Positions 1-64,000 of a DNA stretch of 64,000 bases are shown one piece after another; position 1 is the first letter of the stretch, and each line of letters starts with the position of its first letter. The notes under the pieces were generated by a model that made no database searches, was not told where the DNA came from, and worked only from the letters and a program-made list of their open reading frames with translations. A program made the position numbers and the translations under genes. This DNA comes from Calditrichia bacterium (GTDB taxonomy: Bacteria; Calditrichota; Calditrichia; RBG-13-44-9; J075), in assembly GCA_050633245.1 (NCBI GenBank), contig JBOEGD010000012.1, forward strand, positions 8,746 through 72,745, in the 5' to 3' direction.

Positions 1-1610
1 CAACTGTTGACTTTATTAATGGTACCTTCGGATTCTCAGGCGTTACCTTCGACGGTAATGGAACCGTCAACTTTCTTACTGAAGTTGTTGTCAATGTAGA
101 TGTCGGCGGTATGCAGGTTAACAGCGGAGTCGATTTCTTTATGGACGGCTCTGACACTGAAATTAGTGGAATCGGACCAGTTGTATTCGATACACCATTC
201 AACTGGGGTCGTGGGTTTGTTTCCGGTAGTGGCATACTGACAATGAACAGCGGCGGCAGTTTTTATTCTGAAAATCGTAAGGTCATCGACGGAAAAACCA
301 TTGTAAATAATGGTACACTGAATTTCGATAGTGGCGATATGCGTATGGATAACGGTGGCTTAGTTATAAACTCACCAAACGCAGAGTTCAATCTTAATCT
401 CTCTACAACCTTTGGTTATCGCGCACCAGGTGGCGGTACAATCGATAATCAGGGAACGTTTAACGCTAACGCAGCAGGATTTATCGACGTCATTTTTGAC
501 AACTCCTCCGTTCTGAATATTGTCGCCGATACCCTGTCGTTTACACGTCAGCTAAATAACAAAACAAATGGGATTATAGCTGGCAGCGGATTTCTGGACC
601 TGGTAAATTCCGGCTTCGACAATGATGGTGTTGTTAGCCCGGGAAGCTCACCCGGTAAAATCATTTTCGACAACGAGTACTCGCAGAACGCGAGCGGCCG
701 TTTAAACATCGAAATTGGTGGAACTGATCCGGGAACAGGCTATGATCAGATTGAAGCATCAGCGATGTCTCTCGATGGAACGCTAAACATCTCTTTTATT
801 AATGGATTCTTTCCATCTCTTGGACAAACGTTTGAGGTTCTTAATTACAATACGCGCAGTGATACATTTCAGACAATCAATACGCCAAGCTTTGGTGATA
901 TTCCGATATTCGCTGTCGAATATCAGTCCGACAAGCTGTTGCTTACTACCATTAACGACAGTAAGATTTCCGTAAATATGAAAGCCTATCTGCAGGGCGC
1001 ATACATCGGTGGCGGACAGATGTCTACCTCTCTGCGCGATCAGGGTTTAGTCCCGGTGACGCAACCATACAATACTGCTCCGTGGAACTACGACGGTGCT
1101 GAGCAGGTCACGACTGTTCCTACAGATGTGGTAGACTGGGTTCTCTTTGAGATTCGCACCAGCACCACTGACGTTCTGGTTCGTCGTGCTGCCTTCCTGA
1201 AAAAGGATGGAAGTATTGTAGAATTGGACGGCGTCTCGGCAATTTGTCTACCTGGATCAGCAGGGAATTATTACCTGGCAGTATACCATCGCAATCATTT
1301 GCCGATAATGAGTGCTAACGCTGTTTCGCTAAGCGAGACTGCAGGTCTATATAATTTTAGCACCGGCCAAGGTCAGGCTTTTGGCACTGATGCAATGGTT
1401 GAAGTTTCTTCCGGAGTATTTGCCTTACCGGGTGGAAACGCTGACGCAAATGCGGCTATCGATTTAACTGACCTTACCGTTGGCTGGAAAAGTGAAGTTG
1501 GGCTATCAGGTTACAAACTAACTGATTTTAATATGAATGGTCAAATCCAGAATACGGATAAAAACTTTGTCTGGAAAGCAGCACGTGGTAAGAGTTCTCA
1601 ACTTCCTTAA
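1..1610 (+). CDS. 5'-truncated secreted beta-strand-repeat (autotransporter-passenger-like) protein; the reading frame is open from nt 3, so the gene starts upstream of the window
   Basis: No stop codon in frame from window start to 1610. Gly/Asn/Asp-rich repeats such as 'GTLNISF' and 'GYDQIEA' are typical of adhesin-like beta-helix passengers. There is no T9SS C-terminal sorting domain at its end. Confidence 0.6.
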   Translation, partial: TVDFINGTFGFSGVTFDGNGTVNFLTEVVVNVDVGGMQVNSGVDFFMDGSDTEISGIGPVVFDTPFNWGRGFVSGSGILTMNSGGSFYSENRKVIDGKTIVNNGTLNFDSGDMRMDNGGLVINSPNAEFNLNLSTTFGYRAPGGGTIDNQGTFNANAAGFIDVIFDNSSVLNIVADTLSFTRQLNNKTNGIIAGSGFLDLVNSGFDNDGVVSPGSSPGKIIFDNEYSQNASGRLNIEIGGTDPGTGYDQIEASAMSLDGTLNISFINGFFPSLGQTFEVLNYNTRSDTFQTINTPSFGDIPIFAVEYQSDKLLLTTINDSKISVNMKAYLQGAYIGGGQMSTSLRDQGLVPVTQPYNTAPWNYDGAEQVTTVPTDVVDWVLFEIRTSTTDVLVRRAAFLKKDGSIVELDGVSAICLPGSAGNYYLAVYHRNHLPIMSANAVSLSETAGLYNFSTGQGQAFGTDAMVEVSSGVFALPGGNADANAAIDLTDLTVGWKSEVGLSGYKLTDFNMNGQIQNTDKNFVWKAARGKSSQLP

Positions 1611-1646
1611 AAAACGAAATAATCAAATCCATTACAGGGAATACAC

Positions 1647-2528
1647 ATGAAACATATAAAATCATTACTCTTTGCGATTGTTTTTGGTTGTCTCGCCACT
1701 TCAACAATCTTTGCTCAAGGATTAACATTTACATTTGCGAACGGTCAATTGACAGGTACCGGGCCTTATAAATACCGAGTATTCGTATTTATTAATGCCG
1801 ATACGCCCGGCACAAAACTCGGAGACACACAAGTATATATTAATTATAACAGCCTTGCTTTCGGAGATTCAATCGCCGCAAGAGGCAAGCTAAGCAGCGG
1901 AAGAACAACGTTACTTGGCGGCAACAGTGGCGGAACAGAGTTATACTCTATTCAAAACATAGTTGATCATGGTACAAACCGGGTTTGTATCACCGCAGCG
2001 TACGACTTCGAATCGAACACCTCTCTTGCCAATGAGGTACCTGAAACTCCTACTGGTTTATTCTTCATTGATATAGAAGTCGAAAATCGAGCATGGCTTT
2101 CCGGACTCAGTTTTGAAGGGTCTTTAATGCAGGGGCAACAATTTCTTGCAGACAACTTTCTTCAATACAGCTCTGTAATAGCGACCGATACAGACGACAC
2201 AGTTCTTGGAGTTGAAACCGTGCAGAACAACATAATTCCAAGCGAGTTTAAAATGGATCAGAATTATCCGAATCCGTTCAACCCGGAAACGACCGTTCGC
2301 TTCGATCTGCCTGCTTCACTTGGCGGCGAGAATGTAACATTGGTTGTCTACGATATGCTTGGTCGTAAGGTTCGCACTCTGCAGGATGGCCCTTTATCTG
2401 CCGGCACCTACGAGCTAAAGTGGGATGCAAAAACAGATACCGGTGCTGACCTGGCTTCCGGAACCTATCTGCTACGCCTTCAGGCAAAACGTCAGCAGCA
2501 AATCATCAAAATGCTGTTGATGAAGTAA
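1647..2528 (+). CDS. T9SS C-terminal-domain secreted protein (hypothetical)
   Basis: N-terminal signal peptide MKHIKSLLFAIVFGCLATSTIFAQG. C-terminal 'DQNYPNPFNPETTVRF...GTYLLRLQA...KMLLMK' matches the Por_Secre_tail (TIGR04183) signature. Confidence 0.8.
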   Translation: MKHIKSLLFAIVFGCLATSTIFAQGLTFTFANGQLTGTGPYKYRVFVFINADTPGTKLGDTQVYINYNSLAFGDSIAARGKLSSGRTTLLGGNSGGTELYSIQNIVDHGTNRVCITAAYDFESNTSLANEVPETPTGLFFIDIEVENRAWLSGLSFEGSLMQGQQFLADNFLQYSSVIATDTDDTVLGVETVQNNIIPSEFKMDQNYPNPFNPETTVRFDLPASLGGENVTLVVYDMLGRKVRTLQDGPLSAGTYELKWDAKTDTGADLASGTYLLRLQAKRQQQIIKMLLMK

Positions 2529-2552
2529 GCAGGATACATTTGCAACAAAAAA

Positions 2553-2584
2553 GGGCGTTCGATTTTATCGAACGCCCTTTTTTT
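2553..2584. terminator. Bidirectional rho-independent terminator between convergent genes
   Basis: GGGCGTTCGA / TCGAACGCCC stem with 6-nt loop. An A-run precedes it (2545-2552) and T7 follows it (2578-2584), so it reads as hairpin plus U-tract on both strands. Confidence 0.75.
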
Positions 2585-2603
2585 ATCTAAAGATTTCAAA
2601 CTC

Positions 2604-4670
2604 TTATTTCATTTCGGCAATCTGCTTTAACATATCTTTTGGATTTTGAAAGTCTGGATCCAACTCGATAGCCTTTTTATACGAAGCAATGGCCTTTTCT
2701 TTTTCTCCGGTTGCCAGATAAAACTCTCCAAGACTATCTCGAAGATTTGCCACCTCCGGATTCAATTCAACCGCCACACTCAGCAACTTAACCGCAGCAG
2801 CGGGCTGGCCAAGTCCACCAACACGATAGGCAAGGTTATTTAGGTTGTTCTGATTGGCAGGGCCTCGTGAATCGAGCTCAACTGACTTTCTCATATTCTT
2901 CGCGCCAGATTCTCTACTCCCCAGTAATACATCCACTATTCCATAAGCGCCAAGAGCTGTCGCCGAATTGGGATACTGCTCAGCTCCAAGTTTTGCCAGG
3001 GCATAGGCCTGCTTGGGGTTCACGACAAAAGCCTCCTGGACCATTTGCCATATCTGCCCTGAGTAATCCGGCACTAAGGCGGAGTTTCCATATTTATTTT
3101 TGTACTGGCTTTCCAGCATCTTCACATCAGAGTTTGCTTTTATCTCGAGACCACCGGAATTTTGCAAGGATTTCCAATTTGCATTCCATGCCTTCAACTT
3201 CGCGGCAACTGATGGTTTAAATTGATGGCTTGTCGGTACATCGGCTCTTCCTGCAACCGCAGCATGATAGGCAACAGCCATTTCCAGAGGCGCCTGGTCG
3301 TAGATCAAAGGTAATTTCTTCGGCGCCAACCGGGCAATTTGCATAGCCATATACGAACCTGCTGTTTGCCAGGCTCGCTTACCAATGGCATTAGACCCGG
3401 CGTTAACGAGGTCAGACGTCAAATTATCATTGTTCAAAAGTGCAAATGCCTCGGCCACCCGAGCTTCATTTGAGTTACTGGCTTTTTTCTGCCAATCGTA
3501 GTAGGCCACGCCTTGATCAAGGCATTTTCGAAGAGCTGAGTGTAGCTGTTTGTCTCCCTCATTAGAGAAGTAGGGATTGGGTAAATTTCGATTTAATCCC
3601 AACATTTCATAGGCCAAAAAGCGCGAATATTTGCGCGGTGATGAGTTTTCTAAATTACTGGCAACGGCGATCGTCAAATCTATTCCCGGAAAGTGTGCCA
3701 GGTCTGTTCGCGTCCCCTCCTGTGCACCACCATGCGCAACCAGATATCGCCCAGATAGCCCGTCAACGCCCCATCCCATCGCATAGTAGGTTATTCGTCC
3801 GTCTTTAGTTGACATTGAGGTCCACATCTCATTGCGGGTAGCTTTTTCCAGCACCTTGCCTGCGCTAAGGCCTTTTGCAAAACGCACCATATCTGTTGCA
3901 GTCGCACGCGTCCCGCCACCCCCGATTTTTAAACTTGTACTAACCGGAACCGAATTTTCGACCCGGTCGTTGCGAATTCGATAGCCCTGAACACGATCCG
4001 GAATAAGCTGATAAAGGTAGTCTACTGATGTATTGTTCATTTCCAACGGCTGCCAAACCTCACTTGTCATAAAATCCTGAAAACTCATACCTGAGGCACT
4101 TTCAATAATTGCCCACAACACGTTATAACCATAAGTTGTGTAGTTATACTCTGTTCCAGGTTCCGCCAGCAACTCCCAATCCTGAAATATCTGAAGGGCT
4201 TCTTCGGTAGTCATATCATTCACGGTGAGTGCTTCAGCAGAATAATTGCGATAGTGGCTAACGCCACCAAGATGTCCTAACAGCTGTCGGACTGTCAGTG
4301 GCCACTGTTTCCGCGGAAAGTTTGGGAGATAAGTTTGCACTTCAGCATCCAAATCGATCTTGCCCTGTTCTACCAATTCTAATATGCCCACAGCAGTCAT
4401 CGGCTTTGAAACAGAGGCCATACGATAAGAAGACTTTTCTGAAGCCGGGGTTTTATTTTCAAGATCAGAGAAACCATATCCCCGAGACCAGTGAACTTCT
4501 CCTTGCGAAAAGGCAACTGTTACCCCAACCAGTTGATTTTCTAAAATATCCGCTTGAATAAGCGCTTCCAACTTTGCTATAGCATTCTGATAGCGTGGAG
4601 GAATGTCAGTTGCCTCTTGTCCGATAGCAGGTATCCAAAAAAGCATAATTAGTATCAGGTGTTTGCGCAT
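2604..4670 (-). CDS. Serine hydrolase of the beta-lactamase/PBP-like family with a C-terminal TPR-repeat domain; secreted
   Basis: Signal peptide. S-x-x-K motif 'ASVSKPMTAVGI' in a class-C beta-lactamase-like N-terminal half. The C-terminal ~250 aa carries TPR-like repeats (…AYRVGGLGQPAAAVKLL…EKAIASYKKAIELDPDF). Confidence 0.8.
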   Translation of the reverse strand: MRKHLILIMLFWIPAIGQEATDIPPRYQNAIAKLEALIQADILENQLVGVTVAFSQGEVHWSRGYGFSDLENKTPASEKSSYRMASVSKPMTAVGILELVEQGKIDLDAEVQTYLPNFPRKQWPLTVRQLLGHLGGVSHYRNYSAEALTVNDMTTEEALQIFQDWELLAEPGTEYNYTTYGYNVLWAIIESASGMSFQDFMTSEVWQPLEMNNTSVDYLYQLIPDRVQGYRIRNDRVENSVPVSTSLKIGGGGTRATATDMVRFAKGLSAGKVLEKATRNEMWTSMSTKDGRITYYAMGWGVDGLSGRYLVAHGGAQEGTRTDLAHFPGIDLTIAVASNLENSSPRKYSRFLAYEMLGLNRNLPNPYFSNEGDKQLHSALRKCLDQGVAYYDWQKKASNSNEARVAEAFALLNNDNLTSDLVNAGSNAIGKRAWQTAGSYMAMQIARLAPKKLPLIYDQAPLEMAVAYHAAVAGRADVPTSHQFKPSVAAKLKAWNANWKSLQNSGGLEIKANSDVKMLESQYKNKYGNSALVPDYSGQIWQMVQEAFVVNPKQAYALAKLGAEQYPNSATALGAYGIVDVLLGSRESGAKNMRKSVELDSRGPANQNNLNNLAYRVGGLGQPAAAVKLLSVAVELNPEVANLRDSLGEFYLATGEKEKAIASYKKAIELDPDFQNPKDMLKQIAEMK

Positions 4671-4847
4671 AAAGTTAATCCTCCAGGAATATTGAGCTCT
4701 GCGGAATTAGTATGAGTGGTTGATGCAGTCAGGTATGTAATAAAAACGTTTTAGGCGATGGATGCAAAAGAATGTTGTTGAAAAAGAATGATGTTGAAAA
4801 AGAACAAAACCCCGCAGTCACTACGGGGCTAGTTCAAAAAGATGAGC

Positions 4848-5324
4848 CTACTTTCTGTATACAAGCACATTTTCGTAAATGGAATTGAATTCATCTTCAT
4901 CGATTTCAACCGTTAACTTGTTCTTGTCTCGGGGAGCCCTCAACGCGTCAAAATCTATGTGTTGAAGATGTTCCCGAATCGTTGCGTTGTCTTCGAACCG
5001 ATGCTGACGCTCTAAAAAGCCCAGAGCCCATTGGTTATTCATTTTAGTCAGTGCAACCAAAGCAAGGCGTCGAACCTGCGTATCTTCATGATTACGAAAG
5101 ACGCGCATTACATCAAAGACGGCTTCTCTAACATCAAGTTTTCCATCATACCGAATAACCAACTGCATGGCGGATTGCTGTAAACCAGGCTTTTCAGATT
5201 TTAATGCAAGAACAACATTATCACTGAAGATCTTCCAGCGATCTTCTCCGGCATGTAGTGAATGGAAGCTTAGCGTTATAAATATGGCAGCGAGTGCCAA
5301 CAAGATAGTACGGCGGTTTTTCAT
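4848..5324 (-). CDS. Hypothetical secreted protein, HEAT/ARM-like helical
   Basis: Signal peptide MKNRRTILLALAAIFITLSFHSLHA followed by helical-repeat-like composition; no recognisable catalytic motif. Confidence 0.55.
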   Translation of the reverse strand: MKNRRTILLALAAIFITLSFHSLHAGEDRWKIFSDNVVLALKSEKPGLQQSAMQLVIRYDGKLDVREAVFDVMRVFRNHEDTQVRRLALVALTKMNNQWALGFLERQHRFEDNATIREHLQHIDFDALRAPRDKNKLTVEIDEDEFNSIYENVLVYRK

Positions 5325-5423
5325 GGCGAATCCCTTTTAAGATAGTTTATAAATAAAGTTACTGTGGCGTAATCTTGCTTACGGAGAAATTTTATGATGG
5401 TTACAAAAAGACTGGTTTTAGGC

Positions 5424-5465
5424 ATAAAAAAAGTGCCTGACCGCCACAGTCAGGCACTTAAAAGG
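5424..5465 (-). terminator. Rho-independent terminator on the minus strand
   Basis: GTGCCTGAC / GTCAGGCAC 9-bp stem with 7-nt loop at 5431-5455. On the minus strand it is followed by TTTTTTTAT (the A-run at 5424-5430 on the plus strand). It would terminate a minus-strand transcript from the 5.46-5.88 kb spacer. Confidence 0.5.
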
Positions 5466-5876
5466 GATTCGCCACATAGTGACGAGATGAATTATAGCGA
5501 ATGAGGACTTAAAACTCAATTGCTAAAAGAAATAATTTATTAAGCCCCTTTTAACCGCCAGCCTGCCAAGCTGTTTCCAAACAGCCGCTCAACACAACAG
5601 ACCTCCCCCTGAACGCTATGCTTTAGCATCAAAACTTTAGCTGTTTTTTCTAAATTGATTTTTTTTAAGAAGACCGCCAATATCCTGTGACACTTTCGTG
5701 ATAAAATAGTCAATAGAGACTTTTTCGGGCTTTTGAAGAGCTTCAAAGCAATCGGTAGAAAATAGTTCATTTTCCAAATTGTTCAAGATCTCCGTGACAT
5801 CCTCGTGATCTTCTTTTCACACATTTGGAACAGATTTTCAAATAAACCAACCCATTAGTTTAACCGTTTTGAAAGG

Positions 5877-6809
5877 ATGTATCTCATGTTGAAGAAGATT
5901 CTGTTATTAAGCTTTGTCTCGCTATTTGCATTTTGGGGATGTTCTAATGAAGACTCGATTCTGTCTTCAGACAGCCCGATTACCGAAAGCAGTTCCAGTA
6001 GTCAGGATGATATTACTGTTGAGCAGTCTGCATTTAATTCACAGCTCGAAGCAGAGATTGCTTCCGAGAGCGAAGACATTACGTTTACCGCAAAATTTAT
6101 CAATCGTATTGATGGCCCAACCGTAATTACCGAGCCGGGATTTTATCGCGTTACAAAAAACTTTAGTGTTACTGAAGCCGGAGCAGATGCGATCGTTATT
6201 CAGTCTGACAATGTTTTTCTTTCTCTTGGCGGACATACAATAAAAGGCCCGGGTAACAAAGACGGTCGTGGTATCGTGCTTGATAATGTTCGGAATGTAC
6301 TCGTAGCAAATGGACGATTGAAAACATTTGGTATAGGCGTGGTTATGGATGGCACAATCCGTTCCGCGGTAAAAGGGATTAAAACCGTTGGTGGCGATGA
6401 GTTTGCCGATCCGCCAAATGGTGTCGCACCCCAAATTGGTATTATGTTGATCAACAGTTACCGAAACTATATCTTGTGGAACACCTACCGCAAAGTAAAC
6501 CTCGGTATCTTCGTCCGCGGTGGCAACAGCTTTGAAAATCGCATTCTCAATAATACGGCTCGTGCCGGTGATAATGGATTGTTGGCAATCTGCTATAACC
6601 CGGCTCCCGGCGGTGATCCGGCTGGACCGCATGATGATGTTGTTCGCGGCAATAACCTGGTTCGCTTTGGTGTTGGCATCTCTGCAAGCGCTGAATCTAC
6701 GAACAATTACTTCGTACGCAATCGCATCCGCTTCTTCAACGATGATTATGTTGATGCAAACGGCAGCAATGTATTCGAGAATAACAACTCGCGTCAAATT
6801 AATCCCTAG
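5877..6809 (+). CDS. Right-handed parallel beta-helix repeat lipoprotein (pectate-lyase-fold-like)
   Basis: Signal peptide plus lipobox-like 'FAFWGC'. Repetitive N/G/V-rich segments (NVRNVLVANG, NRILNNTARAGDNG, NNYFVRNRIRF) are typical of PbH1 beta-helix repeats. An alternative start at ATG 5886 has better SD spacing (AAAGGA). Confidence 0.65.
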   Translation: MYLMLKKILLLSFVSLFAFWGCSNEDSILSSDSPITESSSSSQDDITVEQSAFNSQLEAEIASESEDITFTAKFINRIDGPTVITEPGFYRVTKNFSVTEAGADAIVIQSDNVFLSLGGHTIKGPGNKDGRGIVLDNVRNVLVANGRLKTFGIGVVMDGTIRSAVKGIKTVGGDEFADPPNGVAPQIGIMLINSYRNYILWNTYRKVNLGIFVRGGNSFENRILNNTARAGDNGLLAICYNPAPGGDPAGPHDDVVRGNNLVRFGVGISASAESTNNYFVRNRIRFFNDDYVDANGSNVFENNNSRQINP

Positions 6810-6895
6810 AACAATTATTCCCTCCCCCTCCAATGCAAAGAGCGACTGCCCATTATAGTCAGTCGCTCTTGCTGGTCGTTCGCTGGGGGAACATC

Positions 6896-9025
6896 TTACT
6901 TCATCAATACCATCTTACGCGACGTTGTAAAATTACCAGCCTGAAGCTGATAGAAATACGTACCGGATGCCAATTCAGCAGCATTAAACGTAAACTGATG
7001 CTCTCCTGAAGTCAGGTTTCCATCCACTACCGTTGCAACCTGCCTTCCCTGTAAATCAAACACCTTCACCGTAACCTGCCCCGGAATAGCCATACCAAAA
7101 CTGATCGTTGTTGAAGGATTAAATGGATTGGGATAATTCTGCTTCAGAGAAAAGTTCTCCGGTAATGCTGTATTTTCATCACCAAACCCCAGCGGTGTTC
7201 CTGTTACAATGGGAAGAATAATCTGCGAAGGAAATGCGGCACTGCGCTGCATGTCAAGAACCGGTGTTCCGCTTGTTGGAATGCGTTCAAAAGTGTCCGC
7301 ATCATGTCCGGCGATGGCCACGCGAATGCGATGGCCCGGCTCCAGCATTACTGATGTCGGTTGCAAAGTAAAATGTAGTTCCACAATCTCATTTGCCGGA
7401 ATAGGAGCACCATCAGCTGCCAGGTAACTATGATAAGGTCCAAACTGATGATATGGCGGTGTACCATTGCTTACCTGACGGTGTAGCGCTCTGAGTATTC
7501 CTTCGGTGATATACGTAACGCGACCATCCGGAGCAACGTCTTCCAGGTAGGCGATAAAGGTGCCATCACTCTCGGAAGACCGCACAAACAACTTCACTTG
7601 TGGATGTCCGGTAATCTCCAGATTCTCCGTGAGAGGCTCAGAGGTATAGGTCAACAGCTTCTGATCTTCAAACTGACGATCGGTAATTAGCTTATCATTA
7701 TCCTGCAGCCAACGACCGCCGACACCGGTTGTAGCAGTAAAGTCCACGGTATAACTGTCGAACGCATCGCTACTTTGTGAAGGATTCTCAGCAAGTTTGC
7801 CGTCAGCACTAAAAAAGAGCGTTTCGTTAACAACATCTGCCGGAGGCCAAACGTCTGTCGTTTTCCAGGCACCTTCATTCAACGTATAGTATAGAATTTG
7901 ATTTTGAGCCTGTGGCGGCGTGGTCTCTTTTAAATACGGTGCCATGAAGGCCTCGAGCTGAACATATTGTTCTTCCACCGAGACACTGTCTATACCGCCA
8001 GGATGAAATGGGTCGAGTGCATCTTCCGAACCATGCCCCCAGGGACCAATTACAGTGAACTGTGGATTAGAGAAAGTATGGAAACGCGTCAACACGCCAT
8101 TAGCCGTACCGGCATCAAACCAGCCGGCTTGTGCAAAATAAGCGACGCCACTTTGCTCGATGTCCTGTCGAAAGGCGTATGGGCTAAAGTCTTTCATTTC
8201 AACACTGCCAAAAAGATCGTCTTTATACACAACGGATTGAATCGCATCGCCAACAACCAAATTGTTTGCGTGTTGTAAGATTGCTTCATCCAACATGGTT
8301 CTATCCGGATCTGCATCAACCGGACGAACGCCGGAAACGATAAACTCTTTTATAGACGGACAATCACCGGGGTCTGCACCAACGACCCCACAAATATCAT
8401 TGGCATCCAGCAATTCATTAAATTCTGACCAAGCCTGAACAAACGTTACGTTCTTAACACCACCGGGAATAGCCAGATCTAAATACGGATCAAAATCCGA
8501 GAAATGTGGTGCAATCACTTTTACCTCGCTCCGTCCAACCGAACCGGTAAACTCCGCAGTGTTTCCATCATATGAGACGCCAAAAGAGCCGATTTTAGAA
8601 TTGCTCCAGTTTTGTGCCGCTATCCAGTCGCTAACCTCACCGAGATCATTGATTTCATCACCAGACCAAGGCGATGTTCTACTGCCAAAAGAAGCTCCGG
8701 AGCCACGAGCATCGACTACGACAAAAGCATAGCCAAATGTATTCCAGAATTCACCTTCCAAAGCGGTATCATCGTCGATGAATTGTGGATTGATAATATC
8801 GAATGCTCGCCAATAACGGGTTGAACGTATAACGGCCGGAATTTGTTGTCCAGCCGTTATCTGCGGTAAGAAAACGTCAACGGCTACCTTTACGCTATCC
8901 GGCATGGTTATGTAAATACTTTCACGAGAACTCGTTTGGGCGGTAAGGCGATTAGACCAAACCAAAGTTAATAGAACTGCTACCAAAAGTGGCAGAGCAC
9001 AAGACTTTACAATTTTCATTTTCAA
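6896..9025 (-). CDS. CocE/NonD-family (X-Pro dipeptidyl-peptidase, S15-like) alpha/beta hydrolase with T9SS C-terminal domain
   Basis: Signal peptide. 'FVVVDARGSGASFG' and 'GVSYDGNTAEF' nucleophile-elbow region resemble the CocE/NonD family. C-terminus 'KQNYPNPFNPSTTISF...GTYFYQLQA...KMVLMK'. Confidence 0.75.
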   Translation of the reverse strand: MKMKIVKSCALPLLVAVLLTLVWSNRLTAQTSSRESIYITMPDSVKVAVDVFLPQITAGQQIPAVIRSTRYWRAFDIINPQFIDDDTALEGEFWNTFGYAFVVVDARGSGASFGSRTSPWSGDEINDLGEVSDWIAAQNWSNSKIGSFGVSYDGNTAEFTGSVGRSEVKVIAPHFSDFDPYLDLAIPGGVKNVTFVQAWSEFNELLDANDICGVVGADPGDCPSIKEFIVSGVRPVDADPDRTMLDEAILQHANNLVVGDAIQSVVYKDDLFGSVEMKDFSPYAFRQDIEQSGVAYFAQAGWFDAGTANGVLTRFHTFSNPQFTVIGPWGHGSEDALDPFHPGGIDSVSVEEQYVQLEAFMAPYLKETTPPQAQNQILYYTLNEGAWKTTDVWPPADVVNETLFFSADGKLAENPSQSSDAFDSYTVDFTATTGVGGRWLQDNDKLITDRQFEDQKLLTYTSEPLTENLEITGHPQVKLFVRSSESDGTFIAYLEDVAPDGRVTYITEGILRALHRQVSNGTPPYHQFGPYHSYLAADGAPIPANEIVELHFTLQPTSVMLEPGHRIRVAIAGHDADTFERIPTSGTPVLDMQRSAAFPSQIILPIVTGTPLGFGDENTALPENFSLKQNYPNPFNPSTTISFGMAIPGQVTVKVFDLQGRQVATVVDGNLTSGEHQFTFNAAELASGTYFYQLQAGNFTTSRKMVLMK

Positions 9026-9155
9026 TCTCCATTATGTTGCAAATGATCGTTTTCACTGTTTACTTTGAACCTGCAGCGAAACAGGTATAGACATTCCGAT
9101 TCTCAACGCTATCCTGTTCACTGTAGGCTAAATAACGCATATTGTCTCATGGAGA

Positions 9156-10862
9156 ATGAAAACAGTGCATCAACGGCTCAAACAGACGCATGAAGTGCTG
9201 CAACAGCTCCTTCTTACAGGCTTTATGCTCTGTTTGATGTTACTCATTGGTTGTGACGATGACGATTTTAAAGACAATGTTCGCTTTAACAGCGGCGACA
9301 GTCTGACCTGGGCAAGTCTCGAATACGACGACAGTCACTGGCAGAGGCAGGGTGAGGATCCGGAGCAATCCGGGGACTATTTTTGGATACGTTGGCATAT
9401 CTCACCCCAAGAGCTGGAAGATGTTTCTGAAGACAATCCCGGGCTATGGATCGGCATCCTGGCACCGTCAGATTTTTACTGGAATGGTAAATTTATTGGC
9501 AGCAACACCTTTGCCGGTGCTCCGGTAGAAAGCGACAGCGCGCTTGTTTTTACAACACTAAAATTTCCAAAGGTCGATAAAAACGACGATGGAAATTTGC
9601 TTGCCGTTCGCATGTATAAAAAGACCCATCTCACAGGAGTGGTAGAATTAGAGTTGGGAAACTATAGCGAACTCAGCAGTTCGATGCGCTATCGTGAACT
9701 TGGTGAGTTAATTCTCGGCATCATCTACTTTGTTATTGCAGCCTTTTACATATTTTTCTGGGCAAGCGGTGAGACACAATTTGCCTCACGTGTTTTTATT
9801 GCATTACTTTTGTTGGCATCCATTACCAGCATAAACGATTTTCTACTTCACTATCTGCCAATCCAGGCCGATCAGCTCGTTCCGTTTTATATTTTTGACC
9901 TGACTATTATGTTTTCGATTGGCATTTTTATCCCCGCTTTCTTAATGCTTCTTTTCTCGTATCCCAAGAAATGGCACCTGATTCCCTACGCTTTGGTTGT
10001 TTTCGTTTTAGAAGCGTTACAACCAAGCGGACTTTCGCTGTTGGCAGGAGTTTTCGCAGGTTTTGCGGTATCGGTCTGGGCATTGGTGAAGAAGAAAGAA
10101 AATTCACTGCCCTTGTTTATCGGTATGCTGGTCTGTTTTCTCGGTAGCCTGATAGACGGAGTGTTTGAAAATAACTTTATGGACTTTGGCTTCCTGTTCT
10201 TCATTGTCATCATCAATATTGTTTTATTAAAACAAATTCGCCAAAGGCGCCGAGATCATCAGGCCTCGCTACTGCGATCGGCACGGCTGGAAGCGCAGCT
10301 ATTGCGGAAAAGCATTCAGCCGCACTACGTGCTTAATTCAATGAATGCGGTAATGGACTGGATTGAAACCGAACCTGACAAGGGTATCGAATTTCTGGGT
10401 GCGCTGGCGGAAGAGTTTCAGGTATTGAGCAGAATCTCGCACAAGAAGGAAATAAGCGTCGCTGAAGAGATAAAAATTTGTGAAGCGCATCTTAAAATCA
10501 TGTCTTGCCGTAAAGAAATAAAGTATTCATTAGCAACCTCAAATATCCTTGCTGAAGAAAAAATTCCGCCCGCAATTTTTCATACGCTTATTGAAAATGG
10601 CGTTAAGTATGGTGGGACAAATGGAAGCGGAGTCGATTTTAAAATCGATCGTAAGCAATTGCCTAATGGAAGAAGTTATAGCATCTTTAATTCAGGTGAA
10701 GGAATTGGCAATAAGAAGAACAAACCAGACGGAACCGGAATGCGTTACATAAAATCTCGACTGGAAGAAAGTTATGGGCAAGACTGGAAGCTGGAGAGCC
10801 ATTATCGCGAAGATGGCTACGAGTGCCTCATCGATATCTATGACGGAGGCTCGGTAAAATGA
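9156..10862 (+). CDS. Sensor histidine kinase, 7TMR-DISM/LytS-YehU type (periplasmic sensor domain, 7 TM helices, His_kinase pfam06580 core, HATPase)
   Basis: N-terminal extracytoplasmic domain, then about 7 hydrophobic helices. 'IQPHYVLNSMNAVMDWIE' is the hallmark of LytS-type kinases. C-terminal ATPase 'LIENGVKYG'. Confidence 0.85.
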   Translation: MKTVHQRLKQTHEVLQQLLLTGFMLCLMLLIGCDDDDFKDNVRFNSGDSLTWASLEYDDSHWQRQGEDPEQSGDYFWIRWHISPQELEDVSEDNPGLWIGILAPSDFYWNGKFIGSNTFAGAPVESDSALVFTTLKFPKVDKNDDGNLLAVRMYKKTHLTGVVELELGNYSELSSSMRYRELGELILGIIYFVIAAFYIFFWASGETQFASRVFIALLLLASITSINDFLLHYLPIQADQLVPFYIFDLTIMFSIGIFIPAFLMLLFSYPKKWHLIPYALVVFVLEALQPSGLSLLAGVFAGFAVSVWALVKKKENSLPLFIGMLVCFLGSLIDGVFENNFMDFGFLFFIVIINIVLLKQIRQRRRDHQASLLRSARLEAQLLRKSIQPHYVLNSMNAVMDWIETEPDKGIEFLGALAEEFQVLSRISHKKEISVAEEIKICEAHLKIMSCRKEIKYSLATSNILAEEKIPPAIFHTLIENGVKYGGTNGSGVDFKIDRKQLPNGRSYSIFNSGEGIGNKKNKPDGTGMRYIKSRLEESYGQDWKLESHYREDGYECLIDIYDGGSVK

Positions 10863-11554
10863 CACGAATTTTACTCGTTGAGGATGAAATGCGCGCAGCT
10901 AAGCGGATGATGCGGCTACTGGAAGAACATTTTCCCGAAGAATTTTCCATAACGCATCATCAGGATATTCATGAAGGAATTGCCTGGCTGAAAGATAACG
11001 AGATCGATCTGCTGCTGCTTGATTTAAACTTAAACGGAGAGAGCGGATTTGATGTATTAAAAAATACCGTTGCTGAGTCATTTCAGACGATCATCTGCTC
11101 GGCCTATACCGATAAGGCAATTGAAGCCTTCGAACATGGCGTGCTGGACTTTATTCCCAAACCACTAATGGCAAGTCGCTTGAAACAGGGGTTAGATCGT
11201 TATTTCGGTACCCGCGGCCCTGAACATGAAATGCAGTTATTGGCCGTTAAACGGGCTGGTGAAATAAAAATGCTACCGCTGGAGCGTGTCGATTTCATAA
11301 AAGCGGCCGGTCATTACTCAGAACTTCATGTCGATACAGGTAAATCTGTATTACACGATAAATCGCTGGAGAAACTGGAGCGGTTATTACCTATACACTT
11401 TCGTCGCATTCACAAGTCGTTTATTGCAAACCTGAACTCTATAGAAAAGCTAAAGTCGTATCCCGGGAGTAAATACGAAGCCAAAATGAGAAATGGCGAA
11501 ACGTTGCCCATCGGCCGTCATCGCTATAAAGAGCTAAAGCAAGCTCTTCTTTAA
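10859..11554 (+). CDS. LytTR-family two-component response regulator
   Basis: CheY-like receiver (ILLVEDE…DLLLLDLNL) plus C-terminal LytTR DNA-binding domain (…HYSELHVDTGKSVLHDKSLEKLERLLP..FRRIHKSFIANL). ATGA overlap (10859-10862) with the kinase stop indicates translational coupling. Confidence 0.9.
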   Translation: MTRILLVEDEMRAAKRMMRLLEEHFPEEFSITHHQDIHEGIAWLKDNEIDLLLLDLNLNGESGFDVLKNTVAESFQTIICSAYTDKAIEAFEHGVLDFIPKPLMASRLKQGLDRYFGTRGPEHEMQLLAVKRAGEIKMLPLERVDFIKAAGHYSELHVDTGKSVLHDKSLEKLERLLPIHFRRIHKSFIANLNSIEKLKSYPGSKYEAKMRNGETLPIGRHRYKELKQALL

Positions 11555-11624
11555 TGCTATTTTGTAATAAGCCTTATGGTTATATTGCCTTTCCTCTCTT
11601 TTATTTTATCATCACACTTATCCT

Positions 11625-14243
11625 ATGGGAGTTTGGTACATGAAATCACGTCTATATATTTTGACCGCTCTGCTTTGTTGCGGAATCGGTGTCAGTTTGT
11701 TTATGATGACCGACAATACATCGTTGGATGCCGAAATCTGGCAGCAGAAACTTGAGAAGTCCGAGCCGGGCCCAGATCAACGACCATCTGAGTGGCTTTG
11801 GGAACGTCGTACATTCCCACATGGTGACGTAGCAAAGGGTGCACATCTGGAAATGCTTCAGCAAGCTCAGCAAATGCATGCCGAGAAGCGTTCGCAGAAA
11901 GGTAATGAACTCACATGGGAATTCGCAGGACCAACCAATGTGCAGGGTCGCGTCAATGATATTGAATTCGATCCCATCAATCCAAATATTATTTATACGC
12001 TACCCAACACCGGTGGCGTATTTAAATCGACCGACTCCGGCACATCCTGGATTCCTGTTTTTGATGAGCAGTCTATCCTAACCACCGGAGACATTGCCAT
12101 TGACCCGATCACCCCAACCACATTGTATGTTGGAACTGGTGACCCGAATGGCGGATCGCGTAATTTTCCGGGAGCGGGCATGTATAAGTCAACCGATGCA
12201 GGCGACACCTGGCAGCTCATAGGGCTGGAAAACACCGTTTCGATTGGACGCGTCTTAGTCGATCCGGTAAACACGCAGCGAGTCTTCGTAGCAGCAATCG
12301 GTTCTTACTTTGCGCCCAACCCGGAGCGCGGCGTGTATCGCAGCAGCGATGGCGGAGCCAGCTGGGACAATGTTCTATTTGTGAGCGACTCTACCGGCGC
12401 GATTGATTTGATCATGGATCCCACCAATCCCAACTTCCTTATGGCAGCAATGTGGGAACGCGTTCGCCGTCCACAATCGTCGCATCTATTTGGGCCAACC
12501 GGCGGCATCTATACAAGCACCGACGGTGGAGATACCTGGAATTTGATCGATCCGGTTTCTGCGGGTCTTCCCGATCCGACCGCCAGGAATGTTGGACGAA
12601 TTGGCTTAGCGATAAGTCAGAGCGATCCCAACATTATCTATGCTCTCTATAATGATGGCCGAACCTTAATCGGTATCTATAAATCAATCGATCAGGGAGC
12701 CACCTGGACCGATGCGGATCCGAACAATCAGCTTAGTGCCGCTTTCGGAACATTTAGCTGGAATATGGGACAAATTCGCGTTCATCCAACCGACCCGGAT
12801 ATTGTGTATGTGCTGGATGTGCGGATGGCAAAAACAACCAATGGCGGGAATAGCTGGAGCATTGATGTGCCATTTCACGTAGACTTTCATGCACTGGCGT
12901 TTAATCCACAGAATTCCGATCACATTCTTCTCGGTGGTGATGGCGGTATCGATATCTCAACCAATGGCGGGAATAGCTGGAGTGAAATCCCCGGTCTACC
13001 GGTAACGCAATTTTATGAGATTGGACTCGATGCGAGCAATCCACAGCGACTATACGGCGGCACGCAGGACAACAGCACCCCGCGCACGCTTACCGGTCAG
13101 CTGGATGATTGGGATATTCTTTTTGGTGGAGATGGCTTCTATGTCATCGTTGACCCGACTAATCCCAACGTCATCTACGCAGAAGCTCAATTTGGTTTCC
13201 TGGGTAAGTCTACAAATGGTGGCGCCTCATTTAATTCTCCGGTTACAAATGGCATCAACGGTTCGGAACCAACAAACTGGTCTACACCGGTTATTATGGA
13301 TCCGAATAACTCGCAGCGACTGTATTACGGCACAAACCGCGTGTATCGCACAGAGAATGGTGCCTCGAACTGGAATGCTATTAGTCCCGACTTAACCGAT
13401 GGCGGACCGCGTCTCGGAACGATCACCACCATCGCTGTTGCGCCAACTAATACCGACATCATCTATGCTGGAACCGATGATAGCCATGTCTGGCTCAGCA
13501 CAGATTTTGGTCTTTCCTGGAATGAAGTAACTGCCCCGGCCATGCCCTATCGCTGGGTAACGCGCGTGGCGGTTGACCCGACTGATGAGAATGTAGCCTA
13601 TGTCGCCTTCTCCGGGCTAAAGTGGCGCGACCCCGAACCGCACATCTTTAGAACCAGTGACCTTGGTGCAAATTGGACGGATATCAGCAGCAACCTGCCC
13701 AGCGCGCCAATTAATGCGATTGCAATTGATCCGATTGTGCAGGACGCCGTATATATTGGTACGGATGTCGGTGCTTACGTGAGTTTTGATGCAGGTGGCA
13801 ACTGGGAAGTGCTTGGAACAGGAATGCCGTTGGTAACGGTCTTTGATATGAAGATTCACCCGAATGAGCATTTCCTGGTAGCTGGAACATACGGTCGGTC
13901 AATGTATAAAATGGATCTCTCGCCACTTACCGGAATCGGACAAGAAGGTGAGTCGGGAGTGGCAGAAGGCTTTCAGCTGGAGCAGAACTTCCCGAATCCG
14001 TTTAACCCGAGCACAACCATTCGCTATAGTTTAGAAAGTGCCAATACCGTTAGCTTGAAGGTTTTCAACACTCTGGGACAGGAAGTGAGATCTCTTGTGA
14101 GCAAGCAGCAGGCAGCAGGCGACTATTCCATAGATTGGAATGGATTGGACAATTCCGGGGCAGCAGTTGCTTCCGGCACCTATGTTTATCAGCTACGCGT
14201 GGAGAATCAAGTGTTGAGCAAAAAAATGACGCTGCTACAGTAA
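11625..14243 (+). CDS. BNR/sortilin-Ycf48-like repeat glycosidase-like protein (GH74-like propellers) with T9SS C-terminal domain
   Basis: More than 10 'S.DGG.(T/S)W' BNR motifs (STDSGTSW, STDAGDTW, SSDGGASW, STDGGDTW …). C-terminus 'LEQNFPNPFNPSTTIRYSL…GTYVYQLRV…KKMTLLQ'. Confidence 0.85.
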   Translation: MGVWYMKSRLYILTALLCCGIGVSLFMMTDNTSLDAEIWQQKLEKSEPGPDQRPSEWLWERRTFPHGDVAKGAHLEMLQQAQQMHAEKRSQKGNELTWEFAGPTNVQGRVNDIEFDPINPNIIYTLPNTGGVFKSTDSGTSWIPVFDEQSILTTGDIAIDPITPTTLYVGTGDPNGGSRNFPGAGMYKSTDAGDTWQLIGLENTVSIGRVLVDPVNTQRVFVAAIGSYFAPNPERGVYRSSDGGASWDNVLFVSDSTGAIDLIMDPTNPNFLMAAMWERVRRPQSSHLFGPTGGIYTSTDGGDTWNLIDPVSAGLPDPTARNVGRIGLAISQSDPNIIYALYNDGRTLIGIYKSIDQGATWTDADPNNQLSAAFGTFSWNMGQIRVHPTDPDIVYVLDVRMAKTTNGGNSWSIDVPFHVDFHALAFNPQNSDHILLGGDGGIDISTNGGNSWSEIPGLPVTQFYEIGLDASNPQRLYGGTQDNSTPRTLTGQLDDWDILFGGDGFYVIVDPTNPNVIYAEAQFGFLGKSTNGGASFNSPVTNGINGSEPTNWSTPVIMDPNNSQRLYYGTNRVYRTENGASNWNAISPDLTDGGPRLGTITTIAVAPTNTDIIYAGTDDSHVWLSTDFGLSWNEVTAPAMPYRWVTRVAVDPTDENVAYVAFSGLKWRDPEPHIFRTSDLGANWTDISSNLPSAPINAIAIDPIVQDAVYIGTDVGAYVSFDAGGNWEVLGTGMPLVTVFDMKIHPNEHFLVAGTYGRSMYKMDLSPLTGIGQEGESGVAEGFQLEQNFPNPFNPSTTIRYSLESANTVSLKVFNTLGQEVRSLVSKQQAAGDYSIDWNGLDNSGAAVASGTYVYQLRVENQVLSKKMTLLQ

Positions 14244-14276
14244 TCTTCTGCTATACAAAAACTGTATTATCAAAAA

Positions 14277-14314
14277 GGTGGCTGCGTTGGGTTTGCAGCC
14301 ACCTTTTCTGTTTT
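14277..14314. terminator. Bidirectional rho-independent terminator between convergent genes
   Basis: GGTGGCTGC / GCAGCCACC 9-bp stem with 9-nt loop. TTTTCTGTTTT follows on the plus strand and an A-run precedes it, giving TTTTTGAT after the hairpin on the minus strand. Confidence 0.8.
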
Positions 14315-14388
14315 AACCGCGATTCCATTTCGTCGGATTTTAAATGATATAATTACAACCCTTGCACAGGCAGGAGAGATGATCTTAA

Positions 14389-15558
14389 TCATTTAGGCGC
14401 AACTGCCTCAATTGTACGAACAAGCCCGCTTTTTCGATTATACAACAAAAGCTGATCATCTAAATAAAATACCTTGTCATCAAGAAAACTCGGCATTGGA
14501 ACATCCAATACTTTTTTCCCGTCTTTTGAATAAAAATCCAATCTCGCAGGCTTTCTGGTTCGGTGATAAAGATATTCTGTTCCGACAAGAAAACCCATAT
14601 TATCTGATCCCCACACATCGTTACCCATCTCCTCCTCATTAGCACTCTTCGTCCAAACGTGCCTGCCGAGAATAATATCCGTCATGCCTAATATTCCCAC
14701 ATGCCAGTTCTTAAGCCGTTCTTTCACCAGAGTAGCCCGTGTGGCTCTTGTAGATGCCCAAAAAACAAATCGGCCGTCCTCACTTATCACGGCTCTGGTT
14801 GAACCGAGCTTATCAGAAACATTCAGTTTGACTATTTGTTGACCCAAACTATCCAGCACATACACATTGTTTACTCCAGTAAAGCAAATGCGCTTATTAC
14901 GCGAAACCGATAAGGTATTTCGTTGAAGAGAACCACCTGAGGCCTCCCATAGCACTTCAGCATTTTTATTCAAAGCGATCAGCTTGTTATTTGCATAGCA
15001 TAAATACAGTCCGTCTCGCTCGGCCATATAGCTATAGTGTGTAAGCTCGGGCATTTCTCTTATTAAGGTGCCATTTTGAGCATAAAAGGCACAAGTTTCA
15101 CGCTGCTGCTCATAACCATTATCTGCCAGAATAAACGTAGAGTCTGAAAAGTATCGCAGAGACTGCATCTTATCTTCTACCCGACCAAGCTCTTCACCCA
15201 TTCTCGAATAAATTTGTGAGATAATTTTTACCGGTGAACCTCCCTCCAATTCTTCAGAAAAGTCCTGGGTGATAATCAGAGCGCGGTTCTCAAATAACTG
15301 AGCTCGTTGTTTAAAAGGATTATCCGTTCCAATTCCTCGAACGGGTAAAGTCTTAATCAGTTGCCCACTTTCATCAAAGAACAATAGATCGGACTCAAAC
15401 TTTGAAATTTTCATTTGAAATATGTACTTTTTCGATACATCAACATCAGCCAGCTGACGGTGATATTCTGCCGGCGAAGCATATTCATTTACAATCAGCT
15501 CCTGAGCAAAGAGTTGTGAGGTTAATAACCCTACAAAATAGAGGAATAGTCGGAACAT
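14389..15558 (-). CDS. Hypothetical secreted protein (last gene of a minus-strand three-gene T9SS-cargo operon)
   Basis: The longest ORF runs to 15687, but the signal peptide MFRLFLYFVGLLTSQLFAQ begins at ATG 15558. That start also removes the overlap with the upstream gene. No family recognised; beta-rich. Confidence 0.6.
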   Translation of the reverse strand: MFRLFLYFVGLLTSQLFAQELIVNEYASPAEYHRQLADVDVSKKYIFQMKISKFESDLLFFDESGQLIKTLPVRGIGTDNPFKQRAQLFENRALIITQDFSEELEGGSPVKIISQIYSRMGEELGRVEDKMQSLRYFSDSTFILADNGYEQQRETCAFYAQNGTLIREMPELTHYSYMAERDGLYLCYANNKLIALNKNAEVLWEASGGSLQRNTLSVSRNKRICFTGVNNVYVLDSLGQQIVKLNVSDKLGSTRAVISEDGRFVFWASTRATRATLVKERLKNWHVGILGMTDIILGRHVWTKSANEEEMGNDVWGSDNMGFLVGTEYLYHRTRKPARLDFYSKDGKKVLDVPMPSFLDDKVFYLDDQLLLYNRKSGLVRTIEAVAPK

Positions 15559-15643
15559 CAGAACCCGTTTTGTGAAGTAGTTTGTGTTAGGGAGGTAATT
15601 AAATAATATGCGTAAGAATAAGGGAATGCAACTTAATTCAGTC

Positions 15644-18310
15644 TTAGCGCAACAATAACATCTTTTTGGTGATCGTCTGTCCGACATGATTCAGCTGATA
15701 AAAATACAGCCCGCTGGCCACGCGCTCACCGAGACTGTTTCTACCGTCCCACTTCACTGTATAGCTGCCGGGATCATGGTTTCCTTCGACCAGCATTTTT
15801 ATCAACGCTCCGCGTGCATCATAAATTTTCAGCTTTACCAGGCCAGAGCCGTCTGCAACCCCATACTCAACTTCGGTGCAAAGTAAGAATGGATTGGGAT
15901 AGTTTTGCCCCAGAAAGAAGAGTGCCGGTGGCTGCTGTTCTTCAATGCCACTACCGAGCAATTCCACATAGAGAGTATCATTCGTCAAGTCGTCACTTGC
16001 TATCCGCAAGCGCGCTGTCTTTTCTCCTACATTTGTCGGTAAAAAGCTTATGGAAAGATGAATACTATCTTGAGGAGATACAAGATATGGTAACGAATCC
16101 GAAGGGAGAATAAACAACCCGGCATCCGCACCAACAATCTCGATATTCTGTATCTTGAGATCCGTCATCCCAAGGTTTAAAATGCGAATTGAGTCGGATT
16201 GCAAATCGCCAATCGGCAGTTCACCATAATCCAGCGTGTCTGGCATTACGACAATCTGTGGCACTGGCAGGGCCAGTCCGTGCAAGAGAACTTCTTGTAG
16301 ACCAATCTCCTGATCATTACTGGTAACCTGCAAAGCCACCTCTTTGATACCCACACTCTGCGGAAAAAACTGAATATCTATCAAAATGCTGTCTTGAGGA
16401 TAAATAATTTGTGGCAAAGCGAGAGGCTGAAGTTGAAATGCTAAAGAGTCTGTTCCGACGATTGTAATCTGTTGAACAGTAAGATCTGTAGTCCCTACAT
16501 TATAAACGATTACCTGCTTTGCAGCAGAACCGCCAACGGCTAATTCACCAAAATTCAGTGTGTCAGGTGAGACCTCGATTTGTGGTGAAGGCAAACCAAC
16601 TCCGACCAATGGCACTTCTAGCAGGACTTCATCAGGATCATCATTTTCAATAAGTAGCTGAACGGATTTTTCACCAATTGACGTCGGACTAAATCGTAGT
16701 GTCATCGTCGTACTAAAACCGGGCTGTAGCACATGCGGTGCATTGCCGGCGGCGATGCGAAAATGACTACTATCTGGCTCCGCAATACTGGTGCTGCTAA
16801 TTGTCAACGTCCCGCTACCCACATTTGATAGCGTTAGTATTTTATCCACAGAATCACCAACGGCAATCCCTGCAAAATTCAAGCTATCCGGCGAGATAAT
16901 AATATCAGGAATCGGTTCGATATCGACTCCGGTTCCAAAGAGGTTCAGCACCAGCGGAGACAGATTTGGATCGTTGCTTTCGATGACCAATCCGGCACTG
17001 ATATCGTTTAACTCAACCGGATGAAAGCCTACTGTCAACTGTGCGCTATCGCCGGGAGCAATGGTCATCATTCCTCCTCCCGAAAGAATGGAATACTGAA
17101 TCGGCTCTCCACTGCTGATTCGAGTCTCCGTAATAACCAGCTCAGCACTTCCGGTATTGTAAATATTCAATTGCTGACTTACCGTATCACCCAGCAGCAC
17201 TTCACCAAAGTTAAAATCAACTGGATCGGTAACAATATTCGGGGCAGCATAGGCGATTCCAGACAGGCTGACCAAAACCGGATTTTCATCTCCATCGCTA
17301 TTGTAGATTTCAAGTATCGCACTTTTATTCCCTGCAGATAGAGGTTCAAAAAACACGGTCGCTCCACGGCTTGCACCACCGGGGAGAGAAAAAGGCCCAC
17401 GATCGCCCGAAAGCGCAGACAAATTAAATTCACCACTATCTGGCCCGACAATGACGAGCGTGTCAACTACAAGAGTGCTTTGACCAACATTCGAAATAAG
17501 CAGCGAAAGATTATTAAAGAGACCAACTTCCACAGAGTCCATATCCAAAACCAGTGGAGACACCTCTATTTCCGGTGGGCCAAGAGACAAGCCTTCTCCC
17601 AGAAGCGTTATTCCAACTGGACTTTCATCGGGATCATTGCTGTAGAAATCCACTTGGCCTTCAAGCACACCCGCCATTTGAGGAGAAAAACCCATTAGTA
17701 ACGACACGAAGCCACCGGCAGGAACGCTAAACGAACCCGGAAAATTATCGCGAAAAAAGCTGGCACTACCCGGCCCGCTGATAACTGTGCTGTCTATCGT
17801 TAAGGCTGCGCCACCGTTATTGGATATTGAAAAGATAAGGCTGGTGCTATCGCCGACTTCGATTGTTGAGAAGCTCAAGGTATCAGTGTTTAGCTGAATA
17901 TCCGGAACAGGTGCAGGCACTGCGGTAGCAACAAGCTCGATTGGGTATGGATTGACACCAACATTATTACTAAAAATCAGGATCCTGGCATCTTTTTCTC
18001 CCGCAACCTGAGGCTCGAAGAAAGCTAGATTCACGTGCTGACCATTCGGCGGTAATTGAAACGGATCGTTAAACTGCAGAGAGAACTCAGCGGCATCAGG
18101 CCCGGCAAAAACAACGCTGTCTATAGATAACGTCTCAGTCCCGATATTAGAATAAATAAGCGAAGCACTACGCGTTTGACCAACCTGTGCAGTTGGAAAG
18201 AAGATGGAATCCGGACCGCTTATTTGCTGTGCTTCTGCTGTGAAAGACAGCAGAAACCAGCAAAACACTGCGATGGCACATTTTGACGCTTGTCGAATCA
18301 TTATTTTCAC
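15644..18310 (-). CDS. Secreted protein with ~8 tandem ~100-aa choice-of-anchor-D-like (ASPM/HYDIN-type Ig-like) modules and T9SS C-terminal domain
   Basis: Recurring module 'D..L.FG.V.VG.S....I.N.G...L.I.S..I.G.D...F.L….G' (e.g. LSFSTIEVGDSTSLIFSISNNGGAALTIDSTVISGPGSASF). C-terminus 'GQNYPNPF…GLYFYQL…KKMLLLR'. Signal peptide present. Confidence 0.8.
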   Translation of the reverse strand: MKIMIRQASKCAIAVFCWFLLSFTAEAQQISGPDSIFFPTAQVGQTRSASLIYSNIGTETLSIDSVVFAGPDAAEFSLQFNDPFQLPPNGQHVNLAFFEPQVAGEKDARILIFSNNVGVNPYPIELVATAVPAPVPDIQLNTDTLSFSTIEVGDSTSLIFSISNNGGAALTIDSTVISGPGSASFFRDNFPGSFSVPAGGFVSLLMGFSPQMAGVLEGQVDFYSNDPDESPVGITLLGEGLSLGPPEIEVSPLVLDMDSVEVGLFNNLSLLISNVGQSTLVVDTLVIVGPDSGEFNLSALSGDRGPFSLPGGASRGATVFFEPLSAGNKSAILEIYNSDGDENPVLVSLSGIAYAAPNIVTDPVDFNFGEVLLGDTVSQQLNIYNTGSAELVITETRISSGEPIQYSILSGGGMMTIAPGDSAQLTVGFHPVELNDISAGLVIESNDPNLSPLVLNLFGTGVDIEPIPDIIISPDSLNFAGIAVGDSVDKILTLSNVGSGTLTISSTSIAEPDSSHFRIAAGNAPHVLQPGFSTTMTLRFSPTSIGEKSVQLLIENDDPDEVLLEVPLVGVGLPSPQIEVSPDTLNFGELAVGGSAAKQVIVYNVGTTDLTVQQITIVGTDSLAFQLQPLALPQIIYPQDSILIDIQFFPQSVGIKEVALQVTSNDQEIGLQEVLLHGLALPVPQIVVMPDTLDYGELPIGDLQSDSIRILNLGMTDLKIQNIEIVGADAGLFILPSDSLPYLVSPQDSIHLSISFLPTNVGEKTARLRIASDDLTNDTLYVELLGSGIEEQQPPALFFLGQNYPNPFLLCTEVEYGVADGSGLVKLKIYDARGALIKMLVEGNHDPGSYTVKWDGRNSLGERVASGLYFYQLNHVGQTITKKMLLLR

Positions 18311-18331
18311 CTTAAAATTCTTGGCTCAGCT

Positions 18332-20449
18332 CTATCGAAGTAATAGCATACGACGGCTAAGCTGATTTTTACCGGATCTCAGTCGATACAAATAGATACC
18401 ACTTGAAACTGTTTTCCCCGCAGTATTGCGTCCATCCCAAGAAACCTGATAGCTACCAGCTGGCTGGACCCCACTGGATAATTGTGCCACCTTTTGTCCG
18501 AGCAATGAGTAGACTGCCAAGTCGACGTCTTCTGTTCGCAACAGGCGATAGCTAATTTGCGTTGTTGGGTTAAATGGGTTGGGATAATTCTGAAGCAGCT
18601 GCATCGTTTCAGACACCTGTTCAGAACCGGACGGGCCGATTGGCAGGGAGCTATTCTCCCATTTAAGAATTTGCCCGGCACTTCCACAGAACCAGCCAAG
18701 GTCGTCATTTAGGAAAAAAAGGTATGAGTTCACACTCCCCGGAGGCTGCTTTTCCGCCCAGCTTAAGCCGCCGTCCATGGAATGATAAACGCTATAAAAA
18801 ATGCCCTGCGCAGTCGTCGTCGATGCAATTCCCCATAGCGACGTTGCGCTAACGGCTGAAAGACGGGCTAATTGTGGCGTATTCGCATTGCTCAACAAGT
18901 TCCAGGTTTGCCCACCGTCCGTAGTCCCCTGAAGCTGTGCGCCAAGTACCCAACCGTTAGTGGCATCAAAAAACTCGAGTTCCGACATGCTCCCTGTAAC
19001 TGGCGTATTCACAGAATTCCATGTCTGACCAGCATCGATGCTTTTTTCAAGTCCCAGATTTCCAACCATCCAGCCGGTATTGGCGTCAGTAAAAACCAGA
19101 TCATTACCAAAAAATGAACCACCGGAAATATTGTAGTACGTCCAAGTGGCACCGCCATCAGTGGTGTAGAGAATATCACGAGTGGCATCCATTGCCCAGC
19201 CCGTAGTAGCGTCAATAAAAGAGATATGTCTATAAGGTGCCAACCCTGCCGAAAAGCTTGATGTTTGCCAGGTTGCGCCGCCATCACTGGTGCGACGAAT
19301 TATCCCGGACTGCGATTCGACAAAGATACCTGTTTGCGAATCGAAGACTTGAAACGTGCTGATTGCACTTCCACTGCTATCCGACAATAGCCAGGTATTC
19401 CCACCGTCATTCGTTTTATATATCTCGCCACCGGCAACTGCCCAGCCATTTGAGGCGTCTAAAAACTGCACTTTGCCAATATTTGAACGCGTTATCGCAC
19501 TCCCCTGCTCAACCCAGGTTTCTCCAGCATCCGCAGAGAATAACACAACTCCTCCGCTTCCAACTGCCCAAGCCAACTCATTTTGCCCAAAACGGACGTC
19601 CAATAGCGAAATCGTCGCGTCGCTGTATTTCTGTTCCCAGTTTGCTCCGCCGTCAGATGTACGAAGCACGGTCCCCAGCGCACCCACCGCAATACCAATA
19701 TTCTGGTCTTTGAAATCGACCGCGAATAGATTATCCGTCACGCCACTACTTTGCGCACTCCACGTTACGCCGCCATCGGATGTCTTATGAATACTGCCAA
19801 AACCGCCAACCGCCCAACCAACCGATGAGTTGGCAAAGGAAAGATCATTGGGTGAACCTACGCCGGGTGCAATGGCCGATGACCAGCTACTTCCACCATC
19901 TGTAGTGTAAATAATGGAGCTGGAAAAACCGCAAGCCCAACCAGAATCTGCTGTAGTAAACTGAATAGAGGAAAGGCTGCCACTAAACCCCGTCGGCATT
20001 ATACTCCACGTCGCTCCGCCATCAGAGCTTTTGTAAATGTCCGAACTTTCGGTGCTTCCCATATAGCCCACAGATGCATCCACAAAGCAAAGCGCAGAAA
20101 AGCTGTTTAGCGTGTCGACAAAGCTGCTGCTCCAGGTTGCGCCCCCGTCGATGCTCTTATAAATATTTTCTGAATCTCCAACCAGCCAACCGGTGTTAGA
20201 ATCAATGAACTGGAGAGCATTCAGAGAACGAAGGCCATTAAAGTAATGCTCAACCTGCCAGGCCGAACCACCGTCATCGCTTTGCTGAATTGTGCCGCTA
20301 AGCCCCACGGCAACGATACGGTTTTGATCGATGGAACAGACATTATTGAGCGCGTTGCCCTGCGGCAGCGGATTTTGCCACTCCCACTGTGCGAATAAAA
20401 AGTTGATGAAGAATATGTGAAGAAAAAGAATCTGCGAGATGCTCTTCAT
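18332..20449 (-). CDS. BNR/Ycf48-like repeat propeller protein with T9SS C-terminal domain
   Basis: About 13 'S.DGG.(T/S)W' motifs. C-terminus 'LQNYPNPFNPTTQISYRL…GIYLYRLRS…RRMLLLR'. Start set at MKSISQ (signal peptide), preceded by AGGAGG SD; the longest ORF extends to 20491. Confidence 0.8.
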   Translation of the reverse strand: MKSISQILFLHIFFINFLFAQWEWQNPLPQGNALNNVCSIDQNRIVAVGLSGTIQQSDDGGSAWQVEHYFNGLRSLNALQFIDSNTGWLVGDSENIYKSIDGGATWSSSFVDTLNSFSALCFVDASVGYMGSTESSDIYKSSDGGATWSIMPTGFSGSLSSIQFTTADSGWACGFSSSIIYTTDGGSSWSSAIAPGVGSPNDLSFANSSVGWAVGGFGSIHKTSDGGVTWSAQSSGVTDNLFAVDFKDQNIGIAVGALGTVLRTSDGGANWEQKYSDATISLLDVRFGQNELAWAVGSGGVVLFSADAGETWVEQGSAITRSNIGKVQFLDASNGWAVAGGEIYKTNDGGNTWLLSDSSGSAISTFQVFDSQTGIFVESQSGIIRRTSDGGATWQTSSFSAGLAPYRHISFIDATTGWAMDATRDILYTTDGGATWTYYNISGGSFFGNDLVFTDANTGWMVGNLGLEKSIDAGQTWNSVNTPVTGSMSELEFFDATNGWVLGAQLQGTTDGGQTWNLLSNANTPQLARLSAVSATSLWGIASTTTAQGIFYSVYHSMDGGLSWAEKQPPGSVNSYLFFLNDDLGWFCGSAGQILKWENSSLPIGPSGSEQVSETMQLLQNYPNPFNPTTQISYRLLRTEDVDLAVYSLLGQKVAQLSSGVQPAGSYQVSWDGRNTAGKTVSSGIYLYRLRSGKNQLSRRMLLLR

Positions 20450-20619
20450 GTGGCCTCCTGTTTTAAAGCATACAGGAGGAAAACTAAACAAAACATGGGC
20501 ATTGCGTCTAACAGTCTACGGACATCGTTTGACACCTTAGAGACACATTCCATGATTTTATCCGGTAGCTTCTCAATCGAGAAAAATTCCGTTGAATTTC
20601 AACCTCAGACCATTCATAT

Positions 20620-21639
20620 TTGTATTCTATGGGACAAATAACCACGCTTTTCGTACATAAAGTTCTGGGTGAAGTAAATAGATCTGCCAACAAAGCAGAG
20701 CTTCTGCGCTCTATAGACATCGAGCCAAACAGTCCGGTCGACCCGAAACAAATGATTTCGGACGCACAGTATTATGATTTCCTGGAACGTGCAGCAATTG
20801 CCGACGGTGATGGCACAACGCTACCGCTTCGCGTTGGTGCAACCATGCGCTGCGACGATTACGGAGCTTTGGGACTTGCCATGAAATCCGCGCTGAACCT
20901 GCAGGGTTCATATGAACGCGCGGAGCGCTATGCTCTCGTTCTAACCAGCGTTGCAGCATATCAGGTAGAGATTTCCGGTGAGGGGGCATTTATGCATCTG
21001 CATCGTGAAGGAGAGCGACGTCTGGGCATGCGCCTATCTAATGAAGCTAGCATTGCCAGCATCGCTGCAATCAGTCGTGAGGTTACCACCAAGCCGTTTA
21101 ATTCCGTCGCAGTGTATTTCAAACATATGGCACCGAGTGATATATCAGCCCATGAATCATATTTTGATTGTCCTGTTCATTTCAACTCCGACAAGGATGC
21201 CCTCTATCTCTCGAAAGACACCTTGTTAGTCCCCAATAAACTGGGAGATAGCGGCGTCTCGAAATTCTTTGAGACCCATCTCGATTCTGAGCTTTCCAAA
21301 CTGAGTGATGAAGGTGCCCTGGATAAGCAAGTGCGAATGCAAATTTCACAATCTCTTAGCGAGGGCATTCCCAGGGTTTCTGATGTTGCCAGCCAACTCG
21401 GCATGAGCGCGCGGACCCTGCAACGTCGATTGGCAGACCATGGCTATACTTATCAAATCCTGGTAGATGAATCCCGGCGGGAGCTTGCAAAGCGTTTATT
21501 GTCGCAAACTGATTTTTCTCTGGTAGAAGTCGCCTTCATGACCGGGTTCTCGGAGCAGAGTGCATTCAATCGTGCCTTCAAACGCTGGGCCGGGCAAACA
21601 CCGCGCTCCTACCGAATTTTCTCGCAACCTCCAAAATAA
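20620..21639 (+). CDS. AraC-family transcriptional regulator (AraC-binding-like N-domain plus HTH_AraC)
   Basis: C-terminal double HTH 'SDVASQLGMSARTLQRRLADHGYTYQILVDESRRELAKRLL…VAFMTGFSEQSAFNRAFKRWAGQTPRSYR'. Confidence 0.85.
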   Translation: MYSMGQITTLFVHKVLGEVNRSANKAELLRSIDIEPNSPVDPKQMISDAQYYDFLERAAIADGDGTTLPLRVGATMRCDDYGALGLAMKSALNLQGSYERAERYALVLTSVAAYQVEISGEGAFMHLHREGERRLGMRLSNEASIASIAAISREVTTKPFNSVAVYFKHMAPSDISAHESYFDCPVHFNSDKDALYLSKDTLLVPNKLGDSGVSKFFETHLDSELSKLSDEGALDKQVRMQISQSLSEGIPRVSDVASQLGMSARTLQRRLADHGYTYQILVDESRRELAKRLLSQTDFSLVEVAFMTGFSEQSAFNRAFKRWAGQTPRSYRIFSQPPK

Positions 21640-21747
21640 AATTCACCACCTTGGCGCAATCGGTCAAAACTTTGGCATCGACCGTCAAGATTTTTGCAGA
21701 CAATTCCTATATCATATGCTTGCAACCTAAAACAAAAGGAGCAGGTA

Positions 21748-22605
21748 ATGACAAAATCATTCAATTCAAATCAACAATCAGCAGGGCTCACCCTGATTCT
21801 TGGCGGCACCGGAAAGACCGGCAGAAGAATTGCCGTCGGCCTACGCGCCAAAAACTTTCCGATACGCATCGGTTCACGTTCTGCTTCCCCGGCTTTTGAC
21901 TGGAATAATGAGGCCGGTTGGAATGACTGTCTGCAGGATGTGGAGTCAGTTTACATCAACTACGCTCCTGATCTGGCAATCCCCGGGGCCACTGATTCCA
22001 TTCAGGCTTTTGTAAATAAGGCGAAAACTGCTGGCGTTAAGCGAATGGTGCTGCTCTCCGGTCGCGGCGAAGCAGAAGCACAAGCCTGCGAAAAGATTGT
22101 GCAGGAAAGTGGTGTAGAATGGACAATCATTCGTGCCAGTTGGTTTAACCAAAACTTCTCGGAGGGTGCCTTTGTAGACATGATTCATTCAGGGCAGATT
22201 ACGCTACCGGTCGGTAACATTCCCGAACCTTTTGTAGATGTGGATGATATTGCAGATGTTGCTGTTGCGGCACTCACGGAACCCGGGCATGTTGGAGAAC
22301 TTTACGAAGTAACCGGCCCACGATTGATGACATTCAGCGACGTTGCAGCAGAACTATCAGAGGCAACCGGCCGCGAGATCAGCTTTATTCAAATACCTCA
22401 TCAGGCCTTTATCGATGGGGCAACGGCATCCGGTGCCCCCAAAGAGGTAACCTGGATGTTGGACTATCTCTTCTCAACCGTACTGGATGGTCGAAATGCC
22501 TATCTCACAGACGGCATTCAGCGAGCGCTGGGACGTGAGCCAAAAGACTTCTCGGATTATGCTAGCACCGTTGCGACTTCAGGAGCATGGAAGGCCGCGA
22601 TATGA
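21748..22605 (+). CDS. NmrA-like / atypical SDR NAD(P)-binding oxidoreductase
   Basis: Rossmann motif 'ILGGTGKTGRRIA'. Start chosen at ATG 21748, preceded by AAAGGAG; the longest ORF starts at 21694. Confidence 0.8.
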   Translation: MTKSFNSNQQSAGLTLILGGTGKTGRRIAVGLRAKNFPIRIGSRSASPAFDWNNEAGWNDCLQDVESVYINYAPDLAIPGATDSIQAFVNKAKTAGVKRMVLLSGRGEAEAQACEKIVQESGVEWTIIRASWFNQNFSEGAFVDMIHSGQITLPVGNIPEPFVDVDDIADVAVAALTEPGHVGELYEVTGPRLMTFSDVAAELSEATGREISFIQIPHQAFIDGATASGAPKEVTWMLDYLFSTVLDGRNAYLTDGIQRALGREPKDFSDYASTVATSGAWKAAI

Positions 22606-23012
22606 AAAATTCCATCGTACGAAGTTTACTGGCGGTCTCGGGATTAATCGCGCTGGGAATCGGTTTTACCATTCTTTTTCAGCCGCATGCTCTATTTGCA
22701 TCTAATGGCATCGCGCTCGGAGACGATCCAAATCTTCTATCGGAGGTTCGGGCACCAGGCGGGCTGCTAATTGGCTGCGGCATTGCGATACTGCTCAGCA
22801 CTTTCAGATACCGCAACCTGCACTTCGCCTTAATGCTATCTGCAACGGCATACGGATTATTTGGTATGTCGCGGCTGATAAGTATGTTACTGGATGGGGT
22901 ACCATCTTCTCCTTTAATTGCGGCAACGGTGGTCGAGCTACTAATTGGCGGGGTCTGCTTGCTCGCTATACATTATTTTAACCAAAACGAAACCATATCG
23001 GTAAGCGCTTAG
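22602..23012 (+). CDS. Small 4-TM membrane protein (DUF4345-like)
   Basis: Four hydrophobic helices. Its start ATG overlaps the upstream stop (ATGA, 22602-22605), indicating coupling. Confidence 0.55.
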   Translation: MKNSIVRSLLAVSGLIALGIGFTILFQPHALFASNGIALGDDPNLLSEVRAPGGLLIGCGIAILLSTFRYRNLHFALMLSATAYGLFGMSRLISMLLDGVPSSPLIAATVVELLIGGVCLLAIHYFNQNETISVSA

Positions 23013-23052
23013 GCGCTAACCGATACGTAATTAAGTCTCAAAAGGACACCTC

Positions 23053-23547
23053 ATGGATCTGTTTCAAATTGCCCTTGCTTTATCAACTTTGCTGTGTTCG
23101 TTAGTTGCAGGATTTCTATTTGCTTTCGTAATCGTGGCTATGCCGGGAATAGGCGCATTAAATGACCACGACTTTCTACAGGCCTTCAAAGTGATGGATC
23201 GCGTAATTCAAAATAATCAGCCGATCTTCATATTGGTTTGGGCTGGCTCGGTGATCCTGTTGGCAATTACAGCGGTGCTCTCTATTTGGCACTTGGAAGG
23301 CGTAAACCGTCTGCTGATAATCGGCGCTGCAGCGATCTATTTCTTCGCAGTACAATTGCCGACCGTTATTGTTAATGTGCCGTTAAACAACCAGCTGCAG
23401 GCACAGAGTCTTTCATCAATGAACGAATCGGAACTACAGGTGGCAAGAAAACAGTTTGAACCTCGTTGGGTGCGCTGGAATGCTATTCGAACAATCTTTG
23501 CGATAGTAACATCCACGCTGCTAATCATTCTGTTAATAAGACTGTAA
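23053..23547 (+). CDS. DUF1772-family membrane protein (anthrone-oxygenase-like)
   Basis: 'ALSTLLCSLVAGFLFAFVIVAMPGI…' N-terminus and 4-TM layout are typical of DUF1772. Confidence 0.65.
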   Translation: MDLFQIALALSTLLCSLVAGFLFAFVIVAMPGIGALNDHDFLQAFKVMDRVIQNNQPIFILVWAGSVILLAITAVLSIWHLEGVNRLLIIGAAAIYFFAVQLPTVIVNVPLNNQLQAQSLSSMNESELQVARKQFEPRWVRWNAIRTIFAIVTSTLLIILLIRL

Positions 23548-23668
23548 GTGTTATGATCTAAACACTTTTTTTATTACCATGTTCTAGTAACACATTTTTT
23601 GATCTTCTAATACTCGCCAGCAAATCGACACCCGATAAACCAGCCGTCCCTTTTCCGGAGCAACATAT

Positions 23669-25348
23669 ATGAATGCTATGTACAGAATATTACTCTTTGG
23701 AATAATCCTGAGTTTTCTGTTGATGTCTGGTTGTGCCCACACGGCCAAGAAAAGCCAGGCTCCCTCTCTAACATGGGCTGAGCAAGATCTGGGCAGTTTT
23801 CCATATCATCCGCTCGTTTATCATCTGGACCTCTCCATCCTAACCTATCAATTATATAGCCAATCGCTGGTCTGGCCATTCGATCCATACTACGAGGAGA
23901 TGAAAAAAGATCGCAGCGAGTTCATCAAGAAAGTCAAAGCCTGGGCAAAACAAAAAGGTTCTGAGCAAGATGACAAAGCACCAGTTCTGGATTCCTATCG
24001 CGGTCCCGGCGTACTAAACGGGTTTGAGAATAACGCACGGCACGATCCGATTCTCTATAACTATGCACGCATCCATCCGTGGGGCAGCAGTATTACAAAT
24101 GCGCTGGGGCGATGGACAGAGTACTTGACGCCAACAGAGCTTACAGGAAAGATTAAAGACGTATACGTTTCCTATAGAAAAGCCGGCAGCTTAATGGGAA
24201 CGCTTTCTCTCGACCGCATTGTCCCGAAACGCAACGATAGTACGCCTGATGCCAAAGACGTTCTACTGGCCTTCGAAGGTGGAACCGGCGATAAAGGCGA
24301 AGTAAACCAGCCAGCATCACAAAGCCTTATGGGATTCGTACTGCTGCGAACAAAGCCGAACGAGCATTACGATATTCACATTGCCTTTCGTGGCAGCAGG
24401 AGTGGTTCCGGAGCCAGAGCAATGCGTCAGGCATTTAGTGACGACAATGCGGGCGGCAACCCCGATTGGATTACGGACATGGGTTACGATCGAGTTGTTC
24501 CCGGCGAAGGCGCAGAACATGTAACAACCATCAGTGCCGTTAGCCGAGGTATGGCGCGTAGCATCAAGTCCATTCTTCCGCAGGTGTTTAACTGTCTTAA
24601 AAAAGTTGCCGACATCAGGCAAGGTGCTAAACCAGACAATATTTATGTTACCGGACATAGCCTTGGAGGCGCCCTCGGACAGCATTTTGTCAGCGCCATC
24701 CTATTGGGGAATCTATATGGCCCAAAGGCCTCAGGGGATGCAATGCCTGCAACTCTGACCAGCTGGCCGTGGCAACAAATTAAGCTTATTACTTATAGCG
24801 CACCGCGTGTTGGTGATGAGGAGTGGGCAAAATTATTAACCGAAACCGGGCTGGAATCCGAGTTCTTTTCCAGTCGGTTTAACCCCATTGATGGCAATGC
24901 AGCTGACCCGGATGACCCGACAATTGTATCACGTCTACTCGATGACAGCCGCCCCGTTGGATACCGGGTTTTGATCTCTGATGACCCGCTCACCAGCGAA
25001 AAAGTTCCGGGTGGCGGCAAGCACGTAGGCAAAACGGTTTATGTGAACAAGCCCTCTATTCGAGAGTCTTTTCTGCCACCCGACCTTAGCGCTCACGAGC
25101 CCGAGAATGTTCGGCAATACCTCGTCGATAGCTTTGCCGATCCGCGAACGCCTGCCGCCGCCTGGGGCTATATAAAAATGGATGATATGGTTCCGGATTA
25201 CGGCAGTGCAGAAAAAGGCAGCGTTGCCGGATTAATCAGGCTTGCCAACGCGGTTAAAAAATACTATGCAGATAAGGACATTTGGTTTGACACAGAGGCA
25301 TTTGACCGAGACCTCGCAATTCGATTCTCGATATATAGAGGTGAATAG
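23669..25348 (+). CDS. Class-3 (fungal-type) lipase-domain lipoprotein
   Basis: Lipobox 'LLMSGC'. Nucleophile elbow 'VTGHSLGGALGQHF' (GHSLGG) of the Lipase_3 family. Confidence 0.75.
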   Translation: MNAMYRILLFGIILSFLLMSGCAHTAKKSQAPSLTWAEQDLGSFPYHPLVYHLDLSILTYQLYSQSLVWPFDPYYEEMKKDRSEFIKKVKAWAKQKGSEQDDKAPVLDSYRGPGVLNGFENNARHDPILYNYARIHPWGSSITNALGRWTEYLTPTELTGKIKDVYVSYRKAGSLMGTLSLDRIVPKRNDSTPDAKDVLLAFEGGTGDKGEVNQPASQSLMGFVLLRTKPNEHYDIHIAFRGSRSGSGARAMRQAFSDDNAGGNPDWITDMGYDRVVPGEGAEHVTTISAVSRGMARSIKSILPQVFNCLKKVADIRQGAKPDNIYVTGHSLGGALGQHFVSAILLGNLYGPKASGDAMPATLTSWPWQQIKLITYSAPRVGDEEWAKLLTETGLESEFFSSRFNPIDGNAADPDDPTIVSRLLDDSRPVGYRVLISDDPLTSEKVPGGGKHVGKTVYVNKPSIRESFLPPDLSAHEPENVRQYLVDSFADPRTPAAAWGYIKMDDMVPDYGSAEKGSVAGLIRLANAVKKYYADKDIWFDTEAFDRDLAIRFSIYRGE

Positions 25349-25673
25349 GATCAAAGGATGCGAACAGATATTGAAAATTTCCAGCGACTGGCAACAAAAT
25401 AGTGTGCTGGTGCCTCGATTCCGATCGGCGCGATAAAAATTGACCCCGTTCTCTAAAAAGGCATATTACTAAATTAATCTTGTGCTAATCTGTAAGTTTT
25501 TATCACGTCTTGCGGAGGTAGAAAAACGGTTGACACATTCATAGCCCTTCTTGTAGATTAAAGAAAATTAGTCCCAACAACCTATTTTATATCATTCGTC
25601 CATTCAGCTTGCCAGTCATTAACAAGCCTGAGTTTTGTAATGCGCTGAATATTCAGAAACCGAAGGAATTCCT

Positions 25674-27926
25674 ATGAAGATCAAGGCAAAACTACTTATC
25701 ATGCTGGTTTTGGGAGCTTTGCTCATTCCGGCATTTGCCACAGCACAAACAAAAGGAAACACCCTAACGCTCGAAGGACTTTACAAAGACAATGAATTCC
25801 GCTTAAATCGCTTTGGACCGGCCCGGTGGCTGGAAGATGGCTCCGGTTACACCACGCTTGAAAAGGCAGAGCAATTCCCCAAGGCCAGAGAAATTATTAA
25901 ATACAGTCCGAAATCCGGTAAGCGATCTATTTTGGTCAATGCAAGTAAATTGGTTCCGGCAGATGCTGAAAGCCCACTACCAATCTCTAACTATCACTGG
26001 TCGGCTGATGGCAAGATGCTGTTGATCTTCACAAATACCGTAAAGGTCTGGCGATATGAAACCAGAGGGGATTACTGGCTTTTAAACCTCTCTTCGGGTA
26101 AGCTCTCTCAGCTGGGGAAATTTGCAAAACCATCGACAATGATGTTCGCTAAGTTCTCGCCCGATGGCAAGAGCGTCGGCTATGTCGTTGAGAATAATAT
26201 TTATGTGGAAGATCTGAAGAGCGCCAGGGTCACTCAGCTAACGAAAGACGGTTCAACTCGTTTTATTAATGGTACATTTGACTGGGTTTATGAGGAAGAA
26301 CTCTCCTGTCGCGATGGATTCCGCTGGAGTCCCGATAGCAAAACCATTGCCTATTGGCATTCAGACACTGAAGGAACCGGCGTATTTTATCTGATCAACA
26401 ATCTTGATTCGATATATTCTCAGCCCATTCCATTTCCATATCCCAAAGTCGGCACAGCAAACTCTGCGGTTAAGGTTGGCGTTGTAGCCGCTACCGGTGG
26501 CGATACCCGCTGGTTTGATATTCCGGGAGATCCGAGAAATAACTATTTGGCAAGAATGGAATTCATCCCAAAGTCTAATGAGTTGATGATTCAGCAGCTA
26601 AACCGACTCCAGAATACCAATACGGTTTGGATAGCAGACATCAAGTCTATGAAGATAGACAATATTTTAACCGATAAAGACGATGCCTGGCTGGATATCC
26701 ACGATAACATTCAGTGGCTCGACAACGAGAAGTCTTTTACCTGGACCAGCGAAAAAGACGGCTGGATGCATTTATACAAGGTATCCAGGGACGGCAAAAA
26801 GATGGAGTTGATCACCAAGGGCGACTTTGACGTGGTGCGAATCAATAACATCGATGAAAGAAGCGGCTATGTGTACTATATCGCCTCGCCAACTAACTTT
26901 ACACAGCGCTATCTGTATCGCAGCCGTATTGACGGCAAGGGAAAAGCTGAGCGCATTAGCCCGAAAAACAAAACCGGGCAATTTTCCTATCAGATGTCAG
27001 CCAACTCAAAATGGGCTATTGCTACATACAATAATGCCGAGACGCCGCACAGGATTTCCGTTGTCAGCCTTCCCAGGCACAAGGAAGTAAAGCTGCTTGA
27101 AGGAAATTCTGAACTTAAGGCGAAGTACGATGCCCTGAACTTAAATCCAAAAGAGTTTCTAAAGGTAGATATCGGTGAGGTTGTTTTCGACGCGTGGATG
27201 ATAAAGCCGGCAGGGTTCGATGCCTCCAAAAAATATCCGATAATCTTCTTTGTTTATGGCGAACCGGCCGGCTCAACCGTTCAGGATCGCTGGACGAGCA
27301 GGGCATTGTGGCATCAGTATTTAGCGCAGCAGGGCTACATTGTAATGAGCGTAGACAATCGCGGCACCAAGGTTCCGCGCGGTCGCGACTGGCGCAAGTC
27401 GATTTACCGGCAGGTCGGCATATTGGCGGCTCACGACCAGGCGAAAGCGGCTCGCAAGATCTTCGAGCAATATCCATTTATCGATACTGATCGTGTCGGC
27501 ATGTGGGGCTGGAGCGGTGGTGGCCAGATGACCATGAACTGCATGTTCCGCTACCCTGAGATTTACAAAACCGGCGTTGCACTGGCCTTTGTTGCCGACC
27601 AGCGCCTATACGACACCATCTACCAGGAGCGCTACATGGGCCTGCCTGACGATAACGCAGCTGGTTATCACGATGGCTCACCGATAAACCACGCCCATAA
27701 GCTGGACGGCAATCTGATGATCATTCATGGTACTGCCGATGACAATGTGCATTATCAGAGTTTCGAAATGCTGGTGGATAGATTAATCAAGCACGATAAA
27801 CTCTTCAGCATGATGTCTTATCCAATGCGTTCGCACAGTATCCGGGAACGAGAGAATACCTCGCTACACTTGCGCCGCGTAATAGATGACTATTGGAAGA
27901 AAAATTTGCCAACAGGCAGCAGATAG
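25674..27926 (+). CDS. Dipeptidyl-peptidase IV-type S9B serine peptidase (DPP-IV N-terminal propeller plus prolyl-oligopeptidase catalytic domain)
   Basis: Signal peptide. DPPIV_N-like propeller. Catalytic 'GMWGWSGGGQM' (GxSxG) followed by Asp and His regions (…IIHGTADDNVHYQ…). Confidence 0.9.
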   Translation: MKIKAKLLIMLVLGALLIPAFATAQTKGNTLTLEGLYKDNEFRLNRFGPARWLEDGSGYTTLEKAEQFPKAREIIKYSPKSGKRSILVNASKLVPADAESPLPISNYHWSADGKMLLIFTNTVKVWRYETRGDYWLLNLSSGKLSQLGKFAKPSTMMFAKFSPDGKSVGYVVENNIYVEDLKSARVTQLTKDGSTRFINGTFDWVYEEELSCRDGFRWSPDSKTIAYWHSDTEGTGVFYLINNLDSIYSQPIPFPYPKVGTANSAVKVGVVAATGGDTRWFDIPGDPRNNYLARMEFIPKSNELMIQQLNRLQNTNTVWIADIKSMKIDNILTDKDDAWLDIHDNIQWLDNEKSFTWTSEKDGWMHLYKVSRDGKKMELITKGDFDVVRINNIDERSGYVYYIASPTNFTQRYLYRSRIDGKGKAERISPKNKTGQFSYQMSANSKWAIATYNNAETPHRISVVSLPRHKEVKLLEGNSELKAKYDALNLNPKEFLKVDIGEVVFDAWMIKPAGFDASKKYPIIFFVYGEPAGSTVQDRWTSRALWHQYLAQQGYIVMSVDNRGTKVPRGRDWRKSIYRQVGILAAHDQAKAARKIFEQYPFIDTDRVGMWGWSGGGQMTMNCMFRYPEIYKTGVALAFVADQRLYDTIYQERYMGLPDDNAAGYHDGSPINHAHKLDGNLMIIHGTADDNVHYQSFEMLVDRLIKHDKLFSMMSYPMRSHSIRERENTSLHLRRVIDDYWKKNLPTGSR

Positions 27927-27979
27927 TCTTTGCTACACGGTAAGAGATGCTCCCATTGAAAGGTTCGTTCAATGTCACA

Positions 27980-28017
27980 AAGGGATTGGGTTATCCTCCC
28001 GGATAACCCAATCCCTT
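27980..28017 (+). terminator. Perfect 17-bp-stem hairpin (candidate terminator or palindromic operator) downstream of the DPP-IV gene
   Basis: AAGGGATTGGGTTATCC – tccc – GGATAACCCAATCCCTT. No clean U-tract follows (ATCTACTC), so the terminator call is tentative. It shares its GGTTATCC/GGATAACC core with the hairpin at 54835-54862. Confidence 0.45.
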
Positions 28018-28200
28018 ATCTACTCAATGAGTTGCCGAAACTCCATTGAACGATTAACGACCTTCCCCATCAAAATTTTTAATCCAACAGGCATTTGAGA
28101 GTTGTATGGAAACCAGAAAATCATTATCGTAGTATAAGACATTCTAATATCTGCCTACAGTTAATGTCCAATCATGCTGCTTCTTTAGAAAGGTGCTGTT

Positions 28201-29793
28201 TTGGATAACAAAAAAGCAAAAATACCAGAGCTGCTGCAAGATAAAGGCGGGCTGAAAAGCGGCGTTTCCAGGGAAGTCTCCCGGGAAACCGGTGCTCCGG
28301 AGGCCATGATTTATGGCGTCGGCAGTTTTTTTCATCTTCTTTCAAACCCCGACACTAAGGTACGAGTGTGCACCGGCCTCTCCTGCCAACTTGCCGGCGC
28401 AAATAAGATTCTTGAGGCCGCCAAAGCCGCAGGTCTTCCGGTGGAAGGCTGTTCCTGCCTGGCCGCCTGTGATCAACCTCCGGTGGTTTTGCGCGATCGC
28501 GACGTGATAACGCAGATTCAGTTATCGGATATCGAACAGACGGGCGGCGATTGGAAACAGTTAAAGCCTGAAATTGCTTCTGGTGGCTACGCATGGTCCG
28601 GGGCCGTAGGTCCTGACCGGGACGATTCCGAAAAGCAGGTTTTCAACCTGCTCGGGCAACTCGACTGGTCCGGGGCAGCTCTTAAAAAAGCAAGTGCCAT
28701 GGATCCGGATGACGTAATTCAGCTAGTGGAAGACTCCGGGCTGCAGGGACGCGGGGGAGCGGGATTTCCGGCCCATATCAAATGGAGGGCGGTGCGGGAG
28801 CAACAAGAGCCGCAGCGCTATCTGGTATTGAACGCAGATGAAGGTGAACCCGGCACCTTTAAGGACGGCGAGATTATGATGCGCCGTCCGGATCTGATAA
28901 TCGAGGGGCTGGCAATAGCCGCTCGAACCGTAGGTGCAACAGACATTTATCTCTACCTGCGTGGCGAATTTACCTTTCCCAAAATAGCGATGGCGACAGC
29001 ATTGGAAAAATTCAGTGAGCAGGGGTTACTCGATGATCTGAATTTTCACTTTCACGATGGACAGGGAGCGTATATTTGCGGTGAGGAAACCGCGCTTCTG
29101 GAAGCCCTCGAAGGTAAACGGGGAATGCCCCGGTTGAAGCCCCCTTTTCCGGTAGAAAACGGACTGTGGGGCAAACCAACCCTGATTCACAATGTTGAAA
29201 CGATTGCCTGTGTGCCGCCGGTTATGCTGCACGGAGGAGAATGGTTTAAAGACCTTGGACGCACCGAGCCCGGGACGAAGCTGTATTGCATCAGCGGACA
29301 TGTGCAAAATCCCGGAACCTACGAATTACCACTTGGCGTAACGCTGGACGAGCTGGTTGCAGAAGCCGGTGGGTACGTCGGTACGCTAAAAGCCTTTTGT
29401 CCCGGTGGTGCCAGCTCCGGGTTTCTGCCGGCCACGATGAGCAACCTGCCACTCGATTTTAAAGGCTTGGCCAAGGTTGGTTCCATGCTCGGTTCCGCCG
29501 GAATTATTGTTCTCAACAATACGGTTAATATGAAGTGGGCGGCCGGACACCAACTGCGCTTTTTTGAAGACGAGAGTTGTGGCCAATGTGCCCCCTGCCG
29601 GATCGGCACCCGTTACCTGCGAGAGGCAATAGACGCCTCTATTGAAGGAACGGAAAGCCCCGACACACCGAACCTTGAAGTTGCAGACGAGGTAGCATGG
29701 CAAATGAATGAAGGTTCTATTTGCGGATTGGGGCAAATTGCCGCTCTACCGCTTACCACCGCCAGGAAATACTTCCCCGAGGATTTTATATGA
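28201..29793 (+). CDS. NAD(H)-binding formate dehydrogenase beta subunit: fused NuoE-like [2Fe-2S] plus NuoF-like FMN/[4Fe-4S] (FdsB/HoxF type)
   Basis: NuoE-type cysteines 'CTGLSC…GCSCLAAC'. NuoF motifs 'GRGGAGFP' (FMN) and 'ESCGQCAPCRIGT' ([4Fe-4S]). TTG start with AAAGGTG SD. Its stop overlaps the next start (ATGA at 29790-29793). Confidence 0.85.
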   Translation: MDNKKAKIPELLQDKGGLKSGVSREVSRETGAPEAMIYGVGSFFHLLSNPDTKVRVCTGLSCQLAGANKILEAAKAAGLPVEGCSCLAACDQPPVVLRDRDVITQIQLSDIEQTGGDWKQLKPEIASGGYAWSGAVGPDRDDSEKQVFNLLGQLDWSGAALKKASAMDPDDVIQLVEDSGLQGRGGAGFPAHIKWRAVREQQEPQRYLVLNADEGEPGTFKDGEIMMRRPDLIIEGLAIAARTVGATDIYLYLRGEFTFPKIAMATALEKFSEQGLLDDLNFHFHDGQGAYICGEETALLEALEGKRGMPRLKPPFPVENGLWGKPTLIHNVETIACVPPVMLHGGEWFKDLGRTEPGTKLYCISGHVQNPGTYELPLGVTLDELVAEAGGYVGTLKAFCPGGASSGFLPATMSNLPLDFKGLAKVGSMLGSAGIIVLNNTVNMKWAAGHQLRFFEDESCGQCAPCRIGTRYLREAIDASIEGTESPDTPNLEVADEVAWQMNEGSICGLGQIAALPLTTARKYFPEDFI

Positions 29794-32606
29794 AAAAAGA
29801 AAATATGCAGATGATCATAAACGGTAAAGCGATCTCCTTTACCGAAGGCGAAACTATCCTGAGTATCGCTGACCGAAATGGCTGGAAAATCCCCACACTT
29901 TGCCACGATCCGCGTCTGGACCCCGCAGGAGCCTGCCGCACCTGTCTGGTTGAAGTAGAGGGATCACGCCGACTGGTTCCCTCTTGCGCTCAAAAAGCAA
30001 CAGATGGCATGGTGGTAAGCACCGAAAGCCAACGTATAGACAGACATCGCAAGTCGCTGCTTGCTCTGTATATGACCGATCACCCGCACGATCGTGCACT
30101 TGCCGAAATAGGATCTCCAAATCAGCTGCTCGATATGGTTGAACAATTTCAGGCCCCCACCAGCTGGGGACAGATGGAATCGCAGCGCGATCACCGCGAT
30201 CACGATCATAATCCCTATATCCATTTTAATGCCGAAACCTGCATTGCCTGCGCCCGCTGTGTGCGCTATTGCGAGGAGATTGAAGCAGTCTCTGCCATTA
30301 CTTTGGCCAACCGGGGATCCAAAACAACCATCTCTACCGTTGATGATCTGTCGCTGCTGGAAACAACTTGCGAAAAGTGCGGCGGATGTATTGATGTCTG
30401 TCCCACCGGAGCAATGACGGAGAAACTACCGTTAACCCGGAGCGCAAAGCCGGAGCGCGAGCTACAAAAGGTCCGCTCCACCTGCAATTTTTGCGGCGTG
30501 GGCTGTCAACTCGATTTGAATGTTGACCCGACGGCAAACAATGGTAATGGGCAGATCGTTAAAGTGTCCAGTCCTCCTCCCGGCACCACTACAAACGACG
30601 GGAATCTCTGCGTAAAAGGACGTTTTGCTTACGACTTTATTCATCATAAAGACCGCCTTACCCAACCACTGATTCGCAGAGAAGATGGAGAATTGCACCC
30701 TGCCACCTGGGACGAGGCCCTACAAACGGCCGCAGACGGATTGCAACAGGTTGCAAAACGTCACGGCCCGGACGCGCTGGCGTTTGTCAGCTCTTCACGC
30801 TGCACGGTAGAAGAAAATTATCTGGTGCAAAAGCTGTCCCGGGGAGTCTTCCGCACCAACAATGTGCATCAATGCGCCGCCACATGACACGCTCCTACTG
30901 TGGCCGGTCTGGTCAACACGTTTGGAGCAGGTGCAATGACGAATTCAATTGGTGAGATTCGCGATGCAGATTTTCTTTTTGTTATCGGAAGCAATACCAG
31001 TGAAGCACATCCGATTATCGCGATGGAAATGAAGCAGGCGGTACGACGTGGTGCGACTCTTGTCGTAGCAGACCCTCGCGCAATCTGGATGACCTCCATC
31101 GCGGAGAAGCATATGCAGTTAAAACCGGGCACCGATGTCTGGCTGTTGAATGCCATGGCACACGTTATTGTTGACGAAGATCTGATCGATCATCAATTTA
31201 TCAATCAACAAACCGAAAACTTCGAGTCGGTGAAACAGGCGGTGGCAGCCTATACACCAGAGAAGGCGGAAGCCATTACCGGCGTATCAGCGGAGGATAT
31301 TCGCTGGACTGCCCGGCGTTATGCGACGACGGAAAAAGCGGGAATTTACTATACCCTGGGAATAACCGAGCACTCACACGGAACAGATAATGTGTATGCA
31401 CTGGCCAATCTGGTACTGATGACCGGTCATTTAGGGAAACCCTCTTCAGGTATGAACCCTCTTCGCGGACAAAACAATGTACAGGGGGCAAATGATGCCG
31501 GCGCCAGTCCTATTTTCTACCCGGGATATCAGCGCGTAGATGATCCTGAAGTTCATGCAAAATACGAAACATCCTGGGGCGTTCCTCTCTCCACCACACC
31601 AGGGCTTAATCTAAATGAGATGATGAAAGTAGCCGGGGAACGTATTAAGGCGTTCTTTATCATGGGCGAGGACATCGTTATTTCGGAGCCCAACGTGCTT
31701 CGCTTGGAAGCAGCACTCAATAATGTTGAATTTCTGATCCAGCAGGAACCCTTCTTAAATGAGACCTCTCGCTTCGCGGACGTCATTTTCCCCGCCTCAG
31801 TCTTCGCAGAAAAGGACGGTGTGTTCACAAATTCGGAACGACGGGTTCAGCGGGTACGCAAAGCAGTTAACCCACCGGGTGAGGCTCGTGTCGACTGGCA
31901 GATCCTCGCTCAACTGGCGAACAGCTGTGGTGCCGGGTGGAATTATCAAAGCCCGGCGGAAGTCTATGCCGAGATGGTGAAAGATGCTCCCAAGTTTGCC
32001 GGTATCAGTCATGAGCGCCTTGAAGAAACGCATCGGAACCCCGGCAAGAGCGGAATCCAGTGGCCCTGTCCAACTCCCGATCATCCCGGAACTGAATATC
32101 TTCACAGTAGCGGAGTGCTACGTGGTAAAGGTTTATTCCAAGCAGTTGAGTATTCTCCATCGGCAGAGCTGCCGGATGAAGAATATGGCCTGGTCCTGTC
32201 CACCGGAAGAACCCTATACCACTATAATGCTGCCACACAAACGCGACGGGAGTCTGGGCTGCATATGAAGCAATCGGAAGCCTTTATCGAAATCCATCCG
32301 CGCGATGCGAGAAAGCGCGGCGTGCAGCACAAGGACTTGGTGGAAGTGAAAACCCGTCGTGGCAGCGTAAACTTGCGGGCACTTTATTCGCGGCAGGTGC
32401 GCCCTGGCTGCATCTGGATGCCCATGCACTTTGCAGAGGCTCGGGCAAATGTCCTCACGAATGATGTAGGCGATAAGGTTACCGGAACCGCAGAGTATAA
32501 GGTCTGCGCAGCGGAGGTTAGACCTATTGAACGGGCTAAAGAAGGCGATACGCTTTTCCCAGGCGCCTATTTTCATGAAAACGGACCAGGCAATGGCAGA
32601 ACATAA
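29790..32606 (+). CDS. fdhA: Formate dehydrogenase alpha subunit (NuoG-like 2Fe-2S/4Fe-4S N-terminus plus Mo/W-bisPGD catalytic domain). One continuous gene with in-frame UGA at 30885-30887 read as selenocysteine; the ORF track shows it as two ORFs
   Basis: 29721..30887 and 30900..32606 are in the same frame and are separated only by TGA. The protein reads …NNVHQCAAT-U-HAPTVAGLVNTFG…, matching the conserved FDH active-site 'C.R.(U/C)HGPSVAGL'. Upstream are 2Fe-2S 'CRTCLVEV', 4Fe-4S 'CIACARCVRYC' and 'CEKCGGCIDVCP', and the MopB Fe4S4 motif 'CNFCGVGCQL'. Confidence 0.8.
30888..30928 (+). promoter_or_regulatory. Candidate bacterial SECIS element directing Sec insertion at UGA 30885
   Basis: Hand-folded hairpin GCUCC-UAC-UGUG-GCC-[GGUCU]-GGU-CAA-CACG-UUU-GGAGC. 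The apical loop GGUCU (30906-30910) lies about 20 nt after the UGA, as in E. coli fdhF (…UUGCAGGUCUGCACC…). Not computationally folded. Confidence 0.45.
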
Positions 32607-32857
32607 ACGGGCTCTTATCAATCGAAATTAAATTCCGGATTCTTCCGGGCTTCAAGTTAATGGGGTGACCATTCCGCACGATCTGTTCTATTTGCTTTTG
32701 TTGTCCCAAATTCTTACCATTTAATATACAATTTCCTATTCTTTCTCTGCACCACGATTTCTAACAGAATTTTCTACAGCCTACTAAAACTCGATTGTAA
32801 AGCGTACATCAAACAAGTTCGTAATTATTTTATAATAACCATCTCCTGGAGGTTACA

Positions 32858-33313
32858 ATGGTAAATTATACCCCGGAAACAAGAGGCAGCAAGAAAGAAC
32901 CAACCACAACAGACGTGTTGGCCAAGGACATCATGCTCAAGAGCTTTGTTCATTTGAAAGAGTCTCTGACAACCGCAGAAGCTGCGCAAACGCTGTTGGA
33001 TTACAAACTACCCGGTGCTCCGGTGGTTAATGAGCGGGAAGAGATTGTCGGGTTTCTTTCTGAGAAGGATTGCCTAAACCGAGTGATTAAATCGCGTTAT
33101 CTAAACACGCCATCTATTCCGATATCCGAATACATGTCCACCGAGCTGGTCACCGTTTCGCCAGACAGCAGTTTGTTTTTCGTCGTTGAACTCTTTACCA
33201 AACATCCATATCATTGCTATCCCGTGGTAGAGCACAATAAAGTTGTCGGTCTGATTTATCGTCATCATTGTTTAAAAGCAACGATGGAAACATATAGAAG
33301 GGGATTTGCGTAA
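32858..33313 (+). CDS. Tandem CBS-domain protein
   Basis: Two CBS-like segments (…AKDIMLKSFVHLKESLTTAEAAQTL… / …ISEYMSTELVTVSPDSSLFFVVELF…). Confidence 0.7.
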   Translation: MVNYTPETRGSKKEPTTTDVLAKDIMLKSFVHLKESLTTAEAAQTLLDYKLPGAPVVNEREEIVGFLSEKDCLNRVIKSRYLNTPSIPISEYMSTELVTVSPDSSLFFVVELFTKHPYHCYPVVEHNKVVGLIYRHHCLKATMETYRRGFA

Positions 33314-33359
33314 CAGGATAGCGGGAAAAATTCGACAGTATTTATAAAGGAACCTCAGC

Positions 33360-34829
33360 ATGAATTTTGTATTCTCGGGCTGCATAACAGCGCTTTTTAC
33401 ATTGACATCGCTCGCGTTCTCTCAAGGCAGCGGTAGGATAGACCTGAACAGCCTCGAGAATTATGCTAATCAGTCCCGACCATCTTATATCTTCAAAGAC
33501 AACACACCGGCAAACAACCCGATTACCGATGCAGGAGCCACCCTCGGGAGGGTTTTGTTCTACGATAAAAGGCTATCGGTAAACAATTCCGTATCATGTG
33601 CCGGCTGCCATCATCAACGGCATGCTTTTGGCGACCCCAATCAGGTCAGCACCGGTGTAAACGGTATAACAGGCCGCCATTCCATGCGGCTCATCAATAC
33701 GCGCTTCGCTAGAGAATGGCGCTTCTTCTGGGATGAGCGTGCCGCCTCACTGGAACAACAATCTACCATGCCGCTTCAGGATCACATTGAAATGGGATTT
33801 AGCGGAACAATGGGTGACCCGGAGCTCGACTCACTGTTAAACAAAATGTCGACACTGGATTATTATTCTGTCCTCTTTGACTTCGTATATGGAGACCCGG
33901 GAATATCCGAGGAACGTATACAACTGGCAATGGCCCAGTTTATTCGCAGCATAGAATCCTTCGACTCACGCTTCGACGAAGGGCTGACGCAAACCGGAAA
34001 CATGCGCGTTAATTTTCCAAACTTCACTGAATCCGAGAATGATGGCAAGTTGCTGTTTTTGAACTTTCCGTTTTTTAATAATGACGGAGAGCGTGTTGCA
34101 GGCGGTGCAGGCTGCGCCTTTTGTCACAATCCGCCGGAGTTCAACATAAGAGCGGGTTCCGGAAATAACGGCTTTACACGCAAAATCGGCGGCGGCAAAG
34201 ATTTCAGTATTACCCGTTCCCCTACACTGCGCGATATCGCAGCTGCAAACGGGGACTTACACGGTGGACTTATGCATACGGGAGACAGGAATACCTTACA
34301 AGAAACGATCGATCATTATGATGATATCCTTATCGAGACAGGCAATTTTCGAATCGACCCGGTGTTGGTAGTTGGAGGCCGCGGCTGGCGCCTCAGGCTA
34401 ACACCGGGTGAGCGAATTGCCTTGGAAGATTTCATAAAAACACTGACTGGCTCGAACGTTTACACCGATCTTAAATGGTCGGATCCATTTGATGCAAACG
34501 GCGATTTGGAAATTACTCCACCTTCAACCACAGGCACTGAGCCACAGGCCCCTGCCGATGCCCTTACCTTTGAGCTTGCGCAAAACTATCCAAACCCATT
34601 CAATCCGTCCACTACTATTTCCTATCGTATCGGCCAGTCCAGCCGGGTAAACCTTAGCGTTTATAATATTCTGGGAATGGAAATCACCACACTGGTGAAT
34701 AAATTTCAGGAAGCTGGGAGGTATGATATTCCGTTTAACGCAGAGAATTTACCGGCAGGTGTATATTTTTATCGCCTGACAGCAGACAGACAGCCGGTTG
34801 AAACCCGTAAAATGCTGCTAAGTAAGTAG
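33360..34829 (+). CDS. Di-haem cytochrome c peroxidase (CCP/MauG family) with T9SS C-terminal domain – paralog 1
   Basis: 'LFYDKRLSVNNSVSCAGCHH' is the CCP N-terminal haem site and 'GCAFCHNPPEF' the second CxxCH. C-terminus 'LAQNYPNPFNPSTTISYRI…GVYFYRLTA…RKMLLSK'. Signal peptide present. Confidence 0.85.
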   Translation: MNFVFSGCITALFTLTSLAFSQGSGRIDLNSLENYANQSRPSYIFKDNTPANNPITDAGATLGRVLFYDKRLSVNNSVSCAGCHHQRHAFGDPNQVSTGVNGITGRHSMRLINTRFAREWRFFWDERAASLEQQSTMPLQDHIEMGFSGTMGDPELDSLLNKMSTLDYYSVLFDFVYGDPGISEERIQLAMAQFIRSIESFDSRFDEGLTQTGNMRVNFPNFTESENDGKLLFLNFPFFNNDGERVAGGAGCAFCHNPPEFNIRAGSGNNGFTRKIGGGKDFSITRSPTLRDIAAANGDLHGGLMHTGDRNTLQETIDHYDDILIETGNFRIDPVLVVGGRGWRLRLTPGERIALEDFIKTLTGSNVYTDLKWSDPFDANGDLEITPPSTTGTEPQAPADALTFELAQNYPNPFNPSTTISYRIGQSSRVNLSVYNILGMEITTLVNKFQEAGRYDIPFNAENLPAGVYFYRLTADRQPVETRKMLLSK

Positions 34830-34946
34830 AGACCCGACTGGAAGGCACTGGCTCGCCGGCATGCACCCCTGTCAACGAGCTGGTAGCGTTACTGAAAAAG
34901 CAGTAGGTTATTATTGTAGGCATGACACGAAGAAAGGAATTTCAGA

Positions 34947-36419
34947 TTGAATTTTGCACGCTTGAAGTATATCCCGACAGCATTAGTAGTGCTTACATCG
35001 CTCGCCTTCTCTCAAGGCAGCGGTACCATCGACCTGAACAGTCTCGAGAATTACGCTGATCAGCCCCGCCCATCCTATATTTTAAAAGACAACACTCCGG
35101 CAACCAATCCGCTTACCGATGCCGGAGCAACCCTCGGCAGAGTATTATTTTATGATAAGAGGCTCTCGGTAAACAATTCCGTTAGCTGTGCCAGTTGCCA
35201 CCATCAACAATTTGCTTTTGGTGATCCTGACCAGGTGAGCACAGGCGTAAATGGCATTACCGCCCGCCATTCAATGCGACTCATCAATACACGTTTTGCC
35301 GAAGAAAAAAAATTCTTTTGGGATGAACGTGCCGCTTCGCTGGAAGAACAAACATCGATGCCGCTTCAGGATCATATCGAGATGGGATTTAGCGGAACGA
35401 TGGGTGATCCAGAGCTCGATTCGCTGCTAAATAAAATGTCTGCACTGGAATACTATTCGATTCTCTTCAAATTTGTATATGGAGACGCAGCCATATCCGA
35501 GGCACGCATACAGCTGGCAATGGCTCAGTTTATTCGCAGTATAGAGTCTTTTGACTCACGCTTCGATGCCGGACTGACACAAACTGGCGACATAGACGCG
35601 TATTTCCCGAACTTCACTAAGGCTCAGAACTCCGGAAAACAGCTGTTTCTGGGAACACCGGTATTTAATAATGATGGCGAGCGTATTGCGGGAGGCGCCG
35701 GATGTGCATTATGCCATACTCCTCCGGAGTTCGACATTAAACCAGGCTCCGGGAATAACGGCTTTACTCGTAAACTTGGCGGTGGAAATGATTTTAATAT
35801 TACCCGTGCTCCCACCCTGCGCGACGTTGTCAAATTCAACGGCGCTTCGAACGGTGGACTCATGCATACGGGTGGCATGTTCAGCATAATCCATGTGATC
35901 GACCATTATGATAAGATTGAGATCGTGGAGGGCAACGAACAAATCGACTCGGTACTGGTGAGAAGCGGCAGGGGTTGGAACCTCCTGCTCTCTACTCAAG
36001 AGGTTAGAGATCTGTTCAGATTTATTGCAACACTGGGCGGTACAAATGTTTATTTCAACCCCAAGTGGTCCAATCCATTCGACGCAAACGGCGATTTGGA
36101 AGTGATTCCACCAACCACCACAGGCATTGAGCCTCAGGCTCCTGCTGATGCACTGACTTTTGAGCTGATGCAGAACTATCCCAACCCATTCAATCCATCG
36201 ACGACGATCTCCTACCGAGTCAGTCAATCCAGCCGGGTAAACCTAACCGTCTATAACATTTTGGGAAAGGCAATTGCCACACCGGTAAATGGATTTCAGG
36301 AAGCGGGGCGCTACAGCATTTCGTTCAACGCGGCTGATTTAACAGCCGGAATTTATTTTTATCGTTTAACTGCGGACGGCCAGCAGGTCGCAACCCGAAA
36401 AATGCTGCTGAGTAAGTAA
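34947..36419 (+). CDS. Di-haem cytochrome c peroxidase (CCP/MauG family) with T9SS C-terminal domain – paralog 2 (tandem duplicate)
   Basis: Same architecture ('SCASCHHQQFAFGD', 'GCALCHTPPEF', '…NYPNPFNPSTTISYRV…RKMLLSK'). Judged by eye at about 75-80% identity to paralog 1 at both DNA and protein level. Confidence 0.85.
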   Translation: MNFARLKYIPTALVVLTSLAFSQGSGTIDLNSLENYADQPRPSYILKDNTPATNPLTDAGATLGRVLFYDKRLSVNNSVSCASCHHQQFAFGDPDQVSTGVNGITARHSMRLINTRFAEEKKFFWDERAASLEEQTSMPLQDHIEMGFSGTMGDPELDSLLNKMSALEYYSILFKFVYGDAAISEARIQLAMAQFIRSIESFDSRFDAGLTQTGDIDAYFPNFTKAQNSGKQLFLGTPVFNNDGERIAGGAGCALCHTPPEFDIKPGSGNNGFTRKLGGGNDFNITRAPTLRDVVKFNGASNGGLMHTGGMFSIIHVIDHYDKIEIVEGNEQIDSVLVRSGRGWNLLLSTQEVRDLFRFIATLGGTNVYFNPKWSNPFDANGDLEVIPPTTTGIEPQAPADALTFELMQNYPNPFNPSTTISYRVSQSSRVNLTVYNILGKAIATPVNGFQEAGRYSISFNAADLTAGIYFYRLTADGQQVATRKMLLSK

Positions 36420-36491
36420 AGAATGCTCCTTTAATTGCTCAACAGCATCTAAACCGAGTCGGTAAATCAACTTGTTTTTAGCGGAAGTGCA

Positions 36492-38069
36492 CTAGACACT
36501 TCCCAAGGCGATGTAAATACCAATGGTTACGGCAACTAGACCTATTCCAAACCCTCTCGCATACTTCCACTGCGTCATGTCTACCACGCCAACATCCTGT
36601 ATTTTAAATACTTCTTTGGGAGGATAAAAATATGATGCAATGTGCATTGCTACGACATTTAGCACAAACTCGATGCCCCAGATATGTACAAAATGCAGAT
36701 CAACTTTCAGAATAAAGTAAGTGGTTATATAAAAGGCAAACCCAAACAGTAAGCCAACCTTTGCGCCGGTAGCCGAAACTTTTGGGAAAAAGAATCCAGC
36801 CAGTATTACGGTAGCCATTGGAATAAAAAAGATGCCGTTAAGTTCTTGTAGCAGCTGATACAAGCCTTCCGGAGCATCAGCAACTAAGGGTGCAACAGCA
36901 ATAGAGACAACAGCAAGGATAAGAGACACCGTTTTCCCCATCCACACCTGCTGCTTTTCACTGGCATCCGTATTTAGATAGCGTTTGTAAACCCCGAGAC
37001 TAAAAATAGTTGCCGCACTGTTTAACCCACTGTTAAACGTACTCAAAACAGCCCCCATTACCACCGCGACAAAAAAACCTGTCATCCAGTAAGGCAATAC
37101 TTTGTTTACCAATAGCGGGTAAATAGTATCCTGCTCATTATACAGTGAATCTCCAAAGTGATAATAGGCGATAAGTCCGGGCAGGATAATAACAATGGGA
37201 ATAAGGATTTTCAAAATACCGGCATATAGTAAGCCTTTTTGCGCCTCAACTAAACTTTTTGCCCCGAGGACGCGCTGAATGATTGACTGATGCATGCACC
37301 AGAAATAGAGCTGATTCACAATCAATCCTGTAAATAGCACTTCAAAAGGTAGTATAGAATCTCGTGCTCCAATAACGTTAAACTTGGAAGGCTCATATTC
37401 AAACACCTTTACCAAACCAGAGGCAATGTTTCCATCTCCAATGCTCCAAAGGGCCAAAACAGGTATCAAAACTCCGGCTATCAGCAATCCATAACCATTA
37501 ACCGTGTCTGTATAGGCAACCATTTTTAATCCACCAAATATGGCATAAATCGATCCGACGACCCCAATAGCAATAACTGTAATCCACATTCCCGTTCCTT
37601 GAGACACTCCCAGCATTTCAGAAATATTGAAGATGCTTTCGATATTAATCGCACCGGTGTACAGCACAATTGGCAGAAGTGTCGTAACAAAGGAAATAAT
37701 TAACAATAAGGCGATCATTGTTCTGGTCATACCATCAAACCGATGTTCCAGGAACTCCGGTATTGTGGTTAGTCCCATCTTCAGATACCGAGGCACAAAA
37801 TACAGTGCCGCCGCCACCAACGCGACCGCCGATGTTACTTCCCACGCGATGATTATGGCACCAAAACGATAGGAAGACCCATTCATGCCGATTAAATGTT
37901 CGGTAGAGATATTGGTTAACAACATCGATCCGGCAATCACAACGCCGGTTAAACTTCGCCCCCCTAAGAAATATCCATCTTTGGAATCCAGATTGTCTTT
38001 TCTAAGACGATAGGCCGAATAAATTGCTACAAACGCAGTAAACCCCAGAAAGCTCAAAAATTGAATCAT
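36492..38069 (-). CDS. Sodium:solute symporter (SSF) family transporter
   Basis: About 13 TM helices; SSF-like segments (…GGRSLTGVVIAGSMLLTNISTEHLIGMNG…). Confidence 0.85.
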   Translation of the reverse strand: MIQFLSFLGFTAFVAIYSAYRLRKDNLDSKDGYFLGGRSLTGVVIAGSMLLTNISTEHLIGMNGSSYRFGAIIIAWEVTSAVALVAAALYFVPRYLKMGLTTIPEFLEHRFDGMTRTMIALLLIISFVTTLLPIVLYTGAINIESIFNISEMLGVSQGTGMWITVIAIGVVGSIYAIFGGLKMVAYTDTVNGYGLLIAGVLIPVLALWSIGDGNIASGLVKVFEYEPSKFNVIGARDSILPFEVLFTGLIVNQLYFWCMHQSIIQRVLGAKSLVEAQKGLLYAGILKILIPIVIILPGLIAYYHFGDSLYNEQDTIYPLLVNKVLPYWMTGFFVAVVMGAVLSTFNSGLNSAATIFSLGVYKRYLNTDASEKQQVWMGKTVSLILAVVSIAVAPLVADAPEGLYQLLQELNGIFFIPMATVILAGFFFPKVSATGAKVGLLFGFAFYITTYFILKVDLHFVHIWGIEFVLNVVAMHIASYFYPPKEVFKIQDVGVVDMTQWKYARGFGIGLVAVTIGIYIALGSV

Positions 38070-38465
38070 AACTGCACCGCCGACATTTTGTTATTCTTAC
38101 GCTCGTTGGTCTGAGAGTGGTTCAGCAGGTCTGCGAAGCACTGCCATTTAATGATCGAGCCTATTATAAATACGCGAATGAATCGACATAAAAAAGGGGC
38201 AGAGTGAATAGAACCCAATTTTGCATTGTTCGAATTAATAAGTATACTTATTTCAAATGGCCTGTTGAAAGACCAATACAGGTTGCCAAATCAACAGCCC
38301 GGCCCCTGACTCAGACTTTAATTAGTTCGCTCGTATATAAAGCAAATAGATAATGCAGGACTCAACGTCAGACAAAACAGCTTGAACCTGCCTTCCTGTT
38401 AAGAATTGATTTTACAACGCGCTCAACTACTTATTCTTTGTGACCAAATTAAGGAGGTCCAACAA

Positions 38466-41186
38466 ATGCAAGCTAATCAACCGTATTCAAGGGCAGCAAA
38501 ACTCTATCAAATTCTAATTGTGACTTTTGCTTTTTGCTTTGTGCTCTCAACACACCTTCAAAGCCAGGAGACGTTTGGAAATATTGATGGAAGAATTACA
38601 GATGGTGATGGCAAGGCTTTAACTGGTGCAAACGTGATTCTACAAGGAGCAAATAAGGGCACCGCAACGGATTTAAATGGACGCTATAATATAAACCGGG
38701 TTACTGCAGGGTCTTATACCTTGGAAGTTTCTTACATTGGCTATCAGACACAGACGGTTGAAATTAGCATCAGCGACGGACAGACTACAACCCAAGACAT
38801 TCAGCTGAGCGCTGCGATTTTTGATGTGAGTGAAGAGGTCGTTTGGGGAATTCGTGCAAAAGGACAAGCTGCTGCACTTACCAGACAAAAAAATGCTGCA
38901 AATATTGTAAACATTGTTGCTGCTGACCAGATGGGACGCTTTCCCGATGGTAATGCCTCTGAAGCTGTTCAGCGCGTACCGGGCGTCGCTCTGGAGCGAG
39001 ATCAGGGTGAGGGGCGCTATATTCAAATTCGAGGCGGCTCTGCACTAATGTCTTCCATTACCTTTAATGGCGAGAGAATCCCTTCACCGGAAGATAGCAG
39101 GCAGATCGCACTTGATGCTGTGCCGGTAGACATTCTGGAATCGATTGAAGTAGCGAAAGCAATTACACCGGACATGGATGCCGATGCAATCGGAGGTAGT
39201 GTAAATCTTGTTACGAAGAAGGCGCCATTTGAGAGACTCGTAAACCTTGAGTTAGCCGGCGGATACAATGCCATACGCGAAAACGGCGGCGGGAGTGGCA
39301 ATATCACATTGGGCACCCGAACGGCAAATGATAAAATCGGCATTCTTGCAAATGCCAGCTGGAATCGACGCAGTCTCGGCTCAGACAATGTGGAACCGGA
39401 GTATGATCTGGGAGACCCTGGTTTAGGTGATGACGTTCTGAGCGAACTGCAAACGCGACTCTATGATATCGATCGAACCCGAGTTGGCCTGAATACAATG
39501 CTGGATTTCCGCCATAGCAATCAGTCTTCAAATTTTCTAAATATCATTTATTCTCAAAGTAAGGACGAGCAATTACGCCGAAAGTTTGTAAATGCAGATT
39601 TTGATGATGGCGATGTATTGGAACTGGAAGATAACTGGAGAACCGAAGACCTTAGTACATTAAACCTGTCTGGCGGCGGAGATCATAATCTGAACAATGG
39701 GATGGCTATTAACTATAATGTCACCTATGTAAAATCCAGAGAAGAGAAACCAGACATTCAGGAAATCGTATGGGTTCAGGAAGGCCTGACCAGCTTTAGC
39801 CCATCCATCGCAGATCCCGAAAACATAACTGCTAATCCGGGATCTGTATCGGGTGAGTATGAATTCGACAAAATCGAAACGGAAACAAGCGAAATCAATA
39901 ATGAAGACGTCGTTGCTGCACTCAGCTTCAGCCTTCCTCTGAACATCGGAAGCACAGACGGGAAGCTTACATTTGGCGGTAAATTCAGAACCAAAACAAA
40001 AGACCAACAAGTTGAAGTAATGGAATATGGGCTTGTCGCTGGTGATGCAATTTTGGGAGATGGATTTGGCGAAGACTTCAGCCTGGATGGATTTAACCCG
40101 GGCAATTACCCCTTTCCGGGAACTGTTACTAATGTCGACGATTTGCAAAACATCGTCAGTTCATTTTCGTCCCGCTTTGGAGAATTGGAAAGCGAAAAAG
40201 ATATCGAAGCCGATGCTGAAGATTATGAAGTGAAAGAACGTGTTGTCGCCGGGTTTGGCATGATTGAGTTGAATGTATCTGAAAAGTTTACTTTGATTCC
40301 CGGTGTTCGTTTTGAACAAACCAATGACGAAACTCAGGGTTTCGAGTTCGACAGCGAGCTGGAAACAACCGTTGCCTCACCCGTTGCGGAAGAGTCATAC
40401 GGCAATTTTTTTCCTATGATGCATCTGCGCTATCGCGCGACACCCTATACGAATGTTAGAGCCGCTTATACTTCTGCTATTGCCAGACCCAATTTTTACG
40501 ATCTTGTCCCCTATCGAATTCGTGATGATGAAGATTTATTTATCGGAAATGCTGAATTATCACCAACAACTTCTGCCAATTTAGATCTGCTTGTAGAACA
40601 CTACAATCAATCGATTGGCGTTCTTTCGGGCGGCATATTTTACAAACGGCTTACCGACCCCATTTTTGTTTTCGTAGAAGACAACACATTAGGTGGCGAT
40701 ACAAATCAGCCACGCAATGGAGAATCCGGCAATATATTTGGTGCTGAATTAGCCATTCAGCAACAGTTAAGATTTCTTCCCGGAGCTCTCAATGGACTGG
40801 GATTCTATGGAAACTTCACCTATGTGGATTCTAAATTGACGTTGCCCGATGGACGTGAGGTTAAACTCCCGGGACAGGCAAATAATATTCTCAACCTTGC
40901 ACTAAACTATGAAAAGTCGGGCTTTTTTGCGCAAACAAGTGTGAGTTATCATGGCGACTATCTAATGGAAGTGGGTGGCAGCGAGGAAGAAGATTTGTTT
41001 ATCGACAAACATCTGCAGATTGATGCCTCAGCAAGCTATCAATTGTCGGAGACTTTCAATGTTTTCCTTGAACTCGTTAATCTTAACAATGAGCGATTTA
41101 AAGTATTTGAAGGGGTCAGCGAACGCCCGCGACAGCTTGAGTATTATGAAACCTCAGGCCGGTTGGGACTAAGGTTCAATCTGTAA
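38466..41186 (+). CDS. TonB-dependent outer-membrane receptor (CarboxypepD_reg plus Plug plus beta-barrel)
   Basis: Signal peptide. CarbopepD_reg_2-like 'GANVILQGANKGTATDLNGRYNINRVTAGSYTLEVSYIGYQ'. Plug region 'IQIRGG'. Terminal aromatic 'LGLRFNL'. Start 38466 is preceded by AAGGAGG; the longest ORF starts at 38406. Confidence 0.85.
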   Translation: MQANQPYSRAAKLYQILIVTFAFCFVLSTHLQSQETFGNIDGRITDGDGKALTGANVILQGANKGTATDLNGRYNINRVTAGSYTLEVSYIGYQTQTVEISISDGQTTTQDIQLSAAIFDVSEEVVWGIRAKGQAAALTRQKNAANIVNIVAADQMGRFPDGNASEAVQRVPGVALERDQGEGRYIQIRGGSALMSSITFNGERIPSPEDSRQIALDAVPVDILESIEVAKAITPDMDADAIGGSVNLVTKKAPFERLVNLELAGGYNAIRENGGGSGNITLGTRTANDKIGILANASWNRRSLGSDNVEPEYDLGDPGLGDDVLSELQTRLYDIDRTRVGLNTMLDFRHSNQSSNFLNIIYSQSKDEQLRRKFVNADFDDGDVLELEDNWRTEDLSTLNLSGGGDHNLNNGMAINYNVTYVKSREEKPDIQEIVWVQEGLTSFSPSIADPENITANPGSVSGEYEFDKIETETSEINNEDVVAALSFSLPLNIGSTDGKLTFGGKFRTKTKDQQVEVMEYGLVAGDAILGDGFGEDFSLDGFNPGNYPFPGTVTNVDDLQNIVSSFSSRFGELESEKDIEADAEDYEVKERVVAGFGMIELNVSEKFTLIPGVRFEQTNDETQGFEFDSELETTVASPVAEESYGNFFPMMHLRYRATPYTNVRAAYTSAIARPNFYDLVPYRIRDDEDLFIGNAELSPTTSANLDLLVEHYNQSIGVLSGGIFYKRLTDPIFVFVEDNTLGGDTNQPRNGESGNIFGAELAIQQQLRFLPGALNGLGFYGNFTYVDSKLTLPDGREVKLPGQANNILNLALNYEKSGFFAQTSVSYHGDYLMEVGGSEEEDLFIDKHLQIDASASYQLSETFNVFLELVNLNNERFKVFEGVSERPRQLEYYETSGRLGLRFNL

Positions 41187-41329
41187 GCGATTAGCTGGTT
41201 CGCAGTTAATAACAGTCTTATGCAGTTCTTCTTTGCCACACTTATTGGCAAAGAAGAACGATTCAATATGTTTATGACAATAGACAATGTTTAAGTGCTT
41301 CAACGCTACTTCTCTATGCAAGGAAAGAA

Positions 41330-42415
41330 ATGAATAAGCCTTTGAAACTGGCAGTGCTCGGAGTGGGTAGAATGGGTTTTATTCATGCACGCCACGTTCA
41401 GGAACTGGCCGAGAAGACCAATACCTGTCAACTGGTTGCTGTAGCTGACACAGATAGAGACTTCTCCGCCAAAACAGCCCATAAGCTCCAGCAACATCAG
41501 AATACAAAAATTTACTCCTATGCGAGTGCTACGGAACTGGCAATTAGCAATAGTATAGATGCTGCAGTTATTGCTTCTCCCACTGTAAATCACTATCAAG
41601 ATACCAAAATACTTGTTGATGCAGGCTATCGCGTGCTTTTAGAAAAACCGCTCACTGCTTCACTTCAAGATGCGAAAGAACTTACAGGCTATTTAGACTC
41701 CAGTCAGAAGGCCAGTACTTCTGTGATGCTGGCTTTTATGAGGCGATTTGACGAGCCATTAATGCTGGCAAAAAAACTATTGGACTCCGGCAAAATTGGC
41801 CGTCCGTTTAAATACTCGTCTATTTTGGAAGATCCGCTTCCACCACCGGAAGGTTATATCAGCCCGGGGCTTTTGCTGGATATGGCAATTCATAATATTG
41901 ATGAAATTCTCTGGCTGCATGGAGACAAACCGGAACGTGCGATTGCTTTCGGCTCAAACCTCTATAGCCATGGAGAAAGTGATGTTGAGGAAGATTTTGA
42001 TGATGCAATGCTGCAATTATGGTTTCCGGGTAATGTGCTCGGGCAGATTCAGGTAAGCAGAAATCACGTCGCGGGCTATCGTGCCGAAACGTGGATTTAC
42101 GGTGAGCAAGGTATGATTCACGTTGGACATTTTCAGGATGACCCACATGCCATTTCCGTGAACTCTTATAGTCGTGACAATCAGGTGATTGAGAAAAAGA
42201 TATTCATGCAGCGAAAGTATGAGGAGGACGTTCCGGTTTTTGCAACCCGGTTCGGCAATTCCTATAAATCCGAACTGACTCATTTTGTCGATCAATGTCA
42301 TACCAACTCTCCATTTTCCGTGACACATATAGATGGATTTCTCGCACAACAGGTTGCTTTCGCGAGTCAACGCACGGTAAAAGGCGCAGATGGCGCGAAT
42401 CTCATTAGATACTAA
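41330..42415 (+). CDS. Gfo/Idh/MocA-family NAD(P)-dependent oxidoreductase
   Basis: N-terminal Rossmann 'LKLAVLGVGRMGFIHARH', 'EKPLTAS' and a C-terminal GFO_IDH_MocA_C-like half. Confidence 0.85.
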   Translation: MNKPLKLAVLGVGRMGFIHARHVQELAEKTNTCQLVAVADTDRDFSAKTAHKLQQHQNTKIYSYASATELAISNSIDAAVIASPTVNHYQDTKILVDAGYRVLLEKPLTASLQDAKELTGYLDSSQKASTSVMLAFMRRFDEPLMLAKKLLDSGKIGRPFKYSSILEDPLPPPEGYISPGLLLDMAIHNIDEILWLHGDKPERAIAFGSNLYSHGESDVEEDFDDAMLQLWFPGNVLGQIQVSRNHVAGYRAETWIYGEQGMIHVGHFQDDPHAISVNSYSRDNQVIEKKIFMQRKYEEDVPVFATRFGNSYKSELTHFVDQCHTNSPFSVTHIDGFLAQQVAFASQRTVKGADGANLIRY

Positions 42416-42735
42416 CTAAAGATGTTGCCGAACGAACTTCGATTATAGGTTTCAATCAACACCTGTCTTTTTGAGAAAAAAATTCTTTTCCTATTGATTG
42501 TCTTGGTAGAACAAGATAATTTAAGACAAAAGAGTCTTTATTCTTAAACAGAGGCACCAATGACACACTCAGGTCGGGAATAGATAAAAATGATCATAAA
42601 GAATGTTGATTTTTCTTTCCAGTTGAGGAAGTCAACATTCCTTTTCGGACAGTAGCAAGATTAACAATCGCCGGAAGCAACTGCTACGCCCCAAACCTGT
42701 ATGGAAGCAATAAACAGACGTATAATGGAGGCAAC

Positions 42736-43968
42736 ATGAAGCACCTCAAGTTATTAGCCATAGCATTTTTATGTGTAACGCCACTTTTCGTTTGGGCGGA
42801 TGGAGATGAGGAAAATAAAGACTGGAAGTTAATTGCACAAATCCGCCAGCGCTCGGAAGTCGATAATCGGGATTTTAACAGCGATACCGGGCTCGAATCG
42901 TTCACCGGTCTGCGGTCCCGTCTGGGTGTACTGTTCACACCGGCCGAGGACCTGAGTGCCTTTTTTCAAGTGCAGGATACGCGATTCTTCGGAACGGAAA
43001 CCAGCACGCTCTTCGACGGTAGGGCAGATAATTTCGACCTGCGCCAGGCCTACTTCCACCTTAAGGATCTCTTTAGCTGGCCGGTAGATATTAAAATGGG
43101 TCGTATGGAAGTAAACTATGGGCCCCAGCGCTTGATCGGCGCGGTTGGATGGCATCCAATTGGACGCAGCTTCGATGGAGGAATACTCACCATCAAAGGG
43201 GACGGGAAATCTCTCGATATTTTTTCCTTTAAAGAAGTGGAAGAATTTGAAATTGAAGACAAAGGCGATCGCAGTGTAGGCGGAGCTTACGGAAATATAA
43301 ATGTCGGGGACAGCCATAAGGTGCAGCCATTTATTATCTGGCAGATCAGCACGCCGGATTCGATCATCAATCGCTTCACTACCGGATTTTATGTCAATGG
43401 AAAGCCCGGCAACTTTCGCCATGAGCTTGAGTTCGCCTATCAGGGTGGTTCAGTGGGCGATCTGGACGTAGCAGCCTACATGTTTGCAGCTAACTTCGGC
43501 TACGTATTCTCAGATGTATCAACAAAACCCATGGTTTCCATCGGCGTTGATTATCTAAGCGGTGACGATACCTTGGGGGATAATGACATCAAGTTCTTTG
43601 ACACCCTGTATGGCACCAACCACAAATATTACGGTTTCATGGATTACTTTCTAAACATTCCGGTCAATACCTTTGGCCGTGGATTGATGGATCTGCATCT
43701 AAGGTCTTCCATAAATATTAACAAAAGCACCAAGCTTGCCTTAGCGCTGCACAACTTTTCTTCCACTGAAGACTTTGTGGGAACCGGCGGCGAGACCGAA
43801 ACCGCGTTCGGAAAGGAAATCGACCTCACACTGACGCATAAGTACAACTCTCAGCTTGGCATAACCATCGGTGCATCCATATTCTCACCGGGTGAGATCT
43901 TTAAACAAGAGCGCGGTGAAGATCTGTCCAGCTGGTATTACCTGATGACAACAGTTAATTTGAAGTAA
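42736..43968 (+). CDS. Outer-membrane porin-like beta-barrel (alginate-export / AlgE-like family)
   Basis: Signal peptide. Alternating beta-strand pattern; 'LRQAYFHLKD…MGRMEVNYGPQRLIGAVGW' resembles the alginate-export domain. Ends in aromatic-rich strands. Confidence 0.55.
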   Translation: MKHLKLLAIAFLCVTPLFVWADGDEENKDWKLIAQIRQRSEVDNRDFNSDTGLESFTGLRSRLGVLFTPAEDLSAFFQVQDTRFFGTETSTLFDGRADNFDLRQAYFHLKDLFSWPVDIKMGRMEVNYGPQRLIGAVGWHPIGRSFDGGILTIKGDGKSLDIFSFKEVEEFEIEDKGDRSVGGAYGNINVGDSHKVQPFIIWQISTPDSIINRFTTGFYVNGKPGNFRHELEFAYQGGSVGDLDVAAYMFAANFGYVFSDVSTKPMVSIGVDYLSGDDTLGDNDIKFFDTLYGTNHKYYGFMDYFLNIPVNTFGRGLMDLHLRSSININKSTKLALALHNFSSTEDFVGTGGETETAFGKEIDLTLTHKYNSQLGITIGASIFSPGEIFKQERGEDLSSWYYLMTTVNLK

Positions 43969-43990
43969 TATCATTCAAGAAAATCTGTAG

Positions 43991-44033
43991 AAAAAAAGCG
44001 TTCCTTATAAAAACGGTGAGGAGCGCTTTTTTT
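43991..44033 (+). terminator. Rho-independent terminator
   Basis: AGCGTTCC / GGAGCGCT stem (one G·U pair), 14-nt loop, followed by TTTTTTT (44027-44033). Confidence 0.65.
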
Positions 44034-44389
44034 AGACCGTGTTGACAACAGCAATTTTCAGAGAAAGTAGACGAATTATGCCACTCCGCGAGGCTTGTGG
44101 AATCTTTTTTTTACTTAGCTCTAATGACTCGGGGCTAAAACGAGATGTTTAGATAAAAATGTTCTAAAAAGCAACAGAGGTACTTTAATATGTATAGTAG
44201 CGTACATCATAAAACTACATAAACCCCAGAGGGGTAACATAAAATCAAATTGTCCACACGATCTAATGGATCTCCAAAAAACAGCGAGTTTTTATCTGGA
44301 GATTGATCGAATAGCTCTCCCTAAATCAATCCGGCTTGGCTTCAATTCCATAGATCCCTATATTCTCTTTTACGTCTAACAGGAGATGT

Positions 44390-45532
44390 ATGGAGACATT
44401 TCAAGCAAGTGTAGTTGATGGTATGTATAGCGGGATGCTCATCATGTCTTCCCTTCAGGGATTTGTTCTGGCAGCAATTCTATTTTTTCATGCCCGGCTA
44501 AAGAGTCGTTCCAATCAATTTTTAGCACTTTCCTTATTCGCCGTCTCGATTGTGGTATTGTACGACGGTCTATATTATGTGAATCTGAATAATCTTGCCG
44601 ATTCGATTCTGGCCTTTCTTCCCATTTACTTAACAAGCCCAATCTCGATCGGTATTTATTTTTTTGTTACTTACCTGATCCATCCCAAACATCAGCTAAC
44701 AAGTTGGGAAAAATGGTGGCCTGTACCAATTATCCTTGAAGTATTTCTACAAATTGGTCTGATAATCATAAATGTGTATTCTGAAAGCGGCACAATTTCC
44801 ATTTCAGAAAAGTCCATCATACTTATTGAACAATCCATTGGTTTGCCTACATCGCTGATTCTTATTCCTCTGGCATTAAAGAAGGTCTATCACTATCACA
44901 CTTTTTTGTTTCAGAATTATTCAACAATTGCCCAAAAAGACCTCAAATGGCTAAGGCGGGCATTACTTCTTAAATATGGATTAACCTTGTTATGGCTGGT
45001 AAGTTTTATATTTGAGTGGGCAGGTTTTTCCGTCAATTTAATTTATGAGATCCTAACCCTCAGCTTGGCAATCGTGCTATTTGGTATAAGCTACTTTCTG
45101 CTACTACATTACCATCTTTTTCAAATAGTTCCTATCCAGACAGCGGAAAGAACGCAGGATAATTACCCAAAAAAGCTGTCACCTAAAACTGATCAATATT
45201 ACGATGTTCTCAAGGATCTAATGCAAAACGAAGCTCTATACAAAAACTCCTCCCTGACATTAAGCATGCTTGCAGAACGGCTGGAAATTAGCAGTGGCTA
45301 TTTGTCGCAGATTATTAATGAGAAAGAGCAAAAGAACTTCTTCGAATTTATTAACCATTATCGTATCGAGGCAGTAAAAAGCAATCTTGTGGATAAGAAA
45401 TTCGACCAGTATAGCATTATGGGTATCGCATCCGAATGCGGGTTTAGTTCAAAGTCGGCATTTAATTCTGTTTTTAAGAAACTTACCGGCTATACACCTT
45501 CAGCTTATAAAAAACGCCATCATCCAAGATAG
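44390..45532 (+). CDS. Membrane-anchored AraC-family transcriptional regulator (about 7 TM helices N-terminal, HTH_AraC C-terminal)
   Basis: Hydrophobic N-terminal 230 aa. C-terminal 'SMLAERLEISSGYLSQIINEKEQKNFFEFINHYRIEAVKSNL…IASECGFSSKSAFNSVFKKLTGYTPSAYKK'. Confidence 0.8.
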   Translation: METFQASVVDGMYSGMLIMSSLQGFVLAAILFFHARLKSRSNQFLALSLFAVSIVVLYDGLYYVNLNNLADSILAFLPIYLTSPISIGIYFFVTYLIHPKHQLTSWEKWWPVPIILEVFLQIGLIIINVYSESGTISISEKSIILIEQSIGLPTSLILIPLALKKVYHYHTFLFQNYSTIAQKDLKWLRRALLLKYGLTLLWLVSFIFEWAGFSVNLIYEILTLSLAIVLFGISYFLLLHYHLFQIVPIQTAERTQDNYPKKLSPKTDQYYDVLKDLMQNEALYKNSSLTLSMLAERLEISSGYLSQIINEKEQKNFFEFINHYRIEAVKSNLVDKKFDQYSIMGIASECGFSSKSAFNSVFKKLTGYTPSAYKKRHHPR

Positions 45533-45689
45533 TTTTTAGTTTGGGACCGTCCAGAATTCCACACTTTTAAAAACTCCGCACCAGTTTTTTCGCATCAATC
45601 TGCATCGATCCGGTATATTTCAGCATTCATAAAAAGAGATGCATACCGACTGTTTAAGATCAATTAACCTTAAAGGAACGAAGAAAAAG

Positions 45690-46859
45690 ATGAATAGAAG
45701 AGAATTCCTGAAACTTTCCAGCATACTTGGCCTTTCCGCACCATTTTACTCATTGCTTAGCTCATGCAATAAAAATACTCTGGGTGTTGGAAATTTTTCC
45801 GGATCGGTAACCATCATCGGCGCCGGTGCAGCGGGAATGGCAGCAGGTTATCTATTGGCACAGCAAGGTATCGATTATCAAATCCTGGAAGCATCTTCTA
45901 CCCACGGGGGAAGGATGAAGCGTACCACAAATTTTGCGGATTTTCCGGTGCCACTGGGTGCAGAATGGCTACACGTTGAAACTGGTATTTTTAAAGAGAT
46001 CGTTAATAAGAACTCTACTCCAATTAATGTCGATACCACTCCATACGACCGGGAAACAGAATATGGTCTCTATGAAGGTCAGCGAGTTTCTATAGAAGAA
46101 ATGGGATTTAAAAAAGAACGTAAATTCATTAATTCTACCTGGTTCGACTTTTTTGATCAATACATCTTCCCTTCTGTGCGGGAGAAGATCATTTATAATA
46201 CAGTCGTTGAATCTATAGACTACTCAGCAAACAAGGTAGCGATACAAACAGCAAACAAAGATTTCTCTGCAGATAAGGTGATTGTTACCATCCCGCTGAA
46301 GATCCTGCAGAGTGGAAGCATCACTTTTTCTCCTGAATTACCTCAAAAAAAACAGTCGGCAATAAACGAAGCTACTGTCTGGGATGGCTGTAAGGCGTTT
46401 ATTGAATTTTCAGAAAAGTTTTATCCTGCCTTTGTAGGATTTGAGATTCAACCGGAAAAAGCAGGACAAAAGCTATACTATGATGCCTCCTATGGCCAGA
46501 ATTCATCGAAACATATTCTGGGACTCTTTGCTGTCGGAAGCGGAACTATTCCCTATGTTCAGTTAACCGATGCTGCTCTTATCGACTATATACTTAATGA
46601 GTTGGATGTCATTTTTAATAATCAGGCAACTGCCAACTATGTAAAACACATTTTTCAAAACTGGAATGAAGAACCGCATATTAATGGGGCCTACTTATAC
46701 GACCACGAAAGTTGGTCCCGGGTACGAAAACTTGGCGATTCGGTAAGCGGAAAGTTATTTTTTGCTGGTGAGGCATATACAGATGGGGGTGACTGGGCAA
46801 GCGTACATGCAGCCGCAAGATCTGCCAGACGGGCGGTCAGCAAGATACTACAGTCCTGA
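45690..46859 (+). CDS. Tat-exported FAD-dependent amine-oxidase-family oxidoreductase
   Basis: Twin-arginine signal 'MNRREFLKLSSILGLSAPF'. FAD dinucleotide fold 'VTIIGAGAAGMAAGYLLAQQGIDYQILEASSTHGGRM'. C-terminal 'FFAGEAYT' as in flavin amine oxidases. Confidence 0.75.
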   Translation: MNRREFLKLSSILGLSAPFYSLLSSCNKNTLGVGNFSGSVTIIGAGAAGMAAGYLLAQQGIDYQILEASSTHGGRMKRTTNFADFPVPLGAEWLHVETGIFKEIVNKNSTPINVDTTPYDRETEYGLYEGQRVSIEEMGFKKERKFINSTWFDFFDQYIFPSVREKIIYNTVVESIDYSANKVAIQTANKDFSADKVIVTIPLKILQSGSITFSPELPQKKQSAINEATVWDGCKAFIEFSEKFYPAFVGFEIQPEKAGQKLYYDASYGQNSSKHILGLFAVGSGTIPYVQLTDAALIDYILNELDVIFNNQATANYVKHIFQNWNEEPHINGAYLYDHESWSRVRKLGDSVSGKLFFAGEAYTDGGDWASVHAAARSARRAVSKILQS

Positions 46860-47175
46860 GTTAAAAGGCACAGCTATAATTTTACTCTCGGTATAAATAT
46901 GTATGAATGATGTTAACAATCACGAATATCCTACAAAAGAACCAGTTATTTATTAAAAGTCTCATCTATCTTTGCCTTAGCCACTTTCTTCAGATTCAAA
47001 CAAACTCCAGGACTTACTTTCGTCGATATCCAATCAGCTCCTTCCTCTTTCCCGGCGACTTCTCATGTCCCTTAGAGAAAGTACCAATTCTCACTAACAG
47101 TTTTATGAACCATAGCGGTGCTAGTTTGTTCAACTGGTATCGAACAATGACATATACCTCCAGCTTCATAGGTCG

Positions 47176-47259
47176 TCAAGAGGCGAATCTCTGAACCATC
47201 TGGAGCAAGAGGTCATATTCCGTTTTCAAAATTTCCGTTACAATTTTTTGCTTTTTCAT
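47176..47259 (-). CDS. Candidate small ORF (27 aa, MKKQKIVTEILKTEYDLLLQMVQRFAS) with a strong Shine-Dalgarno site
   Basis: On the minus strand, AAGGAGGCAGGAGGAAGAC precedes the ATG at ideal spacing. It lies in an otherwise ORF-poor 630-bp convergent spacer. No homology is assessable by eye. Confidence 0.3.
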   Translation of the reverse strand: MKKQKIVTEILKTEYDLLLQMVQRFAS

Positions 47260-47491
47260 GTCTTCCTCCTGCCTCCTTAAGACTGCAAGATAAAGCCTCA
47301 CTCTACCGCATTTAATTTAGACAAAACTACTCATACCAATCAGGTTAGAACGTTCGGTATACAATGAGGATAGTATTCAAATAAAGTTTCAAATCTTTGA
47401 TCTCCTAAGAGAATAATCCCAAGCAAAAACCTAATAGATAATTGCGGGCCAGCAACTCCCATGTAGCATGAACCCAACAACAACTTCGCAA

Positions 47492-48214
47492 CTACCACCA
47501 TACACCGAACGTAGCCAAGTAGCTCATTCCACTTGATTCAATCCTCTTTTCCAGAGGTAAACGAAAAACCTCTTCGGCATCTTCATCTTTTAAAAGGGTT
47601 TTACCATATAGAGCGGAGACAGCAATCGAAAAACCATTATCCAATTGCAAATAGAGGCCAGTTTCTAAATTCCAGCCGTTTCCATAGGAGTTCTGCTCAA
47701 TGACAGCATCAGTATCAGGATTTTTTATCTTACTTTTCAAAATATTATATGTGTAAGAAGGCCTTATCAAAACGCCAAAATCCTCGATCACCGAATGAGT
47801 TCGAATACCACTCTCAAGAAAGTTATTATTGATACCAATATCAAATAACGAGGCGCGAAGGGTAAGTCTTACTGAAAGCGGGACAAGGAATCGGTTATAG
47901 TTTAGCTCAGCGATTTCTGTGAATGAATCCGTTGGTTCAGACGGAGCCAGTACATAATCAAATGACGTATATTTTTCGTTGAAGAAAAATCCCCCTAAGC
48001 CAATATCAGCTCTAACTTCGCCCTCACCCGATAATACCTGATAATAAAATATACCCCAATAGTCCGCTACCGGGAATACATTCGAATATGATGCACCATA
48101 GCTAATGTCAACATATTGTGATTTATCATGGGCTGCGACAAACTGACTTGGCAAACAAATCAAGCAGGTGCTAGTTAACACCATCAACCTGTTAATACTA
48201 AATATTTTCCTCAT
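47492..48214 (-). CDS. Hypothetical outer-membrane beta-barrel-like exported protein
   Basis: Signal peptide MRKIFSINRLMVLTSTCLICLPSQFVAA. Alternating beta-strand composition; terminal aromatic residues (…TFGVWW). Confidence 0.55.
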   Translation of the reverse strand: MRKIFSINRLMVLTSTCLICLPSQFVAAHDKSQYVDISYGASYSNVFPVADYWGIFYYQVLSGEGEVRADIGLGGFFFNEKYTSFDYVLAPSEPTDSFTEIAELNYNRFLVPLSVRLTLRASLFDIGINNNFLESGIRTHSVIEDFGVLIRPSYTYNILKSKIKNPDTDAVIEQNSYGNGWNLETGLYLQLDNGFSIAVSALYGKTLLKDEDAEEVFRLPLEKRIESSGMSYLATFGVWW

Positions 48215-48508
48215 CAGTCCCTTGTGATTAAGAATATCAAACAGCAATTCATGCTAGATGTAAGTATTGAGACCTTGCTTGATATATATGCAATTTTCTT
48301 TTATTGGCTCTCTCAAAGAGGCCCATAAAATAATTAATTTCAGAAAATTATATTGGTTTCAGGGGGAGTTGTTATTAAATAATAACAAATACGGTACTGA
48401 ATTGTCAAGGTCTATTTCTCTGTCAAATCAATGTATTTCCTTACATGCAGCAACCCCCTGCTAAAGGGTCCTTTTAACAACACACCTGATATTTATAAAT
48501 GACATTCC

Positions 48509-49363
48509 TTACCCCCTGGCAAGCATCGGAACGGTAAATACTCCCTTAGGTAATTCAAAATTGCCTCGCGTGAAGAGATAATCCTCTTTGTTCACTACAG
48601 CCATATATCCTGAGCTGAGCTTGTCCGGCGTAAAATAGTATTTTATTTTTTGAACCGCTTCCGTAGCGATATACGGATACAACTTTTCGATAGTTGGAAT
48701 CACCTTTCCGACAATATCAAAAAGTTTCAGGAACTGGCCTTCAATTTTATAAATCACAAACACATCCAGTTCAGCGATATAATAGATATCATTCTTGAAA
48801 AGATTATCACAATACCAAAGGAATAGCCAATTCTGTTCTATATCCCCATACACATTGGATATAGAAGTTCGCCTGCGAACGTATTCAGCCAATCGACTTG
48901 CATCAGATGCTCGACGAATATCTACGTTACTAACCTGGGAAGGGTGAAAAACCGTAATCGGTGGTGACGCTTCAAAATGACCGGCCATTTCGATTGGCAT
49001 AAAGTTGAACTGCTGATAAAAATCTGCCAGATTACGGTTTGCCAGAAGAAACGCTGACCCATTTTGAGCATTGATGTACGAATCTACCTGCTGGAATAAC
49101 CGCCTTATCAATCCCTGCTTTCGATAGTCTGGCATCGTGCAAACGGTTTGGACCATATAAGCAATTTGCTTTTTCCCGTTTATACACTGATGGAACGTAC
49201 CGACAGAGACGTTGGCAACAATTTTCCCGTTATCAACAAAAGAAAACGGCATATAGTGCAGATCATTTTCTTTTAACACTGTAAAGCCGAATATTTTCAG
49301 ACTCAGTTTATTCAGGCTATCGCGAAGGACAGTATCGCTTGCGTAATTGGTAACGAATCTCAT
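48509..49363 (-). CDS. GNAT-like acetyltransferase-fold protein with extra C-terminal domain (hypothetical)
   Basis: N-terminal region '…YMVQTVCTMPDYRKQGLIRRLFQQVDSYI…' has the acyl-CoA-binding pattern (Q/R-x-x-G-x-G/A-like) of GNATs. Weak call. Confidence 0.5.
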   Translation of the reverse strand: MRFVTNYASDTVLRDSLNKLSLKIFGFTVLKENDLHYMPFSFVDNGKIVANVSVGTFHQCINGKKQIAYMVQTVCTMPDYRKQGLIRRLFQQVDSYINAQNGSAFLLANRNLADFYQQFNFMPIEMAGHFEASPPITVFHPSQVSNVDIRRASDASRLAEYVRRRTSISNVYGDIEQNWLFLWYCDNLFKNDIYYIAELDVFVIYKIEGQFLKLFDIVGKVIPTIEKLYPYIATEAVQKIKYYFTPDKLSSGYMAVVNKEDYLFTRGNFELPKGVFTVPMLARG

Positions 49364-49461
49364 TTATTTCTTCCAAAGTATATTTTCTTATGGGGTAATA
49401 ACTCCAACGGAAGTAATATAATACTGAACAACTAAATTCCGTCAGAGGAGACCGCCATTTT

Positions 49462-50346
49462 ATGCCCCATATATTAAAGAACGATGAGCTCTCGGTTCAC
49501 ATAGATTTACCGGGAGAGAATTATAACTCTACCCGCTTTGATCAGACCGGTAAAATTACAGACGTCCTGTATCGAGGGATTCGCGTATCCGGCGTTGAGA
49601 GAACCGATGCAGAGAACGAGAACTCGTTTGGCAAGGGATTCTATAATGAGTTTGGTATTGACGCTGCGTTGGGGTTTGATGAGGCAGAAGTCGGCGGACG
49701 GTTTCACAAAATAGGTGTCGGCTTATTAAGAAAAGACGATGATCAATACCAGTTTAACAAACGTTACGAGCTACAGCCGGCCAAGTTTGAGGTAATTACC
49801 GAATCGAACAGGGTTCTCATAACCTGTAAATCACAGTCTACTTCAGGTTATGCTTATATGTTGGAAAAGGAAATTGTTTTGCACGATAGTGCTTTTACCT
49901 TGAAATACCGTTTACACAATACCGGTGAAAAGGATATTGTTACCGATGAATACGTGCATAATTTCACGGCGATTAATGATGAGTTAATGGGACCGGATTA
50001 TCAGCTGATCTTCCCCTTTCAGCTGAACCCCGATCAATTTACGGCTTCCGTTAATCCCGAGCAGGTGATTAGTATTGACAAGCATCAAGTAAATTTTACA
50101 GGTTCGCCCGGCGAGCAATTCTTTTTTAGCCATCTTAACGGTAAGCATACTTCTGTGGCCAAGTGGGAACTGTGGCAACTCAAAAGTAAGATCGGACTAA
50201 GCGAAACCGGGAGTTTTCAAACCAATAAAATAAACCTTTGGGGTTGGAAACACGTGATTAGCCCGGAGTTGTTTTTCTATATACATGTCAAACCTGGTCA
50301 ATCCACAGAATGGTCCAGAACATATGATGTGTTTAGGTTAGATTAA
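49462..50346 (+). CDS. Hypothetical protein, no family recognised
   Basis: Intact 294-aa ORF. Transcribed divergently from the GNAT-like gene with a 98-bp shared upstream region. Confidence 0.5.
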   Translation: MPHILKNDELSVHIDLPGENYNSTRFDQTGKITDVLYRGIRVSGVERTDAENENSFGKGFYNEFGIDAALGFDEAEVGGRFHKIGVGLLRKDDDQYQFNKRYELQPAKFEVITESNRVLITCKSQSTSGYAYMLEKEIVLHDSAFTLKYRLHNTGEKDIVTDEYVHNFTAINDELMGPDYQLIFPFQLNPDQFTASVNPEQVISIDKHQVNFTGSPGEQFFFSHLNGKHTSVAKWELWQLKSKIGLSETGSFQTNKINLWGWKHVISPELFFYIHVKPGQSTEWSRTYDVFRLD

Positions 50347-50397
50347 GAATACATATCATTAGAAAGTACAGTACTCAAAAATGCGCGGGTATATTAA

Positions 50398-50958
50398 TTG
50401 GATCAATATTTAAAGTATTCTCTTCGCGAAACTCCGATGATTGGATTATCAATTGAGCAGGTTAGGACAATGCTTAAGAAATACGACTTTTTTTGTAAAG
50501 ACACTCCATGGAGTGAAAAATGGGCCAATTCAACTGGCAAGGGAATTGTCCACCAGTATGAGTTGAATGAAGATGGTTTGATTATTTTCGATAAGTCGAC
50601 AGACTTATTTTGGCAGCAATCCGGTTCAGGGGAGCTACAAGAAGAAGGAGTATTATCTTATATCTCTGAGTTGAATGAGCAACGCTTTGGTGGTTGCTCT
50701 AATTGGCGTGTACCGACTCTGGAAGAAGCTATGAGCCTGATGGAACCAAGGCAAGCCAATAAAGTTTATATTTCTCCAGTATTTGATTCACGGCAACATT
50801 GGATATGGACAAGCGATCTACTGGAGGAAAATAAACGGGGATACAGTGATGCAATTTGGGATGTCTCATATGGTCAGGGACGTTGCACACTGAATCCATT
50901 CGATTTTGCCAACAGCAACTATGTCCGTGCCGTTTACTCTGCAAGTGATCAGAATTAA
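50398..50958 (+). CDS. DUF1566 (Lcl C-terminal-like) domain protein
   Basis: '…GGCSNWRVPTLEEAMSL…' matches the conserved 'W R(L/V) P T xx E L' core of DUF1566. TTG is the first in-frame start. Confidence 0.55.
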   Translation: MDQYLKYSLRETPMIGLSIEQVRTMLKKYDFFCKDTPWSEKWANSTGKGIVHQYELNEDGLIIFDKSTDLFWQQSGSGELQEEGVLSYISELNEQRFGGCSNWRVPTLEEAMSLMEPRQANKVYISPVFDSRQHWIWTSDLLEENKRGYSDAIWDVSYGQGRCTLNPFDFANSNYVRAVYSASDQN

Positions 50959-51064
50959 TATAGCATTATGATCTTTAGTCTAAATTGCGACGTTGATTGA
51001 CCATTTAGGCCACGCCTATCGATCTTCTCAATGACCGAGAATTTGATTTTTTGCGCATGAAGTA

Positions 51065-52102
51065 TTATTGCCTGCTTAAAATCTGAGCAATACGATTATA
51101 AACAATCTTCGATATTTCCCAGGCGTTGCCGCCGCTGGTATTCACGAACTGGATTACAACCGTATCCATATCCTCATGATAGCGGGCAATACTTTGGTAT
51201 CCCGGTAGTAAGCCGGTATGGTTATATTTATAGATAGAGGAGTAAATGGATTGTTCCTGATCGGTTAACAATGAGCCATCATTCAAAGCTCTTATGAACA
51301 CGCCAACGTCTTTTACAGTCGCGACCATTGAACCACCGGGGTGTATAAAATCGTTATACTTTATATCAGGACCATAACCGACATAATAGCCACTCATCAC
51401 CTCGTTTAAATTGACCTCACTCAACAAGCTGTAGGTGTTATTCAGCTCAAGTGGCAGTAGAATTTCCTCTCTCACATACTGATGATGACTGTATCCTAAA
51501 ACTTTGTCAAGAATTAGACCAATCAACCAATAATTGGTATTGGAATAACGATACTCAGCATCAGGCTCAAAATCTGCAGGCATATCCAACACCAACTCAG
51601 AAGGTCCCATATTGTCTTTGTAAGGACTGGTCCACGGGTAATCCGGATGATCACTGTAATTGTAAATCCCACTGCGATGCTGCACCAGCACTCTCAGATT
51701 GATTCTTTCTGCATTTTCTATTCGTCCGGCAAATTCGGGCAAGTAATCGGCGAGCGTACTATCCAGAGACAATCGCTTTTCATTGACCAGTTCGGCTACC
51801 GCAACGGCGATATATAACTTGCTGATACTGGCAATCTTAAATAATGCCTGTGGATCGGCCGGGATCTTATTTTCCCGGTTTTTCCAGCCGGCAGAGTATA
51901 ATGTCGCCGGCTTATCGGCTTTCTGCACATATACGACAATACCGTCAAGGCCGTGCTGAATCGCATCATCCACTTCTTCCTGAACGGTATCAGGTAATGG
52001 CTGTAACCATGCCCAGACAATATCCCAGGGTGGAAATATCACAATACAAATAACAGCAATAATCGGCATGATGATTCGAAGGAGTCGGACGGTAGGCTTC
52101 AT
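51065..52102 (-). CDS. Serine hydrolase of the beta-lactamase family (class-C-like), membrane-anchored or secreted
   Basis: N-terminal TM/signal. S-x-x-K 'FKIASISKLYIAVAVAEL'. Y-x-N-like 'YSNTNYWLIG'. Confidence 0.8.
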   Translation of the reverse strand: MKPTVRLLRIIMPIIAVICIVIFPPWDIVWAWLQPLPDTVQEEVDDAIQHGLDGIVVYVQKADKPATLYSAGWKNRENKIPADPQALFKIASISKLYIAVAVAELVNEKRLSLDSTLADYLPEFAGRIENAERINLRVLVQHRSGIYNYSDHPDYPWTSPYKDNMGPSELVLDMPADFEPDAEYRYSNTNYWLIGLILDKVLGYSHHQYVREEILLPLELNNTYSLLSEVNLNEVMSGYYVGYGPDIKYNDFIHPGGSMVATVKDVGVFIRALNDGSLLTDQEQSIYSSIYKYNHTGLLPGYQSIARYHEDMDTVVIQFVNTSGGNAWEISKIVYNRIAQILSRQ

Positions 52103-52415
52103 TTTTTTGATAGTACTTTGGTCCTTCAGCGTCGCTAAACGCTACACTCAGCGGAAGCGTGGGTTTTCAAGTATTGTAGATTTATTTCGAGATCTCATGT
52201 TAATACAAAATACGGATTTCTTGTTTATTTACGAAAACTTAAATCTACGCGGACAGTTAAAAGCTCGCTTTTCCTTCAATTCTTTCAACACATCCTCAAG
52301 CACTGCCTGCGTATTAGACAATTTCTCTCGGTTTTGATAGGGCGAGACCAAAAGACATCCAACAATCATGGGAGAGAGTTGGATGCGTGGTTTGCCTTTT
52401 CAATACAGCATCGGC

Positions 52416-53276
52416 CTAGCACCCGATATTTTCTACTGGTGCATTACCTTGCTGAAATATAAGGATCTTATTTACACGTAGGTTACCATCCCAATACCAG
52501 CGAAGACCATTGTTATACTGCCAGAAGTTATCACCGGTATCTACAAGTTCCGGTGGTCCAAAATTGGCTAAAACTTCTGATTGCAATGATCCGATTCCGA
52601 GAAAATCGCGCGTTACATCCGCGAATGGTCCTTCCATAATGATAACCGTTGCGACTTCGTCTTGCTCTGGAGTTATTCCGGTCCCTGGCAGAAAGATAGA
52701 AATCCCCTGATTAGTATATTTCACAATATGCCCGGATATGCTGCCGAAAGGGTCAACAATAGTGCAGAACGTATCCGAAAAACCAAGAATTTGAATAATG
52801 TGTTGATAGGTATCTCCTATTTCTATTCCTGCCGCACCGATTCCTTGTAGGATAGTGACGTTATAAAACACCTCAAAAGACACGGAAATTTCTGAAGTTG
52901 TTTCTTCTGCTTCCAACCGAAGTACATCTGTATAGTCTCCTATCGGTTGAAAAATGTCAGCAGTCAACTTTAGAGTATCAGGAATGGAGGAACTGGCACC
53001 TTCAAATCTCTCCAGCGCGAGCCAGGAAGGCTGACCCACCACTCTCCAGCTACAAGCTGAGCCATTATTAGAAGCACTAACTGTTATTTCACTTGCATTA
53101 GCCTCCTGTGTTAATACAACGGCGTTCTGGCCCGCCGATATTGTAAGATCGCACAGTAGAGGATCTGTAGTCTCACTACAACTTAACTGCATGAAAACAG
53201 TAACACTCATAATTAGTAGGAGAACAAGCTGAGGTAGAGAGAATAAATCTCGGATAGATTGTTTTTGTAAATACAT
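52416..53276 (-). CDS. Hypothetical lipoprotein
   Basis: Signal peptide with lipobox 'MQLSCSE'; no family recognised. Confidence 0.5.
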   Translation of the reverse strand: MYLQKQSIRDLFSLPQLVLLLIMSVTVFMQLSCSETTDPLLCDLTISAGQNAVVLTQEANASEITVSASNNGSACSWRVVGQPSWLALERFEGASSSIPDTLKLTADIFQPIGDYTDVLRLEAEETTSEISVSFEVFYNVTILQGIGAAGIEIGDTYQHIIQILGFSDTFCTIVDPFGSISGHIVKYTNQGISIFLPGTGITPEQDEVATVIIMEGPFADVTRDFLGIGSLQSEVLANFGPPELVDTGDNFWQYNNGLRWYWDGNLRVNKILIFQQGNAPVENIGC

Positions 53277-53584
53277 AACACCTCCCCAATAAACGGAACA
53301 TTAAACCTTTGTTTGCACATTATTTCTTGAAGTTCGAATTGACAAAATGTAATCGATCAATGTGGGGGAGTTATTGTTAATAATAGCATGTTTGCTTGAA
53401 ACATGTCAAGAATTATACCTAAAAAATAGTTGACAACTTTTTGCTAAATTTCACATCTAGTCGTTCAAGTAAACCGACTTATTTGCGAATAATAACAGCT
53501 TGACGTTATGTTAATCCAACGCTCACAAAAAGCAAAGTGCCTCTAATCAAAACTATAGGAGCGCTTTTATATTGGTGCTCCCCC

Positions 53585-53622
53585 CAGGGAGTGTCGAGTG
53601 AATACATCTGGGTGGTGAGGGC
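53585..53622 (+). repeat. Copy A of a conserved ~38-nt intergenic motif (CCCAGGGAGTGTCGAGT-N-ATAC-N-T-N-T-GG-TGGTGA)
   Basis: Ungapped alignment to 54873-54910 gives 13/13 identity over GGGAGTGTCGAGT plus a shared downstream ATAC…GGTGGTGA. Confidence 0.6.
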
Positions 53623-53757
53623 GGCACTATATAAATCAATCCACTAATTCGATCTTATTTGATATCATACACTCAACGTTCAAAATTCAGGGTTGTTCAA
53701 TAACCAGAGAATCCACTGGGTTGGACAGTTTTTCCGCCTACAGCCGTTGCATATCTG

Positions 53758-54666
53758 CTACTCATAATTTACGACCTCAATATAAATATCATATTGCTTG
53801 TTCTTTTTGGCAATGTAGGCAATGTGTTTTCCATCCGGCGACCAACTCGGTTCGGTGACACGGTTGAAGCCCTCTCCCATTTTCTGCAGCACCTTGCCTT
53901 GCAAATCCAGGATCTGAATATAGCGGATATCTTCACTTTCCTTCTTGGCAGAAGCAATGAACTTTCCGTCCGGGGACCAGGACGGGCAGAAATCGTGACC
54001 GGGGCTATTGGTTACTCGCTGTAACGATTGATCAGCAACACTAAGAATGTAGATTTCATCGTCTTTACCTTCCGTATCGCGGCGTGAGAAGAAAGCGATT
54101 TGGGAGCCGTCCGGTGAGTAACGCGGCCAGACATTGCGGAAGGAACCCGGGTCAATTGCCGAATCTGTCGCTGTCGTTGAAGTCGCTGGAATTTCGATTC
54201 GCTTTACACCAACACCAATAGTGAAACTAAAGAGGTCGATATTACCCTCAACAGCGGCACAGTAAACAATCGATTTTCCGCCAGGCGACCAATGGGGCAT
54301 CATCTCGCTTTCCGGGGACTGGGTGATCCCATCGAGGTTGTTAGAGACAAGATCATAGATATACAGATCAGGCTGGCCGTTAAGATCACTCTGCAAAACA
54401 ATGGATTCATTCTTCGGGGAAAAGGCCGGAAAACGCTCGTTCCGGGGAGTATCAAGGACCTTCTCAATTCGGCGCTCATCAACCATCAATAAAAAAATCC
54501 CCCAGGAGCTGTCAACCTTGCTTTCAAAGAGAATTTTTTTGCCGTCCGCCGACCAGGTGGGATAACGCTCATCCGCGGGGGTATCGGTGAGCTGGATGGG
54601 GCCATTTTTACCCTGCGGAAAAGCAGCGGCCGTAAAAGAAAGGAGGATGAAGAAAAGCGTGCGCAT
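53758..54666 (-). CDS. TolB-like beta-propeller (PD40/WD40-like repeats) periplasmic or secreted protein
   Basis: Signal peptide. Repeated 'YP.WSPDGK.I.F/Y' PD40-type motifs (ERYPTWSADGKKILF, PHWSPGGKSIVY, PRYSPDGSQIAF, PSWSPDGKFIAS, PSWSPDGKHIAY). Confidence 0.8.
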   Translation of the reverse strand: MRTLFFILLSFTAAAFPQGKNGPIQLTDTPADERYPTWSADGKKILFESKVDSSWGIFLLMVDERRIEKVLDTPRNERFPAFSPKNESIVLQSDLNGQPDLYIYDLVSNNLDGITQSPESEMMPHWSPGGKSIVYCAAVEGNIDLFSFTIGVGVKRIEIPATSTTATDSAIDPGSFRNVWPRYSPDGSQIAFFSRRDTEGKDDEIYILSVADQSLQRVTNSPGHDFCPSWSPDGKFIASAKKESEDIRYIQILDLQGKVLQKMGEGFNRVTEPSWSPDGKHIAYIAKKNKQYDIYIEVVNYE

Positions 54667-54820
54667 ATTTGTCCGTCTTTTTTAGAGTGTAAGTATTCAA
54701 GTTCTCCAGGATTGATTTGATTTTAATCTAAAAGATGATTTAAAAAGAGGCAAGTCTAAAGCCCTCAAGAAGAAAAACACCCCAAGCGATGCGAACCCCT
54801 GCAAAACATCCTCTCCATAC

Positions 54821-54862
54821 CCCCATAAAAACAAAACGGGTTATCCGTTTGGATAACCCGTT
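54821..54862 (-). terminator. Rho-independent terminator on the minus strand, about 150 nt downstream of the small redox-protein gene
   Basis: AACGGGTTATCC – gttt – GGATAACCCGTT perfect 12-bp stem. On the minus strand it is followed by TTTTGTTTTTAT (the A-run at 54821-54834 on the plus strand). Confidence 0.65.
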
Positions 54863-54872
54863 GCGCTGTACT

Positions 54873-54910
54873 CCCAAGGGAGTGTCGAGTCTATACTTGT
54901 AGGTGGTGAA
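54873..54910 (+). repeat. Copy B of the conserved ~38-nt intergenic motif
   Basis: CCCAAGGGAGTGTCGAGTCTATACTTGTAGGTGGTGAAG. It lies between the glutaredoxin-like gene stop (55016) and the minus-strand terminator, so it falls in that gene's 3'UTR if co-transcribed. Confidence 0.6.
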
Positions 54911-55015
54911 GCAATACACAATTAACTTGCAAAATAGATATAATATCTACTTCAGGATCTTATTCAATTGTATTAAGATCTTCTCTTTCGATGGAACTCC
55001 ATCTGGATAATATCT

Positions 55016-55255
55016 TCATGTAGGAGCGGCTGGTGCTGGTCTTGACACCCCAAATAGATCTGTTGAATTTAGTAATATAGTTGGTGTTCCATAACCTGTT
55101 CTGCAATCGTGAGCAGGGAGCTCACCTACATCAATTATTTCTACTTGTTGCGGTAGACGCAGTTCTTTAATTGCATCAATTAAGTGCTCATACATTGTTT
55201 GAGAGTTTGAACAATTGGAACGCGTTAAGAAGCAGATTTTTTTATTTCTATCCAT
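55016..55255 (-). CDS. Small thioredoxin-fold / glutaredoxin-like (DUF836-like) protein with a CxxS motif
   Basis: 79 aa. 'KKICFLTRSNCSNS…' and 'YGTPTILL' resemble a monothiol glutaredoxin-like fold. Weak. Confidence 0.45.
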   Translation of the reverse strand: MDRNKKICFLTRSNCSNSQTMYEHLIDAIKELRLPQQVEIIDVGELPAHDCRTGYGTPTILLNSTDLFGVSRPAPAAPT

Positions 55256-55527
55256 AAAAATTTTTCATGGTTGATTGATAAAAATTAAGATTTTACTGAA
55301 CAAACTCTTTGAAATGCTTTTTTGGATCGTTCTTAATACTGCCAACGTTTTATAGTTGAAACGAAACAAATACAATGCGTCTTAAAATATACTATATATT
55401 TCCTTTACTACAATGATCGCTGGATCTTAATCAACTTAAAGTTTCCAAGATTTATCGGATAAGGCTAAAGTCCCCGACATTTTTGTTCTCACAAAACTAC
55501 CGCGATCTAGATCCACTCCTGAAATAG

Positions 55528-55567
55528 AACGAGTCTACTCCGGGGGAATGAAGTAGACTCGTTTTTT
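55528..55567. terminator. Intrinsic terminator hairpin, 55 nt beyond the 3' end of the giant minus-strand gene; the clean U-tract is on the plus strand
   Basis: ACGAGTCTACT / AGTAGACTCGT 11-bp stem with 12-nt loop. TTTTTT follows on the plus strand; on the minus strand it is followed by CTATTTC. It may act bidirectionally. Confidence 0.55.
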
Positions 55568-55622
55568 AATAGCAATGCCGCCGGGGTCCAGTAGGCAACA
55601 TCACTGTAATTATGGGCTATAC

Positions 55623-58600
55623 TTACTTAAGAAGCAGAACCCGTTGGGTTTGCTCATGTTGACTCGTGCTTAATCTTACAAAATACGTTCCGCTGGCAAC
55701 ACCGGAGGCGTTCCACTGATAGTTGTGCTCACCGGCATTTAGATTCTGATTCACCAGTGTTTGCACCAAACGACCATTAATATCGTAAACCTTCAGATTT
55801 ACAATCGTGCGTTCCGGAATACTAAAGCGGAAGGTGGTTGACGGATTAAACGGGTTCGGATAATTGGGAAAGAATGTAAATTGATTTGGTATATTGGTCT
55901 CATCTCCTATACCGGTCGGATTACCAATCGTGAATGAGCCGCTTGCCACAGCACTGCCTAAGAATGCGGCATCGACTGATTGTATGGACCAGACGTAACT
56001 TCCTTCTTCCAGGTTATCGATTAACCAGTTGACGGTAGCCCCAACATTTCCGGGTTCCGGCAGGCGATAGGCCGTGGATATCGGCGTACCGTTTTGAGAA
56101 ACCTTTAATTCATAGGTCAATGCCGCAGCGGGCGTATGGTCGTCATTGGCAGCATTCCATGTAAATACTACAGAGCTATCCGGTTGAACGTCAGCACTGA
56201 GACCATTAGGAGGTGTCGGTGCCAGGTTTTGCCCGGGGGAATCGTTGCGATAGAGATGCATCTGAGCTTCCACTAGCCCATTGCCACCGGGGACAAAATA
56301 CTGTCCGGCTATAAAGTAATCGAGATCCCCCTCACCATCAATATCTAACCAGGAGAAGGTTCCGCCGCGGGTTCCGGATGCCCTTGGGGCAGGCAGATCA
56401 GTCCCGGACTGACTGAAAACACCCCCATTGTTTTCATATATCCGTGCACGCCCTTCGATCTGCGAGCCTGAGTTATAAGTGCCTCCAAGCAGAATGTCGA
56501 CATCGCCATCATTATCGTAATCCGCCCATGTAACGGCATTTACATCAAACCAGCCTTCACAGGGAATACAGTTGATAATCTCGATTGGTGAGTAGACATC
56601 ATTATCGTTCTGATAGATTCGCAAGACGTTTTTATAGGTGCCGTCGGTATCATTAACATTTCCACCGATCAGAATATCCAAATCTCCGTCGGCATCATAG
56701 TCGCCCCAATTTGCAGCCCCATGTTCTATAGTCAGTGAGTCGATGATATCCTGAGGGGTAAAGAATCCGTTTCCATCATTGCGATAGCGGCGAATAAAAC
56801 CATCAAAGGTTAGCGGCTCTATATTAATTAGCAGTAAATCCAGATCCTGGTCGCCGTCATAATCTGCCCAAAAGCTCTGCGCGTGTGGAGCCGAGGTAAG
56901 TGCTGCATTCGTTTCCTCAGTAAAGATCCAGCCACCGCTGCCGTTTGGCCCATCATTGCGCATCAGCTTTGTTTCATGTAAAAAAGTGATGTTATTATAA
57001 ACCGACGGTAGCAAAAGATCGGCATCACCGTCGTTATCGTAATCTGCCCATGAAATAGAATTCAGATCAAACTCTGCCTGGCCGTTGTCTTCCCAATATC
57101 CGGGCAGGAGCGTATTCGTCGGCACCATACTACCGGCATCATTTCGATATAGAATTGTTTTTCCGTTCGTCCCAACCACCAAGTCCGGATCATTATCATT
57201 ATCGACATCTCCCCAGGCCATGTCGGATGCTCCGGATGTCAGGGTGTCGAAGGGGAGGGAGATGTATTCAAAGTCCCATTGGGTTTGTGTGGATGAACCG
57301 TTATTTTGCAATAGTAGTAGCCGATAATCAACGCTTTGGTTATAGACGACATAAAAACCGAGCACCGCAATATCCAGATCGCCATCCAGATCAAAATCAG
57401 CCGGTGCGGTGGTAATAACCCAGAAGTCCTCATCCTGCGGCGTTACAAAAACGGAATCAATGGGAGTAACTTCTGTAAATGCTCCAAAGGTACCTCCGGG
57501 ACCAGGCTGAGCAACTACAGCTCGGAGAGTCGTATTGGAGTCGCCGTCATCATCAACCACGGTTAATCTTACCAGATAGGTGTTTGCTGCGGCAAAGGTA
57601 TGCGACGGATTGCGCTCGGTTGAAGTCGTCCCGTCACCAAACTCCCAGAACCAGCTGATAATTGTTCCGTCCGGGTCATTACTGGTATCGGTAAAATCAA
57701 CGCTTAAACCAATGGTGTTAAACGTGAATGATGCTGCCGGTGGACGGTTTAACGGTGGAGGTGGTGGACCATTAAAATGTTCAATATATCCTTGAAATCC
57801 ACCTGTCCAGGCATTGCCTGCTGTATCTGCTACGATCGTGCTAAAATTGCCAAAGCCTTCTGAACCAATTTGTAGCACTGCCCAGTTTTGTCCACCGTTA
57901 GCGGAATAATAGGCTAGGTTATCCAGTGTACTGAGCCAGATTTCATTTGGACCGAGTAAGTAGATGTCACTGAATTTAACCGACGTGGTTTGGGTCGGGA
58001 GTTCTTCCCAGGTTAATCCGCCGTCATTGCTGCGGGCCGCATAGCCGCCCCAGCCCACCACATAGCCGGTTGCTTCATCATAAAAATCAATATCAGCAAC
58101 CTGAAACGGTGAGCCCGGCAGGGTTCCGGAAAACCAGTTCTGGCCGTTGTCATTCGTGATTTGCAATGGGCCACCGACGTTTACCGCCCAACCGTTTGGA
58201 CCTTCGAAGTCCACAGCAACATACAGTCCTCCAAAGCCCGGTATGCCGGTCCATGTAGCTCCACCGTCAATTGTTTGTAATAATGCTCCTCCAATAGGCC
58301 CACTTCCGATAACCCACCCTTCAGATGGGCTACTGAATTGTAGATCATAACCGGAAAAGCCGCTGGGTTTTGCAATCAGAGGCTGCCAGCTTGCACCACC
58401 ATCACCGCTGATGTGAACTTGTCCTGAGTTATCGATAATTGCTATTTCCTGAGCAGAAATAATGTCCACCGCTTCAATGTCTACGAAACCAAGACTTTGC
58501 TGCAGCTGCCATTTTCCATTTCCATCTGTCGTCAGGATAGTCCCTTCATCCCCTACAGCAATCATTCGTCCATCATCGAAACGAGCTATGTCGTTAATTG

Positions 58601-59735
58601 CCTGACCAACTCCGCTGGATATCTGAGACCATGAGTTACCGCCATCTGTTGATTTTATAGCAAAGCCGTGACCGTATGCAAAATAGCCGGTTGAGGATGT
58701 AGGGAAAACAGGTACTGCACTACCGAAAAATCCCGGCCTTGGTCCTGGTGAAGCGAAAGTTTGACTCCAGGTCGCACCACCATCAATAGACAAATACATG
58801 TTTCCATCTTTATCTGCTCCAACAACGTTTTGTGTATCAAGAACTGTTAGAGCCAATACGCCGGAAGGCATAACGGTGCCGATATCTGTCCAGGTTGCCC
58901 CACCATCTGCTGATCTGAAGACGCGGTTGTCCAAATTAGGAAATGCCCCTGTTCCCCAGGCAAGAACCGTTGTTTCAGAAAGCACGGTGAAGTTTGACTT
59001 TTCATTTGCCGAACCAACATCGATCCATGTTGAACCGCTATTCGTACTACGCATTATTCTATCATCCACAATTGCCAGCAGGGTATTAGCAGACAGGTAA
59101 GTGGCATCCTTTGCATCGCCGGATAGCAGTAGAGAAATTGTGCTGCCGCCGTCAGTTGTCCCGTAAAGGCCACTTGCCGAAACGCCCAGTGCGTTTTGAG
59201 CATCAAAGAAGTCAAACCGGAATATATCATTTGGAGAAGCAGACCAATTCAGACCTCCATCAATACTTACCTGTATGCCGAAGTTACCACTGGCGATTCC
59301 AAAGTCAGGCGTGTAAAACTCCATAAAATAGGTTGAGCCTAAAAATGGAATCTCTGTCCAGGTGGTGCCCCCGTCCAATGTCCGGTAATTATTATTTCCA
59401 TAGGTCCAGCCTCTTTGCGAATCGAGAAAGAATATACCGTTCAGCGGTGAATTCAGGTTGATCGGCACATTTCTCTGTACCCAGGTATCACCTCGGTCTG
59501 TTGATTCAAAGAGTGCACCATTGTTGTCAAAAGGGTCATCATCGGTGGCAAGAAATATTCTATTTTCAGTCGGTGCAGCCATACCGCCTACATCAAGATC
59601 TGTTGGAACAGGACTCTCTGTCGACCATTGCGTGAAACCTGTGGAGTGCAGCAAAAAACACATCAGGAAGGTTAATAAGAATGTTGTTGAGCGATATGTA
59701 TTTTGTATTACTAGTTTTGTTTTGAACGTTTTCAT
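55623..59735 (-). CDS. Giant (1370 aa) mosaic secreted protein: BNR/Ycf48-like propeller(s) plus PKD domain plus FG-GAP/VCBS repeats plus Ig/FN3-like region plus T9SS C-terminal domain
   Basis: Signal peptide. At least 12 'S.DGG.(T/S/N)W' motifs. PKD 'WFWEFGDGTTSTERNPSHTF…YLVRLTVVDDDGDS'. Seven calcium-binding FG-GAP-type loops (DFDLDGDLDIAV, DYDNDGDADLLL, DYDADGDLDILIG …). C-terminus 'FPNYPNPFNPSTTFRFSI…GTYFVRLST…RVLLLK'. Confidence 0.85.
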   Translation of the reverse strand: MKTFKTKLVIQNTYRSTTFLLTFLMCFLLHSTGFTQWSTESPVPTDLDVGGMAAPTENRIFLATDDDPFDNNGALFESTDRGDTWVQRNVPINLNSPLNGIFFLDSQRGWTYGNNNYRTLDGGTTWTEIPFLGSTYFMEFYTPDFGIASGNFGIQVSIDGGLNWSASPNDIFRFDFFDAQNALGVSASGLYGTTDGGSTISLLLSGDAKDATYLSANTLLAIVDDRIMRSTNSGSTWIDVGSANEKSNFTVLSETTVLAWGTGAFPNLDNRVFRSADGGATWTDIGTVMPSGVLALTVLDTQNVVGADKDGNMYLSIDGGATWSQTFASPGPRPGFFGSAVPVFPTSSTGYFAYGHGFAIKSTDGGNSWSQISSGVGQAINDIARFDDGRMIAVGDEGTILTTDGNGKWQLQQSLGFVDIEAVDIISAQEIAIIDNSGQVHISGDGGASWQPLIAKPSGFSGYDLQFSSPSEGWVIGSGPIGGALLQTIDGGATWTGIPGFGGLYVAVDFEGPNGWAVNVGGPLQITNDNGQNWFSGTLPGSPFQVADIDFYDEATGYVVGWGGYAARSNDGGLTWEELPTQTTSVKFSDIYLLGPNEIWLSTLDNLAYYSANGGQNWAVLQIGSEGFGNFSTIVADTAGNAWTGGFQGYIEHFNGPPPPPLNRPPAASFTFNTIGLSVDFTDTSNDPDGTIISWFWEFGDGTTSTERNPSHTFAAANTYLVRLTVVDDDGDSNTTLRAVVAQPGPGGTFGAFTEVTPIDSVFVTPQDEDFWVITTAPADFDLDGDLDIAVLGFYVVYNQSVDYRLLLLQNNGSSTQTQWDFEYISLPFDTLTSGASDMAWGDVDNDNDPDLVVGTNGKTILYRNDAGSMVPTNTLLPGYWEDNGQAEFDLNSISWADYDNDGDADLLLPSVYNNITFLHETKLMRNDGPNGSGGWIFTEETNAALTSAPHAQSFWADYDGDQDLDLLLINIEPLTFDGFIRRYRNDGNGFFTPQDIIDSLTIEHGAANWGDYDADGDLDILIGGNVNDTDGTYKNVLRIYQNDNDVYSPIEIINCIPCEGWFDVNAVTWADYDNDGDVDILLGGTYNSGSQIEGRARIYENNGGVFSQSGTDLPAPRASGTRGGTFSWLDIDGEGDLDYFIAGQYFVPGGNGLVEAQMHLYRNDSPGQNLAPTPPNGLSADVQPDSSVVFTWNAANDDHTPAAALTYELKVSQNGTPISTAYRLPEPGNVGATVNWLIDNLEEGSYVWSIQSVDAAFLGSAVASGSFTIGNPTGIGDETNIPNQFTFFPNYPNPFNPSTTFRFSIPERTIVNLKVYDINGRLVQTLVNQNLNAGEHNYQWNASGVASGTYFVRLSTSQHEQTQRVLLLK

Positions 59736-59781
59736 TTTATCCCCATTTGCAAATACGGTTGGTCTTTTCGTGCTATGATGA

Positions 59782-60999
59782 TTACTTCATTAAAAGCATT
59801 TTACGCATCAATGCGGAGCCATTTTGTTTTAACTCGTAGAAATAAACACCGCTCGGTAAATATTCTGCCTCAAATGTATAGGTGTATTCTCCTGATGGGG
59901 CTGTTGCGACGTTTATAGATTGAACTATCTGTCCAACAGCGTTAAATATATTTAGCTGAACAGGACCCGCTTTTAGAACCCGGTAACGAATTGTAGTGGA
60001 TGGATTAAAGGGATTTGGGTAGTTTTGATCAAGTTCGATTCCTTCAGGGTGGATGGACGTTACATCCTCAATACCGGTTGCGGATTCAAACACATATATC
60101 ACGCCCGCATCTCCGACAGCCCAGCCACGCTCGGGGGAGGCAAAGTGTACTTCGGTAATTTCACCAAAGGCTGTTCCATTGAACTGCAGCGTCCAGTTTA
60201 AGCCGCCATCTGTGGTTTGGTAGATATTATGGCCTTCGCTGGTTGCCCATCCCAGTTCATTATTGATAAAAAACAGGCCGTTAAGATCTTCTACTATTCC
60301 TGTTGAACGTGAGGACCAGGTAGTTCCACCGTTATCGGTAAACAAAAGCGAAGGAGTGCTGCTGCGGCTAATATAGCCAACTTGGCTGTCTAGAAACTGT
60401 ACGTCCTGAATGTCATCGCCGCCCGGTGATTGGCTAACCCAACTGGCTCCGGCATTCTGAGTATGACGCAGAAGAGCTCCGTTACCGACGATCCAGGCGA
60501 GGTCACTTCCGATTGCATCAATGGAGCGGATTCTTGAGCCGCTTCCGGTTACCAAGCTGCTCCAGTTTACTCCGTTGTCCACAGACCGGATTGCCGCGCC
60601 ACCCTCTCCGGCAGCCCAGACAACGTCACCACTGCCCCAGGCAACACCACGAAGCTGCGAGGCCGTAGGGGAGGTCTGCAAGGTCCAGGATTGGCCGCCG
60701 TTTGTGGTTTGAAAGACCGTGCCGCCATCACCTACAACAATCCCGAGATTGGCATCTTTAAATGCTATGCCCTGTAAATCAGCGCCAGTTAATGCCACCG
60801 AATTCCAGTTCATCCCACCATCTGTTGTATGTAGTAACACTCCATTATCTCCGCAGACCCAGGCTTCAGCAGCACTTAGGGCAAACACATCATCAAGGTC
60901 AGCCGTTACGCCACTGTTTTGTGCTGACCAGTTTTGCGCATGTAAACCCATGCTGATTACCAGCAGGAAAAACCAAATTAACTTAGCATTCTTTTTCAT
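59782..60999 (-). CDS. BNR/Ycf48-like repeat propeller protein with T9SS C-terminal domain
   Basis: 'TTDGGMNW, TTNGGQSW, SVDNGVNW, TQNAGASW, TDNGGTTW, TTDGGLNW'. C-terminus 'LDQNYPNPFNPSTTIRYRV…GVYFYELKQ…RKMLLMK'. Start at MKKNAK, preceded by AAGGAG; the longest ORF extends to 61029. Confidence 0.8.
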   Translation of the reverse strand: MKKNAKLIWFFLLVISMGLHAQNWSAQNSGVTADLDDVFALSAAEAWVCGDNGVLLHTTDGGMNWNSVALTGADLQGIAFKDANLGIVVGDGGTVFQTTNGGQSWTLQTSPTASQLRGVAWGSGDVVWAAGEGGAAIRSVDNGVNWSSLVTGSGSRIRSIDAIGSDLAWIVGNGALLRHTQNAGASWVSQSPGGDDIQDVQFLDSQVGYISRSSTPSLLFTDNGGTTWSSRSTGIVEDLNGLFFINNELGWATSEGHNIYQTTDGGLNWTLQFNGTAFGEITEVHFASPERGWAVGDAGVIYVFESATGIEDVTSIHPEGIELDQNYPNPFNPSTTIRYRVLKAGPVQLNIFNAVGQIVQSINVATAPSGEYTYTFEAEYLPSGVYFYELKQNGSALMRKMLLMK

Positions 61000-61038
61000 A
61001 ATCCTCTCCTTTCCATCGCCTTTTGGCAACGGATATTG

Positions 61039-62874
61039 TTAAAAGTGAAACCCGAAACTAAAAAACATTGTTGGAATACCCATCAGTGCCAGCCCACTTA
61101 AGCTGACGCCAACAAGCACCAGCAAAAATGGCACAATCACAGCGGTCTGTATAAACGGGTTTAGCCAGGAAGACCGATGCAGTAAAGGCATAAGAGCAAA
61201 GCCGAAAGCAAGCCCCAGGAAAGATATCTGCATTAGCTTCAGGCAGACGATTCCGAACAAAATACCACAGGCAACCTCGAATAATTGTACCGGCTTTTGA
61301 TCCGGATGACTGCGGTAGAAAAACTCTTTTACACCAGTCCTGAACCGGTCCTTAAATGGAGGTAAAGAGCTTTTCTCAACGTTCTCGGATTTATCGCCGG
61401 TTACCAGGAAAGTTGCCTTACCGGTGAGCATGTAAGACAGTACCCCAACGCTGGATAGGGGGCCCAGCGTGGCATAAACTGCCGTACTGTGGGTGAGGAA
61501 TTTCGCGAGCCTGACTGGTTGCCTATACATATCCAACAAAAAGCACAGTACCGGGGCAAATAGCGTAAGTGTGGTAAGGATAAAAAAGTCCGCTGTTAGC
61601 AAGACATTAAATCCCGGATCCAGCACATAAATTGGCAACACCCATTCACTGCCTGCGAGAGCGATGGTTACATCTTTTTCGATACCAAAATACCAGGGGA
61701 ACAGCAGGTTGGTATTGATCATAAAGAGAAAGTAAAACAGCGTCAGCGGCAGGTTGAGCGTAGGGAAAAGAATATCAAATTTCTCCTGCCAGGTTATGGT
61801 TCTGCTCTTTAAAAGGCGCCCGGATTCATAACGCAGAAATTCACAGGTACCGCGGGTCCATTTCATATGGCGGACGCGAAAGCTTCGTATATCTTCGGGA
61901 AAGTCTTCATAGCAGACCACCTCTTTCGCGAAGTAGCCTCGCCAGCCAAGCTCCCTTGCGCGAATGGCAAAGGCGAGGTCTTCGCTAACAATTTCCGGGA
62001 ATCCGCCCATGGCAGTCCAGCATTCCTTGCGCAACACTGCACCATGTCCCAGAAACATCACAAATCCAAATCTGTTGCGTAATGGCTGATACCAGCGCCA
62101 GTGGATATCAATGCCGATTCCCATAGCTTTGGCAAGCGGCGAATCTGCAGCAGGATTGCATTTATGATTAGCCTGCACGAATCCAATAGAGCTATCGGCT
62201 TCCATATAGGGGACCGTTTTCGAGAGAAAATCCGGTGGTAGAATTTCATCTGCATCTGCTATGGCAAAATAAGGCTCATCTAGTTGTTGCAGAGCATTGT
62301 TGAGGTTTCCGGCTTTAAATCCTTTCCTATCTGTTCGCCGGATTACTCGAACATTTGAATGCCGGGAAGCAAACGCATCTACTTTTTGTTTGTATTCAAC
62401 GGAGCTACTGTCATCAAGTAAGTAAACGGTATAGTTTTTATAGTCCTGCCGAACACAGGATTCCACACTAGCCTCAACAAAGTCATTGCATGTTGTATAT
62501 AAAAGCGCTATCGGTGGTTCAAAAGCATCCTTATTGATTGCTGGCAACGTGGGTTCAGGCGGAAGGAAGTATTTATTGATTAACGCAAAAACAATAACAC
62601 CGATATTAAAAAAGCCATATAGCCATGCAACCAGAACAAATACGATAAAGAACCCTAATATTCCTTGAGCAATCGGGTCACTGCTAATCGACAAAATGCT
62701 GAGCAACCGAGGCATAAACCAGACCATGCTTGCTCCCCACAGAGCAAAGATGAACCAATAGAGTGCACTGGAGGGACTTGCAGCCTGAATAGTAGAACTG
62801 TATGGCTTCTGCGCTGATGAACATCTTTTCTTTTGTTTATTTTCTATTTGAAGGCATAGCGATTCCTGAGTCAT
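61039..62874 (-). CDS. Family-2 glycosyltransferase, membrane-embedded processive polysaccharide synthase type (cellulose/PNAG/glucan-synthase-like)
   Basis: TM helices flank a GT-A domain. 'YLLDDSS' (D,D), 'IADADE' (DxD) and 'FRVRHMKWTRG' (Q/R-x-x-RW-like) motifs. 4-bp gap to the downstream gene. Confidence 0.8.
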   Translation of the reverse strand: MTQESLCLQIENKQKKRCSSAQKPYSSTIQAASPSSALYWFIFALWGASMVWFMPRLLSILSISSDPIAQGILGFFIVFVLVAWLYGFFNIGVIVFALINKYFLPPEPTLPAINKDAFEPPIALLYTTCNDFVEASVESCVRQDYKNYTVYLLDDSSSVEYKQKVDAFASRHSNVRVIRRTDRKGFKAGNLNNALQQLDEPYFAIADADEILPPDFLSKTVPYMEADSSIGFVQANHKCNPAADSPLAKAMGIGIDIHWRWYQPLRNRFGFVMFLGHGAVLRKECWTAMGGFPEIVSEDLAFAIRARELGWRGYFAKEVVCYEDFPEDIRSFRVRHMKWTRGTCEFLRYESGRLLKSRTITWQEKFDILFPTLNLPLTLFYFLFMINTNLLFPWYFGIEKDVTIALAGSEWVLPIYVLDPGFNVLLTADFFILTTLTLFAPVLCFLLDMYRQPVRLAKFLTHSTAVYATLGPLSSVGVLSYMLTGKATFLVTGDKSENVEKSSLPPFKDRFRTGVKEFFYRSHPDQKPVQLFEVACGILFGIVCLKLMQISFLGLAFGFALMPLLHRSSWLNPFIQTAVIVPFLLVLVGVSLSGLALMGIPTMFFSFGFHF

Positions 62875-62877
62875 GAT

Positions 62878-63864
62878 CTAATTCCTTTCCAGACGGAGTT
62901 TGAGACCAACGGAAATAGTCTGATAGTCCAGAAGGGGCGTTGATTCATATCGATATTGAGCATACAGCCAATGCTGATGAAGCAAAAGCAGGTCGGTTTG
63001 TAAGGAGGCACTAAAAATGTCGCCTTCTGCAGCAGGGATTACACTTGTGGTTTGACCATAAACAACCGAACTGCTAAGCCTAAGAAGAGTATGGACATCG
63101 AATGAAGTATTGAGTACTGTCCTCCAGTCGGAATCCCGGCGTTCATTAAAGCTGGAAAAATACATCAGAGGTTCGAGAAACAGCCTAGGGTTCGGAGAAT
63201 ATCCAAAACCGGCATACCCTGCTAAATCTGACTTCCGCTGTGAGGCAGAAGCAGCTATTCCACCAGCTTTGATCGTGAAGCTTTTGCCCAGGAAGAAAAC
63301 TTGCTCAAGACTACCTATCAGCAGTTCCTCGCCTGTAGGGATGTCGACTACTCCCATCTCCAGCTTACTGGTCAGGTGTGGAGTAAAATGATTAGACAAG
63401 CCTAAAAAATAACCCGGAACCACCTCATTAAGTTGTTGGAAAAATAGATTATCAGCACCAAGAGAATTGTCATATCTTGCCCAAAAACGCAGATCCTCAC
63501 CGGGCCAAACTCCCAGCTCAACTGCCCTGAGATCATTAAAGGATTCATTCTTGAATTGGCTGTTACCACCTCGAATATCCAGTTCTAAAATTGGTGAACG
63601 CCTGGTTGTTTGATGCAGATAGTTTTCATACTCTGAATCAGCAGCTCCCTGCCTAGATGCCTCACGAAACATTCTGCGCGCATCGCGGAATTTACCCGTA
63701 GCATGATACGCTCTACCTAACCCAGCAGATGAAGCGGCATCCAGCTCTCCAATAGCTTTTAGTTTCTCAAACCACTTAACAGCTTCGGTAGGTTGATTCT
63801 GCCATAGAGATGACCAAGCCATTCCTTTAATTGCTTCAGGATGATCCGGCGATTTGTTTAACAA
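62878..63864 (-). CDS. TPR-repeat N-terminus plus beta-rich C-terminal domain protein; putative outer-membrane export partner of the GT2 synthase (PgaA/BcsC-like architecture). Possibly N-terminally longer
   Basis: N-terminal TPR-like helices (…AVKWFEKLKAIGELDAASSAGLGRAYHATGKFRDARRMFREAS…). Beta-strand-rich C-terminal 200 aa. The first in-frame start is TTG, and the true N-terminus may lie upstream toward the window edge. Confidence 0.55.
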   Translation of the reverse strand: MLNKSPDHPEAIKGMAWSSLWQNQPTEAVKWFEKLKAIGELDAASSAGLGRAYHATGKFRDARRMFREASRQGAADSEYENYLHQTTRRSPILELDIRGGNSQFKNESFNDLRAVELGVWPGEDLRFWARYDNSLGADNLFFQQLNEVVPGYFLGLSNHFTPHLTSKLEMGVVDIPTGEELLIGSLEQVFFLGKSFTIKAGGIAASASQRKSDLAGYAGFGYSPNPRLFLEPLMYFSSFNERRDSDWRTVLNTSFDVHTLLRLSSSVVYGQTTSVIPAAEGDIFSASLQTDLLLLHQHWLYAQYRYESTPLLDYQTISVGLKLRLERN

Positions 63865-64000
63865 CCTTAAGAACCGATTTTCACCGGCTTCAAAGTCATT
63901 TGCCCAAATCAGATTGTAGCCAAGACCTATGAGCGCGTCGGAGTTGTTTGGATGCGTAACTAAAACGAGCAGAAAATCGGCCTGGGCAGCACTGTAGTTT

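Follow-up and report, generated by a model that had tools for sequence, protein, structure and literature searches.

A short two-copy repeat in the 3' flanks of two neighbouring genes of a Calditrichia bacterium: a possible 3'-UTR RNA module

In the MAG of an uncultured organism, labelled Calditrichia bacterium at NCBI, a TolB-like gene is flanked by two direct copies of a repeat block of 37-40 bases. The 64-kb stretch that we analysed, called the window hereafter, belongs to a contig of 226,515 nt from this MAG. Our leading reading, which we put forward tentatively, is that the two copies may constitute a short RNA-level module in the 3' UTRs of two neighbouring minus-strand transcripts, private to the lineage. 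The sequence, position and strand logic of the copies, their lack of coding signal and their separation from the downstream promoters are direct observations, whereas transcription and any function are inferred with low confidence. It was ranked first because of the strand of the copies and their position after stop codons, the proximity of a terminator to copy B, the hairpin shared by the ends of both copies, and the pattern of boxes and spacer within the block. A reading as a 3'-UTR element or small RNA and a reading as a recombination scar are roughly equally likely, and the repeat is a minor curiosity, probably of local extent.

On the minus strand the block is laid out as TCACCACC - N5 - GTAT - N2 - ACTCGACACTCCCT - (loop) - GGGAG. 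Copy A occupies positions 53582-53622 (minus-strand sequence ...CTCACCACCCAGATGTATTCACTCGACACTCCCTGGGG), with its first box (box 1) at 53611-53618 and its core 14-mer at 53586-53599, while copy B occupies positions 54873-54913 (minus-strand sequence ...TTCACCACCTACAAGTATAGACTCGACACTCCCTTGGG), with the corresponding pieces at 54902-54909 and 54877-54890. Common to both copies are the exact 14-mer (AGGGAGTGTCGAGT on the plus strand, ACTCGACACTCCCT on the minus strand), the exact 8-mer of box 1 (TCACCACC on the minus strand, GGTGGTGA on the plus strand) and a third piece that reads ATAC on the plus strand and GTAT on the minus strand. The best ungapped alignment pairs 53582-53618 with 54873-54909 and is identical at 31 of 37 positions (84%). 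The copies are direct repeats 1291 nt apart, with exactly one gene, the TolB-like one, between them. The original prediction had described two direct copies around this gene, and both are present. The exact shared run that it reported is real but measures 14 nt instead of 13, and its coordinates were slightly displaced: those of copy A were shifted by +2, the quoted string lying at 53583-53620, and copy B corresponds to 54873-54911.

The six mismatches between the copies (C/T, G/C, T/A, T/A, C/G and G/T) are unevenly placed, five of them falling within the 11-nt spacer, so that the 8-nt and 14-nt boxes are perfect; about 4% of random placements do the same. The 37-nt block is discrete, as the sequences on both sides of copy A are unrelated to those around copy B and do not align above shuffles. 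Such unrelated flanks, together with neighbouring genes that are not paralogous, exclude a large segmental duplication. Both copies are preceded by the 9-mer AATAAGATC, but its distance from the copy differs (32 and 46 nt), and the alignment of the upstream sequences was not above shuffles. Both copies fall within the non-coding part of the window (7.0 kb, or 11%), as had been proposed. A coding reading of the block was rejected: the peptides shared in the six frames end with the DNA block and have no usable starts, and the differences are mostly non-synonymous. We also rejected a DGR template/variable pair, given that the mismatches are not confined to template adenines and that both copies are non-coding.

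The similarity between the two copies is real, though only moderately significant, going modestly beyond chance. When a 121-nt query around copy A was run against the window, copy B was returned with an E value of 1.7e-5 by blastn and of 1.5e-4 by nhmmer; scaling to an all-against-all comparison in 64 kb brings the blastn value to about 5e-3. Among 30 shuffled windows (200-nt blocks), the best non-self pair reached at most 36.8 bits, compared to the 38.3 bits observed, and all other real pairs in the window as strong as the A/B pair are located in coding paralogs. Smith-Waterman alignment of the two intergenic spacers gave a score of 25 that covers the 37-nt block only, compared to 12.4 ± 1.7 for shuffles (maximum 21). 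Chance similarity is rather improbable on these figures. Simple counting leads one to expect any 14-mer to be shared in 64 kb (about 7-8 pairs per orientation), the observed score is just above that of the best shuffle, and external support of no kind was found; against this stand the all-against-all E value, the 0/30 shuffles reaching the observed score, a local alignment z-score of about 7, and the location of both copies in the non-coding fraction, on one strand and in neighbouring spacers. We detected no third copy in the 64-kb window, either with nhmmer or with the exact core, which leaves two copies only, and no inverted copy of the block in the window. Two candidates for further copies were discarded: the nhmmer match at 12910-12946 lies inside an 872-aa ORF, and the match at 36488-36508 belongs to an unrelated hairpin between convergent genes. 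Of the roughly 40 intergenic regions of the window, the two copies sit in two neighbouring ones. Because a randomly dispersed family would give adjacent spacers only about 5% of the time, a local link between them is indicated.

The three local genes (ACRBF0_11650, ACRBF0_11655 and ACRBF0_11660) are all on the minus strand, so that each copy lies within the 3' flank of the gene that precedes it. As their PGAP locus tags are consecutive, no annotated feature stands between them; together with the lack of any Rfam match (see below), this bears out the original statement that no annotated element is recognised at the copies. The gene between the two copies, at 53758-54666 on the minus strand, encodes a PD40/TolB-like beta-propeller protein with a signal peptide, and copy A starts 135 nt past its stop. 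Upstream of copy B, the gene at 54947-55255 on the minus strand is annotated as a 79-aa thioredoxin-like ORF (55016-55255) that is probably extended to 102 aa by Sec readthrough; copy B starts 36 nt past its probable true stop (TAG 54947-54949). The distances of the copies to the next minus-strand start codons downstream, originally put at about 200-300 bp, are confirmed at 207 and about 307-340 nt, and so is the original placement of copy B in the interval from a small redox-type gene to its terminator. This small gene has its closest homologs in unrelated GC-rich organisms, and the motif is absent downstream of them.

The annotation of this small gene calls for a separate remark. Its 79-aa ORF ends in TGA, and the readthrough frame runs 22 codons further to the TAG. 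The in-frame TGA recurs in the three closest homologs, located on unrelated contigs, and is followed there by the same peptide, U-R-x-Y-P-x-G-V-P-S; homologs without the TGA run on through the same conserved residues. A hairpin 12 nt past the UGA is kept because a U-A pair at third codon positions has been replaced by C-G, a compensatory change. The extended protein matches the NCBIfam model NF049942 ('DF family (seleno)protein') along almost all of its length with E=6e-7, a match below the curated cut-off. The gene at 54947-55255 is thus probably a selenoprotein gene whose annotation is truncated. Readthrough would set the true stop 36 nt before copy B, and it would place a sigma70-like match at 54967-54940 inside the coding sequence.

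That match, TTGAAT-16-TATTAT (9/12), was what the promoter scan returned for copy B, inside the extended small-gene ORF; in the copy-A spacer, nothing was called on the minus strand upstream of the motif. Ten nucleotides past copy B we located a canonical intrinsic terminator (54826-54862, minus strand) with a 12-bp stem, a predicted stability of -19.3 kcal/mol and the tail TTTTGTTTTT, which is predicted to end the transcript of the upstream small gene. Copy A is followed by a weak hairpin (53546-53580, minus strand; GGAGCAC/GCGCUCC, 10-nt loop, about -3.6 kcal/mol) and then by UAUAGUUUUGAUU. This hairpin was not called by the terminator scan, and its role as the terminator of the TolB-like gene is doubtful. 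Location of the block just ahead of a transcript 3' end is consequently a firm prediction for copy B and a tentative one for copy A. In either copy, box 1 and the T-rich tail are about 85 nt apart. Each copy also has a small hairpin at its own 3' end: CUCCC-UGGG-GGGAG at 53578-53591 on the minus strand for copy A (-7.6 kcal/mol), the 3' arm of which overlaps the 5' arm of the following weak hairpin, and ACUCC-CUUG-GGAGU at 54870-54883 on the minus strand for copy B (-5.7 kcal/mol). Comparison of the two copies revealed no compensatory change in this shared hairpin of 4-5 bp. Folding the whole element gave copy A no stability beyond that of shuffles (z = -0.4 to -0.7), and the folds of A and B were unalike on either strand.

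In the 3'-UTR module that we tentatively favour, the carrier transcripts would be those of the small selenoprotein-type gene and of the TolB-like gene. The module would comprise two C-rich, G-poor, single-stranded boxes resembling anti-Shine-Dalgarno sequences, UCACCACC and CACUCCCU, separated by a variable 11-nt spacer containing GUAU; the end of the second box would form a 5-bp tetraloop hairpin, and the whole would lie just before the transcript 3' end. The C-rich, G-poor and anti-SD-like composition of the boxes suggests protein binding or pairing with G-rich sequences. An RNA-binding protein might thus land on the boxes, or a G-rich partner might pair with them, and such binding or pairing could alter the stability or processing of the 3' end; a short 3'-UTR-derived RNA sharing the terminator of the mRNA might also be released. 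The orientation of both copies with their genes and their location in 3' flanks, at 36 nt (B) and 135 nt (A) past the stop, support this reading. Against it, two copies give neither covariation nor phylogenetic support, the weak hairpin past copy A makes the terminator-proximal parallel firm for copy B only, and RNAduplex predicted no better pairing to the 42 translation-initiation regions of the window for the motif than for shuffled motifs. A more ambitious version, in which the two copies would be the first members seen of a class of regulatory RNAs specific to Calditrichia, embedded in or derived from 3' UTRs, that would carry the dual boxes UCACCACC ... CACUCCCU and act in trans on the SD regions of envelope or exported-protein mRNAs, is improbable. 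To our knowledge, no small-RNA regulator has been described in this phylum.

Several known systems offer partial parallels. Elements or small RNAs located in 3' UTRs and sharing the mRNA terminator include the UCCCC anti-SD motif of the icaR 3' UTR in Staphylococcus aureus and the enterobacterial CpxQ and SroC. Like them, the repeat follows a stop codon and precedes the predicted transcript 3' end on the strand of the gene, and has a short, C-rich, anti-SD-like single strand beside a hairpin or terminator. It differs in that no complementary SD was noticed by eye in the 5' regions of the genes themselves, that its pairing with the initiation regions of the window is no better than random, and that relatives show no conservation of it. 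C-rich seed boxes are known from sibling small RNAs of the RsaE/RoxS type, and multi-copy paralogs from Qrr, LhrC and OmrA/B. The repeat resembles these in its two nearby copies, its conserved boxes with a variable remainder and its spacing of about 85 nt from box to T-rich tail, but it departs from them in that copy A has no convincing promoter before it and no solid terminator, the sigma70-like match of copy B is inside the extended coding sequence, and Rfam has no match. With the RAT sites of the BglG/SacY/LicT systems it shares a motif of about 30 nt that is repeated in one genome directly before a terminator, and the small hairpin of copy A competes with the next hairpin. Unlike RAT sites, the hairpin of copy B does not overlap its terminator, the motif stands past a gene and not in a leader, and no PRD-antiterminator or PTS genes are found nearby.

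Searches for known elements and for copies elsewhere gave no support from outside the locus. Rfam 15 covariance models at gathering thresholds had no match in the whole window, and at E<=10 the region 53300-55300 yielded only a chance snoRNA match elsewhere in that region. ARAGORN found no tRNA or tmRNA gene or remnant in the window. GTDB species genomes scanned for ACTCGACACTCCCTNGGG returned 21 single matches in unrelated taxa, none with flanking boxes, and JGI metagenomes scanned for CACCACCN{9,13}ACTCGACACTCCC returned 11 matches, none in a GTAT or GGG context; all of these were chance matches. Two scans of IMG/VR gave no match and blastn against plasmids and phages found no copy. The collection scans were made with exact patterns, which would miss diverged copies, and the source MAG is absent from the scanned collections, since they did not return the window itself. 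A literature search for the core sequence produced a sole match, in an unrelated eukaryotic paper. The motif had originally been called conserved, a description left unsupported by the GTDB, JGI, IMG/VR, plasmid and phage collections, which yielded no genuine copy. It had also been stated that confinement to these two places would count against a meaningful motif; within the window, the related contig described below and the scanned collections, the motif was indeed found in these places only.

The only relative obtained is a Logan contig (L033), whose identity to genes of the window is 81% for bla, 70% for the 294-aa gene and 52% for the ortholog of the 286-aa lipoprotein gene. In the window the latter gene has a near-consensus promoter with a TG, TTGACA-N18-TATTAT, at 53409-53380, and an SD-sequestering leader, the two together spanning 53274-53409 on the minus strand. 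They are separate from copy A and located about 170 nt downstream of it. L033 keeps this promoter and the start of the leader, and there, before copy A, its homology to the window ends. Neither nhmmer nor a search for the 14-mer with up to 3 mismatches found the motif in the 8.8 kb of L033. Its genes run bla->283aa, and neither a TolB-like gene nor a small thioredoxin-like one lies beside them. The leader is an observation in its own right: it starts with the box AUAACUCCCC, which pairs with the gene's own SD/start region, and the equivalent boxes of L033, AACAACUCCCU and AGGGAGUUGUU, pair perfectly, with a compensatory difference between the two species.

These data bear on the original suggestion of a cis-regulatory element or leader shared by the exported-protein genes, which is not supported: a strong terminator follows copy B, and the 286-aa gene has a conserved promoter and leader of its own. 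The repeat has no covarying structure in the 5' leader of a regulated gene, as a structured cis-regulatory RNA would, and it does not lie near a promoter free of an intervening terminator, as an operator or promoter element would. It is quite unlikely that the copies are a cis-acting DNA site (an operator/UAS or an alternative-sigma promoter) for the TolB-like and 286-aa lipoprotein genes. Both downstream genes do encode exported proteins, and the block has a bipartite TCACC-N17-CGAC layout which we take to be loosely like the -35/-10 spacing of ECF-type promoters. But the strong terminator (-19.3 kcal/mol followed by a T-run), 10 nt past the motif, stands between copy B and the TolB-like gene, the promoter and leader of the 286-aa gene lie about 170 nt beyond copy A and are conserved in L033, from which the motif is absent, the distances to the candidate promoters are unequal (about 180 and 130 nt), and the block lacks dyad symmetry. 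A search for sigma-54 promoters was uninformative, with 301 matches compared to about 282 expected. As to T9SS cargo genes, co-occurrence with which had been proposed as a check, neither downstream gene has a T9SS sorting domain; such domains are carried by the 1370-aa and 415-aa genes further upstream.

The remaining explanations concern the origin of the repeat. It is possible that a local short-patch duplication or recombination left the copies behind as a scar that has no function, the direct repeat simply marking the junctions; in one such scenario, likewise possible, a Campbell-type or homeologous integration would have set the TolB-like gene between copies of a stretch of about 40 nt. 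A length of about 40 nt is close to the minimal recombination substrate. Direct repeats 1291 nt apart around exactly one gene fit such an event, as do the rearrangement of the region relative to L033 (bla->283aa, with the TolB-like and small thioredoxin-like genes not adjacent) and the finding of no further copy in anything searched. No homolog exceeds 42% identity to the TolB-like gene itself, the GC3 of which (0.55) tops the local range (0.24 and 0.36 for its neighbours) but stays inside the range across the window. A scar sits less easily with the 16% divergence being concentrated in the spacer while the boxes are perfect, which is mildly unexpected under neutral decay (p ~0.04), and no recombinase, transposase or target-site-duplication signature was found nearby. 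The same direct repeats, with their exact 14-bp core, partly similar arms and single enclosed gene, would also suit a one-gene cassette delimited by a pair of sites for site-specific recombination, of the attL/attR or integron attC-like kind, but this is very improbable. An integron attC comprises R''(RYYYAAC) and R'(GTTRRRY) sites bounding an imperfect palindrome of 55-140 nt past each cassette ORF; the GTTRRRY / RYYYAAC core sites are absent from the copy-B spacer and none is positioned around copy A, the block is no long imperfect palindrome, and the neighbouring spacers have no such site. Moreover, no integrase or recombinase was found among the 18 window ORFs scanned against Pfam (0/18). 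It is unlikely that the two copies are members of a repeat family (REP-, BOX- or MITE-like) that is dispersed across the genome and specific to the lineage. Like REP/BIME elements, the repeat is short, intergenic, located in gene 3' flanks, equipped with a small inverted repeat (ACTCCC..GGGAGT) and apparently private to its lineage, and such families are usually species- or genus-specific, which fits the lack of matches in other genomes. Unlike them, it is known from two copies in 64 kb (7 kb intergenic) that occupy adjacent spacers, with none in the 8.8 kb of L033; its palindrome, ACTCC(C)/(G)GGAGT, has only 5-6 bp compared to stems of 10 bp or more in a block that is mostly asymmetric; and neither terminal inverted repeats, nor target-site duplications, nor a RAYT/Y1 transposase were seen.

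As the evidence stands, a two-copy, lineage-private repeat is of low practical importance, and the more useful by-products of the analysis are the probable selenoprotein gene with its truncated annotation and the conserved SD-sequestering leader. If the 3'-UTR module is functional, it would provide a small example of a 3'-UTR module common to two unrelated neighbouring genes and an initial entry point to post-transcriptional regulation in Calditrichia, a phylum for which metagenomes are almost the only source of knowledge.

The 79-aa thioredoxin-like ORF upstream of repeat copy B (55016-55255, minus strand) is, as annotated, probably a selenoprotein gene shortened at an in-frame UGA. Past this TGA (55016-55018, minus strand) the reading frame stays open until a TAG at 54947, giving a candidate extended gene (54947-55255, minus strand) of 102 aa. 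In the three closest homologs, found on unrelated contigs, the TGA recurs, and with it the conserved peptide that it opens, U-R-x-Y-P-x-G-V-P-S. Located 12 nt past the UGA, a SECIS-like hairpin (54990-55003, minus strand) is preserved by a compensatory change. The extended 102-aa protein matched the NCBIfam model NF049942, "DF family (seleno)protein", weakly and under the cut-off (E 6e-7). Where homologs lack the TGA, the candidate Sec column holds Gly or Asn and not Cys, which is unusual. The GC3 of the annotated gene is unusually low (0.24, with neighbours at 0.36-0.55), and inspection by eye revealed no Shine-Dalgarno sequence ahead of its start.

Both repeat copies are preceded on the minus strand by a common 9-mer, AATAAGATC (53652-53660 and 54956-54964), but its distance to box 1, the 8-mer shared exactly by the two copies, is unequal (32 and 46 nt). 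Alignment of the sequences upstream of copies A and B was no better than that of shuffles. Since the instance at copy B falls within the extended coding sequence of the small gene, the sharing of this 9-mer is probably due to chance.

Downstream of copy A, the 286-aa lipoprotein gene is preceded by a near-consensus promoter, TTGACA-N18-TATTAT, and a leader whose 5' end (AUAACUCCCC) pairs with the gene's own Shine-Dalgarno/start region (promoter and leader together at 53274-53409, minus strand). In L033, the contig of the only relative obtained, the ortholog retains the promoter (promoter and leader region at 6596-6745, plus strand) and its leader, with an MFE of -37.9 kcal/mol, retains the same long-range helix (AACAACUCCCU / AGGGAGUUGUU). 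The helices of the window and L033 differ by a compensatory U>C / A>G change. Judged from these sequences, it looks like a conserved leader that would sequester the Shine-Dalgarno.

Elsewhere in the window, two paralogous genes of 489 and 490 aa stand in tandem (33346-34832 and 34933-36422), with about 75% nucleotide identity across 1.5 kb. Large secreted proteins are clustered at 55623-59735 and 59782-61029 (minus strand), with BNR/Ycf48-like, FG-GAP and PKD domains as well as T9SS C-terminal sorting domains. Short DNA repeats across the window, at 2258, 7122, 15888, 18560, 34575 and 36163, are the conserved beginning of T9SS sorting domains, an NYPNPFN-type coding sequence.

Gene order was compared with L033 alone, the sole relative obtained (window 51065-53276 versus L033 5497-8517), and was not the same. 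The window reads, in the minus sense, TolB-like, 286-aa, beta-lactamase-like, (186-aa) and 294-aa, whereas L033 reads beta-lactamase-like, 283-aa and 294-aa, with neither a TolB-like nor a small thioredoxin-like gene adjoining these genes. The repeat is thus located in a rearranged stretch.
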